64,000 nucleotides of DNA from Macrostomum lignano (lineage: Eukaryota). The notes beneath the pieces were generated by a model. That model did no database searches. It was not told where the DNA came from and was given only the letters and a program-made list of their open reading frames with translations. Where the stretch lies: the NCBI GenBank assembly GCA_002269645.1, contig NIVC01000721.1, positions 62,001-126,000 of the forward strand, written 5' to 3'. A program made the position numbers and the translations under genes. Of the stretch, positions 1 to 64,000 are shown piece by piece (within the stretch, counting starts at the first letter, position 1; the number at the start of each line of letters is the position of its first letter).

Positions 1-594
1 TGGCGTCAATGGAAGAATTCCTGATAAGGATTTTGGCATTACCCAGGCACATAACATTTAGACAACGATTTAACTTCAGCAAATCGGCAACCGATATATC
101 ACAGTACGAGCGTATTTTTTCGCGCTAAACATTTTACAGCATGAGCATAGGAACGGGGCTAGCAGGCTTGGCAGAATAAGTCTAAAGACAAAAATTAAAG
201 TGGTTTCATAACAAAAAACTGGTGAAGCCATTGCCCCATTTGCCTCTCTCTGTTCCTTATACGCCTATGTCTTGACTACGCCTAGGTCTATCAGATGACA
301 CTGACAAATCTATCAGAGTCCATTCTGGTAACCTGAAAAAGCTCAGAGCTGATCATGTGACATCCCTTTGTTTCTGTGGAATGCACAATAGAATGGCTGA
401 AACCCACCGAATTCCCTCCTTTGCAGTAAACCTCCAACAGATGAAAAGCAGCCTATTCGTCTACTTGGGAGGTAAAACAATTTACCAGAGCTACCATCCA
501 GTAAATTTGACACTTGTGAGTTGATAATCTTGTCTTTTATTAAGATGCACAAGGACATGAGCTCCGGGTTAACAAAAGATGCTTCCCCTTTCAG

Positions 595-829
595 TGGAAT
601 GCAACCGGAATGCGAGGCAGCTTTAAGCAGGCCCTAACCTCGGGGATCAACAACTACTGCCTAAGCAATTCACCGCTGTGCTGTTCGAACGCCAGCCAAC
701 CTGTCGGTGGTGCATTTGTTCAGGCGGAGAATTTTCACGACACTGACAACTATCCTAGCCAAGAGATTGACGGAACAATGGTGGCTGCGGTGCACTACAC
801 TCTGAGTACTACTGTGGCAATGCAGTGCA
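595..829 (+). CDS. Internal exon of an upstream paralog of the CAP-EGF gene (C-terminal CC-motif domain); the rest of the gene is not resolved or lies outside the window
   Basis: ttcag acceptor at 594 and gtaagt donor at 830. Translation WNATGMRGSFKQALTSGINNYCLSNSPLCC...FHDTDNYPSQEIDGTM..VHYTL aligns by eye with exon 4143-4392 (WNDTLLKESTRTHLTDAINSYCNANFSTCC...FHVADSYPIQAIDGSM..VYYTM). Confidence 0.75.
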
Positions 830-2582
830 GTAAGTCGAGTTAAATGAGACGCAGCTTATCAATACGAGAATGCGGAACCCTTCAGGCCGTTTCTCTGTTT
901 CAATCTGGCGCATCTGAACTTAAATTGTACACTTTTATGGCTCCACCGATTCCAACAGAAGACCGTCAAAGCCTGATCTAAAGCCAAAATCAATAACGGA
1001 TCATGCATTCTAGCTGCCGCTCAAATCATTGATAGCAATGGAGCATCCGCTTATAGTATTGTATTGATAGGCCGTGTCTATAGCAATACACGGCCCTAGC
1101 TTTACTATATCGAAACCAAAAGTGGTAAAGCGACATATATGGTAACTAACGACACAATATCTGACACAAATGCTTGCTAAAAATGCCTCACTTCAAGAAC
1201 CATATACAAGGCAGACGACGCTGTGCGACGAGAATGCACAGAGATGGCAATATCTGCTGTCAAGACAGCTCTCAAGCGAAGGCTAACAGAACCTGCTGTA
1301 ACAGAAAAAACTCCGGGAGCGGCCTACAGAGGGCGATTGGAATCATCGCTGCCCAGTCATTACATTGAACCCCCGTTGAAGTGGCACATCCATGCTCTAC
1401 AGTACGCATCGAGATGCACATTTGCACAAACTGACCAACAAATTTCGCTCACTTTTACGACAAGTTCGTTTCAGTCAACCAGTATTCGAACAGAAGAGTG
1501 AAAGGACTGCACTGTGTTGTACGAGCATACTGTGCACTTAGTCATGCTACAGGAAGCGGCAACAGATTTTGTGTAATGACTTTTTTAACCTTAGGTTTAA
1601 TCTTAAAACATTGCTAGCAATAGATCGTAAAGGCTATTACGTACTACATTATTTAATTCATTCGCCATTTTCCGTGCTGCAAACGCCAAAGCCCGAGTCA
1701 AGTGAATAGTAAGTTTTCTAGTCGCAGGTTGACAAAACTGTACATTATTAATACTCTACTCTTCCAGATAGTGGACTGCCATTACTGAACAAAAGCATCT
1801 TGTTGGAAGCGTGGAAGACAATCGAAACTGAATTGAAACAGGCAGTGCTGCAGGAGTCCGGACTCAATGTGGTTCGCATTGGTTAAGCAGCATGTATTCA
1901 AACTGCATACAGATTGTCCAGACTAACGATTCTTTTGTCTTAGATCAATTAACTATTTAAGTGCTATTTACTCGTAATTGGGCGATGGTTGATATGTTAA
2001 TTATACGAGTACCTGGCATGCTAAAACTTCACGCATAATTATCAAAGGTCTTTTAGGGGCTTGTTATTACCAAATATGTATACTATAGCTTATTTCACGG
2101 TGAATGACTACTATTTTCTGTTTATCCCGTTACGATGTGCAAATAAGGTCAATGGAGAAAAATACAGTGAGTCAAAAGTTAATAAAAATACAGCTCAGAA
2201 TTGTATCAAATTTCCGCCCATGTTTACTAGACTTCGACACTACTCTTAGTACAATGAACAGCTTTTTGTAGTTTTTTGAATTTTCGAGAAGCCGACAGAG
2301 TCAAGAGAGTACATACACAAATGACTACATGTGTAAAGTCAATAAGCGCCGAAAACAGAACTATTTGGCATGAATCGAGCCGGATACACACAGTTGCGGT
2401 CCCCTTTATTCCTGGCGATTTGCGTGATTACATTTATTAACAGGTGCTTCCTGATTACGGACGACACTCTGGAAAACAGTTTGCATCACCTTACAAGTCT
2501 ATATAATAACGCAGAAAATCGCACACCGAAAACCAACTCACACAGACCAACTGGCTCAAGCAAGCAACTTCCCAGGTACAAC

Positions 2583-4729
2583 ATGGACACCACGAAATCG
2601 CTCTGTCTGTGCGCATTTCTGGCCTTTGCATTGGCTATCCAAATTGGCAGGTGCAAACTGACCGAGCAGGAGAGAAACGATACGCTCAATTTTATCAACC
2701 ATTTAAGACGAAATGCTGTGCCACCGGCCGCCGACATGAATGGACTAGTGAGTGAAAAAACCACTTATTTTACTCAACAGTAGCTACATTGGCGTAGGAT
2801 TTATATGAAACTCATAAGAAGCTGCTGATTTTTAACATTATCACTAGATTTGGGACACCAGGCTGGAAAACTTGGCTCAGAGGGCGGCCAACAGTTGCGT
2901 ATTCGAGCACAACTACGGTGGCGATTATTCCTCCCTTGGCGAAATCCTGTACCTAGGCTCCAGGCAGAACTTCAGCGAGATTCTTGTCTTTATGTTTCTG
3001 GAGCGAGAGCAGTATAACTACACTAATGGCGCCTGCGTCACGGGCTCGGGCAAGTATCCGTTCTTTTCTACCTGCGGTCACTATCTGCAAATTGTAACTG
3101 CCGGTGTTAATAAGGTCGGCTGCGGCATACAATACTGCAGCGGGAACTACCTGGGCGTCTGCGAGTTTGACAGGTGCGTTTACTTTGCCGAAGTGCACTG
3201 ATGAGCGATTCCATACAATCACCGAGCCGTTTCTACTCGTGCATGTGTTAGTCAAGCAGTCAAGCATGCTACCAGTAGAAATGGCCAGGTGATTGCAAAG
3301 CATGATCCCGATGGTTTATTCTTCTCCCAAACCAACCAGGGAGTGGTACGTGCCTCCTTATCAAACCGGAGAAGCTGGAACAAAGTGTGGCAATGGCTAT
3401 GCGACCTACTTCAAGGACGGGCTCTGCTATTCCATTCTAGTAGGCGAAACGCCACCTATACCAGGGCCATTCGGTGAGAGACAGTGCTTAAAACATGTTT
3501 GTTTTATATCCAAGTAAACTTATCAAACAAACCCCATCCAAACGAACTGATTAAATTCCAGAGTGCAAGCTGAGCTGTCTAAACTATGGCACGCTGATGA
3601 CTTCGCCATTTTGCTCGTGTTCATGCCCAGCTGGTTACTACGGAGTCAGATGCGAAAGTGAGTGCGAAAGGAAAAGTAGACCAGTCATGAGAATGGATGC
3701 TTAAAGCACTATTAAAAGCTGAGTAACTAAGTAGCTAATCTACTTTCAGCAAAGAACATCTACTTCGCAAGCACCATTCCGAATGACTGCAAGGCACAGG
3801 CGGTGACCTGCAAGAATGGTGGCTCACCAACCATGACTGGCACAACCTGCAAGTGCGTCTGCCCAGCAAATTTCGAGGGAGAAAGTTGTCAGAGTAAGTA
3901 GCATGCAGTCTTCTCTATTCTAAAAGCACCAAGCCTTCCAGAAAGTGAACGCATCTTAAACCTTTTCAACTCCAATCTGCAGTTAACAAGGTACAGGAAA
4001 GCAACAGTTTGGCCATTTACTTTGGCGGCGAAATGCGATACTCAAGCTATTACCCGATTAAAATGTCAATCGTAAGTGCAAAAACACAGCTTTTTTCGAT
4101 ATAACAAGCCAGGAAATCAGCTGACAATTTTTTGTCTTTCAGTGGAATGACACATTGCTAAAGGAGTCAACCAGAACTCACCTGACAGATGCAATAAATA
4201 GCTACTGCAATGCCAACTTTTCCACTTGCTGTCCCAGCTCAACAGCCAGCTCGTTGCCAGCAACAATTCAACATTTTGCCACTTGCGAGGACTTCCACGT
4301 TGCTGATTCCTATCCGATTCAGGCCATTGATGGATCAATGAGGGTTGACGTTTACTATACTATGCAGCCAAGTGTGGACAATGTATGCAATGGTAAGACG
4401 TTTCTTGAAATAAATTCTTCCTTCCATTTATATAATTGTCTTTCGAAGAAGCAACCCTAGAACAAATTTTACAAGTAGTTCCCTTTGAGAAATAGCTCTC
4501 CAAATGCTCCATACAATGCTCTACTTTCTCACTGTTCTACGAGCTAGATGATATAAAGGGATCAATAAAAATCGATTACTAAAAACGATTATCTTTAACC
4601 TTTCCAATTGCAGGTAAAACCAACAGCTACGTCAGCAAGGCCATAATTAAGTCAGCCTGGACTACAGCAATGAAAAATATCAATGCAGCCATTTCTGCTA
4701 TTGGATTGAAGGCAATCAAAGCTGACTAA
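2583..4729 (+). CDS. Secreted CAP/SCP/PR-1 domain protein with two EGF-like repeats and a C-terminal domain of unknown type (8 inferred exons)
   Basis: Signal peptide MDTTKSLCLCAFLAFALAIQIGRC. CAP motifs INHLRR, IWDTRLENLAQRAANSCVFEH, CGHYLQIV, VGCGIQYC. EGF-like CLNYG..CSCSCPAGYYGVRCE and CKNGG..CKCVCPANFEGESCQ. Hand-inferred GT-AG exons: 2583-2747, 2848-3173, 3340-3473 (acceptor least certain), 3562-3657, 3750-3893, 3983-4071, 4143-4392, 4614-4729 (TAA). Confidence 0.85.
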
Positions 4730-7208
4730 GCCTAATGGAAAGTAAAAACTTACATTTCAATAAAACAATCAATGGACAATTAACCTTTGGTTTGTGGTTT
4801 TTACTCACTTGCACTTAACAACCAATTTGATTAAAAAAAAACACTCTAATAAACAAAACTTATGTAGCTTTAGCAATTAGCAAATGCTGTTTGCTTTTTA
4901 AATGTTGAATGATTTGTTGATTTGTTGATTTGAATGAATGTTATTATTATATATCTATTCACTAAAATTATTTCTAGGAAATTAAAGACAATAATAAAAA
5001 ATCATATATTCTGAATAATCTGATGTCAATTAAATGGTTTATGGATAGGCAAAAAAGTATGCTAGGGATAAAACTATACCTAAATCATATTTTGCTTCAA
5101 AATATATCCTATACCTAAACTCAAGTTTAGTTATTTCTTAAGATAAAAAAAGAAATTTAAATTTAAATTATAATGGAAAAGCTAGAACAATTTTAAAGAT
5201 GAAATTATTAATATACAAAAAAAGTTTTAAAAGCTAAAATAAAAAAATCTTTTTTCTGTTTTCATTAAAAAATACGGAAATATTGATTTCTAACTATGAA
5301 CATAAGAAATTAATGTATACCTATATATGCAATTATAGAGACAAGCATTCTAGAAACTTCTATACTCTCATTAAATGCCAGATTTGGCAATTTTTTAAAA
5401 AACTTTTTAATATATACTGTATCAAGTTTGTAAATAAATGCATATATCCCATAATAGCATAACTAAGACTCTTACTACTATTGCTCTGCTTTACTACTAT
5501 CACTATTACAATATTTAACTACATATATATTTCTCCTTGATGCTAAGCATTTCTTAAACTAAACAAAAAATTAAAAACATTGCTTTTTTAGTTTAAAGAA
5601 TTGTTGTTGCTATTAAGCCAACTGAATAATTCTAGTGGACTATTTAGTAAATTAAGTTTGATAACTATAGTATATAGCAGAAAAGTGGGGTATATCAAAA
5701 TATAGGCCTCCCCCTAACACTAGATATTTAGGAAAAGTAAACATTAGCCATTACCTATATTGCTTTTCATTATCTACCAAATAATATAGTATCTGCCAGA
5801 GTATTTGCAAAAATAAAGAACAAAACAAAAAAAATTAAAACCGAATATAAGACACAATACCTTGTATATTTTCAGTCTGGCCAAACCAAAAAAAACAAGC
5901 TAATATTGATAGTGGCCTACTAGTCTTTTTCTTTCATAATGGCTTGCTTGAATAAATTTTATTCCTTCACCTCCTAAGGGTTGAATAAAGAGATAATAAA
6001 AATTTGAAAAAAATAAAGGAAAATGAAAAACTCTTCCTGCTGCCTAAATTGTCCGCATATCATTTACCATTTAAGCTGAAAAAGATATTAGTGAAAAAGA
6101 TATTTAAAGAATGCACCTATAGTTAGCTATAAAGCTTACAGAAATTGGTATTATTTGCTGAAAGCGAGCAAGTACTGTTAATGGATTGCGCGCGAGCGAT
6201 CAACTGGTCGCCAATCCACAACGCGATTTCGCATGACGTGCATATGTGCATGATGGTCACGTCAAGTGCGAATCCCAAAATTTTAAATGTAAATAAAAAG
6301 AAAAACCATTTGCTAATTTTTCATAAATTTGACTTTAACTAATCTACTTTGATGACAAAAGAAGTTTTACAGCCTTTGATATATAAAGAAAAGTTTTACT
6401 TACGACAGGTTTTGTTAACTTGCACTTAATTGTAACTTTTTAAACTGCCTTGCTTACAAGAAATAGTTTTCGTTTTTACCAAAACTGCCTTTGCCTGCCA
6501 TGGATTGTTTATTGTAATTGTATTGTCATAATTAAAAGACATCAAAAAAAGAAGATATAAACTGAAAATATGTTGCAAAACTATACCTCAGCATAAAATT
6601 AAAAGTAGGATTAACTCTAAAAGCACTCTAAGAGCTGTCATATCTTTGTATCTTTGTGAAGGAATTCCTTCCTTCAATTGTCAATTTTAATGACAAATGA
6701 GTAATAGAGACACGAACTAAGTGTGAGTGGCTGTTTACGAAGTCTAGACAGACAGCACATCAGTTCAAACTTCGAATAGAATAGAAAAATAGGGGAACTG
6801 GCAGCAAAGGAAAGTGGGGTGGTGGAGCTGGCCAACAGCGGGGGTACATATGTACGTTGAAAGGGCTGACTGTACAGTGGAATCGGACTCTCTGAGAATG
6901 CATCAAATTATGATAAAATATTTTTTAATTCTGGTTCCTCAGCATCAAATATTCTGAGATATTCCAGAAATTTGTTGAGGGGAAAATTCTGGAGGGTAAA
7001 GACCCCAGGGGGGGGGTAGAGGGGGCGGCTCTGTATTGTGGCAAAAATACACTTGGTCCTCCCTTTGATTTTCTTCAGGTCTCCACCTAAGGGGGCAACC
7101 ACTCCCTACCCCCCTTCTGGGTGCACCCTGTGGCCTGTGGTCTTAGACTAAACACCTCATCTAGCCTTCAAGTAGAAAAAAGTTGCCCACCCTTGCTAGA
7201 TATATATC

Positions 7209-7336
7209 TAGCAACAGTCAAAAGTTCTATCCACCAAACAAATATATATCTATTCACCTCTTACCATGCATTTTAAATGAAAAGTTTCTTACTAACTATG
7301 CGTGATTTGTACATGTGGAACTTTTGACTATTGCTA
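7209..7336. mobile_element. Small MITE-like element with ~19-bp terminal inverted repeats
   Basis: tagcaacagtcaaaagttc (7209-7227) versus gaacttttgactattgcta (7318-7336): 18/19 complementary. Confidence 0.55.
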
Positions 7337-8424
7337 AGTATATCAAAGATTATCATACTATTACAACATGGTCATAATTCACAACAAAGCACATTTAAAT
7401 TATGTTGAAATATCTAATATAAGTTATGTTATATAAGTGATATTATGTAAATAGATAACCAGAAATAAAAACAAATCTACATAAAATCAGGCAATAAAAT
7501 GGCATATTGTAGTAGCCTGTCAGTCTATAATTGGTATTCCTGCATGTTTAACTACTAGCTTGCCTAGTTGGGGGTTGGGTATACTTAGTTAGCCAGCCAG
7601 ACCAACTGATCTAAGTTGGGTTTTTCACTGACTTTAAAGCCTTTATTTTGATTATGCAACACCTTGCCTTTTAACTATCTTGCTCTCTTTAAGTAAACCA
7701 ACTTACCATTTTAGCACTTACTCAATCTGGGATATGCTTACTATTTGAAGGATGCTTGCTAGCTGAGTGATACTTGCTATGTAAGGGATGCTTACTATTT
7801 GGAAGGATGCTTGCTGTCTAGGAGACACTTTCTTTTTAAGGGAAATGCCTGCTATCTTTGTGAAGGCTTTATTTTGTTGTGTCCTTTTGTTACTTTTAGA
7901 AAAAAAGAGATTCATAGCAAACATCTTTATCTGTGTCAATTTTACTTGAATAAGGTGATTTATTAAACCAAAGAAAGAAATTATTTTTAAGAAATTGTGT
8001 TTTTTAATGGATTTGTGTTAATCATTTTTGCTCTTTGCTTGGTTGCCCCAAATGTGGCACTAGATTGCTAGTCAATTATGTTCATTTCTCATTTGGCCTT
8101 GCCTAATATATGCGAGCTGTCAAAATATTAGATTTTATTTACCATGATGTATAGTTATATAGTTAACAAGACAGATTAGTAGGAGAATATTTGATGGAAA
8201 TAAAATAAAAAAATTTGAAAACTCAGACATGATTTGAAAATTTTAATAAATGATCAATTAATTTTATGGAATCTTATACTCGTAGACTTACAACTTTTAA
8301 ACTTTTTTTTTGAAAGGTCTATTGTGCATTATTGTTTCTCATGTAGAAAACAGTTTAAAAAGATTGCTTTATACTTTCAATACTTTTACTGATTTCAGAT
8401 GACATAATACCCAGTACTAATTCA

Positions 8425-11400
8425 ATGCCATCAAAAAATCGAAACATAGGAGTTGATTGTGGAAATTGTAGCAAACGTTTGCTCCCCGCAAAGTTTGTTT
8501 GCTTTTTCTGGAAAGCAAAGAATGAAGTATATATATCAGTGAAAAACCAATTCAAAGTAGCTGCAATGGCTAGTTTGTACATTGAAAAGGTAGGAGCAAA
8601 GGATGAAGTACGATGTCAATTTTGCAATGCCAGTGTTGGAGTTCAGCTGCCATTCGGACCGCATGGTTCGAATTATATCTCATTAGGAAAGAAAAAAGTC
8701 ATTGTTGGAGGGATTCAATGTGAGCCAAACGACAAAGTTTCCCAGAAATTGATACCACGGCTAAAGAAACAAATCGATGAGGTGAACATGGACACCTTCT
8801 ATGGCAGATCAATAGTCCCTGATTTCGGCAACTGGTCCAGTCTAATAGCTCGCCAAGTCCCAGTTCAGTTCGCTTCGCCCTCTGCTCCTGAGCACTTCGA
8901 CTGGTCCGACCTCCTTGTATCGGACAAAGTGCCACGGACCTACCAGCTGGAGGCTTTCGTTGAGGCACTTCAGCGAGATCTTGTACTGGTGCTGCCCACT
9001 GGCTCAGGCAAGACGCTGGTGGCAGCTCTGCTGCTGGCTCGGATGCGAGCTCTGAACCCGGGACGGATGGGGGCCCTGCTGGTGGAGCGAGTGCCGCTGG
9101 TGTTCCAGCAGGCCAAGGCGCTGGAGGCGGACACTGGGCTAAAAGTGGCCGCGCTGTGCGGAGAAATTATGACCTCTTGGAAAATTCGAGAACTTCTTGA
9201 TGGAGCGCATGATTTGGTAAGCAATCTTGTTATTTTTAACTATTTACCCAAGTCTCGTCTCTCTTAACAAAAAAGCTTTTCCGGATCGTTTTAGGTGGTG
9301 ATCACGGCAGGCGCCCTGCTCTCCCTAATTACTAATCGGCGAATTCCAGACTTGAGCGCGTTTTCATGCATTGTAATCGACGAGTGCCACCACGCGAGTT
9401 CCCCGCGGCACAACTTCCCGCGCGTCCTTAAGCTGAACCACCAACTGCCAGAGGATATGCGACCTCGTTTGCTAGGCTTGACTGCATCGCCTGTTGAACC
9501 TGGAGACGGCGATTCCGAAGGACAGAAGAAACTGCGTCGTCTTTTATCATTTTTTTCTCCTGATTGCGTTGCGTTCCGACCTGCAAAAGCAGAGGAGTCG
9601 GCCGTGCAAACAGTGACCAAGCTCTGTCATCCGTCCTCGCTGCAGATACAATTCGCTGAGGACCTTAGCAAACTTTTAACAGATAGCAACGAAAAACTGA
9701 ACCTTGGCCTACCGATCGGAGAGTCGATGCCTGTGCCAAGCAACCGGCTGCGCATGCTGGCTGGTCAGCTGCGCGGCTTCATCTATAGCGGCCTGCCACA
9801 ATTTCGAAACAACCGAGAAGAGATTCGCGACCTGCTGTGTCTCCTGGCCGCCATGGAAGCATCCCAACTTGTTGGCGTCTCAAAGGCAGCCCCTTTTCTC
9901 GACGACCTTCGCTGCATTTCCACAGCCACCATGCGATTTCGCTCTGATCCAAACTGGCAGCTGGATGTTTCTGAGCGCATGCGGGTGGTCGAAGCCGAGG
10001 CCGCATCGCTGTTGCAGGTCGAGAACAAAGAGTCTCGACTTCTCGTGCTGACGTGGACTCGCCGAACGGCCCGACTGCTGCACGCGCGCCTGTCCGAGCT
10101 CTTCCCGAACCTCAGGCCCCAGCTGGTCGTAGGACGTGGTGGCGCAGACGGCATGGACTGGGACGGCGAGCAGTCAGTGGCTATCGACAGCTTCAATGAC
10201 GGCAGCAGTCGTCTGATTGTGAGCACAGCAGTGCTGGAAGAGGGTCTCGACGTCAGCGCGTGCGACGTTGTTATCAGGTTCGATGCAGCCAAGTCGCTTG
10301 TGCAGCTGTTGCAGAGCCGCGGCCGGGCGCGCAAAAAGGACAGTCGGTTCTTGATGGTCGTCGATGAAAACGAAGCGGCCGCTGCAACTGATTTGAGCGA
10401 AAGAGAAAATATGCTGAACCGTGTGGTGGACGATCACTCGCTTGAAAACGGGGTTCCATCCGAGCTGACGCGGCAAATGGTAAAGCATTTGGCTGAACGA
10501 AAGAGCCCTGTGCAAGCTGCTCGATCTGTTGTAGCTCACTACTCAATGGGATTGACGGGCAAAATGGGAGGCCAGATAATGGTCCAGCTATGCTGCCCCG
10601 AGTTGCAGAGGAAAGACTGCGATAAAGAAGCTTTAATGCTAAGTATTGAGAAAGAAAACTTCGTTAAAGTTCGCTCCATCGATTTGCTATTTGATCAGTG
10701 TGAGAATCATTCTTTGCCTTCTGGGTTGTTTCCACGAGACTCAACAGTCGCTGCCGTGTACTTGGAAACGCACTCAACTTTAGATTCTCCTCTTGGCATT
10801 TATCCCGAATTCGCGCGTCGTTGGTCATTCGAACTGAACAATAAGCCAATTTATGCGATGCCAGACGTGCGAAAAGTGGAAGATTCGGACGATGATTCCA
10901 TTAAAAAATCCGAACGAACAGTTCAGGCTCTTAGTTCCGTTGCTATTGGCCAGTTTCAGACAAAAACTAAAGTAGTTGAGGCGTTGCATATTTCGGAAGA
11001 AAATATCGAATTAGAAATAGATTCTAATCGCAATCTCATTTCAGTATTTTTTCGTGCTGCTGGAGTTTCACTGGTAGTATCAAGCATTGGTGGAACTAAC
11101 GGGTTTGCAATGGTGGACTGGTCCAAAGAATTGATTGCTTTACCTTTGGCAGTAGCGCCAACTATTCTAAAAACTGTGGAACAGGAGGATCAGCAAAACG
11201 ACTGGGATTTCAATCCGATTTCTTCTGAAAGCTTTTGCAACACTGAAGATCTTTCAGGAAAAATTCGTCAGAAATTTGAAACCAATTCTGTACTCATCCT
11301 GCATCTACCAAGAGCCCCTCGATCAGCTGAGCCCCTCGACTGGATGAGACTCCGTGCGACGTTTCCTCTGCCGCTGCTCGATACCCGACTTGAGTCCGAA

Positions 11401-14400
11401 GAGTATGCCTCCCCAGGGGAAAGTGAGACGCTCTTCGAATACTGTCATAGAGTTAAGCCATTCCAGGAATTGTCCGTCCGTGACAAAGCAGAGTTCCAGT
11501 GCCGCTGGCAAATGCAGGCTCTGATTGACAGCCGTCGCTTCCTCATCACTCAAGAATCAGCTGCAGGTATTGAAAATAGAATCGCAGCAGCTGCACAAGC
11601 AGACTCTAAACTCGATAACGACTGCCCAACAAACCTCATTAAACTGGCCAACGCACTGTTGACGTTGTCGGCTACTGGGGATGGCGAAGCCTTCTTTGAA
11701 GATGTGCTTGGAGACCGGCTGAACTCTGCGCTTATTGTTCTCGAGGTGACCGATGAGGATGCGGAAGACGCTGCTGTCGGTCCGCCAGTTGCATGTGGCT
11801 CAGTGCTCGTGAAGCGAGCTGCTGTGACTCCAACAAGAGTGGTATTGTTCCCCGCCACTCCCGTAGCATCGAGTCGCCTTCTGCGTCGGATCCCTCCAGA
11901 AAGACTCGTGATGGTCGCCTTCACCGACGAGTCATGCGGAGTCGTGCGAGGCGGCGGCGTCAATGTTGCCTCTGCTGCTTCAGTCGGTGCTCGATTCACC
12001 AAAGTGCTGCGGGACGGTCTGACTCTGGCCGGACGGAGGTACCGGTTTTTTTCGGCAAGCAGCGGTCAGCTACGAACGAGCCGGTGCTTCTTTGTGGCCG
12101 CAGAGTCTGTCGAGGAAGTGCAGCGACTGCGAGACCAGCTGGTCGAGAATCCGACAGAGTTCCGATCGGTTTCCAAATATCTGTCTCGACTGGGACTTTT
12201 CATACAGCTGACACATGGGTAGCCAAATTAGAGACCAACCAAGTATCGAAATGTATTGACCATCGAGCTCTCAATGACGACCTTCTGACGGACGGTGAGT
12301 ATCAGTTCGTGCATGTATATGAGCTTTAATGTGCATTGTGCACAGCAAATTTTGACCTCGCAAAGCATTCGCACATTGCAGGAAGCGGGAAAATCAGCTC
12401 AGAACTCGCTATGTCAATTAAATCCAAACTGGACCTGCCAGAGCTACCGTTTGCCTTCCAATTTCGCTTTGGTGGAGCCAAAGGAGTCCTGACCACTGTC
12501 TCCGATAAGGACCCAAATCTAGGACTTCAGCAAGGAATCTTGCTGAGACCATCCACTGTGAAGTTCAAAAGCTCAGACACAAACTTGTGCATTGTCGGAA
12601 CGTCTCAGTGCGGTAGACTTTGCCTCAACAGAGAGATCATCACTCTGCTGGAGGCGCTGGCCTCCAAGTGTGACAGCTGGAACCCGTCGCAACGTCTGCG
12701 AAACATTCTCGACGCGGAACTGCGAAAAATAGCCGAGTCTCTAGCGACTCCTTCGGCAGCCACCGCGGCACTTCGAGAATTTATTGACAAACCGAGCTTG
12801 GCAACAGCGAGTGTTGTGGAAGCTGCGCGACACTTCAACTTTCTGACCGATCCGCACTGGCTCGGTCTGCTGCGATGCGTTTTCCGATTTCGGCTGTCCG
12901 ACCTGCAGAAGCGAGCTGCTCTGCCAGTGGGCGACCTCGGTTGTCGCGTAATGGGCGCACCTGATCCGCTAGAAGTGCTGGCTGAGGGCCAGGTGTTTCT
13001 TCGAATCAAGCGGAAACCCAGTGATCAGGCTAAGCAGATTGAGGGTCCAGTGCTGATATATCGAAACCCATGCCTGCATCCGGGAGACGTTCGAGTGGTG
13101 CAGGCCGTGGCCAAACCGCAGCTGTGTGGGTGGCTTAACCTGCTGCTGCTTCCTTCGCGCACTGACTGCCGCCGCTCACTGGCTGCCGATTGCAGCGGCG
13201 GTGACCTCGACGGAGACCAGTTTGGAGTTGTGTGGGACCCGGAGCTCGTGCCGCCTCTAGAGGCAGTCCACGAACCTCTGGACTATGCGAAGCTGGCATC
13301 AAACGAGCCACAGCTACCCGAAGGAGCTGACGTTACGAACCCAGTCTTGCTGGCCAACTTCTGCGCACAGAACTTTGCGAACAGCTTTCTTGGTCGAGTA
13401 GCGAATTTGCACCTGGCCATTTGTGATCAGCTGCCTGGTGGCGCCCTCAACCAGTTGGCGATCGAAGTTGCAAAGGCTCAATCGGTCGCAGTCGACTTTC
13501 CAAAGACAGGAATCGTACCGGAGGTGCCTGAAGCAGCAGTAAAATTCGTTAAAGAGAAAGGCTACCCAGACTTCATGGAGCGCTCTGATTCCTACCCTTC
13601 AGATAAGCTTCTGGGTCAGTTGTACCGAAGATGCCGCTCCTGCGACCTGGATTGGGATCTGCTGGACTCGATCGATCAAGAAAATCAACAGTACGAGTAC
13701 GATGTGACATGGGCCGGTCAGGAGAAGTTTTTGAAAAGCGCCAGTCGGCTGTTTGAGCTCTACCGCTCTGATCTGCGGGCACTGATGTCGCAGTGGGGCG
13801 CAAGAAGCGACAGGGAGCTGCAGCTCGGTCGCTGCTTTCAGTGGCACCCGCTGCTTCGAACAGATCGTGGTCGCGCTCACATAGCCATGCGGCAGGGGTT
13901 TGACGCTTTGGGCAACAAGTACCGGCGAATATTCGATCAACTTGCTGGGGACGACCAGAACAAACGCAGAGCTCAGGCAGCTGCATGGTTTGCAGTGGCG
14001 TACAAAAGTGTCGGGACCTCGAAGGCGAAGAAGCCACGAGGTTTAAGTTTCCCGTGGGTCGTGACCGACGTTTTGTGTGAAATTCGGTCTCACGGCATGT
14101 CGACCTCTGTACTGCAGACCGGCAGCGCGTCACTGCAGTCAATTGATGAAGGTCTCGAAGTGTCGATCGGTCGCTCGGTCTTTGCCTTCTTCCGCAAATC
14201 TCTTCCGGGTCTGCGCGATGCAGTCGGTCGTGCCGACGCAGCCGCCGCACTGGTCAGCGGTCGCCTGTCCAGCAGTGTGCAGGAGTGCTCAGTTGCAAGG
14301 TGTATGGCTCAGCCTCGATTCTTGTGTGTGATGAGGCTTCATCAGACATCGACTTGTGTGTGCTACCTCTTGATAAAGCGTACTCTGAGCCGTGGCTTCC

Positions 14401-17400
14401 CGCAGAGGTTTCTGTACTGGGAGAATGCGCTCGCCATCGTCATTGGCTCGAGACGCTTGTGTGGCCCTCACTGGATGCTGCAGTGTTGGAAAAGACTCGA
14501 TACCTCGATCGCCAAGTTCCGTTGATTCGATGCCGTCTTGGACTGGACGGCGGTGAGGACGTGGATGATGGCCAGGAGTGCGACATCAGTATGAACAGTG
14601 TAGGTCTGGGAAAGACGCGCTACCTTCTCAGCTTGTACAGTCGCTGTCCGTGGCGGCTACCTTTGCTGTGGCTGCTGGTTCAGTGGGCGAGGGCAGCTGG
14701 AATCGTTCGGTCATCAAGTGAGAGCCAGGGCTGATGCCTACAGCCGAGTTTTACGCTCTTGTTCTGCATTGCTTTTCTGAGTTCGACGAAGTCGCAAGCA
14801 ACTTCGAGGAAAGTAATAAATGTCTGCTTGATCTATCATTGTCTGAGCGCCTAGCTTTTTGATGGACCGGCTGACTGATAAAGCTTCGGATGCGAATTTT
14901 GCCTTTTTGGGCAGCTGCATACTACGTTTTGTTCGGTTTTGCAGTGAATTGTCCGGTGCCGTGACGTACAAGTGGCAAAGAGTTGAATCCGCTTCATCGG
15001 TTCAGATTTCGGCTGAGGTCGTTAGAGGCGTGGCGGAACTTGCGGACGTTGCCTCTCGCGTTCTCGTCTACACCCACAGCGCAGCGTCCATTGTGTCTTC
15101 CGCCGCAATTATTTCAAGTCTCTCTGGAAAAGCCATTCGGCTGACACAGCGTTTGCCCGGAATTTTAAGCACTGAAATGTTGCGATCCCTTCGCTTTCAC
15201 GAGACACGTTTGCGCTTGACTACCGGATGTGATTCTGTACAACTGGAAGAGACCACAGGATCGCGCCGACTTCTGATACGGGCAATCGGAGCCCCGTCAG
15301 CTATCGATCGCCTTCGACATGAACTCCGCGAACTGTCTGCTAGATTTGGCTTGTCTGGCAGCTGGACGAGGAAGTACAACAACGGTTTGCGCTACTTTTT
15401 GGAGGGAGGTGGAACCGTCATGGCCACTCGATGTCTTTCAAACAGTTGTCGGATCGAGCTAATTGATCACCTTGGCTCAGTGAATGTTGAGCATCAAATG
15501 CATGATGTTTGCGTTCCGCTGTGTCTCGGGACGGATGGTATTGATTTTACATCATGGACAGATGAAGCCGCGCGTCGCTTATTCGCTCTGATGTGTCGCC
15601 AGTTTTCTCGCCTGCGATCATCCAGGTCTGAATGCCAAGTTTCTGCAATGCTAAAAGACCTGGAACTTTCAGTTCGCGTTGGCCGAGTTTATTTCCTAAA
15701 CGCAACTAACGGTCTTCCTGACAACCGCCGTAGCATATCTCTAGCTGAGCTGGCAGTAGCACTGGCGGCCGGTAAGAAGTTCCGCAAGGGTTGCGAGCGA
15801 CCCGACTTTCGTCGCCGCGATGCCTCCGATGCCACTAGAAAGCATCGCGCAGAGAAAATGGTTAGTCTTGCGGCTCCTGGCGGCGCATCTCAAGAGCCTC
15901 ATCCGCCGCTTAAACCGGAACGGGCTCCGAAGCCAAACCGTCGAAAGAAATACAAACTAGGCGTTGGCTTTCTAGCTGGAATTGTTGCGGATCTGCATCG
16001 AATTAGCACCGGAGCAACCGTAGAAGTCTACGAGAAGGCCCTGAAATCATTAGGCTATGTAGAAATTCCTAAACAGACAGAGCCGGCTCTGACCGGCTGG
16101 AAGGTGTCCGTGCGCTTGAGCGCTTCCTATCAGGCTCACCTGCAGCATGATCTTTCATTGCAGCTAGTGCGAGTCTACGAGCGACCGCTGAATTGTATTT
16201 ACATGAATGTGCTAGACTCTGATAGGCCTGGCGAGAGAAACTCAGCGATTACAGCCTCCAGCACAGCTGACTGTGAAACTGGAAGTCCAAGTGAAGCCAT
16301 CGGATTGGAAAATGCGCCGAGTGAAAAATCGAACTCGCACAAACAGAAAAAGAATAGAAAATTCAAACGCAAGCGCAAAGGCGATAAAAAAGATGGAGAT
16401 GAGTATTATCTCGCTGGTGCGGAACAATCTGCTCGGGATGCAACTCAATCTTTGGACAGAAGAGACGATTTCATTGAAACTCAGGGAGCCGCTGAAACAC
16501 AAACGGTCAGCTCAGGCTTAACAGAGCAGAGGCAGAGCACCAATGTGATGGATGACAGCGCCTGTAGCAATTTAGCAGGCAAACAAGGTAAGACACAAAT
16601 GAAGTCAAAAGGCGTTGTTGCAACCGCTGGAATCATGGAAACTACTTGCGAACAGCGCAAATGTCCAGAAATCGATTGGAGTATACTAAAACATCGAACA
16701 TCAAGAAAGAAAATTGGTGCATGCATTAAAGTCAAAAGCGGAACTGAAAATCTTACAAATGTCAGCACAACCGACGGTGCAACCTCCTCTGAAGTTTTCA
16801 CCGAGGTCGCAACTGGTTGCAGCACTAGCAACGAAGGCTCGTCAGCTAAGACCAACCAGAGGGGTCAAAGAGGTCAAGAACGCGGCCCAAAAGCAGCTGG
16901 CGTAGTGGAAGCTAAAATAGATACGGAAAGTGTGGAATCCTTGGCAGAATCCAAAAGCGACGCGGAACGCTCAGGTGCAGCAGTGAACGTTTTTTCGAAT
17001 GAGAAGAAATCCAATAAAAACTTCACTTTGATGACTCCTGAAAGTGAATTCTCAGCAACAAGCAGACAGAGTGTCGGTGGTGAAGTGGTAGATGCCGCAG
17101 CTGCAATGCCTCCCAGCGAGTTGACTAAGAAAGATGGCAGACGCCAAAGAAAAGCAGCGTCGAACAACAAATCTTCAAGCAGTGTCGATCAGAGACAAAA
17201 GTGCGCCAATGAAGCCGAATTCTGCGGACGACCGAGCACAGTTGATGCCAGCGGCAGAGCTGCAGCTGCCGGCTACCTGGAGCAGCTGGACTTGCACATT
17301 AACCTGGCCGCGTGCGAACCAGTCCGCCCGAGCATGCACCGGGAACTTTTCCCAGACGGTGAAGAGTTTCCCTATCTGGTCCGAGATCCAACCACTGGCA

Positions 17401-17741
17401 AAGTAGTGATCAGCGACCGGGTGCCAAAGTCGCTGACTGTCCTGGTGACGCGTCAGCGGTCGGTTGTTCGTCAATTTCGCCGTTCGAGCAGCGACGCCGA
17501 AGATGTTTGGCCGGAGTTGCGCATCATCAGCGGCTCGCTGCACTTTGGCGGCGACCAAAATCTCGAGGCGCAGCCGGTGTGCGATTTGTCGATGCACTTT
17601 GACCCAGCGCCGCTGCTGACGGCGGCACAGTACGGTCGGTATGGCAACCTCAGCGGCTACTGCAGACGCCTGATGCAGCTCAGCTTGGAACTGACTAGTG
17701 CGCTCAAGGAGCAAATCCGGCTGGCTGCTGGTGATGGTTAG
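8425..17741 (+). CDS. Large fusion protein (~3,050 aa reconstructed): Zn-binding module + Dicer/RIG-I-like DExH helicase + cellular RNA-dependent RNA polymerase + Cid1/TUTase-like nucleotidyltransferase + unassigned C-terminal region
   Basis: Exons 8425-9216, 9295-12294 and 12382-17741. Intron 9217-9294 (gtaagc..ttttag) joins GAHDL|VVITAG; intron 12295-12381 (gtgagt..ttgcag) rebuilds the RdRP motif LTDG|SGKISSELA. Four -1 frameshifts (~12199, ~14283, ~14730, ~14860) must be corrected for a continuous frame. Confidence 0.85.
8930..10350 (+). other. SF2 DExH helicase domain of Dicer/RIG-I-like type (within the fusion gene)
   Basis: Q motif PRTYQLEA; Walker A LPTGSGKT (8995); Ia VERVPLVFQQ; II VIDECHHA (9379); III LGLTASP; V STAVLEEGLDVSACDVVIRFD; VI QSRGRAR (10312). 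No RNase III, PAZ or CARD motifs were seen. Confidence 0.93.
11810..13950 (+). other. Cellular (QDE-1/RDR/EGO-1-type) RdRP catalytic domain (within the fusion gene)
   Basis: VKRAAVTPTRV, RRYRFFSASSGQLR, SRLGLF, LTDGSGKIS, FQFRFGGAKGVL, YRNPCLHPGDVR, catalytic SGGDLDGDQFGVVWD (DLDGD at 13203-13217), QSVAVDFPKTG, YPDFMER, SDKLLGQLYR. Confidence 0.96.
14285..14960 (+). other. Pol-beta-family terminal nucleotidyltransferase, Cid1/GLD-2/TUT-like (within the fusion gene)
   Basis: KVYGSASILVCDEASSDIDLCV matches G[GS]x9-13DxD (Asp codons at 14345 and 14351). It is followed by VPLIRC, the third Asp in ECDISMNSVGLGKTRYLLSLY (14582), LWLLVQWAR and GLMPTAEFYALVLHC, the motif order seen in Cid1/TUT4/7. 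Confidence 0.85.
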
Positions 17742-17835
17742 AGACTACTGCCTTGTTGTATTAGTTTTTTGCTTTCGTCTTCGATTAGCTACTGACAGCT
17801 AGGGCGTTCGTCTTTGTCCTTTTTTATTCACCCTA

Positions 17836-18148
17836 ATAATAATAATATTAGTAGTAATATTAATAATTGATTACACCTGGCCCAATCAACCGACAGCCCA
17901 GCCGCAGCTATTGCGCGGCGCATCTGAAGGCTGCGTACGGCTGTTCAGTCCAAGGACTGGGGGGGGGGCGCCACATACACCCTCAATTACCCCAGCTAAT
18001 GCTGGCACCCATTTTACAGCTGAGTGAGCTAAAGCAATGCAGAGTTAATTGTCTTGCTCAAGCACACATATTGTTCTAATGGGATAGGGAATCGAACCGC
18101 CGACCTTCAAGTCGCGCGAGTCCGACTCTCTAACCACTAGGCGGCAAC
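17836..18148 (-). mobile_element. tRNA-derived SINE with CORE-like body and (ATT)n-type tail
   Basis: The minus strand reads gcctagtggttagagagtcggactc..ggttcgattccc (A box and B box), then ..cacttaactctgcattgctttagctcactcagctgtaaaatgggtgccagc-like body, shared with the copy at 35275. An AAT-rich tail lies at 17836-17870. Confidence 0.75.
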
Positions 18149-19799
18149 CTCCTTCCTCTGAATATCCGAAACTGCACCGTAGCTCCCGACAAGCAAAGTC
18201 AAAGCTGATAACCAACAAACTCATTTTAAACAATCGGTTTAAATAAAAAAAGTTTAAATTTTTTAAAACATCAATTTCTTTTTTTGCTAAACCTTTTCCC
18301 AAGATTTGGGTGTAAAAACCGGTTCATGCACAGCGTGTTGTGTGCGCTTATTTTTTCATTCATGAAGTTAAACAGTACATTTTTAATCCAGCAGAATACT
18401 ATTTCACATTACAAGCTGTCACAGTATTTTTTTTATATACGCTTTGCAGAATCTCAAATTATTTATACGCTCGTACTTTTCGAAACAGCTTCAATTTTAA
18501 GCTGGTTTAACAGTCACGCTCGCATATTCAGTGTTGCATGGGCAGGTCCCGTTGTTAAGCGTTGATCCGTTGGTATCGGAAGTTACCTTTTATAACAATT
18601 AACGAACCATGGTTACTTCTTTAGGGTAACGCAATAACGAATATATACGTTACTTTTTGTTCATTTCCGTTACTCTTTTTTACTTTTATTGTTTGTTCTC
18701 TACAATTTTTCTACGTCTCATTCAATTTGAATGAATAAAAATGATTCTCAAAACATACCGAAATCCATATTGTCAACAGAAATCATTTCATTTCATTTCA
18801 TTATTGGCTTAGGTGAAGAATGACGCAGAGAGGACCATACCCTAAAATCAGTCTGGTGGACAGAGTGAGCTAGGGTGCATGATGTGTGCATGCTTGACTG
18901 CAGGTGATTTGGAGTTTGATGTTTTTGAATTAAATCAAATTGATAGCGAAAAAACCGAATGATCGATATGAATATATGAGCAAACCACCAAATTTGTAAG
19001 TAGCTACTTTCAACAAGTAAGGAGTTACGGATTCACTCTCTGAAAAATGTACGTTATTTTTATCATTTTTAACGGAATCTATGGCTGCCTTTACCACTTT
19101 TACCACTAACGGAAGTAACTTTTTTAATAACTCTGCTAAACACTGGCTATATTAAATTATTCATTCTGTCTACTCTATAACATTCTTTTATTATATAGAT
19201 TTTTCCTATTGCTATTATTGTTCTTGTTTTTTATGTTAAATGTTTCTAAATAACATTTTCATCTCCAGAACCACCTTTTATCCTTTTTTCAGTGCTGTTT
19301 AGTACCAGAATTTCTAGTATAGTTTTCTAGCGAATCAGCTGCTTTTTCTCGAAAGTGATAGTTGTGGATTCTTTTTAGTATTCCATGTACTAAAAATGCT
19401 ACTCACTTAATTAAACAAACCTTAAATTAACGTTTTGATCTAAAATATTTACACCAAGAACTTTGCCTTTTATCAATACCCTGTTTAATTAATAATTTTA
19501 CGAAACATAGACCGGCCTTCTAATTTTTTTCAACCCGAGGAGAACCCCCACTCCTGACTCTCATGATGGTCAGGTAGCAAAGATGTGGTTCAAGACATTC
19601 TTGGGCTGGTAAGTCTATACACCGTTGAATGCACTATTTATTTACATTATTGAACTCTCAGAAAATACATGCAGCTATATGTATGCAATACTTGCTCGCT
19701 TTTGTCTGGAAATGTGTAAATCTATCGGCAGATAAAACGCTGATGACTATCAGAGCCTTTAAGAGATCCCCAGACTAACTCTTAATGACTTTTCTGCCG

Positions 19800-21870
19800 C
19801 CTGGGACTTGGCTTACTTGACTTAGCTGCAGGGGGCGTCCGGCGGATGCCGCTAGGAGGCGGAAGCCCCTGGCAACCAATGACTTCCATCGAAGCGATGT
19901 CGCTCAGAGGGACCCGTCGGTCTCGCCTGCAGCGCGGTCCTCCTCACCGGCGGTGGGAAGAAGTCAGCTCGTCCCGTGTCCCTGAGGTACCGGGCGAGCA
20001 GCGGGATGCTCTCGGGCCTGCAAACGTCGGAGAGAACCGGGTTTGGCCCCGGGTGAGTGAGCCTGGCCCTGGTGAAACCGGGCAGTGGCAGATAAAGTGC
20101 TCGGCGTTTTCACTGCCTGAGCGGCAGAAGGGGCACCGCTCCTCGGGTACCTGGCCCTGAAGGAAGCGGTGGCGAGAGAAACAGTCATGTCTGGAGAGGG
20201 CCATGCTAACTGCTCTGAGGTCTCTGCGGTTGAGCCTGAGGAGAGCTCACGCAAGAGAGGAGAGGGGCAGGGGACGGCAGCACAGGATTGCCTACAATTC
20301 CGGGTGTCGCGCCACCTGCGGCGGTGCTCGGAATCAGCCCAGTGCTTAACATGGGAAATGATCACCGAGGTGGGGATGAAGGCCCCTGGGCCCGGCCCCA
20401 GCAGCGCGCCGGCGGAGCCAGCCTTAGCCAGCAGGTCAGCGCGCTCGCTGCCGAGGAAACCAGCGTGGCCCGGGATCCATCTGAGCTCCACCTGGTTGCC
20501 TAGCGCAAGCCCATTGAGCTGGACATTGCAGTCCTGCAGGACAGATCTGGAGCTGGTGGTGCTGTGGCAGAGGGCCCGAAGGGCTGCTTGGCTGTCAGAG
20601 TGAAAAATAAACTTCCGACCGCTGAGCTGCCTTCGGCGCAGCTCTGCCGCGCAGGAGCTGATGGCAAGCACCTCGGTCTGAAAAAACACTGGAGTTGAGT
20701 CCAGTGTGCTGGGAGTAGCTCCACACTACTTCTCCCTTGAAGAAGACGCAAGCTCCGAAGCCTGAAAGACCATGCCGAATAGTGACCTTATACCAGGTAC
20801 CTTTGGCTCAGGAGAAGGGTGGCTGGGATCGAGTCCGTGAGGATGTTGAGCCCGCCACACTCCTCGAGAGCCTTGAGGCAGAGGTCAGAGTGCGGGATAA
20901 GCGACCGCTTCTTAAAGGCCCGCACTTTCTTGAAAGCCACGCCAGCATCTAGAAGACGCCGGGTGCTCTTCGCCGCCTCTCCTTTGATATAAATATCCAG
21001 AGGAATGCATTCATGCCTTCAAAAGGGATGAGGGTGGAGCGCCCATAGTCATGCGGCAGGCTCTGCCCTGGATTTTGTAGAGAGCGTCGAGGTTGCTCTT
21101 GACGCTCAGGCCGCTGGCCCATACGAGGCTGGCGTAACTGATCGAGGGCGGATAATGGCTGTGTAAATCCAGCACAGCTTCCTGGGGGTGAGCCCCCAGG
21201 TGGTGCCCACGGCGCGCCTGATTTGAGCCAGGACAACCAGGGCTTTTTGGCTTTAGTTTGAATGTGCGGAGTCCAGTTTAACCTGTGGTCCAGAGTGAGA
21301 CCCAGGCAGCGGACCTGCTTCTCCATGGTATTATGCTTTCCATAGAGGGTGAGTGGGTTCATGGTCCAGAGCAGTTTGTTGGTAAAAATGACCGCTGTGG
21401 TTTTCGACTCTGAGAGTCTAAGGCCAGATTGGCTTGCCCAACGCTCCGCTCGTCTCAGAAAGCCCTGCAGAAGGTCTCTGGTGGTATCAACCGAGGGGCC
21501 CGCGCACATCGCGGTCACATCATCGGCATAGCCTTTATGTGACCTTGAGAATGGGGTCATGGAGATCACTGCAAAGCAACTCATCCATGACCATGTTCTA
21601 AAGAACGGGGTGAGAACCCCGCCCTGGGGGCCCCCCTGGACAGCAGGACAGGCGCCGTAAGAGAGCTGCCGTTCAGGTGGGCCACGACAGTGCGGTTCCG
21701 GATCATGAACATGATCCACCAGACAAGGTGAGGGTGCATGGCCCTGGATTCCAGGGCTCTGCAAAAGGCCTCGAAAATGACATTGTCGCCGCCTGGGACA
21801 GCACCTAACGGCATCATGTCTGGCGTATGGCTTGCATGAGTTTAGAATTCGACTCATCGATATGTTGATT
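19800..21870 (-). mobile_element. 5'-truncated, frameshifted non-LTR retrotransposon with RT, RNase H and C-terminal zinc finger (I/R1/LOA-like group)
   Basis: RT motifs PQGGVLTP, YADD and LGLTLDHRLNWTPHI. RNase H FHSDSQAAL..LRWIPGHAGFLGSERADLLAK. C-terminal CPFC..EHFICHCP. Split over several frames. Confidence 0.9.
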
Positions 21871-22024
21871 GACTGTTAACTGCATCACTTCGGTCCACTG
21901 CGACCGTCGCCTGAAAAAGAAAAAACTTCAAAAAACCTTTATGATCAAATCTAGTGCTCATCCTAAATTGTGCTCCAATTCAAACTGAGTCGTAGCAGAA
22001 TCAGTAACTGTTCATTTGAAATTC

Positions 22025-24950
22025 TGTCACGGACAGAAGGACTTGTTTTCTCTATGGCCGCCCAGACTGTTATAATTGCGCATCACACTGTTTTGTTTGT
22101 GTGCCTACGGCAGACGAAGAGTACATAACCTTCTTTTCTCGCTCGCTCGGCCGTTAGACGAGCCGCCACATTAGTGAGCCCGACTTTTCTCAAATCGTGT
22201 GATTTGAGAATGCCAGAGCACACAGCAACCAGCGCTAACACAGTTGACGCAGCTGCCGACGTCACAGAACATGAACCTGTCATCGCTACTGGCATCAGCA
22301 CAGCAGCCAGCGCTTTTAACGATGCGAGCAGCAACACAACTGTCAGTGCAGTAGCGCTCAAGCTGCCTCTATGCATTTTGGGACTCCCAGCCCCGAGCAT
22401 GGTTTATCCTAGCCGAGGCTCAGTCCACACTCGGGGCGTCATGCAGGACGCAACCAAATACTACTATCTAGTCGCAGCGCTAGACCAACAGTCCGCAGAA
22501 CGTTTCTTCGATGTTCTCGAGAACCCCCCCCCCCCCCCCTACTGAAGACAAGTACGGGCAGGGCAGTTGAAGGCTCGCCTGCTTGTTGGCACTTTCGGTT
22601 TATAGAGGCAACAAAAGGCCAATCGATTGCTCAGCATAACCGGCCCCGGTGATCATCGTCTGTCTGAGCTAATGGACGAAATGTTGGCGTTGCTGGGTGA
22701 CCACTCACCCTGCATGCTTTTTGAAGAATTGTTCCGTCAGCAGCTACATGTACCGGCCAACATCCGTACGGCGTTGGTCTCCGCGGATTGCAAGGAACCC
22801 CGATCGGCGGCACTACTCGCGGACAAGCTTTAGGCCAGTCGACCTCAGCCAGCGATGGCGGTGATTCAGCAGCCCGACCAGCCTATGGTCACGGTCGCCC
22901 ATGAGAGTCGTGTCAACCGTTTTGACAGGGGTCAGCCACCACAGCGCCACTCTGAGGAAGCCAGCGGTCTTTGCTTTTTACAAAAGAAGTTCGGTGGGAA
23001 GGCCAGGCGATGCTAAGTCCCGTGTAGGTTTCAGGGAAATGGGCAGGCCGGCCTCAGTAAACAGCTCGGCGGCCGGCAGCAGCAGTCTACTCCTCGTCCC
23101 GGATTTGCAGACAGGCCGGCGTTTTCTTGTTGACACCGGTGCCGAAGTTGGCATCTTTCCGATCACCGGAGCATATGCCCGAATGCTGCGCCAAGGCCCA
23201 TCGCTCTACGCCGTCAACGGTAGTCAAATCCGAACTTTTGGCACCCGTCAGCTCACTCTGGACCTAGGCATCCGGCGTTGCTCTCGGCCATTCATTCTGG
23301 CTGCGGTTCAGCAACCACTGATCGGCATGGATTTTCTCCGGCATCATGGTCTGCTGGTGGACCTTCCGCATCGGCGTCTGCTCGATGCTCACTCGCTTTC
23401 CAGCGTGCACCTAACTGACAGTATGGGGCCGGGCCTGCAGCTCGCTGGAGAAGTTAGCAGTGGCCAAGAAAGAGTTCCGACTCTTGAAGCAGCTCGGCAT
23501 CGTGCGCCGGTCCAACAGCCAATGGTGACGCTTTACATGGTGCCCAGCAGCCCAAGGCCTCGCACCTGGCCGCTTGTCCAATTTTCTCAAAGATTGCATT
23601 GTGCGCGGTTACCACCAGGTGCCAGTGATGGCTGCAGATGTGCCCAAGACCGCCGTCGTCACCCCGTTCGCCTTTTTGAATTCCTGCGAATGGCATTCTG
23701 TTTTAAAAACGAGGCCCAGGCTTTTCAGCGCCTGGTGGACTCTATCTGCCAGGATCTGGATTTCGTTTTCGCTTATATAGACGATTTCCTGGTGGCCAGC
23801 AGCAATCTACCTGCTGTTCCAGCGACTCTCCAGCAGCGGCCTCCTAATCAATCCGGCAAAGTGTCAGTTCGGCCGCAGAGAGATCGACTTAACTGAATCA
23901 CTGAGAATCAACACTCAGGGAGCTGTGCCGCTGCCTGCCAAGGTCGAGGCCATCGCTCGTTTTTCACCACCCTCCACGTCAAAGGCCTGCAGGATTCCGT
24001 CGGCATGGTGAATTTCTACCACCGGTTTGTGCCGCGGGCTGCACAGCTGTTGCGACCCATCCACGCAGCCACCGCCGGCAAAAACAAGCTTGTCTACTGG
24101 ACACCCGAATTGACGATCGCCTTTATTAATGCTAAGCAGGCGTTGGCAGGCACTGCCATGTTGGCACACTCGCTGACCCATGCGCCCATTGGCCTCACCG
24201 TGGATGCATCAGATTTCGCCGTCGGAGCTGCATTGGAGCAACGGGTGGGCAACGCTTGGAAGCCCCTTGCTTTCTTCAGCCGGCAACTACGCACCCCCGA
24301 ACAGAAGTACAGCGCTTTCGACCGCGTGCTGCTCGCCCTATACTTGGCGGTCCGACATTTTCGCTACTTCCTAGAAGGCTGAGTTTTCACCGTCCACTCA
24401 CCATAAGCCGCTGGTCGCCGCCATGTCGAAAATGTCGGATCCTTGCTCAGCAAGGCAGCAGCACCACCTGGCTTATGTGTCCGAATTCACCACGAATATC
24501 CAACATGTGGCAGGCAAGGACAACGCAGCAGTGGACGCGCACGGTGGATTCTGTTCAGCCCCAGTTCCTCCCTGGTGTTGATTTCATGGGAATGGCCAAG
24601 GTGCAGCAGGCGGATCCAGCGAACCAGACCAGCAGCAGCCTCCGGCTAGCGCAGGTGCAATTCGGTCCCAGGTTGGATTTGTTGTGCGACACCTCCACCG
24701 GCCGACCGTGCCTATTCGTTCCGCCGGGTTTTCGCCGTGCCGTATTGGATGCCATTCACGGCCTCTCGCACCCGTCCGTCCGCAGCACGGCAATCATCAG
24801 ACTGTCGGATAGCTGGATGTTCCGCTATCCGGACATGTCCCTTATCCCTGCCGGGCAGTTGCGCATTCAGATCTTCGAAGTTTCGAATCCGACACCATCC
24901 GTCCACCGCCTCTGGAGAAGTGTAAGCCGGTAAGCGGGAGCTCTGCGTGG
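22025..24950 (+). mobile_element. Decayed, internally deleted Ty3/Gypsy LTR retrotransposon (CsRn1/Kabuki-like gag)
   Basis: Putative 5' LTR TG..CA at 22025-22170, followed by a PBS-like ttagtgagcccgac. gag ALKLP../TKYYYLVAALDQ; protease FLVDTGAEV; RT fragments FAYIDDFLVAS; RNase H LTVDASDFAVGAALEQ..PLAFFSRQL; integrase start IHGLSHPSVR. Many stops and frameshifts; no 3' LTR found. Confidence 0.88.
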
Positions 24951-26847
24951 CGCAAGCGCCCAGGAAAAGGAGCCCCGTGTGTCACGACCCCTCCGAGGAC
25001 ATGGACCCCATCAAGGGGGAAAGCCGTGAAAGCTGTAGCAACAGGCGGACGTCGGAAGGCTCGGAAACCCGCCCGGAACACTGTCCGCTCTGGTCTGACT
25101 AACCGCAAACCGTCTGACTAACCGCAAACCGTCTCACTAACCGTCAAGGTCAACAACCGCAGCAAACCCCAGCCCAGTGTCATCATTGCGGCCCCCTGGC
25201 GCACAAGTACTATCTGCATGATCTCCACCCGCACATTGCAAGTGCTTTCTGATCTCCCCGGATATTTCAAGCGTCTTAAAGTATCCAGTCCGGGTATCTC
25301 AGGCTGTTCTGCGTTCTCCGGGGTACTTGCGGTCCCTCGGAAGTCACCAGAAGGTTCAAATATCCGGCCAAGAAGCTAAGGTTTGCTTTGCGATACGAGC
25401 TATCCGGATTGACGTGATTTCCGGGTCAACGAACGATTTGTCAGTTAAAAATTTTCAAAGCAAAGAAACACAATGTACGGGTAAGTACCGAATTGGCAAA
25501 AATGAAGACACAATTCTTGTGTGTATTTATTTTTTCATTAACAGAAAAGACTGCTTCTCACAACCACGTTCAGCCAATAAGATAGCTATTAGCTTTGAAG
25601 ACTTTGCGTGGGTAAAGATCAATTAGTTAAAGTGACAAAATATTGGTGTAGTGTGAGCATCTTTTGCGATAGCCTTGTATTCTATTAGTTAGGTTTTGCA
25701 TTATTGTTATTGAATTATTATTTTGCTTTAGTTTAGTCATACGTTTTGGTGTACTTTTTCCTTGTTAGTTAGAATCAATTTTGCGTAAACAGGCTAGAAG
25801 TCAGACGCTATTTGTGACTCAGCGGAGGGTTGAGTTTGTCTGCGAACCCCAGCTTTGCGCGGTCAGCCAATCAGAACCGGCCTGGACCCTGGCACGCGGC
25901 AAGTTTCAATTTTACCCGGCGCCGCGGGCACAGTGCAATTCGGCTTAGGCGAGCGGCCGGCCAGACGACCACCACCCGGCTTGAGGGGGTTTTGAGGGGT
26001 TGTGACTCTGACTATATATGAAAGTGTGTTTTGGCAATCGGATCTCGCTTGCTCCCTTTCCCCGGTTTTGTCTTGTCCAGTTCCCGGCCGGTGGCCCGAT
26101 TTCTCCTCTCTTGTTGGTTCGCGCTTTGAGGCGCCTGAATTCATCACCCCCGGTCCATATTTTTGTTCCCGCCCAACCGCAGTAGTCTTGTGGCGTAACG
26201 TCTACGGCAAATTTCTGTCTGAAGTCGTCGCTATCAAGCGCGGTTAGATAGAGACTGTCGGATCTGATCAAGTACGCGGCCTCGACCCCGAGGGCCTCAG
26301 TGTTACACTGAAGGGCAGTGCCGATAGAATTTAGTCGGTACTCCGTTGAACGGTCGATTCGGCAGGGCTCTCGTTTGAGAGTAGGTTCTGGCTTAGGCCA
26401 GGGGTTAGGAGTCTTTCTCCGTGGTCCTGTGTTCGGTGCCTCCTTCTTCTTCTTCAAGCTGAGATCCGCTTGTCAGTGCGTAATATAATCATTATTATTA
26501 ATCGTTACTATTCGTTATCATCAGTCTAATTATCTGCGTCGCGAATTTGCTTGAATCCTGTAACTTGAGTAATCAAATTAAATCGTCTAGCCAATTATCA
26601 GTTTGTATCATAGGATTATCACTCTCTAAATCTTTCGGTTTGTGTTCCCTCGTGTTCTTTATTTTCTTGTACTGTACCTGCGGCTATTGGGGAAAGACTG
26701 GTAGGACTCGCCGACCGGCGATAGGCGATTAGGATTAATAGCTTTAAAATCTTCGAACGCTCCAAGTAGGTTTGTCTAGGGCCTAAATAATTGCTCACCG
26801 TGCATGCTATTATCTAATTGCCTATTTATCACATTGGGGAAGCACTT

Positions 26848-29800
26848 TGTTATGACTTCTTCTCTAGCGGAAGACAGTGAGTCAAGATCAACAAAGTCAA
26901 CTTAAAAGTTGCACTCTTAGCAGAGCGTCTTATTTCATGTTCGTAACCTTCTTTTTTTATTTCCAAGCTTGAAGCATCGCTTCTTTAGCTTATGGCTGGG
27001 TGTGTGTGCGACTGAGTCGTCTATGGCCACACCCAACATCTCCCCCCTTACAATGGCAAAGAAAGTTTTTTTTTTAAAGTTAATGCGGGAGGAACAAATT
27101 TTAGCACTTATAGTTAACTTTGGGTTTCTCCGAAAGTCGCATGCTTCTCCTGGGTTCAATAGTACCCTCGGGAACCTCAGGGATCGGAGGTGTACGCAGA
27201 TCCTTTTGTTGTGGAGGCTCCTCTTCTTGTTTTCTCCCTGCCGCGTGCTCGCCAGCTCCGGGTGGCATTCTGTCGGTTTCTGCGGGCTCCTCGCCGGTTA
27301 GACTGTACGGATGTAGCTGATCCAAGTGAACCTTCCGATACTTTGAGTTCGGTTCATCTGTCTTGATCATGGCCATGCTCCTTCCAATAGGCAAAAGCAG
27401 TTTTGCAGTGATTGGCTTGTCTCTCTCATTTTTGTAGATAACTGGATCCTCCAGTCCAACTTGCCTCTTGGTAAACGGAACCCTGAGCTTGTGCCCCAGC
27501 AGCTGTTCTGCTGGTGACGATCCCGCTTTGTTGTCTGATGCGCGATAAAACAGCAAGAAGCGGTCAACAGACTCTTGACTGAAGCCATTTGCCTTGATGC
27601 TTTCTTTTAGCGTGCGTACGAAACGCTCTGCAACCCCATTACTTTGTGGGTGATAAGCTGCGATAGTTAGGTACTCACAGTCAATTCCTGCCAACCACTC
27701 TGTAAAGTCCTTGCTGATAAAGCATGGTCCGTTATCTGACACAAGTGTCCTTGGAATTCCAAGCTGAGAAAACGTCCTTCTGACGCACTGAATGACAGTT
27801 CGAGAAGTCATATCTTTGGTGACGTGGACTTCAGGATACCCGCTGTACGAATCTACCAGAACGAGCATGTAGTGGTTGTCGATCGGTCCTGCAAAGTCGA
27901 TATGAACACGATCCCAAGGACCCGCAGCTTCAGGCCAACTGGAGCGAAAATTTCTATTTTGCGGTTTTGCGGTCCTACAGATCTGGCACAAACCGACTGT
28001 CCGTTCGATATCGCTGTCCATGGCTGGCCACCAAAACTCCGCGCGAGCCAAGGACTTGGTGCGGGACATTCCCAAATGAACTTCGTGCACTGCTGCAATC
28101 GCTTTCATGCGTAAGGATTTTGGAATAATGATCCTGTGGCCTCGAAGAATAACATCGTCCTGAACGCAAAGTTCTTCTCGCACATTTTTGAAAGGTCGCA
28201 GTCTAGGGTGTTTGAAGCTTCCTGTCTTTATAGCGCTCTTCAGCAAGCGCATTTCGTTACACCGCTTCGTTGCTAGCCTGATTTCTTCCAGAGACACTGT
28301 AGTTGAAACCGTGTGAATGTTACCAATCTCTAGCGTTTCACCGCTTCTTCCTTGCGGAACCAATCTTGAGAGCGCGTCAGATGCCATAGCTTTAGATTTT
28401 CGATACTCGATCTCGTAATCGTACGCCGTGAGAAATATCGCCCATCTCTGCAGCCTTGCGGACACTCTCGATGGTAGCTCTTTGTCACAGGCTAAGATGT
28501 AAACGAGAGGTCGATGGTCGGTTATTAGCTTAAATTTTCTGTCACAGAGAAAACGATGACATCTTCTAACACCCCATATTATCGCAAGCGCTTCTCGCTC
28601 TATTTGCGAATAATTTCGCTCCGATGATGACAAAAGTTTGCTGATGTACAAGACAGGACGTCCTTGCTGACTCAGGACACCACCAAGGGCAATCTGCGAA
28701 GCGTCTACTTCGAGCTCAACCGGTAGCTTTGGGTCGTACGCATGCAAAGCAGCGTCTTCTGAAAGTGATTTCTGGATGTTTCTGAACGCATCTTGTTCTT
28801 TTGTGCCCCAACGAAACTCCACACCTTTGCGCTTCAGGTGCACCAACGGAGCCGATATTCCAGAAAGGTTTGGAATGAATCACGAGCAGAACGTAATCAG
28901 TCCGAGGAAGGATTCTAACTCGGAAAGATTCTTTGGAGTTTCCATTTCTTTGATCGCCCGCACTTTCTCTCCATCAGGATAAATGCGACCGCTGTCCAGA
29001 ATATGACCCAAAAACCGGACTCGAGATAAGTTCCGTTGGCATTTCTGATCATTTACCTTTAGCCCTTCCGATGCTAGACGGTAAAGTACTTGTTCTTCGC
29101 GTCCTTTCAACTCTGACTCATCGCTTCCACCAATTAATATATCGTCCATGTACGCTATTGTTCCGGGAATACCTTGGATCACTTGCGATATATACCGTTG
29201 GAAAATACTCGGAGCCGTTTTTATTCCAAACACAAGTTTATTGTACTTAAAATTTCCAAATTGTGTCGACATCACGGTTAGCGGTTTAGATGCATCGTCC
29301 AGCTCTACTTGGTTGTACGCTTTCTCTAGATCGATGATACTGTACCGAAAGCATCCCGCCACTGTCGAGAACGCTTCCTCCGGGGTCGGTGTCGGGTAGC
29401 TATCCGGGACCAGCTGTTGATTAAGCGTACTCTTATAGTCCACACATAGCCTGATACTGCCGTTGGGCTTGCCGACTACCACGACTGGAGACGCCCATTC
29501 CGAGAATTTCACAGCTTCGATTATACCTTCATCAAGTAAGCGATCCAATTCCTTTTTTACTGCTTCACGTTGAGCAAATGGTAACGGTCTTGCTTTTACA
29601 TACTTTGGTACTGCTCCGTCTTTAAGTTCCAAATGAGCTTTCATTGTAGTTGCACTTGCTGCCAGAGATGCCATATCCATGGAGACGTCCCCATTATGTC
29701 CTGTGTCCAGCTGTACACAGAGAACATCTCGCCCCAGCAAGGCATAGCTCTTGCTGCCTTTCACTACCTCAAAGTCGATGCGCTGATATTTTCCATTCAG

Positions 29801-31260
29801 TTCTACCACAGCTTCGTATCGACCTAATACCGTGAACTTGTGATCACTTACATAGCCACCCAGTTGTGTATTTGAGTTCTTAAGAGCTGGTCGACCCAAC
29901 TGTTTCCAGAGGGATTCTGACATTATGGACACACCCGCTCCAGTATCCAGCTCGCATGTCAGCGCGTATCTCTTTTGCCCTTCTAGTACGGACACTGTGA
30001 TGGAGATAGGCTTTCGGTGATCCCGATCTGGGCAGCAACTTTGCACTTCAGCGACAAATACTTCGGAATTTTCTTGAACATGTTTTACTGTTGATTTACT
30101 CGTGCCACCGGTCTTTCTATGTGAAAAGTCTGAGCCTCTGCAGGCTTTGGCAAAATGATTAGCCTTGCCACACCGGTTGCAGGTCTTACCATACGCTGGG
30201 CATTTAAACTTTTCATGATTGCCGCCACACTTCTTGCACAGCCGATCCGCCACTGCCGGAGTTTTGAAATCCTTCGACTTGGACCCTGGTTTCCGCGTTG
30301 AGACTTTCAGAACTGTTCCAGAATCTGATTTCGGAGTTGTCTTCATTATCTGCGTTTCCAGCAAACTTGAATGGGCTTCTGCTTCTGCTACCGCCTCTTT
30401 AAATGTGAGTGTTTTATGATCCTTGGTGATCAGCTTTCCAACTATGGCTTGACTGCCAAGACCGCATATGAATTGGTCACGCATTCTCACATCTCTGTTT
30501 TCAAACTCACATTTCTCAGATGCTTTTATTATTCTTTCTGCAAAAGCTCTTACCGGCTCATTGGGTTCACGGCCAATTTTTTGAAATGTAAATCTTTCGG
30601 CCAACACATATGTCGTGGGTATTAACAGTTCTTGTAGTGCTCCTGTTAGTTCCTCAAACGACATCTTGCCAGGCTTTTTTTGGAGACACATAGTCCGCTA
30701 GCTTATTGTAGAGAGCAGGTGACATTCGCATCAGCAGGACATGAGCTCGTGCAGATGCGTCCCAGTTAAATAGGGTGGCTCCGATCTCAAAACGGTCGAG
30801 CCAACGATCCAGAATGGTTGACTCCTCCAACCTTTCAATCTCAGACATACCTGAGGTTTGGCGACTGCTCTGAGTGGCGTTCTGGGCTTGAGCATCCCTT
30901 TCAGTTGCTTGGGACTGTGACCGGTTTTGAGAACCTCCTCCATTACGGCTTGGAGAGATCCCAGCAGACTTGGCCGCTGACTTCGTCGGATCTGCAGACT
31001 TCGTCGGATCCTTGCTCATTATGAGCTTGAACGTCTGACCGTCAGGTTACGATTGCTTGCGACGCCACTGTTATGACTTCTTCTCTAGCGGAAGACAGTG
31101 AGTCAAGATCAACAAAGTCAACTTAAAAGTTGCACTCTTAGTAGAGCGTCTTTATTTCATGTTCGTAACCTTCTTTTTTTATTTCCAAGCTTGAAGCATC
31201 GCTTCTTTAGCTTATGGCTGGGTGTGTGTGCGACTGAGTCGTCTATGGCCACACCCAACA
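26848..31260 (-). mobile_element. Young full-length Ty3/Gypsy LTR retrotransposon, Mag clade
   Basis: LTRs at 26848-27038 and 31069-31260 (TG..CA) differ by one substitution and one homopolymer indel. 5-bp TSD cactt at 26843-26847 and 31261-31265. PPT (taaggggggaga on minus) next to the 3' LTR; tggcg-type PBS next to the 5' LTR. Gag has two zinc knuckles, followed by PR (LDTGAG), RT (YMDD), RH (DASQ) and IN (HIDFAGP, YHPQSNGVAER). Confidence 0.97.
27101..31019 (-). pseudogene. gag-pol ORF of the Mag element, interrupted by one frameshift and one nonsense codon
   Basis: An extra A in an A7 run at ~30675-30681 separates VSPKK from PGKMSFEEL. An in-frame TGA at 28880-28882 lies within LITFCS*FIPNLS, where Arg (CGA) is expected. 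Confidence 0.88.
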
Positions 31261-32200
31261 CACTTCGACTATGCCAGCGAATAGACGTTTTCGTCCCACG
31301 CATCTGCGCACTGGGTATGTACAGTCGCTCCAATTGGACAGAAGTTTTCCACCTTTTCGATCGTCGCAACGGTAATTGCGAAGTCTAACAAGCATGCCAT
31401 GTTTGATTGTCTCCACTTCTTTGGCAATCCTCGCGTGAAGTTTCCGCATTTGGTGCTGGGCAATTTTGATTCTAAAAAACAGCACTGAAAGGCTAAGCCA
31501 GAGTCATCGAATTGCGTATGCGGTTGTAAGCCAGTTGGATTGCGTCCAGGTGCCGATCCCTGCAGTTAATGTCAGTTGGGGAGTTGCAAACCTTGCGAAG
31601 CAGGCTCAGGCACGTTTGGTTTAGCTTCTCAGTTTGTCCATTCGTCGGAGGATGGTAAGCACTCGTTAGTCGTCTTTCCGTACCACCCTCCTTTAGCAAA
31701 GCCTCGATGAGCCTTCTTTGCAAAGCCTTCTGCAAAGTTGCAGAATTCCCTGCCTTGGTCACTCAGAAGAATGCGAGGCCAGCCAAAAAGGCCAAATAGG
31801 CGCGCTTTTCAGTTCTCGAGAGATCGCGTCGGGTCGTACATTTGATATCGGACGAAAGATTGCAACTTATAGTCAGAATATAACGAGCTCCCCTCTCAGT
31901 TCTGGTCGGCATTGTAACGCAATCCAAGCATAGGAAGCCGAACAATCGTTGAGCGTCAGTAGGCCACCTCAGTAGGCCACTTCAATCGGATGTAGCGATC
32001 GTATTTCACACTGTTTGCTGGTGAACTTCTTGTTCATCCTCGATCCTCTAAAATCTATTGCACGACTTTATTACCTACGCTACAATTGTCGTATCGCTGT
32101 AGAATCGCGCGGTAAAGAGGCCAATGGTGTTCTTTATTTCCATGTGACATGAATCGACGTCCAGTGTTTTGATCTTTTCCCTGACTTCATTCTTGTAAAG
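31261..32200 (-). mobile_element. Older degenerate Gypsy integrase fragment, interrupted by the Mag insertion
   Basis: FGFLCLDCVTMPTRTERGARYILTISCNLS and LTSAYHPPTNGQTEKLNQT..LDAIQLAYN in broken frames, directly abutting the Mag TSD. Confidence 0.75.
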
Positions 32201-34217
32201 AGCACACACCACTGCTGTGCTGGGCGCCTTTTCTTCCTACTTTTTAGGAAGCCACCAAGATATCTTTAGGATAGCTCCAGAGGTATTCACAGGAGCTATT
32301 CGTGTTCACCTATCTAATAGGCAGGATGCCTCTGCCTACAAGACAATACTTCTCATCATACACTTCTGCCTCAAATTCAGCACAGAAAAGCAACAAGCAA
32401 AAGTTCAAATCCTATCCAGCTACTGAACAAAGGATCAGACCGCACTAAGTACACCCGATAAGAGAAGGCCTCTCTGCACCCAACCAGTCTGAGTACCAAG
32501 CTGCCGCGGTGACCAGGAATCCCGCAGTGACTGAGACAACCAGACAGGGGTGCTGCTGCTGCTTTTAGGTGATGTAGTTCTAGGGCGTTTCACCGACGGT
32601 AACATGCAAGACGCGTCTCAGGCGCGCATCCGGAAGCGTTTTCGGAGCAGGTTGCATGGAGATTTATCAGGCGTGGTTAGCAATCCTACTGATCCTCACT
32701 GCGGCCGCCAAACCACCTGAGCGGAGTCGATGGGATCAGACAGCTCGGATGTCTCTATAATACGCGTACGACGCGGTGCTATTCGGCGGCTTGTTGGGAC
32801 GGCGTACGACGCTCTAATCCCGCCTAGGCCCTAAGCAACCAACTCCAAAGGAACAGTATAACAGAAGGCTCAAGGTTTTCAAAGCAACGGTGGCAAATTA
32901 ACGCACGGATGCACTTGGTATATTTCCTCCTCGAGGCGGCGGAACGCGGCACAGGAGTGACGGGGGACGGAGGTTACATAGATGACGTAACGCAGAGATA
33001 ATATTGCAGGAAGGCCCAATAAATAGTCGGGCCGCCCGGGGTGCAGGACAGAAAGTTAGATCGCAAACACAAAGGGCTTAGAGCAGACATCTAATTCCCA
33101 AGGACCACTAGGAATACTTCACTATAAATCTAGTCTAGTAGTCCTTGCTAATTCACAATTGCCAAAACTGCACAAGGATCGATTGAGGGAGGCATATGGG
33201 CTCAACCAGTCCCAGCGCCTGAAGAGACCAGATAAAACTGCGAGTAGACGAGGAGAGACTAAACGGCTCTGGCCAATCGCAGGGCTGCCCATAGGCTCAC
33301 AAAAATGGGGGCGCAGGACTGGAGACGCCGGGATGAAGCGAAATAGAGCTTGCCCTATTTGGGCAGAGGGGAGATTCGGAGAGGCGACTCACAACAGTGT
33401 TAGTCGGAGTGGGGAGTAAGCCGTGCCGCCTCCCTTACATAGTCTTCCGGCGGCCTATCGGTTATACCCGCGTCGTCAAGTTTTCTGATTGGACGAGCCC
33501 GGGATGACTAGCCTGACTCTGATTCGCAGAGCTCCAGATCCCAAACCCTCTCCACCCGCGCCACCTCTCAGACACGCCAGGGAACTTGATAGGTTGCGGT
33601 CATAAATCATAAAAAACAAGATAATACATGTACAGTACGTAAGATCTATATAAAAAACGGTCAAAACTGTGAAAAAGCAGACTGAGGATTACTTTTCCAG
33701 GCTCTTTAGCACCAAAAGTGTCAGGTAGGTGGATCGTATGTAAATCAAAATTAGCCCAGACAGGTTGGACCTCCTCCTGACCTGGTGGCAGATTTCGGCT
33801 AGAAAAGTCCTTTCCAGCAGAAAACTTCGGCTAATTTCGTAATCTTGATGCATTTTAAAATGAACTTCGGTTCCAGTTTCGAGTTTTCCAGTTTTTATGC
33901 GAACTAGAAGTTCTCCATTATTTTGATTGCGAACTCAGCTGACCTGGACTGAAGCTCGCTCGAACAGCTGGGCGAAATTCTCTTCAAGTAGCCGAGCCGA
34001 GTCCTCAGCCGACAAGCGGTTGTCATCCACTTGTACTGGGAATGATCTGCAGATCAGATCGTGAGCTCCGATGTCCACGTAGGCGTGTGTGTACTCGGGG
34101 CTCAGTGGCATGGGCACGGCCATCACTGCGCCTCGATCTGTGAGAAATCCGGATCCAGGAAAAGCAATGTGCAATTACGGACCTTTACGGTGCAAATATG
34201 TACATTATTATGTACAT

Positions 34218-34889
34218 CAAGGGTCGGCAAACTTTTTCAACGTTTCAACGTAAGGGCCAGATATAAAATTTAGCGCATGACTGCGGGCCAGAGAGAGAGG
34301 AGAGAAGAGAGGCAATAGAGGAGGAAAAGGAAGAAAAGAGGAGAGAGAGAGGAGATGAGAGGAGAGTGGAGATGAGAGGGAGAAGAGGGAAGAGAAGGGA
34401 GGCGTGGGGAGAGGGGAGAGAGGCAAGATGAAGTGAGAAAGGTGAGAAGATAGAGGAGAGGGGAGAGAGGGTCGAAGGGGGAGAGGAGGGAAGGGATATG
34501 AGAGGGGAGAGGTGGGAGAGGAGAGAGGAGATAAGAGAGGAGAGTGGAGATGAGAGGAGAGGGAAGAGAAGGGAGGCGTGGGGAGAGGGGAGAGAGGGAA
34601 GATGAGGTGAGAAGGGAGAGAAGAAAGAGAAGAGGGGAGAGAGAATCGAAGGGGGAGAGGAGGGAAGGGATATGAGAGGGGAGAGGTGGGGAGAGGAGAG
34701 AGGCGATATGAGAGATGAGAGGGTAGATGAGTGGAGAGAGAGAGAGAGAGAGAGAGAGGAGGGATAGGAGACCCCGGAGGAGCGGAGAGAGGAGGAGAGG
34801 AGACCTGAGAAGAGACACAAACCTTGAGCGGGCCGGATTGCTATTGTGAAGTTTCAAAGGACCCGAGGGCCGGAGTTTGCCAACCCCTG
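34218..34889. mobile_element. hAT-like non-autonomous element containing a ~530-bp GA-rich low-complexity expansion
   Basis: TIRs caagggtcggcaaact (34218-34233) and agtttgccaacccctg (34874-34889), 14/16 complementary and of CAGGGGT.GGCAAAC hAT type. Subterminal gcgggcc motifs. No clear 8-bp TSD. Confidence 0.65.
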
Positions 34890-35274
34890 ACCAGAATACA
34901 TAAGTATGGCTTTGTTCGTGCCGCCATTACAGAAGACGGGCTTTGTGTAGATATTTTTTCGTCAGCTTGTTAATTTTTGTATACCAGACTTGATTTAATG
35001 GCAAACCCATAATTAGAGCTTGGTCTAGTAATATTTTAACCAAGCTTAATCTACTTGCACAACAGATGATGATTGGTTGGAGACAAATGTACATGTAGGT
35101 GTTGGTCAATTACAATCACTTACAGCTAATATTTAGTAACACAGCAACTCATTTTGATAATAAAAAATTACGGAAAGACAAAGACAAATGTGGTGAACTT
35201 GTGCTCTTTTGAGCACTAGCTACACTGTGCGTCACCACCGCTTACTTTAAATGTGAAGGGGTTGGGGCCTGGAA

Positions 35275-35505
35275 AGGGCCTCGTGGTTTCAGAGCGTCGG
35301 ATTCACGACTGAAAGGTCGGGGGTTCGATTCTCGACTCACTCGGAACAACTTGTGTCCTTGAGCAGGAAGACACTTAACTCTGCATTGCTTCAGTTCACC
35401 CAGCTGTAAAATGGGTGCCAGCATTAGCTGGGGTAATTGAGGGTGTGTGGCGACCCCCCAGTCCTTGGACTGAACAGCCGTACTACGCAGTTCTTCGCAT
35501 ATCGA
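35275..35505 (+). mobile_element. Second copy of the tRNA-derived CORE-like SINE
   Basis: A-box-like cgtggtttcag and B box ggttcgattc. Body tgtgtccttgagcaggaagacacttaactctgcattgcttcagttcacccagctgtaaaatgggtgccagc, homologous to the reverse complement of 17940-18140. Confidence 0.75.
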
Positions 35506-37647
35506 GGCAGAATGGCGACACGGAGCGGAGCGACTTTAAAAGCAGATTTCTGCAAGTAGCTGTCTGTTATTTTTGTTAGTTAGCAAGCTATGAAATTAAG
35601 TGGGGCTTCATCTTGTCTGAGCACACTATATATTTAGACATAAACTGGCAAAGCAAAAGCACTAGTGGGGGCTATTACACCTTTTTACGTTCAATTTTGA
35701 TCAAAGTCCAGTTCTAAAAAAACTGGATTCCTTTAGTGTATTCCTTCATCCATGATTCTAACCGAAGTAAGGTTTAGCCATAGACAAAATTATCCTGTCT
35801 GAATTGAAGTTCCGCTAGTTTTTTTAGAACTGGACTTTGATCAAAATTGAATGTGAAAAGGTTTAGTTGTGCAGACAATGTACTCAGCCCCTCGAGGAAT
35901 TTTAAAACCCCACGCACTGGAGGGCTTGAAAAACTCATCGAACAATAGGAAGCCCCCACTGGAGGGCGAGCGCAGCGAACATAGAGGTTAATGCCCTGGA
36001 GTCCCTACATCGCAACCGATATCTAACGGCTAGAGTTAAATCACTATATTATATAGGTGATATTCTGCAATAGGTATACTAAGCAATAGGTTTCGGTGCG
36101 TTTATATTGCTCTTGACCTGCTAGAATCTAACAGCCGTGTCGCTAGTTTTTGGCGCACATTTACATGTCGGAGGGATCCCCTTCCCAAAGTTCGACAAAA
36201 TAGATGCAATATGTAGCTCGTATCTCATACTTCCCATTGGATTGGACAGGTCTGGTGCTGACCTTTAATTACATATATAGTCTTCGAGTTTTTGTGCCCC
36301 CCCCCCTGAACAATTGTCCTTGTGCCATTGCCTGGGTAAGGTACATTGCGCTCGCAAAGCATGCCAGTGAAGTATGAGACAGGCCATGCGCAGGCCTATG
36401 GGCTCAGGTTTGCGATGCTTCACGCCGGCCCCAATCAGGGGTACTTGTCAAGGCAGACCCTAGGGCTGCTGGACAGACTGGGATCCGACGCTGGTCACCC
36501 TCCGACGCTGGAATGGGCGTCCGCGCCTTCACGCTGTGTCCCTCCGGGACAGCCCTACAGCGAAGTCAAGTCCAGGTACATCGCAAGTACTCGTAGTTCT
36601 TGAAAAATGCTATTCATACTAATTATTAATACAAACATCATTTGGCCATGACAGTACCAAACCGAGCAAAATATACGATAATTAACCAATGGTTCTTTAA
36701 CTAAAAATAGTCGTCAAGTTTGTCTTGATGGTTTTGTCTCGCATAGAGACGCCGAACCGCAGTACCTCTGTGACACTTGTCTCTGCCTGGCTGAAAGCTT
36801 GTAACGTGTTAGTGGGCTGGGTTGGAGGGTAATAGTTGATCAGGAAGGGCTGTGGGTAGCTGTATAGGAAGGCAGGCCTATACCTGTTCCAGTTGATGCT
36901 CTGACCGTCTCCCTCGGAGTGTCCTCTGAGCGAACAGCCAGCGACTCTATTAAAGCTGGAGCGTGCCAGAACCAGGACTGATTCTGACCAGGACGGGGCC
37001 GTTGGCACGGCCTTATAAAAATGGCGGGTTGGCGAAGCAAAGGGTGAAATAGTCCCGGCGATTAGCCCTCCTGCCGCTTCAAAGATAAGAGATTGTCTTG
37101 GCAAGAGTACCCGGGGTTTAGTTGGGGGGAGAGGCTCTTTCGGGTTGCCACGGCCGTGGGGGCGGTCATACGACCGGTTTTTTGGCTCTTTCTAACCCGG
37201 AGAAGGCACGGGCTTCCCTGATTGGTTCACTCAACCCCTTCTGGCCCCGGGGAGATTTTGATTTGAGCTTGGAGTAGGTGAGCGCCCCGAAGGCAGGGGG
37301 TAGGGCCCGCCCCTTTGCCCGACTGGTGTTGCCTGCTTAGCTTGTTGGCCACAGTCACTCTCACTCTAGCTTAGAAACCTTGTGCACATTCGTACACTCC
37401 CAATCTGGAACCCAATTTATTACTAGTGGCGTAAGAGCCTGTTCAATGGCTGAGGCGCCTTTTACTTATTTTAGTTAGTTAGTCGTCATCAAGTTAAGTT
37501 TTGTAGCCTAGAGCCATGCGCCCACACAAGGGCATTTTTGAGCAATGAGTACAATGCATATGTACTAGTTATAAAAGTCCTCTTAAAAAGTTGTTTTTAT
37601 TTTTAGGCCACCATGTTTTTGCAAATAAATGGTTTATGAATCAGATT

Positions 37648-39692
37648 AAACATGCCTTTTGAGGGAGTTATTTATATAAATCACGAGGGCCGAAGGCCCG
37701 AGGGATTTATGAAAATAACTCCCGAAGAAGGCATGTTTTATCTCATATAAACCATAGATAAACTCCGGGATAATATTAGATAATACCCCGGAGTTATAAT
37801 ATAATCCTGCAAATACAAAAAAGAAGTGTCTATGGCCAAAATGCCTACTAACTGAGAGGTGGGGTCGAGGGGGCGATGAGCCCCCGCGGGGGTGTGGGGG
37901 CAGAGCCCCCACGTAAACAAACACTTATAATTAATTGTCTATGGTCTAAAGTGATGTATGTTCTTAAAAGCTACACGTCGGGAGATCAGGTCTGACTTTC
38001 ATTTAAGTTTCGACAGTTCATTCATTTATTACAGAGTCTATCGAAAGGCTTTTCGATGCGTCGAATTCTTAATCCACTCGTCGACTATTCAAAAGGTTTT
38101 ATTGGCAACTTCGATCCAAACGTCCTACCGCTCGATTTCGTAAAGTCACGCGCTGGTGGAGATTTTCAAGATCATCAGTGGCTGGCGACTGAGATGAAAA
38201 GATATGAAGAAGAAGTGGAGTTGGAAGATTTATACGAGATAGAGACGTTTGAGACACCACTGTTGGATGGTGGCGGTCGTTTTGCTATAGTCGACAGTGT
38301 TGCCGCGCTGAACGAGTCTGTCCGTCCAAAATGCACAATCAATCGGAACAACTGGGCCCTGCGAATTTTCCAGGCATGGGTGAGCTCTCGTGTCAGTGAG
38401 ATCGGCATGAAGCCCATCACCGAGTTCAGCTGTGAGGAAATCAATACGATTCTCGGTCGCTTCATCCACGAGGTGCGAAAGGTCAACGGCGAGCGTTATC
38501 CTAGAGGGTCATTAGTATCGATAGCCGCTGGACTCAATTCGGCCATTCGAGAGGTCCAGCCGACAGTAGATCTGTTCAAGTCAATGGAACTACGGCCATT
38601 CAGGGACTCGTTGGACGCTGCCATGAAACTGTCAACCGCCGCTGGTACTTCACTCAACAGTAAGCCAGCTGGGATTTTGTGTTTCTGACGAAGAAAAAAT
38701 ATGGCAGTCTGGAGTCCTCGGCTTGGATAATCCTGATCAGCTGACCAAGACGCTCTTTTTTCTCAATGGACTCCACTTTGCTCTACGTGGAGGTGAAGAG
38801 CATTCGAATCTGATGCTTTCCCAGATAACAATTGAAATACGCGACAACGAAGAGTGTCTTATTTACCGAGAAGCCTCATCAAAGACCTACCATGGCGGCT
38901 TGAATGACAAACGTCGCAAACAAGTGGAGCGGTTGTACGTCCCTTCTCACGCTAGATCCGTCTGTCATCTACAAGCGTTCAAGACTTATCTAAAGGTGCG
39001 TCCCCCAGACGCTACACGATTCTACCTCCAATCGGCCAAAAAGTGGGATAGCGGTGCGGCGTGGTATTGTAACAGACCGATTGGCAAAAACTACATGTGC
39101 AAAATGATGGCTACGATCACCGAGGATGCTGGCGTGCCCAAGCTGACAAACCACAGCCTGAGGGAAACATGTGCGACGCGTCTCTTTCAAGCTGGTGTGG
39201 ACGAGCAGCTTATAATGGAGCGTACTGGCCATCGCAGTGTCGACGGCGTACGTGCGTACAAGCGAACATCTACGAACCTAATCAAGTCGTCTAGTCTGGT
39301 GGTCGATGGCAGGCCGATTCAAGAAGCCACGACCTCATCTGGTGCATCTGGAAGTGGTGGCCACAGCTTCGTATTCAACAACTGTTCCGTTGTTCAAAAC
39401 ATTTGTACGATGGGTACCTGTAGTCGACCTGATGGATTGCTATAAATCGTTAGCTATACGTAACAAACTGAAATAATATGCGAACATACTGGTGAAAACT
39501 GTTTTGACCATTGCAATGATCTGTTAAATTCAATTTTTTATCATATTGCATGTTTAGTGTCTATGGTCAGAATCAACTGACTGAAGAAATATACCGACAA
39601 ATAAAATCCCGGAAAAACTAAGATTATCAAGTCATGTAACATCCCGCGACTTGAAAAAATGTACCGGAAAGTTGCGTTATCTATGGTTTATA
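37648..39692 (+). mobile_element. Crypton-type tyrosine-recombinase DNA transposon
   Basis: A ~90-bp hairpin at 37648-37739, a 16-bp inverted pair tataaaccatagataa (37746-37761 and 39677-39692), and an internal YR ORF. Confidence 0.8.
38056..39445 (+). CDS. Crypton tyrosine recombinase (DUF3504/ZMYM-KCTD1-like), one +1 frameshift at ~38680
   Basis: NNWALRIFQAW, FIHEVRKVNGERYP and LDAAMK. After the shift: LFFLNGLHFALRGGEEH (R), TNHSLRETCATRLF (HxxR), MERTGHRSVDGVRAYKR (H, Y). Confidence 0.88.
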
Positions 39693-40264
39693 AATAGATA
39701 CTATATTATTCCAACTGTCAAATACGCAAAATACGCTTAACAAAAATAGAAAAAACTTTTATTCCTTTATTGGCTTTAATTTTTATTAAATAAATTTAAA
39801 TTGTAAGTCTGAAACATACGCATAAGTTTATTATTGTAGAAAGACAACATAAGTATATAAAAAATCAGATTGAAAACAAATGCAAATCAGTTAAAAATAC
39901 GAACAGCACCTTTCTCTCTCTCTCTTATTGTGGATAAGTCAATGCCAGCACGAAATGCAGCGACGCGTATGAAGATGCTGGATTAAAGATGACGGATGTC
40001 CGGCTTGGGTGAACTTCCGTAACGGAGCAGCAATGGTAGAAAATAGCAGGTACGCGTCTTTTTTGGCGTTAATTGTTCATGACTTCAATTGTTTTTAGAA
40101 ATGCGAAAATCTGATAGTCTTTTGAGTGAATTGCATTGCATCTAATAATAATTACATCATTGAAACCTATGATTATACACTTGACAAATTTTACCAATCA
40201 ATCAGGTTTCCTACAAAACAACTACAAAATTTAAAACAACTCCAGCTGCAGCTGGGATGGGACG

Positions 40265-40620
40265 TGTGTTCTGGATTCCGGGGCGGGGGAGACCCAAAGT
40301 GGGGGGCGGATTCCAGGGGGTGAAGAGCCAAATTAAGGGGGGGCGGATTCCGGGGGTGAAGAGCTAAATTAGGGGGGCGGATTCCGGGGGTGAAGAGCTA
40401 AATTAGGGGGGCGGATTCCGGGGGTGAAGAGCTAAATTAGGGGGGCGGATTCCGGGGGTGAAGAGCTAAATTAGGGGGGGGGGCGGATTCCGGGGGTGAA
40501 GAGCTAAATTAGGGGGGAGGGGCGGATTCCGTGGGTGAAGAGCTAAATTAGGGGGGGGGGCGGATTCAGGGGGTGAAAAGCCAAATTAGAGGAGGGGGGC
40601 GGGCGGGGAGGCGGATTCCA
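40265..40620. repeat. G-rich minisatellite, ~34-bp unit, about 9 copies
   Basis: ggcggattccgggggtgaagagctaaattagggg repeated with a variable G run. Confidence 0.9.
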
Positions 40621-41218
40621 GGGGTGGAGATCCAACGCCCAAAGGGAGCGGATTTTGGGGGTTAAAGACCCAAATCGGGACGCAGATTCTGGGGGATGAA
40701 AATATGGGGGGGGGGGCGGCCGCCCCCTCGCCCCACCCCCGATTGCTGCATTCAGCTTACAGGCCAGACATTTCTCCCCGGTCATTATCATTATCTTTTT
40801 CATCCTTGCAACTCGATGAAAGGTTGTTGCTGCAGCTGGGGCTGACTATAAATAAAAATCACATATAGTATTTTTAGTTGTAACTCTTATAGGATCCTAT
40901 TGACGCATAATTTCTGCTTGCAAAATAAAAATTATAAAATAATTATTAAGAAGCCAGAAGGACATTTCTTTGTCTTTAATTGACAGATTGAAAACCTTAG
41001 CGGATTGGAAAGGACTACGACGGCACCGCAGTGCTATCCAATTCGCTATAATAAGTCAATGCAACTTGTTTATTATTTTTTTATAACACAAATTTCAAGC
41101 AAGCACGACTTCTAAACGCACAATAAATGACGACTTCCTATTCAAGGATTAGGTTGAAAATGCGAATAGACCTGCCCAGCTGAATGGCATAACTGATCTC
41201 AATAGAATTTCTAAGAAA

Positions 41219-44200
41219 TCACCGCCCAGTTCGTGCCCGCTTTTTTGCTCGACTGCCGCCGCCGCCGCCGCCGCCGCCAGTTTCCCGACGCTTTCGACTC
41301 TTTGGCGGGCCGGCGCGCCTGTCGATGCGGTCGGACCGAACCCGGTCCCAGTGGGCCCGCTTGGCCGCCTTCGCCTGATCGGCCGAGTCGCCTTCCAGCA
41401 TTTCAGCGAAGCCTTCGGCATCGATGTCGACGTCGCCATTTTCCTCGCGGTTGCCGCCGCTGACTTCGTAATCTTCGCCGTCAGAGGACATGCCCAGATC
41501 GGACAGCTCCTCATCGTCAAGCATGTCGATGTCGTCCTCGCCGTCGCTTTCACCGACATCATCGTCGACGCTATCATCGCCGTCCTGTCCAGCCGCCTTC
41601 TGTTTGGTCGATTGTTTGGCCGACTTTTTTCGCCGTTCAGCGTCGGCTCGGCCGAAATCGTCGGCAAAGTCGGCCGCTTCCGCGTCGCCGGACAGGCCCT
41701 ACGCGTGAGCGAGATATTCAAGATTGGCCATAATAATTCAATTGGTTTACATACATCTAGAATCGAGCTCCGGACCTCAGTGAACCCCCGTTAGCCAGCT
41801 CTATTGTGTTAGAAAATCTGCCGCTCACCTGCTCGAAGTCCTCCAGGAAGTCGTCGAATTCCTCGTCGCCAACCGAGCTGGCGTCCGAGTCGAAATCGTC
41901 CGGTGGCCGGCGGCCCTCGCCGACGATGCGCAGGTAGCGGTGCAGGTGCCGCTCCGTCGGCGCCACGCTGGCCTCGTCCGGTATGCGCGCCAGCTCTTCG
42001 CGGCTTGGCGCCAATTTGGCGCCAGCAGCGGACGACGACCGGCGCCTGGGACGAAACCTGGCCGACGGGTCGCCTGGCGGCGGCGCTTTTTTGGGATTCT
42101 TGAAGGAGAATCGCTCGAGGAATTTGGCCAGGGAGAAATCCGCCAGGGGATCGCCGTCGTACACGATTGGCTGCCTGCGGTTCGGTGTGGGTGAGTTTTA
42201 GTGTAGAGGCTTGTAGATGGCGATGATTCAGGCAGTGAAACCAGAAATGATTCAGGCAGTGAAACTAGAAATGATTCAGGCAGTGACACTAGAAATGATT
42301 CAGGCAGTGACACTAGAAATGATTCAGGCAGTGAAACCAGAAATGATTCAGGCAGTGAAACTAGAAATGATTCAGGCAGTGAAACCAGAAATGATTCAGG
42401 CAGTAAAACTAGAAATGATTCAGGCAGTGAAACTAGAAATGATTCAGGCAGTGAAACTAGAAATGATTCAGGCAGTGAAACCAGAAATGATTCAGGCAGT
42501 GAAACCAGAAATGATTCAGGCAGTAAAACTAGAAATGATTCAGGCAGTGAAACCAGAAATGATTCAGGCAGTGAAACCAGAAATGATTCAGGCAGTAAAA
42601 CTAGAAATGATTCAGGCAGTGAAACCAGAAATGATTCAGGCAGTAAAACTAGAAATGATTCAGGCAGTGAAACCAGAAATGATTCAGGCAGTAAAACTAG
42701 AAATGATTCAGGCAGTAAAACTAGAAATGATTCAGGCAGTAAAACTAGAAATGATTCAGACAGTGAAAATAGAAATGATTCAGGCAGTGAAACTAGAAAT
42801 GATTCAGGCAGTGAAACCAGAAATGATTCAGGCAGTAAAACTAGAAATGATTCAGGCAGTGAAACTAGAAATGATTCAGGCAGTGAAACCAGAAATGATT
42901 CAGGCAGTGAAACCAGAAATGATTCAGGCAGTAAAACTAGAAATGATTCAGGCAGTGAAACCAGAAATGATTCAGGCAGTAAAACTAGAAATGATTCAGG
43001 CAGTAAAACTAGAAATGATTCAGGCAGTAAAACTAGAAATGATTCAGACAGTGAAAATAGAAATGATTCAGGCAGTGAAACCAGAAATGATTCAGGCAGT
43101 GAAACCGGAAATGATTCAGGCAGTAAAACTAGAAATGATTCAGGCAGTAAAACTAGAAATGATTCAGGCAGTGAAACTAGAAATGATTCAGACAGTGAAA
43201 CTAGAAATGATTCAGGCAGTGAAACCGGAAATGATTCAGGCAGTAAAACTAGAAATGATTCAGGCAGTAAAACTAGAAATGATTCAGGCAGTGAAACTAG
43301 AAATGATTCAGGCAGTGAAACCAGAAATGATTCAGGCAGTGAAACCAGAAATGATTCAGGTAAACTCCTGGAAGTGATTCAGCACAAAAGGCGCTAATTT
43401 TATTGATTCAGCTTGAGGTGAAGAAACAATGCCGACTCTAGAACTATTGCAATTACACTGCATACAAGTGAATGACTACAGTGGCTCACTTTGCAATAAT
43501 CTGGGAGGCGAACAGGCGCACAGACGGATGACAATGGGACAGGTAGTGCGGCAGCTCCCACAGCGGCTCGGCCTCGGCGCCGCAGAATTCCGGCTGCCGG
43601 CTGAGCGGGTCGTAGCTGGCCGCCGCCGCCGCTGCCATAGGGGTGCCGGTGGTGGCGTCGGCGGGGGCCGGGGCGGCGCCGCCGCTGAGCATGTCGGTGA
43701 CCAGGCCGGGTCGGTCGCCTTCCAGCTGCCCAATGAGCAGCAGGGAGGCGCAAGCGAATGCAGAGTCTTGCATAGTGGCCACCTGATGGGGGCGGCAGTA
43801 GTGTGCGCGAGTTGTAAAAAGTAGTATGAATGGAAACATGTGTCAAATGCATAATTTCTCTAAGGAATTGAAGGCCGATTATCAACAGTAGATAAGCATG
43901 GGATAGATTAGAATTGAAGGCCGATTATCACAATAGATAAGCATGGGATAGATTAGAATTGAAGGCCGATTATCAGAGTTGATAAGCATGGGACAGATTA
44001 AAATTAAAGGCCGATTATCAACAGTAGATAAGCATAAAGCATGGGATAGATTAAAATTGAAGGCTGCTTATCAACAGTAGATAAGCACTAAATAATGATG
44101 TACTTTAAGCTGCGTATCAGTCTTAGATCGAGGCCCATCTCACCTGCAGGATCCGCCTAACGAACGCGCGCACCCTCGGCAGCCGGCTGTCCCAGCTCAG

Positions 44201-45726
44201 ACTGCGGTACAGCAGGTGCATCAGCATGGCCCGCTTAGCCACTGGCCCAATGTCCAGCAGCCGCTGGTACAGCGCCCTGTAGAACCTGTCGCTCAAACTA
44301 GGATCCCGCTGCACTAGCTGGAACAGCACCAGCAGGCACTGGACTCCGACATTAAATCCGGCCAAATGGACGAGGCCAAACAGCAACCTGGCGTGCTCGG
44401 ACAGTTCGGCCAGTTTGTCCGGGCCGCAGAAGGGCAGAGCTCGATGCAGTCCGGTCAGCAAGCCGGCAAACAGTCTGCCGGCCACCTCCTGGCGTTTGGC
44501 GGCCGCTTTGAAGAAGGCCAGGTAAATCCCGGCCAGGCGGCCGGCCACGCCGCCAGCGTTGGTGTCGGCGGCGGTCAGCGGCAGCTGGCACAGCAGGCAG
44601 ACGGCGTACCGATGCGTCCGAGCCACGCCGGAGTTGACGCCGCGAGCAGCGGCAGAGTCAGCGTTGCCGCGAAACAGCAGCCGTTCGATTTCGTCAACTA
44701 GAGCGGCCTGCGGGCGATTGGTGGGCAATAAGTCCATGTTCTGATCCTCTTCTGACACTTAGATCTCAAATCCCCGCAGTTTCGATCATTAGGCTAGTTC
44801 CGACCCCTACCCTGCCAGTTCCGCCCCCTACCCTGCCAGTTCCGCCCCCTACCCTGCCAGTTCCGCCCCCTACCCTGCAAGTCCCGCCGGCGCCCCACCT
44901 TCATCTCCGGCTGCTTAGCCGCCAGCAGCCTTAGCCTGTGCAGCGCGGCGCCGCAGACCCGTCGGCTCGGATCGCCCAATTTGTTAGCCAGACTGGCCAT
45001 CGCGCGGCTCCGGCAGTCCCGATGCCCGACGGCCAGCTCAGCGACGGCGGCCACCGCCCGTAGTCGAGCCGCATCGACCGGGTCGCGCAGCAGGCCGTCC
45101 AGTCTGTCCAGAAACTGCTGCAGCAGCTGGCCCAGCCGCTCTTCAAAGTACCAGAGAGCGCGGACGTGACGCGCCGCGTCTCGGCCTTTGCGCGCCAGAA
45201 CCGGCGCCAGACGGGTGAACGGGCGCCGGTCGAGTGGCACGAGGCGCCTGCCTGGCGGCAGCAGGTGCTCGAGAAACAGTGACTTGACTGCATCCAGCAC
45301 GGTGAGAGCGTCGCGTTTAGCTTTAGGCGTCACCATAGCAACCAGGGCCTCCAGATGAGCAAGGCTCTCCAACGGGTGGTCGCGCACCAAGCCGGTCATG
45401 ACGCCGACCCGGTCGGCCTGGGTGCCGGACTCCAGCACCCGGATGGCGAACCGATCGGCGAAGCTGCGCGACGTCTGCATGTCGGAGCGGAAGGCCTTGG
45501 CCAGCTGGGCCAGCGCTTCGCCGCCCTTCTTGCGGGCGAACTCCGCCTTGCCGCCCGGCTCCGACGGCTCGCTGGGCTTCAGCGCCGCCTTAGTCAGCGG
45601 GTCGCGGTACCAGCGTGCCGCCGCGTCGGCTGGCGCTGCCGCTTCGTCACCTGCCGTGGAGGCTGCCAACGGCTTGGCCGGAGCGGCCTTTGTCGATTTT
45701 TTCTTGTTGCCGCCGGGTGCCGTCAT
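41219..45726 (-). CDS. CEBPZ: CCAAT/enhancer-binding protein zeta / Noc1 / Mak21 (60S ribosome biogenesis factor), 5 inferred exons, ~836 aa
   Basis: Exons (minus): 45726-44899, 44707-44144, 43782-43490, 42174-41829, 41698-41219, all GT-AG. Motifs GTQADRVGVMT, LANKLGDP, EIERLLFR, LLTGLHRALPF, DRFYRALY, HYCHPSVRLFA, YDGDPLADFSLAKFLERFSFKNPK and an acidic tail. An additional upstream exon is not excluded. Confidence 0.9.
42222..43360. repeat. Highly homogeneous 24-bp minisatellite (~47 copies) in CEBPZ intron 3
   Basis: Unit atgattcaggcagt(g/a)aaac(c/t)agaa. Confidence 0.97.
43865..44090. repeat. ~46-bp tandem repeat (~5 copies) in CEBPZ intron 2
   Basis: ttgaaggccgattatcaacagtagataagcatgggatagattagaa repeated. 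Confidence 0.85.
44800..44882. repeat. 21-bp tandem repeat (~4 copies) in CEBPZ intron 1
   Basis: ccctaccctgccagttccgcc repeated. Confidence 0.85.
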
Positions 45727-45794
45727 GGAGTGCGAGCATGTGTTTTGTATTTAACTGGACTTGCTGGTGGCTACGTGAAGTGAGCATTGGTGGC

Positions 45795-46455
45795 CCAGCA
45801 ACTGAGGATCTGGGAGGCTGGCCCAGCAACTGAGGATCTGGGAGGCTGGCCCAGCAACTGAGGATCTGGGAGGCTGGCCCAGCAACTGGTGATCTGGGAG
45901 GCTGGCCCAGCAACTGAGGATCTGGGAGGCTGGCCCAGCAACTGGTGATCTGGGAGGCTGGCCCAGCAACTGAGGATCTAGGAGGCTGGCCCAGCAACTG
46001 AGGATCTGGGAGGCTGGCCAGCAACTGAGGATCTAGGAGGCTGGCCCAGCAACTGAGGATCTAGGAGGCTGGCCCAGCAACTGAGGATCTGGGAGGCTGG
46101 CCCAGCAACTGAGGATCTGGGAGGCTGGCCCAGCAACTGAGGATCTGGGAGGCTGGCCCAGCAACTGAGGATCTGGGAGGCTGGCCCAGCAACTGAGGAT
46201 CTGGGAGGCTGGCCCAGCAACTGAGGATCTAGGAGGCTGGCCCAGCAACTGAGGATCTGGGAGGCTGGCCCAGCAACTAAGGATCTGGGAGGCTGACCCA
46301 GCAACTGAGGATCTGGGAGGCTGACCCAGCAACTGAGGATCTGGGAGGCTGACCCAGCAACTGAGGATCTGGGAGGCTGGCCCAGCAACTGAGGATCTGG
46401 GAGGCTGGCCCAGTAACTGAGGATCTGGGAGGCTGGCCCAGCAACTGGTGATCTG
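45795..46455. repeat. 28-bp minisatellite (~23 copies) just upstream of the CEBPZ start
   Basis: ctgaggatctgggaggctggcccagcaa repeated. Confidence 0.96.
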
Positions 46456-47764
46456 AGACAGTGACGGTGGATGAATCAAGCGCTGTCACTGAGTAATAAT
46501 GAAAAGAGGCGACACTAGTCAAGCATTAAGTCGGTGATAAATAAGCAGAGCCTACATATACATTAAAACAGGCAATTTATTTAGTGTAAATAATCAGGCC
46601 CTTAAAGTAGTTGCACGGCTGGCACAGCACTATAAACAAGGAATTCTATAGAATAGCGGAAGCCTTGGCCACTGGTAAGCAGTTAATGATCATGCATAAA
46701 TGATTATTATGGCCTGTTGCAGCACAAGCAGGGCGTGTGTAGTGAAATTAATTTTGAAAAGCAATAAGATTGGAATGTGAAACAGTGTCGGGTTAGCAGT
46801 AGGGAACTGCAAGTATAAATAAATAGATGGATTGACAGATAGCACATCACATTAGACACGATAAAGTGAGCCTATTTAGTCAGGCTAGTACAAAAAAGGA
46901 TTAGTAGTATCAATAGTATCATATATGCAATTAAGCCCCAACATCGTTCGCATTAACTTAACAATTCCGTGGCACTTTTTTATTAACAATTAAAAATTAA
47001 TGAATAGGCAAAATATCCATTCATAGGAAGCGATTCTGGAATGCTACGAAAAATTAAAGATGGGAGAACACAGAAAAAAGATTTTTATTTTAGAAATTTC
47101 ATATGGCACCATCGGAACAGTGGCAGTCTTGTCGTCATGGTAACCTCAATAACAAGACAAAAAACAAAAAACACAAAGTTCATAAAACAATATCCGGGAA
47201 GACAAAAATTATTAGCTAGGAAAAAGTTTTTTTTCAAAATTTCCGCTTAGATAAAAAAGTCCATAAAAATTTTATTCTACTAAGCTAAAGGTATAATTAG
47301 TCAATCAGACATTATAATGACAATTAGTGATTGTAAACGTGTATATGTACACAACAGCAATATAATAACACGCATAGAACAGAAGGGCAGAGAAAACTGC
47401 ACTGTTATTTCATTACTTTCTTAATATTTCTTATGTATATTTAGTCCAATACAATAAAACTATTCGCGAATCAGACTAAGAACCGAATAAACGGATTGCT
47501 AATCTAGTTATTCGATTATTTACTAGCACTACAAACAGGACCTACCGTACAAACTCTATCACCTAAAGTAACAAATACTATTAGAATAACTAGGTGGGAT
47601 ACTCGAAATTAAAGCTGTGAAAAAGTAGTGTGTCCACTCTTTTTTCAGTAGTTTGTCTGCGCAGGGGCACCTAAATTTAATTGTGGCAGCTAAAATTTCA
47701 TTTCTTCCTCTGTTTGTGGACCCCTAGGAGCATATGGGGTTAAGAGTAAACAGGCATTACGAGA

Positions 47765-47990
47765 TGCAAGACGGACGAAACTCTGCCCTGGGGGAGGCAG
47801 GCCTAATCTAGCTCAGCCAATGAGAGAGCAGTAAGAAAGAGGTTAAAGTTAGATGGACGAAACTCAGCCCTGGGAGGGGGGGCAGGCCGCCCTATCTAGG
47901 CCAGCCAATGAGAGAGCAGTAAGAAAGAGTTCAAAGTTAGACGGACGAAACTCAGCCCTGGGGGAGGCAGGCCATAATCTAGCTCAGCAC
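47765..47990. repeat. ~85-bp tandem repeat, about 3 copies
   Basis: agacggacgaaactcagccctggg..gcaggcc..tctag.cagccaatgagagagcagtaagaaagag.t.aaagtt repeated. Confidence 0.8.
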
Positions 47991-48482
47991 ACGCACTGGA
48001 TTTGGGTGCAGCTTCAAACATGGTGAAGATGTAAATTTCTGCCTGTAGAAGGCCAGAGGCGATTGTTTTGTTTTCAAAAACTTAAAAAAATATAGTAAAA
48101 TGAGTACATTTTAGCTTAAAAACGCTAATTGTACTACTGAAGAAGTACATGTAAGTGAGCGCATTTTTTGCGAGTGACATCATCTAGTTATTCTACAAGT
48201 ATTATCTCTTCCTAAACACAATAAAGAAGTTACGAAGGAGCCTTAAACCGATGAAGGCCAGCAGATACTATCGGATGTAGTATTTACGTTTGATTTTCCG
48301 TTTGATTTCATTTGATCACCATTTAATTCGGTGATGCCATAGACATAGGAGTGGCTTCTGCCTGTAGATCTGTAGATTAAATTGTTGTAATCTTACTCCC
48401 CAATACACCTATTACTTACTCCCCAATGTGATTTTGTATCAGACAAATTGACAAACACGAATGTCAAAGCCGCCACAACAGC

Positions 48483-49199
48483 TTAAATGACAGTATCCGA
48501 TGGAGTGTGACTCTTCATGAGCTTCTCCGTAACCGTAGACTTAGCGTGCATAGGAAAAGCGTACTCATTCAGCTGGGTGAGCTCCCTATCTAGCTTCATC
48601 TGCGGCACCAGGAAGCAGCTGGTGAAGAAGCAGAACAGCGCAGCCAGCACGGCCAGGCCGAAGCTCCAGGACGGCCAGTTCAGTGACGGCAGCGGCAGCC
48701 AGTAAGGGTCCAGGCACTTGGACCCGAAGATGATCACTCCGATGCCAATCAGAGTGCCAATCACGGCGAATAGGTAAGCCAGGCACCGGCTGAGCAGGGC
48801 CCGCCTCTCGGCATTGTTAATGCAGCCCAGCACGTACAGCAGGCATAAGATGAAGCCGCAGATCAGCAACAGCAGGCTGATGGTGATGAAAAACTGAACA
48901 AAGCGGAACCAAGGCGGCATCAGGAAGTCTCTAATTGGGTAGAACTCCGGAGCAAATGACCACCAGCAGCCAAAGTAGGAGCGCATCTCCGGGTCAAGCC
49001 GGTGCACCAGGCCGTCAAGGCAGAACTCCCACAGGCCGAGTCTGTCCACCGGGGTGTGCACCCGCGGCCAGGACTGCAGCCAGAATGGCGTCACGAATGA
49101 CACCAAGGTGCACAGGAGGCTCACAGCTGAGCAGACTAGAGCTGAACGGCCGTAGCCGGACACAATTCGCTTTCTACTGTTATCGTAGTCGGAGTTCAT
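48483..49199 (-). CDS. Claudin/PMP22-family tetraspan protein (septate-junction claudin-like), single coding exon, 238 aa
   Basis: Four hydrophobic segments; first loop PFWLQSW..RLGLWEFCLDG..FGCWW (W-GLW-C-C signature); WSFGLAVLA in the last helix. The upstream part of the annotated ORF is tandem repeat. Confidence 0.88.
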   Translation of the reverse strand: MNSDYDNSRKRIVSGYGRSALVCSAVSLLCTLVSFVTPFWLQSWPRVHTPVDRLGLWEFCLDGLVHRLDPEMRSYFGCWWSFAPEFYPIRDFLMPPWFRFVQFFITISLLLLICGFILCLLYVLGCINNAERRALLSRCLAYLFAVIGTLIGIGVIIFGSKCLDPYWLPLPSLNWPSWSFGLAVLAALFCFFTSCFLVPQMKLDRELTQLNEYAFPMHAKSTVTEKLMKSHTPSDTVI

Positions 49200-49254
49200 T
49201 GCTGAAATTGACCGAATGCCAATAAAACTGTTAGATAAAACGTTTGACGATGAT

Positions 49255-50090
49255 GAGAGTACAGGGGATGAGAAAGAGTTTAGGGGATGGGGAAGAGAGT
49301 GCAGGGGATGGGGAAGAGAGTGCAGGGGATGGGGAAGAGAGTGCAGGGGATGGGGAAGAGAGTGCAGGGGATGGGGAAGAGAGTGTAGGGGGTGAAGAGG
49401 AGTGTAGGGATGAGAAAGAGAGTGCAGGGATGGGGAAGAGTGTAGGGGATGGGGAAGAGAGTGCAGGGGATGGGGAAGAGAGTGCAGGGGATGGGGAAGA
49501 GAGTGCAGGGGATGGAGAAGACAGTGCATATGGTGGGGAAGAGAGTGCAGGGGATGGGGAAGAGAGTGTAGGGGATGAGGAAGAGAGTGTAGGGGATGAG
49601 AAAGAGAGTGCAGGGATGGGGAAGAGTGTGGGGGATGGGGAAGAGAGTGCAGGGGATGGGGAAGAGAGTGCAGGGGATGGGGAAGAGAGTGCAGGGGATG
49701 GAGAAGACAGTGCATATGGTGGGGAAGAGAGTGCAGGGGATGGGGAAGAGAGTGTAGGGGATGAGGAAGAGAGTGTAGGGGATGAGGAAGTGTAGGGGAT
49801 GAGGAAGAGAGTGTAGGGAATGGGGAAGAGAGTGCAGGGGATGGGGAAGAGAGTGCAGGGGATGAGAAAGAGTTTAGGGGATGGGGAAGAGAGTGCAGGG
49901 GATGGGGAAGAGAGTGTAGGGGATGGGGAAGAGAGTGTAGGGGGTGAAGAAGAGAGTGTAGGGATGAGAAAGAGAGTGCAGGGGATGGGGAAGAGTGTAG
50001 GGGATGGGGAAGAGTGCAGGGGATGGGGAAGAGAGTGCAGGGGATGAGAAAGAGAGTGCAGGGGATGGGGAAGAGAGTGTAAGTAATGGG
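49255..50090. repeat. G-rich 21-bp minisatellite
   Basis: ggggatggggaagagagtg(c/t)a repeated with variants. Confidence 0.93.
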
Positions 50091-50365
50091 TAGGAGTTTG
50101 GAATGTTACATGACTATGGCATAGAATTTGAGCAAATAAAGATTAACCACAAGATAACAGCAATTCAAAAATGCAATTAGCACATCGCCGCCAATGCTCG
50201 GTCGGGGTCAACATCGGGGCATGGGGAAGAAATGCTTGAGCATTGCGCAATCATTTTTAATTGGCTTTATTAATTACGTAATTTCTACTAAGCAGAAGAA
50301 ATTTGCGTTATTGACATATTGAAGATGGACAATTGAGTGCTTTCTTAGAAAACAAAATAACTCGG

Positions 50366-53300
50366 TCACTTCTTGGTCCGGCCGGCCTTTCTCACGCCAG
50401 CCGACTTCTTTCTGGCTATTAATTTTGTCGACTTCTTCTTAATGCTGCTTTTTGCTTTGGCCTTGCCCGCCGGAGACTTCTTTGCTAATGTCTTTGCTCG
50501 GACTGTCTTCTTGTCCTTTCCGGCTGCGGAGCTCTTAGCCAACCCCGACGAGGACAATCGAGTCTTCTTCTTCGGCGGAGCGGCTGCATCGTCGCCGTTA
50601 GCACCCGCCGCCGCCGATTCGCCTTCGCCTTCGCCTTTGGCTTCCTCTTTTAGCAGACGGTCGGCCTCCTCGGCGCTGAGCTGTCCAGCCGCCACCATGC
50701 CCTCCAGGCAGCGACGCTTGTGCCGCAGGCGCTCCTCGGCTTTGGCCGTCACCCGGTCAGCCTGCGGTGAGCGATGAAATAAATACGCTTGTATGATTGA
50801 TATAAACTACTGTTTCAGTGAAGATTCGAGTAGGCAAGCAGCCAATTTTAATGTTATATTTATAGAGTGCAGGGGATGGTGGGAGAGTGCAGTGGATGGG
50901 GAAGAGTGTAGGGGATGGGGAGAGTGTAGGGGATGGGGAGAGTGTAGGGGATGGGGAGAGTGTAGGGGATGGGGAGAGTGTAGGGGATGGGGAGAGTGTA
51001 GGGGATGGTGGGAGAGTGCAGTGGATGGGGAAGAGTGTAGGGGATGGGGAAGAGTGTAGGGAATGGGGGAGAGTGCAGGGGATGGGGGAAGTGTAGGGGA
51101 TAGGGAAGAGTGTAGGGGATGGGGAGAGTGTAGGGGATGGGGAAGAGTGTAGGGGATGGGGAAGTGTAGGGGATGGGGAAGAGTGTAAGGGATGGGGAAG
51201 AGTGTAGGGGATGAGGAAGAGGGTAGGGGATGGGGAAGAGGGTAGGGGATGGGGAAGAGAGTGTAGGGGTGGGGAAGAGAGTGCAGGGGATGAGGAAGAG
51301 TGTAGGGGGTGGGGAAGAGCGTAGGGGATGGGGAAGAGTGTACGGGATGGGGAAGAGTGTAAGGGATGGGGAAGTGTAGGGGATAGGGAAGAGTGTAGGG
51401 GATGGGGGAGAGTGTAGGGGATGGGGAAGTGTAGGGGATGGGGAAGAGTGTAAGGGATGGGGAAGAGTGTAGGGGATGAGGAAGAGTGTAAGGGATGGGG
51501 AAGAGTGTAGGGGATGAGGAAGAGTGCAGGGGATGGGGAAGTGTAGGGGATGGGGAAGTTGGCATATGTGAGCGTATGCTTAGCTACATCTATTAAATAC
51601 TGAGCTAAGCAGTAAACCCTAAAGACGCGATTGTTCCGGAATTTATATAAAATTGAATAGGGCCATAGCAACAACAATAGCAGCAGCACTAGATTTTGTG
51701 CCGAACTTTGGATCGGTCATTTTTAATAAAGCCCCGAAAATTTACCGCTTCCAACGATTCAAACCTTTTCGCTTAACATTTAAAAACTTGCGAAGTAGGA
51801 AGCACAGCATTTCCCTCACCTGATCCGATCGTCTCTTAGCCTTAAGCCGCCGCTTGCGCCTGGCCCGACTATCCAGCTCGACCAGCTGCTCTGGCGTCTT
51901 CATCACAAACTTGTGATAGAGCACCGCTCCTGAGTTGACGCCTTCCTCCACTTTGAGCAGCTGCAATTCTATCCGAGGACCGAGCTCCGTTAAGCGAACA
52001 GCCGACGCACCGCCCTGGGGATTGGCCGGCCCGACGCCAACAGGCAGACAGTCGATGGTGTTGTGGTCGCCGTCAAAGTCCGCGTCGGACAGGCCGGAGT
52101 CGGACGCGCAGCCGGCGCCGCTGACGAAATCGTTGAAATCGGTGTAGCGGCTCAGATCCGGCACCTGAGTCGGTTGGCGTTCAGGGGCGGGTGCTTAATA
52201 AGGACTTCTCAATCTTGGGCGTGACTAAGCAATGACCTACTGAAGATTGTGGAGAGGGTGATAGAATAGTAGACTGAGATGAGGATGCTACTACACCTGC
52301 TGAGTAGACTGGGAGGGTGCTACCACACCTGCTGAGTAGACTGGGAGGGTGCTACCACACCTGCTGAGTAGACTGAGATGAGGATGCTACTACGACACCT
52401 GCTGAGTGGAGGGTGCAGCACTCACATTGAATAGACTGGGAGGGTGCAGCACACACATTGAATAGACTGGGAGGGTGCAGCACACACAGTGAATAGACTG
52501 GGAGGGTGCAGCACACAGTGAATAGACTGGGAGGGTGCAGCACACATTGAATAGACTGGGAGGGTGCAGCACACATTGAATAGACTGGGAGGGTGCAGCA
52601 CACATTGAATAGACTGGGAGGGTGCAGCACACATTGAATGGACTGGGTGGGTGCAGCACACACAGTGAATAGACTGGGAGGGTGCAGCACACAGTGAATA
52701 GACTGGGAGGGTGCAGCACACAGTGAATAGACTGGGAGGGTGCAGCACACAGTGAATAGACTGGGAGGGTGCAGCACACAGTGAATAGACTGGGAGGGTG
52801 CAGCACACAGTAAATAGACTGGGAGGGTGCAGCACACAGTGAATAGACTGGGAGGGTGCAGCACACATTGAATAGACTGGGAGGGTGCAGCACACATTGA
52901 ATAGACTGGGGGGGTGCAGCACACATTGAATAGACTGGGAGGGTGCAGCACACATTGAATAGACTGGGGGGGTGCAGCACACATTGAATAGACTGGGAGG
53001 GTGCAGCACACAGTGAATAGACTGGGAGGGTGCAGCACACAGTGAATAGACTGGGAGGGTGCAGCACACACAGTGAATAGACTGGGAGGGTGCAGCACAC
53101 ACAGTGAATAGACTGGGAGGGTGCAGCACACATTGAATAGACTGGGAGGGTGCAGCACACATTGAATAGACTGGGGGGGTGCAGCACACATTGAATAGAC
53201 TGGGAGGGTGCAGCACACAGTGAATAGACTGGGAGGGTGCAGCACACAGTGAATAGACTGGGAGGGTGCAGCACACATTGAATACCAGAGTGTGAATTGT

Positions 53301-53974
53301 CCCATCCAGCCTGGCAACACTCAAACCTTCTTCCTGCGCAGTCGTCGCACAGCCTTGGACACGCCCCTGGGCGCCAGTCGCACGCTATAATGCCGCAGCT
53401 GGATCTGATCAGTCTCCGGATCGTAATTCAACAGTAAGCATCGACGAACAGTCCGCAGATTCAACTGCTGCAAATTCAACGAAGGCAGCAGGCTTCGAAA
53501 AGTGGTAGTCAGCAAGCGAAGCTGCCGACCCTCGCCAGTGAAGCCGTTCATAATCAACAGAGGCGGATGCTGATAAATTGAGGCGCTACTGTTGATCCGG
53601 CGAGCCGCGCTGAGCACATCGGCGCGCAGGCAGTAGGACAGGACACGAAAGGTCAGAGTTGGACCGTGCGGACAGGCAACTATGCGCATGTTAATAGAAT
53701 CGCTAGGATGAGTGAAATAGACCAGGTGGCTGACGGCGAATTTACCAGCAATGGCTACGGCGTCTTTAAGCACGTTAGACTTGCTGAAGCGCAGGCGCAT
53801 GGCGGTGTAGGGCTCGAATGCTAGGCGCAAGTCAGTGGCCAATTGTTTAACAAATTTGCCAACCCCAGCCCTGGAGAAGATCATTGTGTGCGGCTTGGCT
53901 TTCTCCTCTTCTTCCCGGCCTGGCTGGGCTTTGTTGCGCCGTTTGGCGCGACCTTTTTTGTTCTTGCGAGCCAT
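50366..53974 (-). CDS. PPAN: Peter pan / Ssf1 Brix-domain 60S biogenesis factor, 3 exons, ~462 aa
   Basis: Exons (minus): 53974-53327, 52164-51820, 50761-50366. Motifs PHTMIFSR, LRLAFEPYTAMRL, GPTLTFRVLSY, HPPLLIMNGF, RRCLLLNY..IQLRHYSV, VPDLSRY, AVRLTELGPRIELQLLKVEEG..G.VLYH. Confidence 0.95.
50865..51560. repeat. G-rich 18-21-bp minisatellite in PPAN intron 2, same family as 49255-50090
   Basis: ggggatgggga(a)gagtgta repeated. Confidence 0.93.
52420..53285. repeat. 29-bp (some 31-bp) minisatellite, ~30 copies, filling PPAN intron 1
   Basis: gaatagactgggagggtgcagcacaca(t/g)t repeated. Confidence 0.96.
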
Positions 53975-55289
53975 GCAAATGAGGCTGAAAATAAGGACAG
54001 AAACAAACTTTATGTATTATTTATCAGAGTAGCTTAGAAAGTTGTTGATTTGGTTTGAATTATCTTATTTTAGTAGCTGAATGTTTTGTACAATTTTTTT
54101 GCATGTGGTAGGGAAATATAGGCAGTATGAATGCAAAACAATGCCATATTTTTATGGCAAGATATTTATTTTGCCTAATTTAATTTTCATATTTTTTATT
54201 ATTTATTATCTCCAAAAAGCATTAGGTTATATAATAATAAAATTTAGGCCTTCTGAAAGTGAATTTTTCTTTGCCTAGAAAGGCCTATACATGAGTAAAC
54301 CATATGTATTATTTTTTGCATAACTCATTAGCCCATCTAGCTAGCTGACAAGATATCCAAGGCAAGTATGTCACTGCAAGCTGCATTGGATGGTCCAGTA
54401 GGTACTGGGCACAAAAAATGTCACAGATGAAGTTCTGCCAGTCAATCATCGACTGGCAGCTAATATTGTATTGGCACATACCAGTATTTTTGCTGCCTAG
54501 CATCCACCAAACACTATTAGATTAGGTCAATAAGTTGGCACAACTCTAGGTGATTCCATTCAAAAAAAGAATCCTTCCAGATTGAGACTTAAGCATGGCA
54601 ACCAGGATAGGCCCAAGCATACCTATCAATGAACCAATCACCTTGACAACATTGCAGTCAAATGGTATACCATGGTAGTTATTATATGCACATTGGTTGG
54701 CAATAAGTTGGTAAGTGGCTAGCCAGTTAATTAGGTCGCATGTTGTAGCTATCATCATAGCAAGGTCTTACATGGTTATTTCCATATTATACAGAGCCAT
54801 TGCTATGCACTTTTGCTATGCTGTACTTGTGCAAGAGGAATAATAAAAAATGGTGCAGAAAGGTGTCTAGCCATAACCACAGATACTAAATAACCTAGAT
54901 GGTTCACTCAGCACTATCTTTATATGTCAGTTTGACTTGCTACTCTCTGTCCAGTGGCATAAGCGCATATTTGCTCTGTTTTTGTTTTTTAAGGAAATAA
55001 TAGGCAAGCTTGGCAGTGGATGAGTGGATTGAAATTCTCAGGCATAAAACACTCATTTAAAATCTGTTCCCTACCCAAAAAATGTAGTCTTGGCCATAGA
55101 AAGCCAAAGAAATTGATTGACTTTGTTTTTAGCTAGCAGTCAAGTGCTACAAGATACGGGAGTTTAAATGAGAGGTAGGACGGATGGAGAAAGGAAAGAT
55201 TTTATACTTTGCACTTTGAGGCTTACTAGCAAACAGAGCAAGACTGACACAATACCAGCAAAATTTTGTCATGGAATTCAGCTTAAAGT

Positions 55290-56620
55290 GTTGCTGTGGC
55301 AGCCATACAGTGCAATCTCTAATGGACAAAGGAGTGGCTGTGCGAATGCATGCAGGTTTTCCAGCAGACAACGGAGTTGGAATTGATGGTGGCAGATGCT
55401 GGAAATTGACTTGGACATTGCCAATATAAGCATTGGAGCCATTTGCAAGATGGGATTGCGAGTGTGCAGTTTGCATTTTACTGAAAATGAGTACAACTAT
55501 CCTTCTTTGCAATATGAAGATACAACATGTTTGCGGATGAATGCCATTCCAGACAGGGAGCTGCTCTACCCCGCCTCATTCCTCATTTAGGTGTTTGCAG
55601 TCATGCTTGGGCGCAACCTTGGGATTCACCCGGCCATTTCTATTGGCAAAACACGCATGTAAGTCACTATTGGCTGAGAGCAGTCACGTGACTATTGTTC
55701 TGTCCAATAGCGACTTACATGCGTGTGTTGCCAATAGAAACGGCTGAGTGAATCCCAAAGTTGCGCATGTATGTTTGCAGTGACAAAGAAGCTGACAATG
55801 TGAGCTGCAGCCATTCATGTTTCAATACTACTAATGATGAGCCACCACAGGCTGGAAAGCAGCAGGCAATATGAATGGCCAACAGCTTAGCTAAGGTCAT
55901 GCCAAACAACGAAGCAATAACAGCATTGCTCAGCTGCGCAGCACAACAGTTTTAATGAACAACTAGAACTCAGCTCCTTCGTCAGTGCCCTGTGGTCCGT
56001 GGCTGCCAGTGGCTTGACTTGATATCCCGCAACTGCGAAGATAACAACTGCAATGCTGCCATCATAGCAGCCTGCACCACCACTGGTTCTAGAGACTGTG
56101 TAACTACCAATACCAAAGTAAGTCTACTGAACTCAAGTAGTGTTGCACGCCAGGCACCATTGCAGCAGCAGCTTCACAAAAAGCTAGACTCCTTGCAGAA
56201 TACCAGTGCAGCAATGCCTCGCTGGAAGCTGCTGAGTACGAGTACATTGGTGGGTATGTTCTAAAGCAAAGCCAAGTTCTTCACTGTCAGCTATGCAACT
56301 CTGCTTATAACATCTGCACCTGCAAGGGTTCATATCCAGCACAAGACCTACTTGCATGTATCTTGTGGGTTTACTACACCCTCGCCGGTGGCGCTTGTTG
56401 CATTTTTGAAGATAGAAGCTGAGTTTTCAACCCTGAGACCCAACTTCATAATCCAACCATGTGTGGCAGCTTGGTTTGTATACCACGTTCAGACACAATT
56501 AATAGCACTACCTATCTGTGAGCTGCATTGCACGCGGGTACTCAATCAAGTTCTTAGAACTTTGCTCACCTACCATAGGTGCCATCAGGAAATGAAGAAT
56601 ATAGGTGCAGTGGCTCAGAA
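55290..56620 (+). pseudogene. Degenerate THAP-domain / P-element-like transposase remnant
   Basis: RVCSLHFTENEY..CLRMNAIP (THAP C2CH-like, ORF 55396-55590). Downstream fragment EYIGGYV (~56240) resembles the YIAGYV motif of P-like transposase C-termini. Frames are broken. Confidence 0.5.
55611..55766. mobile_element. ~156-bp near-perfect palindromic MITE
   Basis: Arms gcgcaaccttgggattcac..tttctattggcaaaacacgcatgtaagtcactattgg and ccaatagcgacttacatgcgtgtgttgccaatagaaa..gtgaatcccaaagttgcgc. Confidence 0.75.
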
Positions 56621-56723
56621 AAAAGACTGCGCAAAATTAGTAAGCTAAACTGACTTTGTCTCACTAGTAGTATAACTCAAGAACTTTATATTATTTTTGT
56701 TGCATTACATAAAAAATACATTA

Positions 56724-57510
56724 GGCTCATTCCATATAAGATGGACATATTTGGAAAATAGAAAAAAGTCAATATTTTTGCTTGCCATTGCCTAATTAGC
56801 CTATTTTTTTTACCAAATGTTTATATTGTGCAATATATACAATCTAAGAATAAAGGAATGGTAAAATGTTGGATTAGTATGTTATCAATTGGCAAAAAGT
56901 CATTTTTGTAAAAATTTGGACATTTTTCGAAGCAAAAGACATCATTAAGATTTTGTACCTTTTAAAAACAAATAGAAAGCTTTTGAAGGTTGAAACAAAC
57001 TATAGATAAAAGTATAGTACTTGCATCATCAGATAAAAGCATTGGTGACCAAATAATCTATTATATTTTTAATGTATTAGTACCTCAAAGTTACTGAATT
57101 GACAGAAAAAAATATGTTACGACCATAATGTTACAACCATAAGGCTGCCTTTTCTTTTGTATCTTTGTTGCCTTTTGAGTTTATATATTCTAATAAAAGA
57201 GTATGATTTCTAAAGATGTTCTTAGTCAAATTTTAAAAATGTATAGCAAAATATCAAAAATGAAAAATGTTATAAGACTTTTACCTTTTAGTTTCTATAT
57301 GTCAAAAATCCTGTCGTTACGACCATAAGTGTCATTTAAGGTTTAATAGCATCTATACTAATGATGATATCTATATGAAACTCTATAAATATATTCTAGA
57401 CAAAATAATCTTTCATTTAAAATATTGGTTTAGTATATTCTATTATTAGATTTCATTTTATAAGTAAAAATAACCTGTCATGTTACGACCATGCTTATAT
57501 GGAATGAGCC
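56724..57510. mobile_element. Non-autonomous TIR element (17-bp TIR, 4-bp ATTA flanking duplication)
   Basis: ggctcattccatataag (56724) and cttatatggaatgagcc (ending 57510); atta on both sides; internal repeated gttacgaccat. Confidence 0.75.
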
Positions 57511-58083
57511 ATTATTGGATTATAAATTTTCTCTACTTTTTTCCTTTTTTGCAATCCAAGAAATATTGCTTGAATGTTTGTCAAAAGAATAAAAATAGAA
57601 TCACTAAGTATACCAGAAGCAATTAAAGTTTGACTTATGATTGCATAGACAACGTCAATTATTTCTGTTTTCGTCTAATTATTCACAGCTAGCTGAATAA
57701 ATAAATATTGAATTTTATGATCATACTACTATTAAACAGAGAGTAGTTTTGCTAAATATATTCAAGTAAACCATATATGGTATTTACTACTTAGTATCTG
57801 TGGCTATAACATTGAAGAGTTAAGCATTGTAGCCAATAAATTTAAGATTTTATTTCTATTTACTTGTTATTTGTTAACTTGGTAAAGACCATAGACATTT
57901 GGACTAGACCATAGACCTTTTTCAAGTTGCAAAATATTTAGAAATTTTGGTCATAGACTTTTTGACTTTTTGGTGTCAGTCCTATTACAACAAGTTTAGA
58001 AGCATAGAATTAGTGCTTAATCAGGCTTAGGTCTCTTAAAAGTAGTTTTTTATACTTAAAATAGTTTGTAGATTACTTTTCTA

Positions 58084-58593
58084 GGTACCTGTCCATTTTG
58101 GCGACACCCATTTCAGCAATAGGTCAATTTGGCGACAATTCTTAAATAGGATTTTGAATGCATTCTTATCTCATAGCAACAAAAAATTTCAAAACCTACA
58201 TAAATTTATAACCTTTGTTTAAATGTTGTTAAAACGAATTATAGTATAAAACTTTACATTAAACATTAAAAGCTTTGTTAAAACTATGTTAAAATTTTTA
58301 ATATAAAACTTAATTAACATGTTGGACAGTATAAAACCTGGACACTGATGGACATTTAGACACCAAAAGTACAGTAAAACGAATGAATTACAATAAGAAA
58401 TTAATGTTTTAAGAAACGACAAGAAAAAAGCTTGTAGAGAACTATGAGATATGAGATAAGATAAAATTTTATGAGATAAGAAAACATTCAAAATCCTATT
58501 TAAGAATTGTTGCTGAAATAGTTGTCGCCAAATTGACCTGTTGCCAAAATGGGTGTTGCTAAAATGGTTTGTTGCCGAAATGGACTGGATTCC
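58084..58593. mobile_element. Foldback/Mutator-like element with ~100-bp imperfect TIRs
   Basis: Left gtccattttggcgac..aggtcaatttggcgacaattcttaaataggattttgaatg mirrored by right cattcaaaatcctatttaagaattg..gtcgccaaattgacct..gaaatggac. Confidence 0.75.
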
Positions 58594-58601
58594 TTTTCTA
58601 G

Positions 58602-60741
58602 GGTACCCGATAAAATGCGGAATCCGCAACGGAATCGGAATGGAATAGTACGGTAAAACGCGGAATCCGCAGCGGAATAGTAAACTGCGGAACGAAGTGC
58701 GGATTCCGCATATTAAAGTAAAACGCGGAATGCGAAAATGAAAAAAGTAAAATGCAGAATGAAAACTAACTGAATTATACTTTTATTCATCAACATCAAC
58801 ATGTACTAAAGACTACAAATAGCTATCTAGCTACATGTATATATAGCTTAATTTATTTAGAAGCTGATTTTTTGTAGTGTCAAATAAAGTTTCTATCATC
58901 GGAATGTATGTATATTAACAACATATTGTGCAGTTTTCGGAAATAAGTATACGCTAAAAATACAGAAATAAATTTCTTTGCAAGAAATGTTTAAATATTC
59001 CATTTGCCTATCTTGCAAATGCATTCGGAAGTGTTACCATGATGCTCACTTGCGCTAGGCTTCTGCGCCAGTTTATCACAATATATCATGATATTAAAAA
59101 GTGCTTATGCATGGACCTGGCCTGATTTCCAAGTGCCAAAATGTGCTACAAGGGAACCTAACGTACAAGCAAAACCCTTTCCTGGACATCCTTTTTGATG
59201 CGACCAACTATTTCTAAATGTACTGTTTGATTGAATCTATGCATTAACTTTTCTGTGGACAAAGCCCACGAGATTAAGTTCCGAAGAGGGTTTACAGGCG
59301 ACAACAACCCGCTTTACGGGTGTGCGGGTAGAGCCTCTATGTGACTATGACCCGAAACAACAGCCCAGCAGTTGATTTGTGTCCTTAGAAGTAAGCACTA
59401 TTTGCAGGCATAGATTAATAAAGTTAACAAAAAGGTTGCGATAAAAACAATGCCCATTTTTGTAATAGTTACTCCGGAACCCGATGTGCAACTATAAATA
59501 TAAACGTATGCCCAGATTGATAATTTCCATACTATGACTTGACTTCGCGATTCAAACACTGCATCAACATTACAATTCGGGGAGTCGAATTTCTTGGGTT
59601 TGTCCTCCAGTGGAGGAGTTCCACTCGTTATACCTAACTTTCTATTGCCTAGAGAAGTCACTATATATGATTTATCTGATTCATACCCCCAAGCAGTGGT
59701 TAATTCGATAGAATAGAATGAAGGGATTGTTATGCAAGTGAGAAATCAAATAATTTTATACATTTTCTTATATTTACTAACAAAATAGAGCCCCAATAAT
59801 AAATAATCAAGCACTTATTCGTTAGCGATTCGCTGTCCCGTCGCTGGCGAAAAGTCGCTGGCGAAACTTCGCTAATGTTCCGCTGACGATTCGCCAATGC
59901 GACCGAGGTGGAAAAACTATGTTTTATGCTGCAGGAAGAAAAGTTCCAGACAAACACAGCTTTTTGAAACGTTCCATATGGGAAATGAAGAAAAAAAATG
60001 TCGCCACTACTTCGCTGTCTTGCTGACAATTCGCTTGCGATTCGCCGGCGATTTTCCCAGAGGGTACTGACCTTCCATACTGATCTGACTGATCTGACTT
60101 TCCATGCTTCCTTGTACTATTTATTGCCTTTCTTGACACTAAAAACGTAAAAGCGTCTTGCAAATCGTAATTTTAGCTTCGCTAAAATCTATCTTGTCCT
60201 AAAGTTTCGGATATAATTTTTTTTTAGAAATGCACATTTAATGCTACGATTTTTTTTGACAGCAATAGGATGTAGGATGACTTCTCACCACATGTCAGCG
60301 GGCACTTTTGAAATACATTAAATATAAAAATTGTACGTAGTATGCACTTTCGCTTCCAGAGTATGATTTTACCTTAAATAAGTTGCCAAAGCTCTATCTT
60401 CATTCCGAAAATTACTGTATCTTAACCATTCTGCTGAGGATTTTGCTAAGGGAAGATCAACAGATTTGATTTGAGTGTCATAGTGACAATGAAAAACAAT
60501 TTGTTCAGCAAAAATGTACATAAATTTCAGATGTTTTTTTAAATATAAGGTGATGAATAAAAGTATAATTCAGTTAGTTTTCATTCCGCATTTTACTTTT
60601 TTCATTTTCGCATTCCGCGTTTTACTTTAATATGCGGAATCCGCACTTCGTTCCGCAGTTTACCATTCCGCTGCGGATTCCGCGTTTTACCGTACTATTC
60701 CATTCCGATTCCGTTGCGGATTCCGCATTTTACCGGGTACC
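58602..60741. mobile_element. Non-autonomous Mutator-like (MULE) element with ~190-bp TIRs and a 9-bp TSD
   Basis: 58602-~58790 is the near-perfect reverse complement of ~60550-60741 (ggtacccg..aaaatgcggaatccgc..). TSD cttttctag at 58593-58601 and 60742-60750. No transposase ORF seen inside. Confidence 0.88.
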
Positions 60742-62384
60742 CTTTTCTAGAGTCAAAATAATTTAGCAAATGAAACTTGACAATTGCCTAAAAATAAAAT
60801 ATATTGATTATATAAAGGCCCTATTTGATTTTAAATATATTATAACATAGCATTTATAATTATAATTATAATTATATTATATTATGTTTAAAATGAAAAA
60901 AATGGAATTGCAAATTAATAGTAAAAAGAATAGATATTATAAAGTCAAAGACTAAAAGAAGGTCAATGTTATGGCCCTTTTGGTCTTAAAATTATATAGG
61001 CCTAATTATTTTATATTTTGTAGGCCTAAGCTAAGGCTATTGAAATTCAAAATGTTTATATAAAACTTAAAAGATGACATATTTATAAACTAAAAGTCAT
61101 ATCATGTATAAATATAAAAAACAAAGTAGAAACTATAGAACTAAAGAAAGTAAGGTACTAGGTAAGATAACTTCTACTAGGCCCCATGTGGCCATGTAGA
61201 ACAAGGCTTCCTTATTATTTTTGTCTATTTGCTATTCATCATTAGTTTAGGCAGTTAGGCTGTTAGGATTCTACCAAGGCTAATGGCAATGCTAGGCCTG
61301 ACAATGATGTTATGTTTTAGTCAGAAGTCGACTAGAGTCTAGGCCTCCCATGGCCCTAGCTAGAGGCTAGAGCCAGAGCCAAAGGCCAAAGCCAGTGCCA
61401 GACTCAGAGAAGTTATAACTTATAAGCTCATTAACTACTATGATAATTATACCGGTATTACAGTTTACTTACATTTAAAACTAGGCCTAATCCCAAAATT
61501 CAATGCTTTATCACGTTTTATCATGCTTACCATCCATGCCTTTACATTCCTAAAAATCGACAATTCCTTCCCTTCTGTGCATTTCCGGTTATCGCATGCT
61601 GCTGAGTGCTGTGCACTACTGTGCGGGGAAAAGTTTAAAAATAGAATCTTCAGTTAGCAGAATAGTGAAACTCTTTGCAAAAAATAATTTAGAATTAAAG
61701 TTTTTGTGAATTTTATAACGCATTTGTACACAATGCAAAAGACATTTTAAAAAGTTGCGTTAAAACTATTGAAGACAGTGAGATAAAATTCAAACACAAA
61801 TATGAGTCAATGCTTCCAGGAAAGCAAAACAGTTCCATTAGAATAAGAAGACTTGCAATGTTACAATGTATTTAATAATCAGTCGGTAAAAGATTCGGAA
61901 TGATATTTAGACTCTTGCAATGTATTTAATAATCAGTCGGAATTAGAGTCAGAATGATATTTAGACTCTTGCAATGTATTCAATTTAATCAGTCGCTGGA
62001 CAGTCGGAATAAGAATCGGAATATTCCGACCGTTATTCCGACTCGTAATTAGGGATTGCAATCCGGGATCCCGAAATCCCGGAATTTGGGGTCCCGAATC
62101 CCGGCACTAACTTTTGTTATTATTTTTACAATAGTTTTGTAATATGAACATAATTGGGCCTATAACTAGGCCTAGTTTATCATACTGCGCTAATTTCTGT
62201 TAATCGCCTCATGTTGTGTGGCGCGGCGCCTTTTTAAACCCCACATCACAGCTTTAATGTGAAATTTATTCCAATATAAATTTTGATATACATGATTTTC
62301 TTCTTTACTTTTAATTAGTACTTTTATACTACTTACTTGAATATGTCACAAGATAATGCTGTTTTTCATGTACAAAAAAGGGGT

Positions 62385-62945
62385 GCACGACAATTGACTG
62401 CCACAATTTGACTGCAGTCAATTTGACTGCGAACAATTTGACTGCCAAGCAATTTGACTGCCGACAAAATGACTGTGAACAAAATGACTGCAGACAAAAT
62501 GACTGTGGAAATTTGATTGCCAACAATATGACTGCGGCAATTTGACTGCCAACAATATCATACATGCGCAACCTCCGAAATTCGGTCGGCCATGCGACTT
62601 AGTTTTAACAAAAATGCGACGTAGTTTTTGGCCAAAAATGCGACTTAGATGTAAAAAAAACCCTAAAGCTAAATTAACGCAACTTTGGGTAAACGGCAGA
62701 AGTAACTATGACTGTCTTATTAACTCAAAATGCCTCGTCAGCTACTTAGTACTACTACTTCGTTATTTTTCGGGTGGCCGTTTTTGCGACTTCCTTGGTT
62801 GGCCGCCAAATCGGTCGGCCGGATCGGCCGACTCGGCCGACTGTTGCGCATGTATGAACAATATGACTGCGGCAATTTGGCTGCTAGCAAAATGACTGCA
62901 GCAATTTGACTGCCGAGCAATTTGACTGACAGCGAAATGATTGCC
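62385..62945. repeat. Two clusters of ~15-16-bp aatttgactgc repeats flanking a core; probably the subterminal array of a DNA transposon
   Basis: caatttgactgc / aaatgactg repeats at ~62390-62550 and ~62860-62945 in the same orientation. Confidence 0.6.
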
Positions 62946-64000
62946 AGAAAAATGATGCTCCTAAAGTTTAGCACTCTGTCAACCCTTTTAAGTCAATGCA
63001 TGTAGTGAAATATTGTATTTGCAGAACAGAACACATAACTTTTATACAACAGGCTGTAACAGCTGTTGAAACCCGCGGATTTTGAACAGTGGGAAATGGG
63101 AATTCCAATCTTAGGAACTATTTTGCATATATTCTAAAATCTGAAGTTAAACTCAAGCAAAAACTTTTATTATTAGAGTTAAACATAACATATAGAATGG
63201 GCGCTTCCTCGCAGTTTAGGCTACTGGTTTTCTATTTGCTACTAAGGATTTTACTAGTGGATTATTATCTGCTGTCCTGATTTGAGATTTGGTAGAATTG
63301 CTGCCACCAGGCTTCCTGTTTCCTAGCCCTATTATTGTAGAGCCAAAGGATTGACTCAGGAAAACTGAATTGTTTAACAAAAGTTTTATACTTCAAAAGA
63401 AAACAAAATAAAACAGCATGCAATGGCTGGTGCAAAATGTCAGGCATCGACTACCTGTAGGTGTACTGCTTCGGCATCAACTACCTCGACAGTTTTACTT
63501 TAAAATTTCTCAATATTCCCTGCCTCTTACCTTCCTAATTTCTGAGATCTGCCGCCAGCCAGCGGAAATAAAACTAACTAACAAGTCTGTTCTCCCAAGC
63601 CCTAAACTGTTTTATACTTCTAGAGAATCCCAAAAACTAGCAATTTTCCCCCACTCTAATTACTTTCCCAAACCTAAACTACTGACAGTAGGCAAAAAAG
63701 CATATCTGCTTCGCTACTAACTCCCATTCCTAAATAATGCCCTACTACACATAGATTACATTCCTGTAAAATTAGGATTGGAGGCAAACTATTGATATTG
63801 TTGGCTGGCATGCGGCGCAGAATGTCAGAAAAACTCTGGCCTCTACTTCTGCCTCTCGATCCCTATGTTCCTTGCATCCTTTGAACCTTCTATCTTCTCT
63901 TCTGTTTTCTTACTTCTCTCTCGTCTCTTTTCTCTTGTCTCTGCTCTCTCATCTCCCCTCTCTCATCTGTCATCTTTACTCTCTTATATTGGTATGTTCT

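Follow-up and report, generated by a model that had tools for sequence, protein, structure and literature searches.

Does a single gene of the flatworm Macrostomum lignano encode a helicase, a cellular RdRP and a terminal nucleotidyltransferase (NTase) in one chain, and is such a chain peculiar to it? An earlier note on this DNA had described the three enzymes as co-linear on one strand and had likened their product to an RDRC in one polypeptide. In the window (the whole 64,000-nucleotide stretch analysed) every motif of the three enzymes was found on the plus strand in that order, within a gene laid out as follows.

8425..17741, +: whole gene, ATG to TAG; three exons, two introns; 3,051 codons with one base added at each of four sites
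8425..9216, +: exon 1, coding for the Zn domain at the N-terminus and for helicase motifs I-Ib
8455..8790, +: N-terminal CxxC...CxxC-VG..PFGP zinc domain, possibly beta-tent or RIG-I-CTD-like
8917..10572, +: Dicer/RIG-I-like DExH helicase core (Pfam and PDB phmmer matches)
8995-9015, +: helicase motif PTGSGKT (motif search)
9217..9294, +: intron 1, 78 nt, GTAAGC...TTTTAG, canonical GT..AG, with an in-frame TAA inside
9295..12294, +: exon 2, remaining helicase, linker and first ~155 residues of the RdRP domain
9379-9393, +: helicase motif DECHH (motif search)
9481-9492, +: helicase motif TASP (motif search)
10312-10332, +: helicase motif QSRGRAR (motif search)
11824..13631, +: cellular RdRP domain PF05183, split by intron 2 (Pfam E 5.9e-117)
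12295..12381, +: intron 2, 87 nt, phase 1, GTGAGT...TTGCAG, canonical GT..AG; restores TDG|SGKIS
12382..17741, +: exon 3, catalytic part and head of the RdRP, then NTase and tail
13203-13217, +: RdRP catalytic loop DLDGD (motif search)
14169..14990, +: predicted Cid1/GLD-2-type terminal NTase, palm plus PAP-associated/central domain, with YGS, D-I-D and a third Asp in CDIS
14303-14311, +: NTase motif YGS (motif search)
14342-14356, +: NTase motif SDIDL (motif search)
14579-14590, +: NTase motif CDIS (motif search)
15126..15350, +: tentative KH-like beta-alpha-alpha-beta-beta-alpha module after the NTase, with no GXXG loop
16263..17285, +: K/S/E-rich low-complexity insertion, absent from homologues in the alignment
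17286..17738, +: conserved beta-rich C-terminal region (tblastn and model)

Repairing the four indels by one base each, as the earlier note had proposed, opened a 3,051-codon frame free of internal stops, from which Pfam then recovered the helicase and the RdRP. The frame starts at the same methionine as the UniProt model P0279. Exon 2 falls almost entirely within a single 975-codon ORF (9295-12222), closed by the frameshift at ~12196; the helicase, which is N-terminal, shares this ORF with the RdRP N-terminus, and this by itself shows that the two are fused. From the RdRP head to the NTase there is neither a stop nor a gap once a 1-nt deletion is corrected. Both intron junctions are used by independent M. 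lignano protein models: P0279 has GAHDLVVITAGALL over the HDL|VVITAG junction of intron 1, and both P0121 and P0279 have LLTDGSGKISSEL at intron 2. The two canonical introns and the one gene, read in one frame with no intergenic gap, thus stand as first described. The predicted product is a protein of ~3,050 residues comprising a CxxC..CxxC zinc domain, a Dicer/RIG-I-type DExH helicase, a linker, an RdRP with its head, a Cid1/GLD-2-type NTase, a KH-like module and a beta-rich tail.

On the repaired conceptual protein, Pfam matched DEAD at 1.4e-16 and Helicase_C at 9e-12. The helicase carries motifs I, II (DECH), III and VI, and its nearest solved relatives are Dicer/RLR helicases, aligned through Hel1, the insertion and Hel2, which places it with the Dicer/RIG-I-like (duplex-RNA-activated) SF2 enzymes. 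The phmmer search of the PDB returned an ancestral Dicer helicase (1.7e-38) and DCL1 (2.6e-37), as well as LGP2, RIG-I, Dcr-2 and MDA5, with LGP2 chain residues 4-490 aligned to query residues 171-627. The four Cys of the N-terminal zinc domain are invariant across 15 homologues; the domain gave weak matches to MsrB (E 0.02) and to the Yippee, SelR and beta-tent families, and one homologue has a precomputed RIG-I_C-RD match. The PF05183 match spans profile positions 1-581 of 582 (residues 1108-1681 of the repaired protein), and DLDGD is invariant in 18 homologues. The fold was compared on the AlphaFold2 model of P0010, a homologue 31-35% identical to the M. lignano protein that stands in for the flatworm fold; this model resembles the maize and Arabidopsis RDR2 structures (E 6e-9). 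As judged from sequence, none of the domain and motif matches can be chance, and the RdRP is a complete cellular RdRP with predicted catalytic activity.

The NTase was less readily detected. On the window segment the Pfam palm model PF22600 scored 22 bits, below its cut-off of 27, and the module is identified only by way of its orthologues, a search with a profile and a comparison of folds. PF22600 was found at E < 0.01 in 17 of 18 full-length homologues, with 41.2 bits in Hydra, 43.7 in Heterostelium, 30.5 in Pelomyxa and 29.7 in P0009. The profile search against the PDB returned CutA (6e-5) and GLD-2 (0.013). In the P0010 model (pLDDT 81.9) a two-domain fold, palm plus PAP-associated/central, matched CutA, GLD-2, Cid1, mtPAP, TUT1/7 and Trf4 with probability 1.0 over ~340 columns, at a target-normalised TM-score of 0.5-0.6; a four-sequence model of the flatworm segment itself reached a pLDDT of 49.5, too poor for use. 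With CutA, GLD-2, Cid1, TUT1/4/7, mtPAP and Trf4 the module shares this fold and the G-S / DxD / D signature, but identity is only 10-18% and the flatworm module sits C-terminal to an RdRP head. Signature and fold together suggest an active-type terminal nucleotidyltransferase. The KH-like call that follows it is based on the secondary structure of P0010 model residues 628-694 and one weak KH_PARP14_8 match, and the module contains a conserved FHxxRLxxxTGAxV motif. The low-complexity insertion had no Pfam match. In the C-terminal region, tblastn aligned 17349-17615 with P0010 residues 1001-1084, where the model is confident.

Is this chain unique, as the earlier note implied? A proteome search found the same layout well beyond the flatworm. 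The flatworm's domain order recurs in full-length proteins (2,300-2,900 aa) of Hydra vulgaris, the sponge Oopsacas minuta, the dictyostelid Heterostelium album, Pelomyxa schiedti, the oomycete Pythium oligandrum, dinoflagellates (Prorocentrum, Effrenium) and many metagenomic eukaryotes. The collinear architecture is present in RefSeq, GenBank and UniProt proteins and in dozens of 50%-identity clusters, and dozens of proteins of 2,000-2,900 aa align over the RdRP C-half, NTase and tail. Hydra LOC105846402 (2,566 aa), the best-scoring named homologue, aligns in one BLASTP alignment from residue 10 to 2547; it is collinear with the flatworm protein end to end but only ~29% identical, and the flatworm protein differs from it by a low-complexity insertion of ~340 residues. 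The other named members align in one or two pieces. In the metagenomic homologue L001, the helicase and the N-half of the RdRP share one ORF, and the C-half of the RdRP, the NTase and the tail share another; the two are parted by an intron-sized gap of 110 nt, and there are no frameshifts.

These proteins belong to the helicase-RdRP class, which includes Dictyostelium RrpA/B/C, peronosporomycete RDR and the Hydra and Nematostella RDRs (Martens 2002; Bollmann 2016, PMC4791657). Like the flatworm protein, its members have on the N-terminal side a Dicer-type DExH helicase, fused to a cellular RdRP that contains DLDGD. As published, it consists of helicase and RdRP domains only, with NTase, zinc domain and tail undescribed, whereas the proteins of Heterostelium, Pelomyxa and Pythium resemble the flatworm protein in overall layout, NTase region included. 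Among the 18 full-length homologues, DEAD, Helicase_C and RdRP were found in every one, and by the 17 that also match PF22600 the published class is one that bears a predicted NTase as well. The contrast that had been drawn with the two-domain Dictyostelium RrpA-C type therefore probably does not exist, judged from one dictyostelid member, Heterostelium, with its NTase at 43.7 bits. In the searchable literature on the class, the NTase is mentioned once, in a preprint figure legend that marks a PAP_NTPase domain in two amoebozoan RdRPs. The architecture is thus already in databases, and its novelty had been overstated.

Four frame breaks interrupt the window gene, all of them -1 frameshifts from 1-nt homopolymer deletions. 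They were compared with L003, a second copy of the gene in the Mlig_3_7 assembly (NIVC01001144.1) that is 99.0% identical to the window across 13.3 kb, and with the protein models.

12193..12200, + (~12196, CTTTTC): frameshift 1, one T short, TTTT against TTTTT in L003; P0121 and P0279 have SRLGLFHTADTW
14265..14270, + (~14268, TGTCCAG): frameshift 2, one C short, CC against CCC in L003; P0121 has GRLSQQCAGVLSCKVYGS
14719..14731, + (~14727, CCAGGGC): frameshift 3, one G short, GGG against GGGG in L003; P0121 has SESQGLMPTAEF
14843..14860, + (~14855, GCTTTTTG): frameshift 4, one T short, TTTTT against TTTTTT in L003; P0121 has SERLAFLMDRLTD

At each of the four sites L003 has the missing base, and P0121, the transcript-based protein model of that copy, passes through all of them; Mlig_3_7 is a PacBio/Canu/Pilon assembly with transcriptome-based annotation (PMC5730564). 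Since none of these single-base homopolymer deletions occurs in the 99%-identical copy, errors of long-read assembly are their most likely source. Four breaks within 9.2 kb could instead be the mark of a decaying, silent pseudogene, the more so in M. lignano, a neopolyploid whose many redundant copies could allow a spare one to decay (PMC5730564). L003 also has frame-breaking indels of its own, including a 20-nt insertion and a 2-nt deletion in its low-complexity tail that are atypical of polishing errors, so some real decay in some copies is possible. However, these indels fall where the window is open, and the mutual exclusion is what independent PacBio consensus errors would give. No nonsense substitution occurs in the 3,051 codons of the window gene. 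The two copies differ in coding sequence by 13 synonymous and 15 non-synonymous changes (pN/pS 0.37; binomial p = 0.009), their coding divergence is four-fold below that of the flanks (0.31% against 1.17%; p = 1e-8), and they show zero substitutions from 12581 to 16209. Assembly error is accordingly judged much more likely than decay; the gene looks functional and is probably intact, and a pseudogene is very improbable.

Even an intact gene might yield its NTase and tail apart from the helicase-RdRP, by an internal promoter, SL trans-splicing, alternative polyadenylation or proteolysis, leaving no single-chain machine in vivo. M. lignano does trans-splice 39% of its genes, cutting transcriptional units into genes (PMC5730564), and its public models of this gene are fragments, P0279 with the helicase and RdRP N-half and P0121 with RdRP and NTase; no full-length M. 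lignano model was found among the protein-database matches. Yet the fragment ends coincide with assembly indels in their respective contigs, the transcript-based P0121 holds RdRP and NTase in one CDS, and both lie within uninterrupted ORFs in P0008, P0010 and P0009. The stop-free passage from RdRP head to NTase and the full-length single proteins of Hydra (RefSeq), Oopsacas, Heterostelium and others speak against separate products as well, and we give this possibility slightly less weight even than a pseudogene. It is unlikely that the NTase fold, like that of trypanosome RESC1/2, is catalytically inactive and serves to bind RNA or as a scaffold, in a helicase-RdRP that does not tail RNA. RESC1 and RESC2 are among the top structural matches of the P0010 model and Pfam scores are weak in several members including the window protein, but the active CutA, GLD-2, Cid1, mtPAP, TUT7 and Trf4 match equally well over ~340 columns. 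The window has the G-S, both Asp of DxD and the third Asp, residues that in sets of 18 and 50 divergent homologues are either invariant or conserved to at least 90%.

To about the same degree we doubt that the gene is foreign to flatworms, by horizontal transfer from a protist or as a contig contaminant. A neighbour-joining tree sets the M. lignano protein beside a diplonemid or dinoflagellates, outside the Hydra and sponge clades, and planarians and parasitic flatworms are without RdRPs (PMC5594548; bioRxiv 2026.03.11.711021); however, bootstrap values are under 30% and this quick tree is too weak to settle the matter. Among named homologues that of Hydra scores best, and RdRPs are also found in other basal flatworms and in gastrotrichs (PMC8191739). 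A contaminant contig was excluded: the 64-kb contig carries claudin-family and Brix genes and Ty3/gypsy elements, the gene has spliceosomal introns and it occurs in two independent assemblies. The genome is thus an animal one, as had been supposed. That this is an intact three-enzyme gene belonging to an old, widespread eukaryotic helicase-RdRP-NTase family we regard as highly probable. The account as a whole, in which the window holds one copy of an M. lignano gene for a multi-enzyme protein of ~3,050 residues with an RDRC-like role, is likely, with somewhat less assurance.

What might such a protein do? Known RdRP complexes are S. pombe Rdp1-Hrr1-Cid12, Tetrahymena Rdr1-Rdn1/2 and C. elegans RRF-1/EGO-1 with DRH-3 and RDE-3, and by analogy with them the flatworm protein would be a covalently linked RDRC. 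The S. pombe RDRC combines the same helicase, RdRP and Cid1-family NTase activities, but as separate subunits; the Tetrahymena RDRCs share RdRP and Cid1-family NTase, again as separate subunits, and a helicase counterpart exists in S. pombe only. In the flatworm the three modules lie in cis, and the likeness to these complexes is drawn at the level of activity type. DRH-3 is in the same Dicer/RLR helicase family, and PDB entries named Dicer-related helicase match the flatworm helicase at 4e-14, but the nematode parts are separate proteins. The nematode RDE-3, a Cid1-like NTase, adds tails that recruit RdRP. An RDE-3 orthologue was not found in flatworms (PMC5594548), and the fused NTase could fill its role.

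We propose that the zinc domain and helicase would grip RNA ends or duplexes, with ATP used for loading on, or translocating along, template and product. With target transcripts as templates, the RdRP would make antisense or double-stranded RNA on which Dicer and Argonaute could act, and the NTase would put untemplated nucleotides on the 3' end of template or product, whether as a mark, for priming or for stability. Such a protein would probably serve to amplify small RNAs against transposons or viruses. The RDRC analogy drawn earlier is a fair functional hypothesis, and RDRC-like amplification by a single chain may reasonably be supposed; that the role is specifically siRNA amplification has about an even chance. 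Dictyostelium RrpC is required for 5' spreading of siRNAs (PMC3661229). In Nematostella, where RdRPs are present, secondary siRNAs were not detected after dsRNA injection (PMC12768352), so the presence of an RdRP is no guarantee of amplification. M. lignano piRNAs have ping-pong signatures and no sign of RdRP involvement (PMC8191739).

More tentatively, and with the balance leaning somewhat against it, every protein of the helicase-RdRP class as published, be it Dictyostelium Rrp, oomycete RDR or cnidarian RDR, may be a five-module single-chain RDRC inherited from an early eukaryote. The split RDRCs known from fission yeast, ciliates and nematodes would then be its derivatives, and M. lignano would be a genetically tractable bilaterian that keeps the fused form and in which the part played by the built-in tailing could be worked out. 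The modules in that reading are a RIG-I-CTD-like zinc sensor, a Dicer-type helicase, the RdRP, a terminal nucleotidyltransferase and the KH-like module with the tail.

For genome annotation it matters that the public M. lignano models are fragments of this gene, broken off at assembly indels. Domain diagrams of Dictyostelium, oomycete and cnidarian RdRPs may be incomplete, because the NTase goes almost unmentioned in the searchable helicase-RdRP literature and PF22600, the model that detects it, is one we take to be recent. Among animals, only nematodes have an RdRP-based small-RNA amplification that is well understood, and there the helicase, the RdRP and the tailing enzyme are distinct proteins. 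In M. lignano, where RNAi and transgenesis work, a gene that joins the three covalently would let the coupling of tailing and copying be tested in a bilaterian by a single knock-down or a single set of point mutants.

Five large ORFs lie head-to-tail on the forward strand at 8425-17741. The last, of 960 codons, gave no match in a Pfam scan; the others, and two introns within the gene, are as follows.

8425-9267, forward strand: ORF, first half of a DEAD/ResIII helicase, with PTGSGKT (Pfam)
9295-12222, forward strand: ORF, second half of the helicase (DECHH, Helicase_C, QSRGRAR) and the first ~130 RdRP-profile positions (Pfam)
12336-14525, forward strand: ORF, remainder of the RdRP, with DLDGD (Pfam, E 3.9e-91)
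14285-14734, forward strand: ORF, PF22600 (non-canonical poly(A) polymerase palm domain) matched below threshold, at 22 bits (cut-off 27)
9217-9294, forward strand: intron 1, 78 nt, GT..AG
12295-12381, forward strand: intron 2, 87 nt, phase 1, GT..AG, its removal rejoining TDG to SGKIS

Four other frame changes lacked splice signals, and each shifted the frame by minus one. Insertion of one base at each of these sites gave a single frame of 3,051 codons with no internal stops, in which Pfam recognized DEAD (residues 172-330), Helicase_C (residues 508-609) and a complete RdRP domain (residues 1108-1681, E 5.9e-117) with its catalytic loop present. The earlier note had described a helicase, RdRP and nucleotidyltransferase (NTase) fusion at 8425-17741 with four indels and a product of ~3,050 residues; this observation was borne out in every detail, and the indel correction and domain scan that it proposed yielded the frame and domains reported here.

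We compared the window base by base with L003 (NIVC01001144.1, assembly Mlig_3_7), a second M. lignano copy of the gene that aligns to 6129-19384 with 99.0% identity. At all four frameshift sites the homopolymer in the window was one base shorter than in L003.

12196: TTTT in the window, TTTTT in L003
14268: CC in the window, CCC in L003
14727: GGG in the window, GGGG in L003
14855: TTTTT in the window, TTTTTT in L003

P0121 (BOX15_Mlig023635g1, 1,486 aa), a public protein model from the L003 contig that is 99% identical to the query, was uninterrupted across all four sites. A profile search with an alignment of the NTase and tail, its word prefilter overwhelmed by the low-complexity tail, returned this protein alone. 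The internal Met start and early end of P0121 are explained by frame-breaking indels that L003 has in places where the window stays in frame (-1 at 10901, 15622, 16347 and 17483; -2 at 16321; +20 at 16987). The two copies differed by 28 coding substitutions, 13 synonymous and 15 non-synonymous (pN/pS 0.37; synonymous excess p = 0.009), none of them nonsense in 3,051 codons, and coding divergence was 0.31% compared to 1.17% in the flanks (p = 1e-8). The homopolymer bases missing relative to L003, the read-through of P0121, the pN/pS ratio, the low coding divergence and the absence of nonsense changes together point to consensus errors as the most probable source of the four frame breaks, and we conclude that the gene is under constraint. 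The same evidence makes it very unlikely that the window copy, for all its broken frame, is a real pseudogene. Tiny introns were rejected as an explanation, as each break is a single nucleotide within a conserved motif and shows no GT..AG. PacBio reads underlie the M. lignano assemblies; the genome contains much duplication, and its GenBank annotation is transcript-built (PMC5730564).

Window and L003 were free of substitutions over 3.6 kb (12581-16209), spanning the catalytic part of the RdRP, the NTase and the beginning of the tail, but differed in the coding parts on either side; this could reflect gene conversion between the copies or very strong constraint. A K/S/E-rich low-complexity insertion of ~340 residues (16263-17285) was absent from homologues of other organisms, and here L003 differed by 20-nt and 2-nt indels, which are atypical for homopolymer errors.

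The helicase is a member of the Dicer/RIG-I-like family. Among solved structures, a PDB search placed it nearest to a reconstructed ancestral Dicer helicase (1.7e-38), Arabidopsis DCL1, LGP2 (chain residues 4-490 aligned), RIG-I, Dicer-2 and MDA5. The NTase signature of G-S, D-x-D and a third Asp is present in the window protein as YGS, SDIDL and CDIS; with 18 and 50 homologues aligned, these residues were either invariant or conserved in 90% or more. Searched against the PDB, a four-sequence NTase profile matched CutA (6e-5), GLD-2, Cid1 and Tailor, and PF22600 scored above threshold in orthologues from Hydra (41.2 bits), Heterostelium (43.7) and Pelomyxa (30.5) and in the homologue P0009 (29.7). 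The flatworm NTase segment modelled with AlphaFold2 on a four-sequence alignment reached a pLDDT of 49.5 and was unusable; it was replaced by a 50-sequence alignment headed by another homologue, P0010. The P0010 model (pLDDT 81.9) matched the terminal nucleotidyltransferases CutA, GLD-2, Cid1, mtPAP, TUT1/7 and Trf4 over ~340 columns with probability 1.0, and its N-terminal part matched RDR2.

Helicase and RdRP share one ORF within the window. In L001, a metagenomic contig free of frameshifts, an ORF with the helicase and the N-terminal half of the RdRP is followed, after a 110-nt gap, by an ORF with the C-terminal half of the RdRP, the NTase and the tail. Since the RdRP domain extends across both ORFs, a single protein must contain all modules. 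Exhaustive searching with P0010 in HMMER returned dozens of 50%-identity clusters of proteins of 2,000-2,900 residues that align over the whole RdRP C-terminal half, NTase and tail. Members include Hydra vulgaris LOC105846402 (2,566 aa) and proteins of Oopsacas minuta (2,664 aa), Heterostelium album (2,852 aa), Pythium oligandrum (2,655 aa), Pelomyxa schiedti (2,394 aa), Prorocentrum cordatum, Effrenium voratum, Polarella and the diplonemid Sulcionema. The proteome search suggested in the earlier note thus found the layout in Hydra, a sponge, amoebozoans, Pythium, dinoflagellates and others. DEAD, Helicase_C and RdRP were detected in 18/18 full-length proteins scanned, and the NTase in 17/18 with MTPAP-like_central (PF22600) but in only 3/18 with the older NTP_transf_2 (PF01909), whose low detection probably explains why the NTase is missing from published helicase-RdRP domain diagrams. 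A single BLASTP segment, residues 10-2547, aligned the flatworm and Hydra proteins. Public M. lignano models of the gene are fragments: P0279, with the same start Met as the window gene, holds the N-terminus, helicase and N-terminal half of the RdRP, and P0121 covers the RdRP and NTase.

At an Artemia franciscana locus (L004, taken from CM065074.1; L004 positions 5306-14229), a helicase model of this family sits next to a collinear RdRP model on the same strand; the two probably represent a single gene that annotation has divided. In the ~14 kb of L004 past the last RdRP match, a region with long introns, no NTase was detected by tblastn.

The N-terminal ~110 residues (8455-8790) form a CxxC...CxxC-VG..PFGP zinc domain whose four Cys are invariant in all full-length homologues. 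It showed weak matches to the beta-tent fold of MsrB and Yippee, a fold class that includes the RIG-I C-terminal domain; a profile search of the PDB gave borderline MsrB matches only, and the homologue P0291 has a precomputed RIG-I_C-RD match. The resemblance to the RIG-I C-terminal domain is a lead, and the domain may be an RNA-end sensor. Directly after the NTase, 15126-15350 (P0010 residues 628-694) encodes a beta-alpha-alpha-beta-beta-alpha module of KH type I topology with a conserved FHxxRLxxxTGAxV motif and no GXXG loop. The large beta-rich tail that follows was confidently modelled and has no assigned fold.

Elsewhere in the window are Ty3/gypsy elements and two genes, one of the claudin family and one with a Brix domain.

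20949-21857, reverse strand: further RT fragment
27101-30691, reverse strand: Ty3/gypsy pol (protease, RT, RNase H, integrase), two ORFs with one in-frame stop between
48483-49715, reverse strand: claudin/PMP-22-family gene, single 410-codon ORF
53321-53974, reverse strand: Brix-domain ribosome-biogenesis gene

The Brix match breaks off at profile position 160 of 193, near where the ORF ends; what follows may be an intron or a further assembly error. A tRNA-derived SINE-like repeat at ~17870-18140, shortly past the 3' end of the fusion gene, has a second copy at 35278-35483 (84% identical, opposite orientation). Together with the P0121 match and the alignment to L003, the claudin-family and Brix genes and the Ty3/gypsy elements confirm the animal-type genome proposed earlier, that of the free-living flatworm M. 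lignano. Contamination was rejected: the fusion gene is surrounded on its contig by animal genes and transposons, and two assemblies contain it. In a quick neighbour-joining tree the flatworm protein fell within the three-domain family; the tree did not resolve its sister group (bootstrap <30%) and fits vertical descent and ancient transfer alike.

Helicase-RdRP fusions of Dictyostelium, peronosporomycetes, Hydra and Nematostella have been published as two-domain proteins (PMC4791657; PMC3661229). For M. lignano, four RdRPs were reported and an RDE-3 orthologue was not found, the architecture not being described (PMC5594548; PMC8191739). One figure legend aside, the searched literature does not describe the three-domain protein; the 2014 Burroughs/Aravind RNAi review, outside that search, may do so. 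Of the novelty claimed for the layout, what stands is that it is essentially undescribed in the searched papers and functionally uncharacterized; the layout itself was already in databases from other genomes. The gene is a new flatworm member, here first full-length, of a known but under-described family.

RdRP complexes (RDRCs) of fission yeast and ciliates, and the nematode RdRP/DRH-3/RDE-3 system, provide the analogy by which we infer that the protein is a covalent RDRC. This interpretation is supported in part: it is established which modules are present and in what order, and that their catalytic residues are intact. The helicase, possibly aided by the N-terminal zinc domain, would engage RNA, the RdRP would make complementary RNA and the NTase would tail the template or product. 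Caution comes from Nematostella, which has RdRPs, yet secondary siRNAs were not seen (PMC12768352), and from flatworm piRNAs, which look ping-pong-derived (PMC8191739). In M. lignano, where LTR elements make up 21% of the genome (PMC5730564), such a protein would serve to amplify small RNAs against transposons or viruses.

Follow-up and report, generated by a model that had tools for sequence, protein, structure and literature searches.

The stretch of DNA analysed here (the window) covers 64,000 nucleotides of a Macrostomum lignano contig (NIVC01000721.1, positions 62,001 to 126,000) and contains, on its forward strand, a gene that is collinear with full-length homologues in tblastn comparisons. 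Its predicted product is one polypeptide, some 3000 residues long, in which a beta-tent is followed by a DECH helicase, an RdRP, a poly(A)-polymerase-like nucleotidyltransferase and a tail. The features of the gene are as follows.

8425..8820, forward strand: N-terminal zinc beta-tent module, residues 1-132 (ORF, homologues, AlphaFold2, Foldseek, HHalign)
8458..8469, forward strand: predicted zinc knuckle 1, CGNC (Cys12, Cys15), with the Cys in 21 of 22 aligned sequences
8614..8625, forward strand: predicted zinc knuckle 2, CQFC (Cys64, Cys67), with the invariant Gly72 and a PFGP motif (residues 76-79) after it
8674-8706, forward strand: YISLGKKKVIV, residues 84-94
8737..8742, forward strand: Lys104-Val105, the site of the family [KR]-W motif, with the Trp lost in the flatworm copy
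8821..8901, forward strand: module-helicase linker of low confidence (AlphaFold2 pLDDT <50 at residues 128-142)
8902..9216, forward strand: first part of helicase Hel1, up to the end of exon 1 (Pfam DEAD/ResIII, motifs, PDB matches to Dicer/RLR helicases)
8995-9015, forward strand: helicase motif I, PTGSGKT, at residue 191
9217..9294, forward strand: intron 1, gtaagc...ttttag, 78 nt (sequence)
9295..10497, forward strand: remaining helicase with Hel2i-like insertion, Hel2 and pincer-like helices (Pfam, PDB matches, AlphaFold2, motifs)
9379-9393, forward strand: helicase motif II, DECHH
10312-10335, forward strand: Hel2 motif QSRGRARK
11824..13631, forward strand: eukaryotic RdRP domain, PF05183 (Pfam E 3.9e-91; tblastn collinearity with homologues)
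13203-13217, forward strand: RdRP catalytic motif DLDGD
14285..14734, forward strand: Pol-beta-type nucleotidyltransferase, PAP/TUTase-like (tblastn to the MTPAP-like region of the homologues)
14306-14311 and 14345-14362, forward strand: nucleotidyltransferase motifs G-S (within GSASILV) and DIDLCV
14859..17741, forward strand: C-terminal region with a long low-complexity insert, the first third collinear with homologues

The start codon of the module (8425-8427) lies downstream of an in-frame stop at 8356-8358 and opens an ORF at 8425-9267 on the forward strand, the first residues of which are MPSKNRNIGVDCGNCSKRLL. Removal of intron 1 joins ...GAHDL to VVITAGAL..., a junction that is the same in the homologues. 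Two features break up the RdRP domain, namely what looks like a 1-bp deletion at ~12201 and an intron at 12296-12345. The hallmarks of the two downstream enzymes are present, namely PF05183 and D-x-D-G-D for the RdRP and G-S and D-x-D for the nucleotidyltransferase, and the full-length homologues likewise contain RdRP and MTPAP-like_central domains. A Pfam scan of the C-terminal region (14859..17741) gave no match.

The original prediction had drawn attention to two CxxC pairs about 50 residues apart at the N-terminus. Both pairs (Cys12/15 and Cys64/67) are located in the same open frame as helicase motif I and are separated by 52 residues, and the second one, C-Q-F-C-N-A-S-V-G, fits the pattern C-x-x-C-x-x-x-[LV]-G that had been proposed for it. 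The span initially assigned to the module (8450-8720) captures the core of the domain (residues 9-99) and is too short for the module as a whole, which comprises residues 1-132 (8425-8820). The CxxC arrangement exceeds chance: when the 360-nt segment was shuffled 200,000 times, a pair of CxxC motifs at a spacing of 40-60 residues was obtained in 0.066% of the shuffles and an open frame was kept in 0.005%. What we regard as decisive for a real domain is the conservation seen in homologous sequences. A phmmer search against 1.84 billion cluster representatives identified 22 other proteins, with every match at the extreme N-terminus. The residues C64, C67, G72 and P79 are invariant in the 22-sequence alignment, and the one sequence without C12 and C15 is a fragment that does not include that stretch. 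A chance extension of the reading frame into the upstream AT-rich DNA is ruled out by the shuffles and the conservation taken together. The homologues were recovered only by this exhaustive search. With the window's own module as query, a word-indexed homologue search gave no match, and only noise was obtained from a phmmer search of the PDB and from a Pfam scan (Rad60-SLD, YABBY_N, BIR and others, with E-values of at least 0.04). A further round with the module profile through the word index yielded nothing beyond short fragments.

Residues 1-132 were modelled by AlphaFold2 with high confidence (pLDDT 91.4, pTM 0.83), with strands at residues 83-87 and 92-94, as had been guessed for YISLG and VIV. 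In a Foldseek comparison with the PDB, the best 14 matches were all C-terminal domains (CTDs) of RLR/DRH proteins (DRH-3, MDA5, LGP2, DRH-1), with E-values from 4.6e-5 to 1e-3 and moderate TM-scores of 0.47-0.58; the DRH-3 structure 6m6s had the E-value of 4.6e-5, and the LGP2 structure 2w4r had TM-scores of 0.57/0.60. Matches to cereblon/CULT, YPEL5 and MsrB ranked below these, with query TM-scores of 0.37-0.45. The suggestion of a RIG-I CTD-type fold is thereby upheld, with CULT, Yippee and MsrB as the next-best structural relatives. An unrelated zinc finger (BIR, RING, zinc ribbon), which had been raised as a competing best match, was ruled out by the fold search, there being none among the Foldseek matches. 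Two further concerns, that no fold would be predicted and that the segment would be absent from the mRNA, were allayed by the confident model and by the finding that the segment shares an ORF with the helicase and is part of both the public M. lignano protein model and proteins derived from transcripts of other species.

When the family profile was compared with the PDB, only beta-tent proteins were recovered; the best E-values (0.07-0.28) belonged to SelR/MsrB proteins, and YPEL5 and Mis18 were also present. The top rank of SelR/MsrB stems from the likeness of C-x-x-C-x-x-x-[VIL]-G-x-x-x-P-F-G-P to ...LGHVFpDGP in MsrB. It could be taken as a sign of a small-ligand or catalytic beta-tent, comparable to cereblon CULT with its aromatic cage or to the methionine-R-sulfoxide reductase MsrB, as could the bacterial cereblon and MsrB structures in the Foldseek list and a giant-virus MsrB, which was the sole match to the module in the viral structure library. 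We consider such a role highly improbable. The MsrB alignments span just ~25 residues around the second knuckle, the query TM-scores of the CULT and MsrB matches are the lower ones (0.34-0.45), and the fusion partners of the module all act on RNA. Furthermore, as read from alignment columns against the known families and not from a structural superposition, the conserved positions include neither the Trp triad of the CULT cage nor the His-x-x-His or C-terminal catalytic Cys of MsrB, and the sole conserved Trp in the family, W105, falls outside the CULT cage position.

Profile comparisons provide a finer view of the relationship to the other beta-tent families. The Pfam family RIG-I_C-RD was matched by 12 of the 22 members in end-to-end alignments, with a best score of 22.5 bits, so that no member reached the gathering score of 25.6 bits. 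Yippee-Mis18 was matched by 18 of the 22 (best E 2e-5; best score 24.0 bits, below the threshold of 26.6 bits), in alignments that end by the second knuckle (profile positions ~4-71 of 108). The window's own module matched neither, and sub-threshold HMM matches to the Yippee/Mis18/CULT/MsrB group occur both ways. By sequence alone, the family is about equally far from Yippee-Mis18 and from the RLR CTDs. An HMM built from 106 strictly C-terminal RLR CTDs gave family members full-length scores of up to 24.9 bits; the result was unchanged by the restriction to these 106, and the first, 107-sequence version reported 0 of 560 shuffled sequences. The protein left out of the 106-CTD HMM, P0045, itself has an N-terminal CTD-like domain. 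HHalign paired the family profile with the RLR-CTD profile at 89.4% (E 2e-6, 98 columns), bringing into register both knuckles, K-P-E-F with T-P-E-F, the Lys-rich loop that precedes knuckle 2, and [KR]-W with the Trp of KWK. A single LGP2 sequence gave only 18.6% in HHalign, and a deep RLR-CTD profile was therefore needed. When P0010, the most RLR-like member, was used as a single query against the PDB, the resulting glyoxalase matches were spurious.

The CTDs of the RLR/DRH proteins bind RNA termini (5'-ppp, 5'-pp or a blunt duplex end); in them, a basic loop between beta5 and beta6, immediately ahead of the second knuckle, binds the 5' end, and the KWK motif touches the RNA backbone. The CTD of DRH-3 binds 5'-ppp RNA via a Lys loop and a KWK motif, and DRH-3 also binds RdRPs (PMC8464030). 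The module family has a [KR]-W pair in 18 of 20 sequences, aligned with the Trp of the RLR KWK motif ~41 residues after knuckle 2, and a loop before knuckle 2 that is K/R-rich in most members (up to 8 of 12 residues); these two elements are in register with the K858-K861 loop and the KWK motif of RIG-I (PMC8464030). The window copy has K104-V105 in place of the KW pair, and 3 of the 12 residues in its pre-knuckle loop are basic (YIEKVGAKDEVR), the equivalence of this loop to that of the RLRs being based on the HMM alignment. It carries the substitutions E42Q, W105V, R120V, H36Y and P41N at family-conserved residues, of which E42, W105 and R120 are near-invariant across the family. The flatworm copy retains the zinc site and the fold in the predicted structure. 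Since it has diverged at family-conserved residues that align with RNA contacts in the RLRs, it may recognise RNA ends with weaker or different specificity.

A possible, if unlikely, explanation is that the beta-tent mediates protein-protein contact or self-association, as in the oligomerisation of the Mis18 Yippee domain or the docking of YPEL5 on the CTLH E3, or acts as an intramolecular, repressor-like regulator, rather than reading RNA ends. Such a role would agree with Yippee-Mis18 being the Pfam family matched by most members, with YPEL5 and Mis18 being among the PDB profile matches, and with a scaffold that has kept its fold in the window copy while losing the KW Trp and other conserved surface residues. 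It would also agree with what is known of the RLR/DRH proteins themselves, in that dimerisation of DRH-3 is reportedly obligate and the CTD of RIG-I doubles as a repressor domain. On the other hand, the Yippee-Mis18 alignments cover the zinc half only, whereas the RLR-CTD alignments run from end to end, and the structural match to YPEL5 (TM 0.43, E 4e-3) is clearly weaker than those to the RLR/DRH CTDs. The modules are also strongly basic, with net charges from +1 to +11 across the family (+11 in the window copy), and have their Lys-rich loop and KW motif at the RNA-contact positions of the RLRs.

We also considered the possibility that the segment is non-functional in the flatworm, either as a decaying or untranslated 5' extension of an ORF with a downstream start, or because the whole locus is a pseudogene. 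The GC3 of the module-coding DNA is 0.36, as compared to 0.62-0.64 in the adjacent helicase and the rest of the gene, and this AT-richness may reflect relaxed constraint. The flatworm copy is also unique in departing from near-invariant family residues, and apparent frameshifts of 1 bp occur at four sites in the assembled gene (~12201, 14280, 14730 and 14858), because of which the intactness of the copy cannot be demonstrated from the window alone. All four are single-base deletions, at least two of them at T runs, and the public M. lignano protein continues through the first (LFHT), a pattern that is expected of long-read assembly errors. Moreover, the catalytic motifs are all intact, the public gene model begins at the same Met, and 132 codons have stayed open in AT-rich DNA (P ~5e-5 to 9e-5). 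With the four Cys, G72, PFGP and the hydrophobic core also kept, and a pLDDT of 91, we regard a non-functional segment as quite improbable.

The helicase that follows the module belongs to the Dicer/RLR clade of duplex-RNA-activated SF2 helicases, as judged from sequence and model. Its sequence matches in the PDB were the ancestral Dicer helicase (2.5e-39), DCL1, LGP2 (1e-29, full length) and RIG-I, and the best Foldseek matches of an AlphaFold2 model of residues 1-700 were MDA5, RIG-I, the Dicer helicase, LGP2 and DRH-1. The DECH form of motif II is accompanied by predicted helices at residues 379-504, corresponding to a Hel2i-like insertion, and at residues 622-665, where two long helices resemble the pincer. 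In the RLRs, the CTD is placed C-terminal to the helicase via the pincer, whereas residues 1-132 of the flatworm protein precede motif I, and a search for a second CTD-like match downstream of the helicase found none. With no second CTD after a helicase of the Dicer/RLR clade, the description as a CTD before the helicase is therefore correct. The term permuted, as used in the original prediction, holds for the N-terminal placement; it also implies common descent with a domain swap, and the beta-tent may instead have been recruited independently.

The same architecture was identified in dinoflagellates and in marine eukaryote contigs, and shorter sequences from a cryptophyte and chrysophytes comprise the module plus the helicase. 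The gene order recurs in a Tara contig whose N-terminal domain is weakly labelled RIG-I_C-RD by Pfam. Furthermore, transcript-derived proteins have the module and the helicase on one chain. Our literature searches returned no earlier description of the architecture or of the N-terminal domain, which does not prove that they are undescribed.

Several features of the module resemble the CTDs of the RLR/DRH proteins (RIG-I, MDA5, LGP2, DRH-1, DRH-3; PF11648), including the saddle-shaped fold of two sheets and the C4 zinc site, here formed by two predicted knuckles ~50 residues apart, as well as the linkage to a DECH helicase with a Hel2i-like insertion and pincer-like helices. The differences are that the module is N-terminal and attached through a disordered linker, that the family scores are all under the Pfam threshold, and that the family has a P-F-G-P-x-G motif of its own after knuckle 2. 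The protein also has no CARDs, and its chain runs on into the RdRP and the nucleotidyltransferase. The RLR CTD has been described as animal-only (PMC4287342), whereas the module occurs in protists. A further difference is that the flatworm copy is without the KW tryptophan. Zinc beta-tents also make up the families Yippee, Mis18, CULT and MsrB (Lupas et al., 2015, PMC4287342). These share with the module the fold of the superfamily and the signature C-x-x-C...C-x-x-C-x-x-x-[LIV]-G, but the likeness is limited to the zinc half, with lower structural scores, and the module is not a stand-alone small protein.

The activities combined in the flatworm protein are known to work together in multi-subunit RdRP complexes. 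In Schizosaccharomyces pombe, the RDRC consists of Rdp1, the helicase Hrr1 and the nucleotidyltransferase Cid12, and the Tetrahymena RDRC contains Rdr1 with Rdn1/2. In Caenorhabditis elegans, the RdRPs RRF-1 and EGO-1 act with DRH-3, an RLR-type helicase whose CTD favours the 5'-ppp RNA by which RdRP products are marked. Unlike these complexes, the flatworm-type protein has all of the activities on one polypeptide, with the CTD-like domain first. A Dicer-like helicase is also fused upstream of a eukaryotic RdRP in RrpA/B/C of Dictyostelium, for which we know of no nucleotidyltransferase and no N-terminal beta-tent; none of these proteins appeared in the module searches, which might miss very divergent copies. 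The original prediction saw in the protein a possible link between RLR-type sensing and RNAi amplification. The fusion of helicase and RdRP is indeed present, but the link as such was already known from DRH-3 in C. elegans (PMC8464030). What is new is that the components are covalently fused, that the domain order is reversed and that the arrangement occurs outside animals.

Taken together, residues 1-132 are a genuine, conserved beta-tent with a predicted zinc site and with the RLR/DRH CTDs as its nearest known kin, and we think it probable that this domain, at the head of a single-chain RdRP complex, binds RNA ends. The reality, fold, homology signal and position of the domain are established; the sensing of RNA ends is inferred. 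In the proposed mechanism, the basic beta-tent would bind an RNA terminus or duplex end. Its likeliest target would be a nascent RdRP product that is paired with its template, bound at the 5'-triphosphate end, as for the DRH-3 CTD. The tethered helicase could then load on that duplex and drive, by means of ATP, the movement or recycling of the RdRP along the template, with the nucleotidyltransferase tailing the 3' ends.

One hypothesis, which we put forward as a doubtful one, is that the combination has an older eukaryotic origin, instead of having arisen in animals for antiviral signalling. The Dicer/RLR helicase and the RLR-CTD-type beta-tent would first have served RNAi amplification in a single-chain helicase-RdRP-nucleotidyltransferase, surviving in dinoflagellates, cryptophytes, chrysophytes and one flatworm lineage, and the animal RLRs and DRHs would have been derived from it by the loss of the polymerase modules and the relocation of the beta-tent to the C-terminus.

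In 2017, the M. lignano RdRP was noted as the only kind of RdRP among the sequenced flatworm genomes (PMC5594548). Our findings show that it is not nematode-like, but a member of a protist-type family of megaproteins. The CTDs of the RLRs are textbook readers of viral RNA ends, and here a flatworm and several protist lineages have a clearly related domain that precedes the same type of helicase and is covalently joined to an RdRP and a tailing enzyme. Such proteins provide a natural single-polypeptide model of the RDRC, suited to studies of how the recognition of RNA ends is coupled with translocation by the helicase, RNA synthesis and tailing. The question of whether the RLRs originated from the RNAi machinery or as a new combination in animals thereby becomes testable by phylogeny and biochemistry.

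The protein encoded in the window opens with a small zinc beta-tent module (residues 1-132; 8425-8820, forward strand), and the motifs that the original prediction had read there are real. The two CxxC pairs, or knuckles, correspond to CGNC at residues 12-15 (8458-8469) and CQFC at residues 64-67 (8614-8625), the second pair follows the expected C-x-x-C-x-x-x-V-G pattern, and the segment YISLGKKKVIV lies at residues 84-94 (8674-8706). When the first 360 nt were shuffled 200,000 times, a pair of CxxC motifs spaced by 40-60 residues turned up in 0.066% of the shuffles, and the frame remained open in 0.005%. The window module alone gave no match in Pfam, the PDB or a word-indexed protein search; 22 other proteins that match residues 1-170, all at their extreme N-terminus, emerged when 1.84 billion cluster representatives were searched exhaustively with phmmer. 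In the 22-sequence alignment, C64, C67, G72 and P79 are invariant and C12, C15, F27, L37, E42, P76, G78 and V92 nearly so, and two transcript-derived proteins (P0155 and P0159) carry module and helicase on one chain. Because the core is conserved and the frame is open, it is unlikely that the module is a non-functional extension of the reading frame.

AlphaFold2, supplied with the family alignment and targeted at the window protein, produced a model with a pLDDT of 91.4 and a pTM of 0.83, for which Foldseek ranks 1-14 against the PDB were all C-terminal domains (CTDs) of RIG-I-like receptors (RLRs) or of the nematode Dicer-related helicases (DRHs), so that the predicted fold agrees with the proposed RLR-CTD likeness. 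These ranks include the DRH-3 CTD with 5'-ppp RNA (E 4.6e-5), MDA5, LGP2 (2w4r, TM 0.57/0.60) and DRH-1; the first RIG-I CTDs come at rank 18. Matches further down are to bacterial cereblon (E 1e-3, query TM 0.37-0.42), YPEL5 (4e-3) and MsrB (6e-3), and a ligand-binding or catalytic beta-tent of the CULT or MsrB type is unlikely. An unrelated zinc finger was also considered as best structural match, and none was found in the Foldseek PDB list.

At the sequence level, the family profile retrieved only beta-tent proteins from the PDB (SelR/MsrB, YPEL5, Mis18 and LGP2; E 0.07-1.2). In the Pfam scan, Yippee-Mis18 was matched by 18 of the 22 members (best 2e-5) and RIG-I_C-RD by 12 (best 1.4e-4), both below the gathering threshold. 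The main alternative, and a rather doubtful one, is that the module is a Mis18- or Yippee-like protein-interaction or regulatory domain; the Yippee alignments end at the second knuckle (about positions 4-71 of 108 in the profile), and those to RIG-I_C-RD run end to end (e.g., 2-108 vs. 2-110 of 117). Family modules scored up to 24.9 bits over their full length against a profile of 106 canonical C-terminal CTDs (seeded with human LGP2, identical to 2rqa, 2w4r and 3eqt), the first, 107-sequence version of which reported none of 560 shuffled controls. HHalign aligned the two profiles over 98 columns (89.4%, E 2e-6), with both knuckles, the H-L/H-V strand, K-P-E-F vs. T/N-P-x-F and the loop before the second knuckle in register. 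Furthermore, the family [KR]-W motif, with tryptophan in 18 of 20 sequences 41 residues past the third cysteine, aligns with the tryptophan of the RLR KWK motif. In the CTDs of DRH-3 and RIG-I, this loop and the KWK motif touch the 5'-triphosphate and the RNA backbone (PMC8464030).

The helicase itself is similar to the ancestral Dicer helicase (2.5e-39), DCL1, LGP2 (1e-29, a continuous alignment over the entire core) and RIG-I. With a profile of module and helicase together, family fragments ranked first, ahead of a single Dicer-like protein; below these came mainly RLRs with the CTD domain PF11648. For residues 1-700, AlphaFold2 (pLDDT 79.5) predicts Hel1 and Hel2 with a helical insertion (about 379-504) between them, followed by two long helices (622-665); in structural comparison, this model comes closest to MDA5, RIG-I, the ancestral Dicer helicase, LGP2, DRH-1 and Dicer-2. 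The suggested permutation, with a CTD-like domain preceding the helicase, is borne out by the CTD profile, which matches family proteins only at the N-terminus and nowhere downstream of the helicase. In the reverse search, the family profile matches RLRs solely at their C-terminal CTD, with one exception, P0045. Canonical RLR-like helicases, about 1000 residues long, are also encoded by M. lignano (P0107 and P0142; BOX15_Mlig021912g1 and BOX15_Mlig016200g2); P0142 has a C-terminal PF11648, in which the region of the second knuckle looks atypical in the alignment (CDSCGFKV, lacking Trp-Gly).

Full-length members comprise 2364-2737 residues in the order module, DEAD/ResIII, Helicase_C, RdRP, MTPAP-like nucleotidyltransferase and about 650 residues with no assigned function. 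The named sources of family members, full-length or not, comprise dinoflagellates (Effrenium voratum, Prorocentrum cordatum/Polarella glacialis), a cryptophyte (Rhodomonas salina) and chrysophytes (Chromulina nebulosa, Ochromonadaceae sp. CCMP2298), and there is also an MMETSP transcript, the cryptophyte and chrysophyte entries being shorter sequences (220-919 residues) that cover module and helicase. One member is a single intronless ORF of 7.7 kb next to a Hydin gene on a 1.18-Mb contig. P0045 belongs to a locus at 1527-13029 of a Tara Oceans scaffold (L002, TARA_SAMEA6048536_METAG-scaffold_402) that represents a second branch, closer to RLRs and with its domains in the order of the family: Pfam itself assigns RIG-I_C-RD, weakly, to the N-terminal domain of P0045, which scores 27.9 bits with the 106-sequence RLR profile. 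Downstream on this strand are DEAD/ResIII, Helicase_C, RdRP and MTPAP-like genes, the locus having been divided into several pieces by the gene caller.

The window is eukaryotic DNA. Its ORF at 8425-9267 (forward strand) starts with MPSKNRNIGVDCGNCSKRLL, and in the gene Pfam recognizes DEAD/ResIII and Helicase_C domains and, strongly, a eukaryotic RdRP (3.9e-91). It is collinear with full-length homologs from 8452 to beyond 16220 (tblastn), with the following features:

Features of the RdRP gene in the window
8425-9216, forward: exon 1, unbroken from the module into helicase motif I
8995-9015, forward: helicase motif I, PTGSGKT, within exon 1
9217-9294, forward: intron 1, 78 nt, gtaagc...ag; the ORF resumes downstream
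~12201, forward: frame change 1 to 3, equivalent to one missing base
~14280, forward: frame change 3 to 2, equivalent to one missing base
~14730, forward: frame change 2 to 1, equivalent to one missing base
~14858, forward: frame change 1 to 3, equivalent to one missing base

T runs occur at at least two of the four frame-change sites. At ~12201, RLGLF and HTADTW share one base, and since the public M. lignano protein is uninterrupted there (...RLGLFHTADTW...), the frame changes look more like long-read assembly errors than like decay or pseudogenization. The gene keeps its catalytic motifs intact: DECHH, QSRGRARK, DLDGD and G-S...DIDLCV of the nucleotidyltransferase. UniRef100_A0A1I8HJL9 ("RNA-dependent RNA polymerase", Macrostomum lignano) is identical across residues 1-170, and among the flatworm genomes surveyed by Fontenla et al., RdRPs were reported in M. 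lignano alone (PMC5594548). The tail after the nucleotidyltransferase (14859-17741, the last ~650 residues of the homologs) is conserved in the family, has no Pfam match and contains in the window a long Ser/Lys/Glu-rich low-complexity insert. Upstream, a polypyrimidine-AG (tgatttcag) at 8393-8398 lies 27 nt before the start codon (8425) and may serve the 5' UTR as a splice acceptor, in cis or in trans. Spliced-leader trans-splicing is used by M. lignano.

The flatworm copy is the divergent member of the family. It departs from the consensus at H36 (Y), P41 (N), W105 (V), A86 and F87, and also has Q for E42 and V for R120, where 20 of 22 and 17 of 19 sequences carry E and R, respectively. Its loop before the second knuckle is only modestly basic, and the net charge of the whole module is +11. 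The module DNA (8425-8820) has a GC content of 0.39 and a GC3 of 0.36, and there is a sharp break within one ORF to the helicase DNA (8902-10497; GC about 0.56-0.60, GC3 0.62-0.64). It is the low-GC DNA that encodes the portion of the protein in which near-invariant family residues are replaced, and one reading of the break is relaxed constraint on the module in the M. lignano lineage.

Mobile-element remnants flank the gene, and the only ordinary cellular gene recognized nearby is an ORF with a CBF/Mak21 domain:

Surroundings of the RdRP gene
19964-21857, reverse: non-LTR-type RT/RNase H remnant
27101-30691, reverse: Ty3/gypsy-type pol remnant (protease, RT, RNase H, integrase)
38056-39445, forward: Crypton-like tyrosine-recombinase remnant (QRICH1-like domain, DUF3504, Phage_integrase)
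44123-45726, reverse: ORF with CBF/Mak21 domain (Noc-type ribosome biogenesis)

A dense run of minisatellites at 34340-53284 (e.g., 42223-43360 and 52408-53284), with periods of 19-34 nt and 174 nt and up to 47 copies, accounts for the strong GC/AT skews and long spurious ORFs there.

Earlier work covers the fold family, the RLR-type helicase and the RdRP, and has also tied RLR-type helicases functionally to RdRPs. In the searchable literature, we found no description of this N-terminal CTD-like domain, of the four-part architecture on a single chain or of a close RLR-CTD relative outside animals; Lupas et al. found RIG-I detectable only in animals (PMC4287342). The window protein combines on one chain activities that cooperate in RdRP complexes. 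Fission yeast has such a complex in Rdp1-Hrr1-Cid12, and Tetrahymena has one in Rdr1-Rdn. In C. elegans, DRH-3 partners RRF-1 and is thought to aid RdRP movement along the template, and its CTD favors 5'-ppp RNA, a mark of RdRP products (PMC8464030). We infer that the most economical model has three parts, in which the basic beta-tent would recognize an RNA terminus or duplex end, this recognition would position the tethered helicase on the template-product duplex, and the helicase may then couple ATP-driven movement with RNA synthesis and 3' tailing.

What the first reader, a model, noticed from the sequence alone, without database searches (positions are those of the whole stretch)
14285..14960. 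Cid1/TUTase-type nucleotidyltransferase directly C-terminal to the RdRP
Seen: all three predicted catalytic aspartates (SDID, ECDIS) and the GS motif are present, ~350 codons after the RdRP DLDGD, entered through one -1 shift at ~14283. Established: this family adds U, A or alternating UG tails, and pUG tails direct RdRP activity in nematodes. Inference: the enzyme may mark templates or products in cis. Nucleotide specificity cannot be read by eye because the nucleotide-recognition motif region is divergent and frameshifted.
Basis: partly seen in the sequence, partly recalled or inferred. Interest (0 to 1): 0.8.

Follow-up and report, generated by a model that had tools for sequence, protein, structure and literature searches.

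The report
RNA-tailing enzyme fused to flatworm RdRP
A flatworm (Macrostomum lignano) gene joins a Dicer/RIG-I-type helicase, a cellular RNA-dependent RNA polymerase, a Cid1/GLD-2-type RNA-tailing enzyme and a KH-like RNA-binding domain in one protein, so the RNAi "RdRP complex" that other organisms build from separate proteins is here a single chain, and the same fusion occurs in Hydra, an acoel, brine shrimp and dinoflagellates.

Summary
The window carries a Pol-beta nucleotidyltransferase module at 14142-14996, with the GS motif, the DxD pair and the third Asp, 368 codons after the RdRP DLDGD.

It belongs to a three-exon Macrostomum lignano gene (8425-17741, two GT-AG introns). Domain order is Dicer/RIG-I-like helicase, RdRP, non-canonical poly(A)/(U) polymerase (TENT), KH-like domain, then a conserved region of unknown function.

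- **Family conservation:** 27 relatives keep G, S, S, D, D, D invariant.
- **Sequence similarity:** a family profile hits GLD-2 (E 2e-11), CutA, Tailor, TbTUT4 and Cid1.
- **Fold:** an AlphaFold model (pLDDT 91) matches CutA, MEAT1, TUT7, Cid1 and GLD-2.
- **Fusion elsewhere:** Hydra, Convolutriloba, Artemia and dinoflagellates have the same fusion in intact proteins.
- **Sister contig:** it reads RdRP and NTase in one 1106-codon ORF.

The window copy has four single-base frame changes, three of them in the NTase module, and no premature stops. This looks like long-read homopolymer error or very young decay, not a programmed shift.

Function as a single-chain RDRC that tails RNA 3' ends beside its own RdRP is inferred. 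Nucleotide specificity cannot be assigned. I found no paper describing the fusion. I rate it a new variant of a known kind.

The parts
8425..17741 (+). Whole gene: M. lignano helicase-RdRP-NTase-KH gene, locus BOX15_Mlig023635g3. It has three exons. This copy carries four single-base frame changes, one in-frame 21-nt length difference and no premature stop by substitution.
   Evidence: Protein P0172 (PAA77828.1, 'partial') is encoded exactly by its first 1247 codons. The full-length sister model P0173 (3058 aa) maps along the whole span.
9217..9294 (+). Intron 1, 78 nt, GT..AG.
   Evidence: Removing it restores an exact match to P0173. Among the equivalent placements, only this one has canonical ends.
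12295..12381 (+). Intron 2, 87 nt, GT..AG.
   Evidence: In the sister contig the called gene is 87 nt longer than its coding sequence.
8932..10330 (+). Dicer/RIG-I-like (DExH) helicase core, with motif I GSGKT at 8992-9015 and DECH at 9379-9390.
   Evidence: Pfam DEAD, ResIII and Helicase_C. PDB hits are Dicer, DCL1, LGP2, RIG-I, MDA5, Dicer-2 and Dicer-related helicase, E 4e-23 to 5e-11.
11824..13631 (+). Eukaryotic cellular RdRP domain (PF05183), with catalytic DLDGD at 13203-13217.
   Evidence: Pfam E 4e-91 for the core piece and 2e-116 in P0173. Best solved relatives are Arabidopsis RDR2 (E 8e-69), with QDE-1 far weaker.
14142..14996 (+). Non-canonical poly(A)/(U) polymerase (TENT, Cid1/GLD-2-type) module: catalytic palm plus helical central domain.
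   Evidence: Alignment A1, profile against PDB, AF2 model with pLDDT 91.2 and Foldseek. Domain bounds.
14303..14317 (+). Helix-turn GS motif (YGSAS).
   Evidence: G56 and S57 are invariant in 27 of 27 relatives.
14342..14353 (+). SDID: first two catalytic aspartates.
   Evidence: S68, D69 and D71 are invariant.
14576..14590 (+). ECDIS: third catalytic aspartate. It is followed by the family-invariant G and K.
   Evidence: D148, G155 and K158 are invariant.
15129..15356 (+). KH-like domain (beta-alpha-beta-beta-alpha; family motif TGAxV). The GXXG loop is degenerate in M. lignano.
   Evidence: In AF2 model m6c252dd416a7, residues about 15-90 have pLDDT 76-93. The Foldseek top 30 are almost all type I KH domains, TM about 0.7 on the target, but with weak E-values of 0.009-0.3.
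15357..16235 (+). Conserved C-terminal region of unknown fold, with invariant Y, H, W, Q, G, Y, R and K.
   Evidence: Alignment A2. No Pfam or PDB sequence match. The model has low confidence here.

Best explanation
The interval encodes the catalytic and central domains of a Cid1/GLD-2-type terminal ribonucleotidyltransferase. It is part of one very large cellular gene of Macrostomum lignano.

**Shown.**
- Domain order is Dicer/RIG-I-like helicase, RdRP, NTase, KH-like domain, conserved C-terminal region.
- The catalytic residues are family-invariant.
- The fold is a bilobal TENT fold.
- The same architecture exists as intact proteins in cnidarian, acoel, crustacean and dinoflagellate genomes.

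**Inferred.** The protein is a single-chain version of the RdRP complex (RDRC) that fission yeast, ciliates and nematodes assemble from separate helicase, RdRP and NTase subunits.
- The helicase engages or remodels the RNA.
- The NTase adds a short untemplated tail to an RNA 3' end held nearby, with the KH-like domain helping to hold single-stranded RNA. My best guess is that this is the template end, which would define where the adjacent RdRP starts.
- The RdRP then makes the complementary strand that feeds small-RNA production.
- Which nucleotide is added is not predictable.

**State of this copy.** The window copy carries four single-base frame changes. They are most likely homopolymer errors of a long-read assembly, or else very recent decay of one of several near-identical copies. 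They are not a programmed shift.
For: **Identity of the domain.**
- G, S, S, D, D and D are invariant in 27 relatives.
- The family profile hits GLD-2 at 1.9e-11, CutA at 1.6e-10, Tailor, TbTUT4 and Cid1 at 6e-7. These alignments run through both lobes.
- The AF2 model has pLDDT 91.2 and pTM 0.89.
- Foldseek top hits are CutA, MEAT1, TUT7, Cid1, TbTUT4, Tut1 and GLD-2.

**Fusion.**
- The sister contig reads the RdRP core and the NTase in one ORF of 1106 codons. Its NTase piece matches the window's at 148 of 149 residues; the one difference is the ORF's initiator codon.
- Of the 51 representative clusters, 13 run helicase-RdRP-NTase (12 of them with KH) and 12 run RdRP-NTase-KH, always in that order.
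- Named members are Hydra vulgaris, Convolutriloba, Artemia, Prorocentrum/Polarella and Effrenium.

**Other domains.**
- The helicase falls in the Dicer/RIG-I clade, which includes Dicer-related helicase.
- The domain after the NTase is KH-like.

**Precedent for RdRP-NTase partnership.** Rdp1-Cid12, Rdr1-Rdn1/Rdn2 and Paramecium Rdr-Cid are described in PMC4066745. The MUT-2 poly(UG) model is in 10.1101/422972.

**Frame changes.**
- All four are one-base deficits relative to the full-length sister model P0173.
- All nine single-base differences from the sister contig lie in homopolymer context and go in both directions.
- Every frame segment is open, so there are no nonsense substitutions.
- Substitution divergence is 0.30% in the gene against 1.17% in the flanks.
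Against: - There is no activity, expression or small-RNA evidence here. The in-cis tailing role rests on analogy.
- The window's own piece is below the Pfam gathering score.
- Pfam's PAP-associated model was not among the families returned for any of the 27 relatives at E <= 0.01.
- The nucleotide-recognition region is non-canonical. An invariant Lys sits where GLD-2 has Asn in the profile alignment, and a W-P strand replaces the usual pattern. A non-standard substrate cannot be excluded.
- Three of the four frame changes cluster in 9% of the coding sequence. Homopolymer density there is no higher than elsewhere, so random error does not predict this.
- GenBank annotates this copy only as a 1247-aa partial protein that stops before the RdRP core.
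- Orthology to Cid12, Rdn1 or RDE-3 could not be tested.
Confidence: 0.7

Rival explanations
1. The window copy is a decaying pseudogene. The NTase module is being lost in this copy, and whatever function exists is carried by the other M. lignano copies.
For: - This copy has four frame changes, three of them in the 0.86-kb NTase module. That gives p of about 0.004 under a uniform model, and there is no excess of homopolymers there.
- The public annotation of this copy is a truncated partial protein.
- The locus sits in a transposon-rich region.
Against: - There are no nonsense substitutions in 9.15 kb.
- All four changes are one-base deficits in homopolymer context.
- The sister contig has its own cluster of such deficits in a different part of the gene. 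That is the usual picture of long-read consensus error.
- Coding divergence between the copies is a quarter of flank divergence. Among anchored coding differences, synonymous outnumber non-synonymous 13 to 5, with 10 more unassigned.
Confidence: 0.25
2. The Pol-beta domain is not an RNA-tailing enzyme. It is instead a nucleotide-second-messenger or oligoadenylate-type synthase (cGAS/OAS-like), coupled to an RNA-sensing RIG-I-like helicase as an immune sensor.
For: - The N-terminal helicase belongs to the RIG-I/MDA5/LGP2/Dicer clade.
- The base-recognition region is non-canonical, with an invariant Lys in place of the usual Asn.
Against: - Every significant sequence and fold match is a TENT: GLD-2, CutA, Cid1, the TUTases and mtPAP.
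- No cGAS or OAS entry appears in the profile-search table, which lists all 35 matches at E <= 1, or among the 50 best fold hits shown.
- The domain is fused to an RdRP and a KH-like RNA-binding domain, which fits RNA 3'-end chemistry.
Confidence: 0.04
3. The NTase fold is kept only as a structural or RNA-binding scaffold within the RdRP protein and has lost catalysis.
For: - The M. lignano sequence is the most divergent family member downstream of the palm. The family W-P is W-Q here, and the KH GXXG loop is lost.
- Pfam scores for the M. lignano sequences are low.
Against: - The GS motif, all three Asp, and the G and K after the third Asp are invariant in 27 of 27 sequences, including M. lignano.
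- That degree of conservation across animals and dinoflagellates is hard to explain without catalysis.
Confidence: 0.08
4. The helicase-RdRP-NTase block is part of a mobile or virus-derived element rather than a host gene.
For: - It forms a GC-rich island (51-59% GC) in AT-rich flanks.
- The neighbourhood is transposon-rich.
- The family has a patchy distribution across animals and dinoflagellates.
Against: - The gene has two short GT-AG introns.
- No terminal direct or inverted repeats flank it.
- The RdRP is the cellular double-psi-barrel type closest to plant RDR2.
- About 2.3 kb upstream and 1.6 kb downstream are also shared with the sister contig at 99% identity, as expected for alleles or homeologues.
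Confidence: 0.03

Closest known systems
Fission-yeast RDRC (Rdp1 + Hrr1 helicase + Cid12 NTase)
   Same: It has the same three activities: helicase, cellular RdRP and Cid1-family NTase. They work as one physical unit in siRNA production (PMC4066745; own knowledge for Hrr1).
   Different: In yeast these are three separate polypeptides; here they are one chain plus a KH-like domain. The helicase here is of the Dicer/RIG-I clade. Orthology of the NTase to Cid12 was not tested.
Tetrahymena RDRCs (Rdr1 with Rdn1 or Rdn2) and Paramecium Rdr/Cid pairs
   Same: An RdRP is physically bound to a Cid1-type NTase with an intact Asp triad (PMC4066745). Template-end tailing influences RdRP initiation there; this rests on the title of the Talsky and Collins paper cited in PMC4066745.
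   Different: The association there is non-covalent, with no helicase in the same chain. No Rdn sequence came back from my searches, so the relationship is untested.
C. elegans RDE-3/MUT-2 poly(UG) polymerase with RRF-1/EGO-1 and DRH-3
   Same: A TENT tail on an RNA 3' end is proposed to recruit the RdRP (10.1101/422972). DRH-type Dicer-related helicases are among the solved relatives of the helicase here.
   Different: These are separate proteins. Nothing here indicates UG specificity. Fontenla et al. found no RDE-3 orthologue in flatworms (PMC5594548).
Dictyostelium RrpA/RrpB/RrpC
   Same: A helicase domain is fused N-terminally to a cellular RdRP (PMC3661229).
   Different: These proteins are described as having a helicase and an RdRP domain only, with no NTase or KH part reported. 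Their sequences were not compared here.
GLD-2, CutA and Cid1 stand-alone TENTs
   Same: They share the bilobal fold, the GS motif and the Asp triad, and are the best sequence and fold matches.
   Different: Identity is only about 15-20%. Lys replaces the Asn after the third Asp, the recognition strand is shortened and altered (W-P), and Pfam's PAP-associated model was not among the families returned.

Membership tests
Cid1/GLD-2-type non-canonical poly(A)/(U) polymerases (TENT, Pol-beta superfamily) | Helix-turn G[GS] motif before the first catalytic strand | tested here: met
   YGSAS lies at 14303-14317. G56 and S57 are invariant in 27 of 27 relatives.
Cid1/GLD-2-type non-canonical poly(A)/(U) polymerases (TENT, Pol-beta superfamily) | DxD pair plus a third acidic residue on the next strands | tested here: met
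   SDID lies at 14342-14353 and ECDIS at 14576-14590. D69, D71 and D148 are invariant.
Cid1/GLD-2-type non-canonical poly(A)/(U) polymerases (TENT, Pol-beta superfamily) | Bilobal fold: catalytic palm plus helical central (PAP-associated) domain | tested here: met
   The AF2 model has pLDDT 91.2. Foldseek matches CutA, MEAT1, TUT7, Cid1, TbTUT4 and GLD-2 at probability 1.0 over 260-290 columns, TM about 0.5. HMM alignments to GLD-2 and CutA span both lobes. The model is of the sister copy's continuous sequence, not of the window's split frames.
Cid1/GLD-2-type non-canonical poly(A)/(U) polymerases (TENT, Pol-beta superfamily) | Passing the curated Pfam thresholds (PF22600 palm; PF03828 PAP-associated) | tested here: inconclusive
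   The window piece scores 22 bits against a 27-bit cut-off. All 27 relatives match PF22600 at E <= 0.01, and several pass the cut-off: P0001 at 46 bits, Hydra at 41 bits. PF03828 is not among the four families returned for the 27 members at E <= 0.01.
Cid1/GLD-2-type non-canonical poly(A)/(U) polymerases (TENT, Pol-beta superfamily) | Recognisable nucleotide-recognition motif that assigns A or U specificity | tested here: inconclusive
   PDB alignments stop before that region. The family has its own W-P strand (W279 invariant) and an invariant Lys where GLD-2 has Asn. The literature warns that the His rule is unreliable (10.1101/422972).
Cid1/GLD-2-type non-canonical poly(A)/(U) polymerases (TENT, Pol-beta superfamily) | Untemplated ribonucleotide addition to RNA 3' ends | not testable with these tools
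   No activity or tail-sequencing data were available.
RdRP complex (RDRC) of RNAi | Cellular RdRP with the DxDGD catalytic loop | tested here: met
   PF05183 at E 4e-91. DLDGD lies at 13203-13217. The closest solved relative is RDR2.
RdRP complex (RDRC) of RNAi | Stable physical association of the RdRP with a Cid1-family NTase | tested here: met
   The link is covalent. The sister contig has one ORF of 1106 codons covering both domains. The same order is seen in 25 of the 51 representative clusters and in named Hydra, Artemia, acoel and dinoflagellate proteins.
RdRP complex (RDRC) of RNAi | Associated RNA helicase | tested here: met
   A Dicer/RIG-I-like helicase with intact motif I and DECH is present. 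It lies in the same chain in 13 representative clusters.
RdRP complex (RDRC) of RNAi | NTase orthologous to Cid12, Rdn1/2 or RDE-3 | not tested
   None of these proteins has a solved structure in the hit list, and none came back from any search. Both word-index searches returned nothing.
RdRP complex (RDRC) of RNAi | Requirement for small-RNA production or silencing | not testable with these tools
   There are no small-RNA or expression data here. Published surveys only list M. lignano RdRPs (PMC5594548; 10.64898/2026.03.11.711021).
Type I KH domain | beta-alpha-alpha-beta-beta-alpha fold with a GXXG loop | tested here: inconclusive
   Fold hits to hnRNP K, Nova, PCBP and FUBP1 KH domains have TM about 0.7 on the target but E-values of only 0.009-0.3. 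There is no Pfam KH hit. The family keeps the TGAxV motif, and the GXXG loop is degenerate or absent in M. lignano.

The most novel reading that the evidence does not exclude
The helicase-RdRP-NTase-KH proteins are an undescribed, ancient class of self-contained RNAi amplifiers. Their NTase would be a new TENT subfamily, marked by an invariant Lys in place of the nucleotide-contacting Asn and by a W-P recognition strand. Its tail would have unusual composition and be written on the template by the same molecule whose RdRP then reads it. Tail-directed RdRP recruitment, known in trans from nematode pUG tails, would then be hard-wired in cis in cnidarians, acoels, flatworms, crustaceans and dinoflagellates.
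Probability: 0.25. Interest if true: 0.8.

Novelty: new variant of a known kind. Interest (0 to 1): 0.6.

Why it matters
RdRP, helicase and Cid1-type NTase are known to work together in fission yeast, ciliates and nematodes. How tailing is coupled to RdRP initiation is still argued.

A natural covalent fusion is independent ("Rosetta stone") evidence that the three activities form one functional unit. It shows that the unit predates or crosses the animal-alveolate divide. It also offers a single polypeptide in which the geometry between the NTase pocket and the RdRP channel could be seen directly.

The fusion bears on two further points. It explains why surveys found RdRPs but no RDE-3 orthologue in Macrostomum. 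It also adds Hydra, acoels and Artemia to the animals whose RdRPs carry built-in accessory enzymes, which matters for the open question of what animal RdRPs outside nematodes do.

Tried and rejected
**Dead ends**
- **Word-index protein searches.** Searches with the NTase piece and with the 27-sequence alignment returned nothing, although exhaustive HMMER found 51 clusters. As a result the nearest named TENT subfamily outside PDB (Cid12, Rdn1, RDE-3) could not be determined.
- **RNA genes.** Rfam and tRNA scans of the window found nothing.
- **Terminal repeats.** A search around the gene, to test a mobile-element reading, found none.
- **Literature.** Seven topical text searches and a locus-tag search found no description of an RdRP-NTase fusion. 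The Burroughs, Ando and Aravind 2014 review, the most likely place for one, is not held. Prior description therefore cannot be excluded.
- **Region after the KH-like domain.** There is no Pfam or PDB sequence match, and the model has low confidence. Its fold is unassigned.

**Readings rejected**
- **Programmed frameshift into the NTase.** The sister contig and the full-length model read straight through.
- **Viral or transposon origin.** The gene has introns, a cellular-type RdRP and shared flanks.
- **cGAS/OAS-type synthase.** No such fold or sequence hits appeared in the lists returned.

My first script for locating the exon junctions gave unusable output. An anchor-offset count replaced it.

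Full report
**What is at the coordinates.** The + strand between 8.4 and 17.7 kb is a run of long open frames. Pfam reads them, in order, as:
- a DEAD/ResIII helicase plus Helicase_C;
- a eukaryotic RdRP (PF05183, E 4e-91 for the core piece);
- a weak match to the palm domain of mitochondrial-type poly(A) polymerases (PF22600, E 2e-4, 22 bits against a 27-bit cut-off), in the 149-codon frame that starts at the finding's start;
- a 960-codon frame with no Pfam match.

The RdRP DLDGD is at 13203-13217, 368 codons before the GS motif. The window holds no Rfam family and no tRNA gene.

**Whose gene it is.** An exhaustive HMMER search with the 149-residue piece found 51 clusters. The top hit is 100% identical: Macrostomum lignano PAA71720.1 (BOX15_Mlig023635g1). 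Its cluster also holds a 3058-residue full-length model (UniRef A0A1I8H5L0) and PAA77828.1 (g3, 'partial', 1247 aa).
- The g3 protein is encoded exactly by the window's first 1247 codons, so the window is that locus.
- The neighbourhood supports an animal genome rich in transposons. It contains a claudin-family gene, a Ty3/gypsy-type pol, another reverse transcriptase and a tyrosine-recombinase element.

**Gene structure and state of this copy.** Mapping the full-length model onto the window by exact anchors shows two extra blocks of 78 and 87 nt, four single-base deficits, and one in-frame 21-nt deficit in the low-complexity tail.
- Both extra blocks are canonical GT-AG introns, at 9217-9294 and 12295-12381.
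- One frame change lies in the RdRP domain and three in the NTase module.
- No segment contains a premature stop in its own frame.

I fetched the contig of the g1 copy (NIVC01001144.1). It is 99.0% identical to window 6.1-19.4 kb, flanks included.
- In that contig the RdRP core and the NTase lie in one uninterrupted ORF of 1106 codons.
- Its NTase stretch matches the window's at 148 of 149 residues. The only difference is the first codon, which the ORF tool renders as the initiator Met. The frame changes are therefore not a programmed entry into the domain.
- All nine single-base differences between the two contigs inside the gene sit in homopolymer context. In five the window is shorter and in four the sister is shorter.
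- The sister contig has its own cluster of short deficits, but in the KH/C-terminal part.
- Substitutions are 0.30% in the gene against 1.17% in the flanks. Among anchored coding differences, 13 are synonymous and 5 are not, with 10 unassigned.

This pattern fits long-read consensus error best. However, three of four changes fall in 9% of the coding sequence, and homopolymer density there is no higher than elsewhere. Random error does not predict that, so a young decaying copy stays open.

**Is the domain a Cid1/TUTase-type NTase?** I aligned the module from 27 family members (about 23-31% identical to M. lignano).
- G56, S57, S68, D69, D71, D148, G155, K158 and W279 are invariant.
- All 27 match PF22600 at E <= 0.01. 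Pfam's PAP-associated model is not among the families returned.
- The profile hits solved structures in this order: GLD-2 (1.9e-11), CutA (1.6e-10), Tailor, trypanosome TUT4, Cid1 (6e-7), MEAT1, URT1, TUT4, Trf4, and then canonical PAPs at non-significant scores. The alignments run through both lobes.
- AlphaFold on this alignment gives pLDDT 91.2 and pTM 0.89.
- Foldseek against PDB returns only TUTases and non-canonical PAPs at the top, at probability 1.0 and TM about 0.5. That TM score would be expected if the two lobes hinge relative to each other.

**Specificity.** The PDB alignments end before the nucleotide-recognition motif.
- In the profile alignment, the family's invariant Lys lies where GLD-2 has Asn. 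From my own knowledge, the corresponding Asn in Cid1 contacts the incoming nucleotide.
- The strand that usually carries the recognition loop is replaced by a short family-specific W-P element. M. lignano diverges further here.
- The TRAID-seq study itself notes that the histidine rule fails for several enzymes (10.1101/422972).

I cannot assign A, U or mixed tails.

**The rest of the protein.**
- The helicase is of the Dicer/RIG-I/MDA5/LGP2/Dicer-related-helicase clade (E 4e-23 to 5e-11). Motif I and DECH are intact.
- The RdRP is closest to plant RDR2 (8e-69) and far from QDE-1.
- Downstream of the NTase the family stays conserved for a further 240-370 residues, with no Pfam or PDB sequence match.
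- The model of window 15087-16235 is poor overall (pLDDT 59.6), but residues about 15-90 are confident. That part matches type I KH domains (hnRNP K KH3, Nova, PCBP, FUBP1) at TM about 0.7 on the target, with weak E-values of 0.009-0.3.
- The family motif TGAxV resembles the canonical KH signature as I know it. I call this part KH-like, not a proven KH domain.

**Distribution.** Of the 51 representative clusters, 13 run helicase-RdRP-NTase (12 of them with KH) and 12 run RdRP-NTase-KH. The rest are shorter proteins that match the NTase alone or NTase-KH, plus one long protein (2699 aa) that matches the NTase alone. The domain order never varies. Named members are:
- Hydra vulgaris LOC105846402
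- Convolutriloba macropyga LOC142349510
- Artemia franciscana LOC136030361
- Prorocentrum cordatum / Polarella glacialis
- Effrenium voratum

Pfam confirms the order in the intact proteins tested: the full helicase-RdRP-NTase order in the Hydra and Prorocentrum/Polarella proteins, and RdRP followed by NTase in the Artemia protein.

**How it most likely works.**
- Shown: the domains, their order, the invariant catalytic residues and the fold.
- Established elsewhere: RdRPs work in complexes with Cid1-type NTases (Rdp1-Cid12, Rdr1-Rdn1/2, Paramecium Rdr-Cid; PMC4066745). MUT-2 poly(UG) tails are proposed to recruit RdRP (10.1101/422972). Dictyostelium RdRPs carry an N-terminal helicase domain (PMC3661229).
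- Inferred: this protein is a single-chain RDRC in which the NTase, helped by the KH-like domain, tails an RNA 3' end next to its own RdRP. Most likely this is the template end, which would set the start of complementary-strand synthesis.

**Novelty.** Surveys of flatworm RNAi factors listed four M. lignano RdRPs and reported no RDE-3 orthologue, without noting the built-in NTase (PMC5594548). A 2026 preprint again only lists the RdRPs. The animal RdRP survey has no occurrence of 'helicase' or 'nucleotidyl' (PMC6396948). Seven topical text searches and a locus-tag search found no description of the fusion, but one likely review is not held. Databases call these proteins uncharacterised or simply RdRP. 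I rate it a new variant of a known kind. It is interesting as natural evidence for the RDRC unit and as a structural handle, not as a new principle.

Noticed in passing
window 27101-30691 (- strand): Two adjacent long ORFs of a Ty3/gypsy-type LTR retrotransposon pol. One carries aspartyl protease and reverse transcriptase, the other RNase H, integrase zinc-binding domain and integrase core. I did not look for LTRs, gag or the state of the reading frames.
   Followed up: no
window 19964-21857 (- strand): ORFs matching RNase H and part of a reverse transcriptase lie in a very GC-rich patch (56-65% GC), directly downstream of the RdRP gene's AT-rich flank. This is probably another retroelement fragment.
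   Followed up: no
window 38723-39445 (+ strand), perhaps with the adjacent ORF at 38056-38688: An ORF with DUF3504 and a phage-integrase-type tyrosine recombinase domain, as found in Crypton/DIRS-like elements.
   Followed up: no
window 48483-49715 (- strand): A 410-codon ORF with a PMP-22/EMP/claudin-family domain (E 3e-19). It is the only clearly host-type gene besides the RdRP gene.
   Followed up: no
window 34001-36000 and 48001-52000: Strong strand asymmetry, with GC skew of +0.33 to +0.38 in 2-kb windows. Overlapping long ORFs lie on the - strand at 50.7-53.3 kb. This may be low-complexity or repeat-derived sequence.
   Followed up: no
window 7726-7843: A short array of degenerate direct repeats with 18-nt spacing, about 600 nt upstream of the gene's start codon. 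It lies inside the flank shared with the sister contig.
   Followed up: no
window 16300-17400 (inside the gene's last exon): M. lignano has a Lys/Ser/Glu-rich low-complexity insertion of roughly 400 residues in the C-terminal part. The other family members lack it (alignment occupancy 0.06-0.25). The 21-nt in-frame length difference between copies lies in this C-terminal, post-NTase part of the gene.
   Followed up: partly
L001 (NIVC01001144.1), whole gene: The sister contig has its own short deficits, clustered in the KH/C-terminal part: three of 1 nt and one of 2 nt. Its annotated protein is therefore also truncated, and no single GenBank gene model seen here for this assembly (g1, g2, g3, Mlig005031g1) shows the full architecture.
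   Followed up: partly
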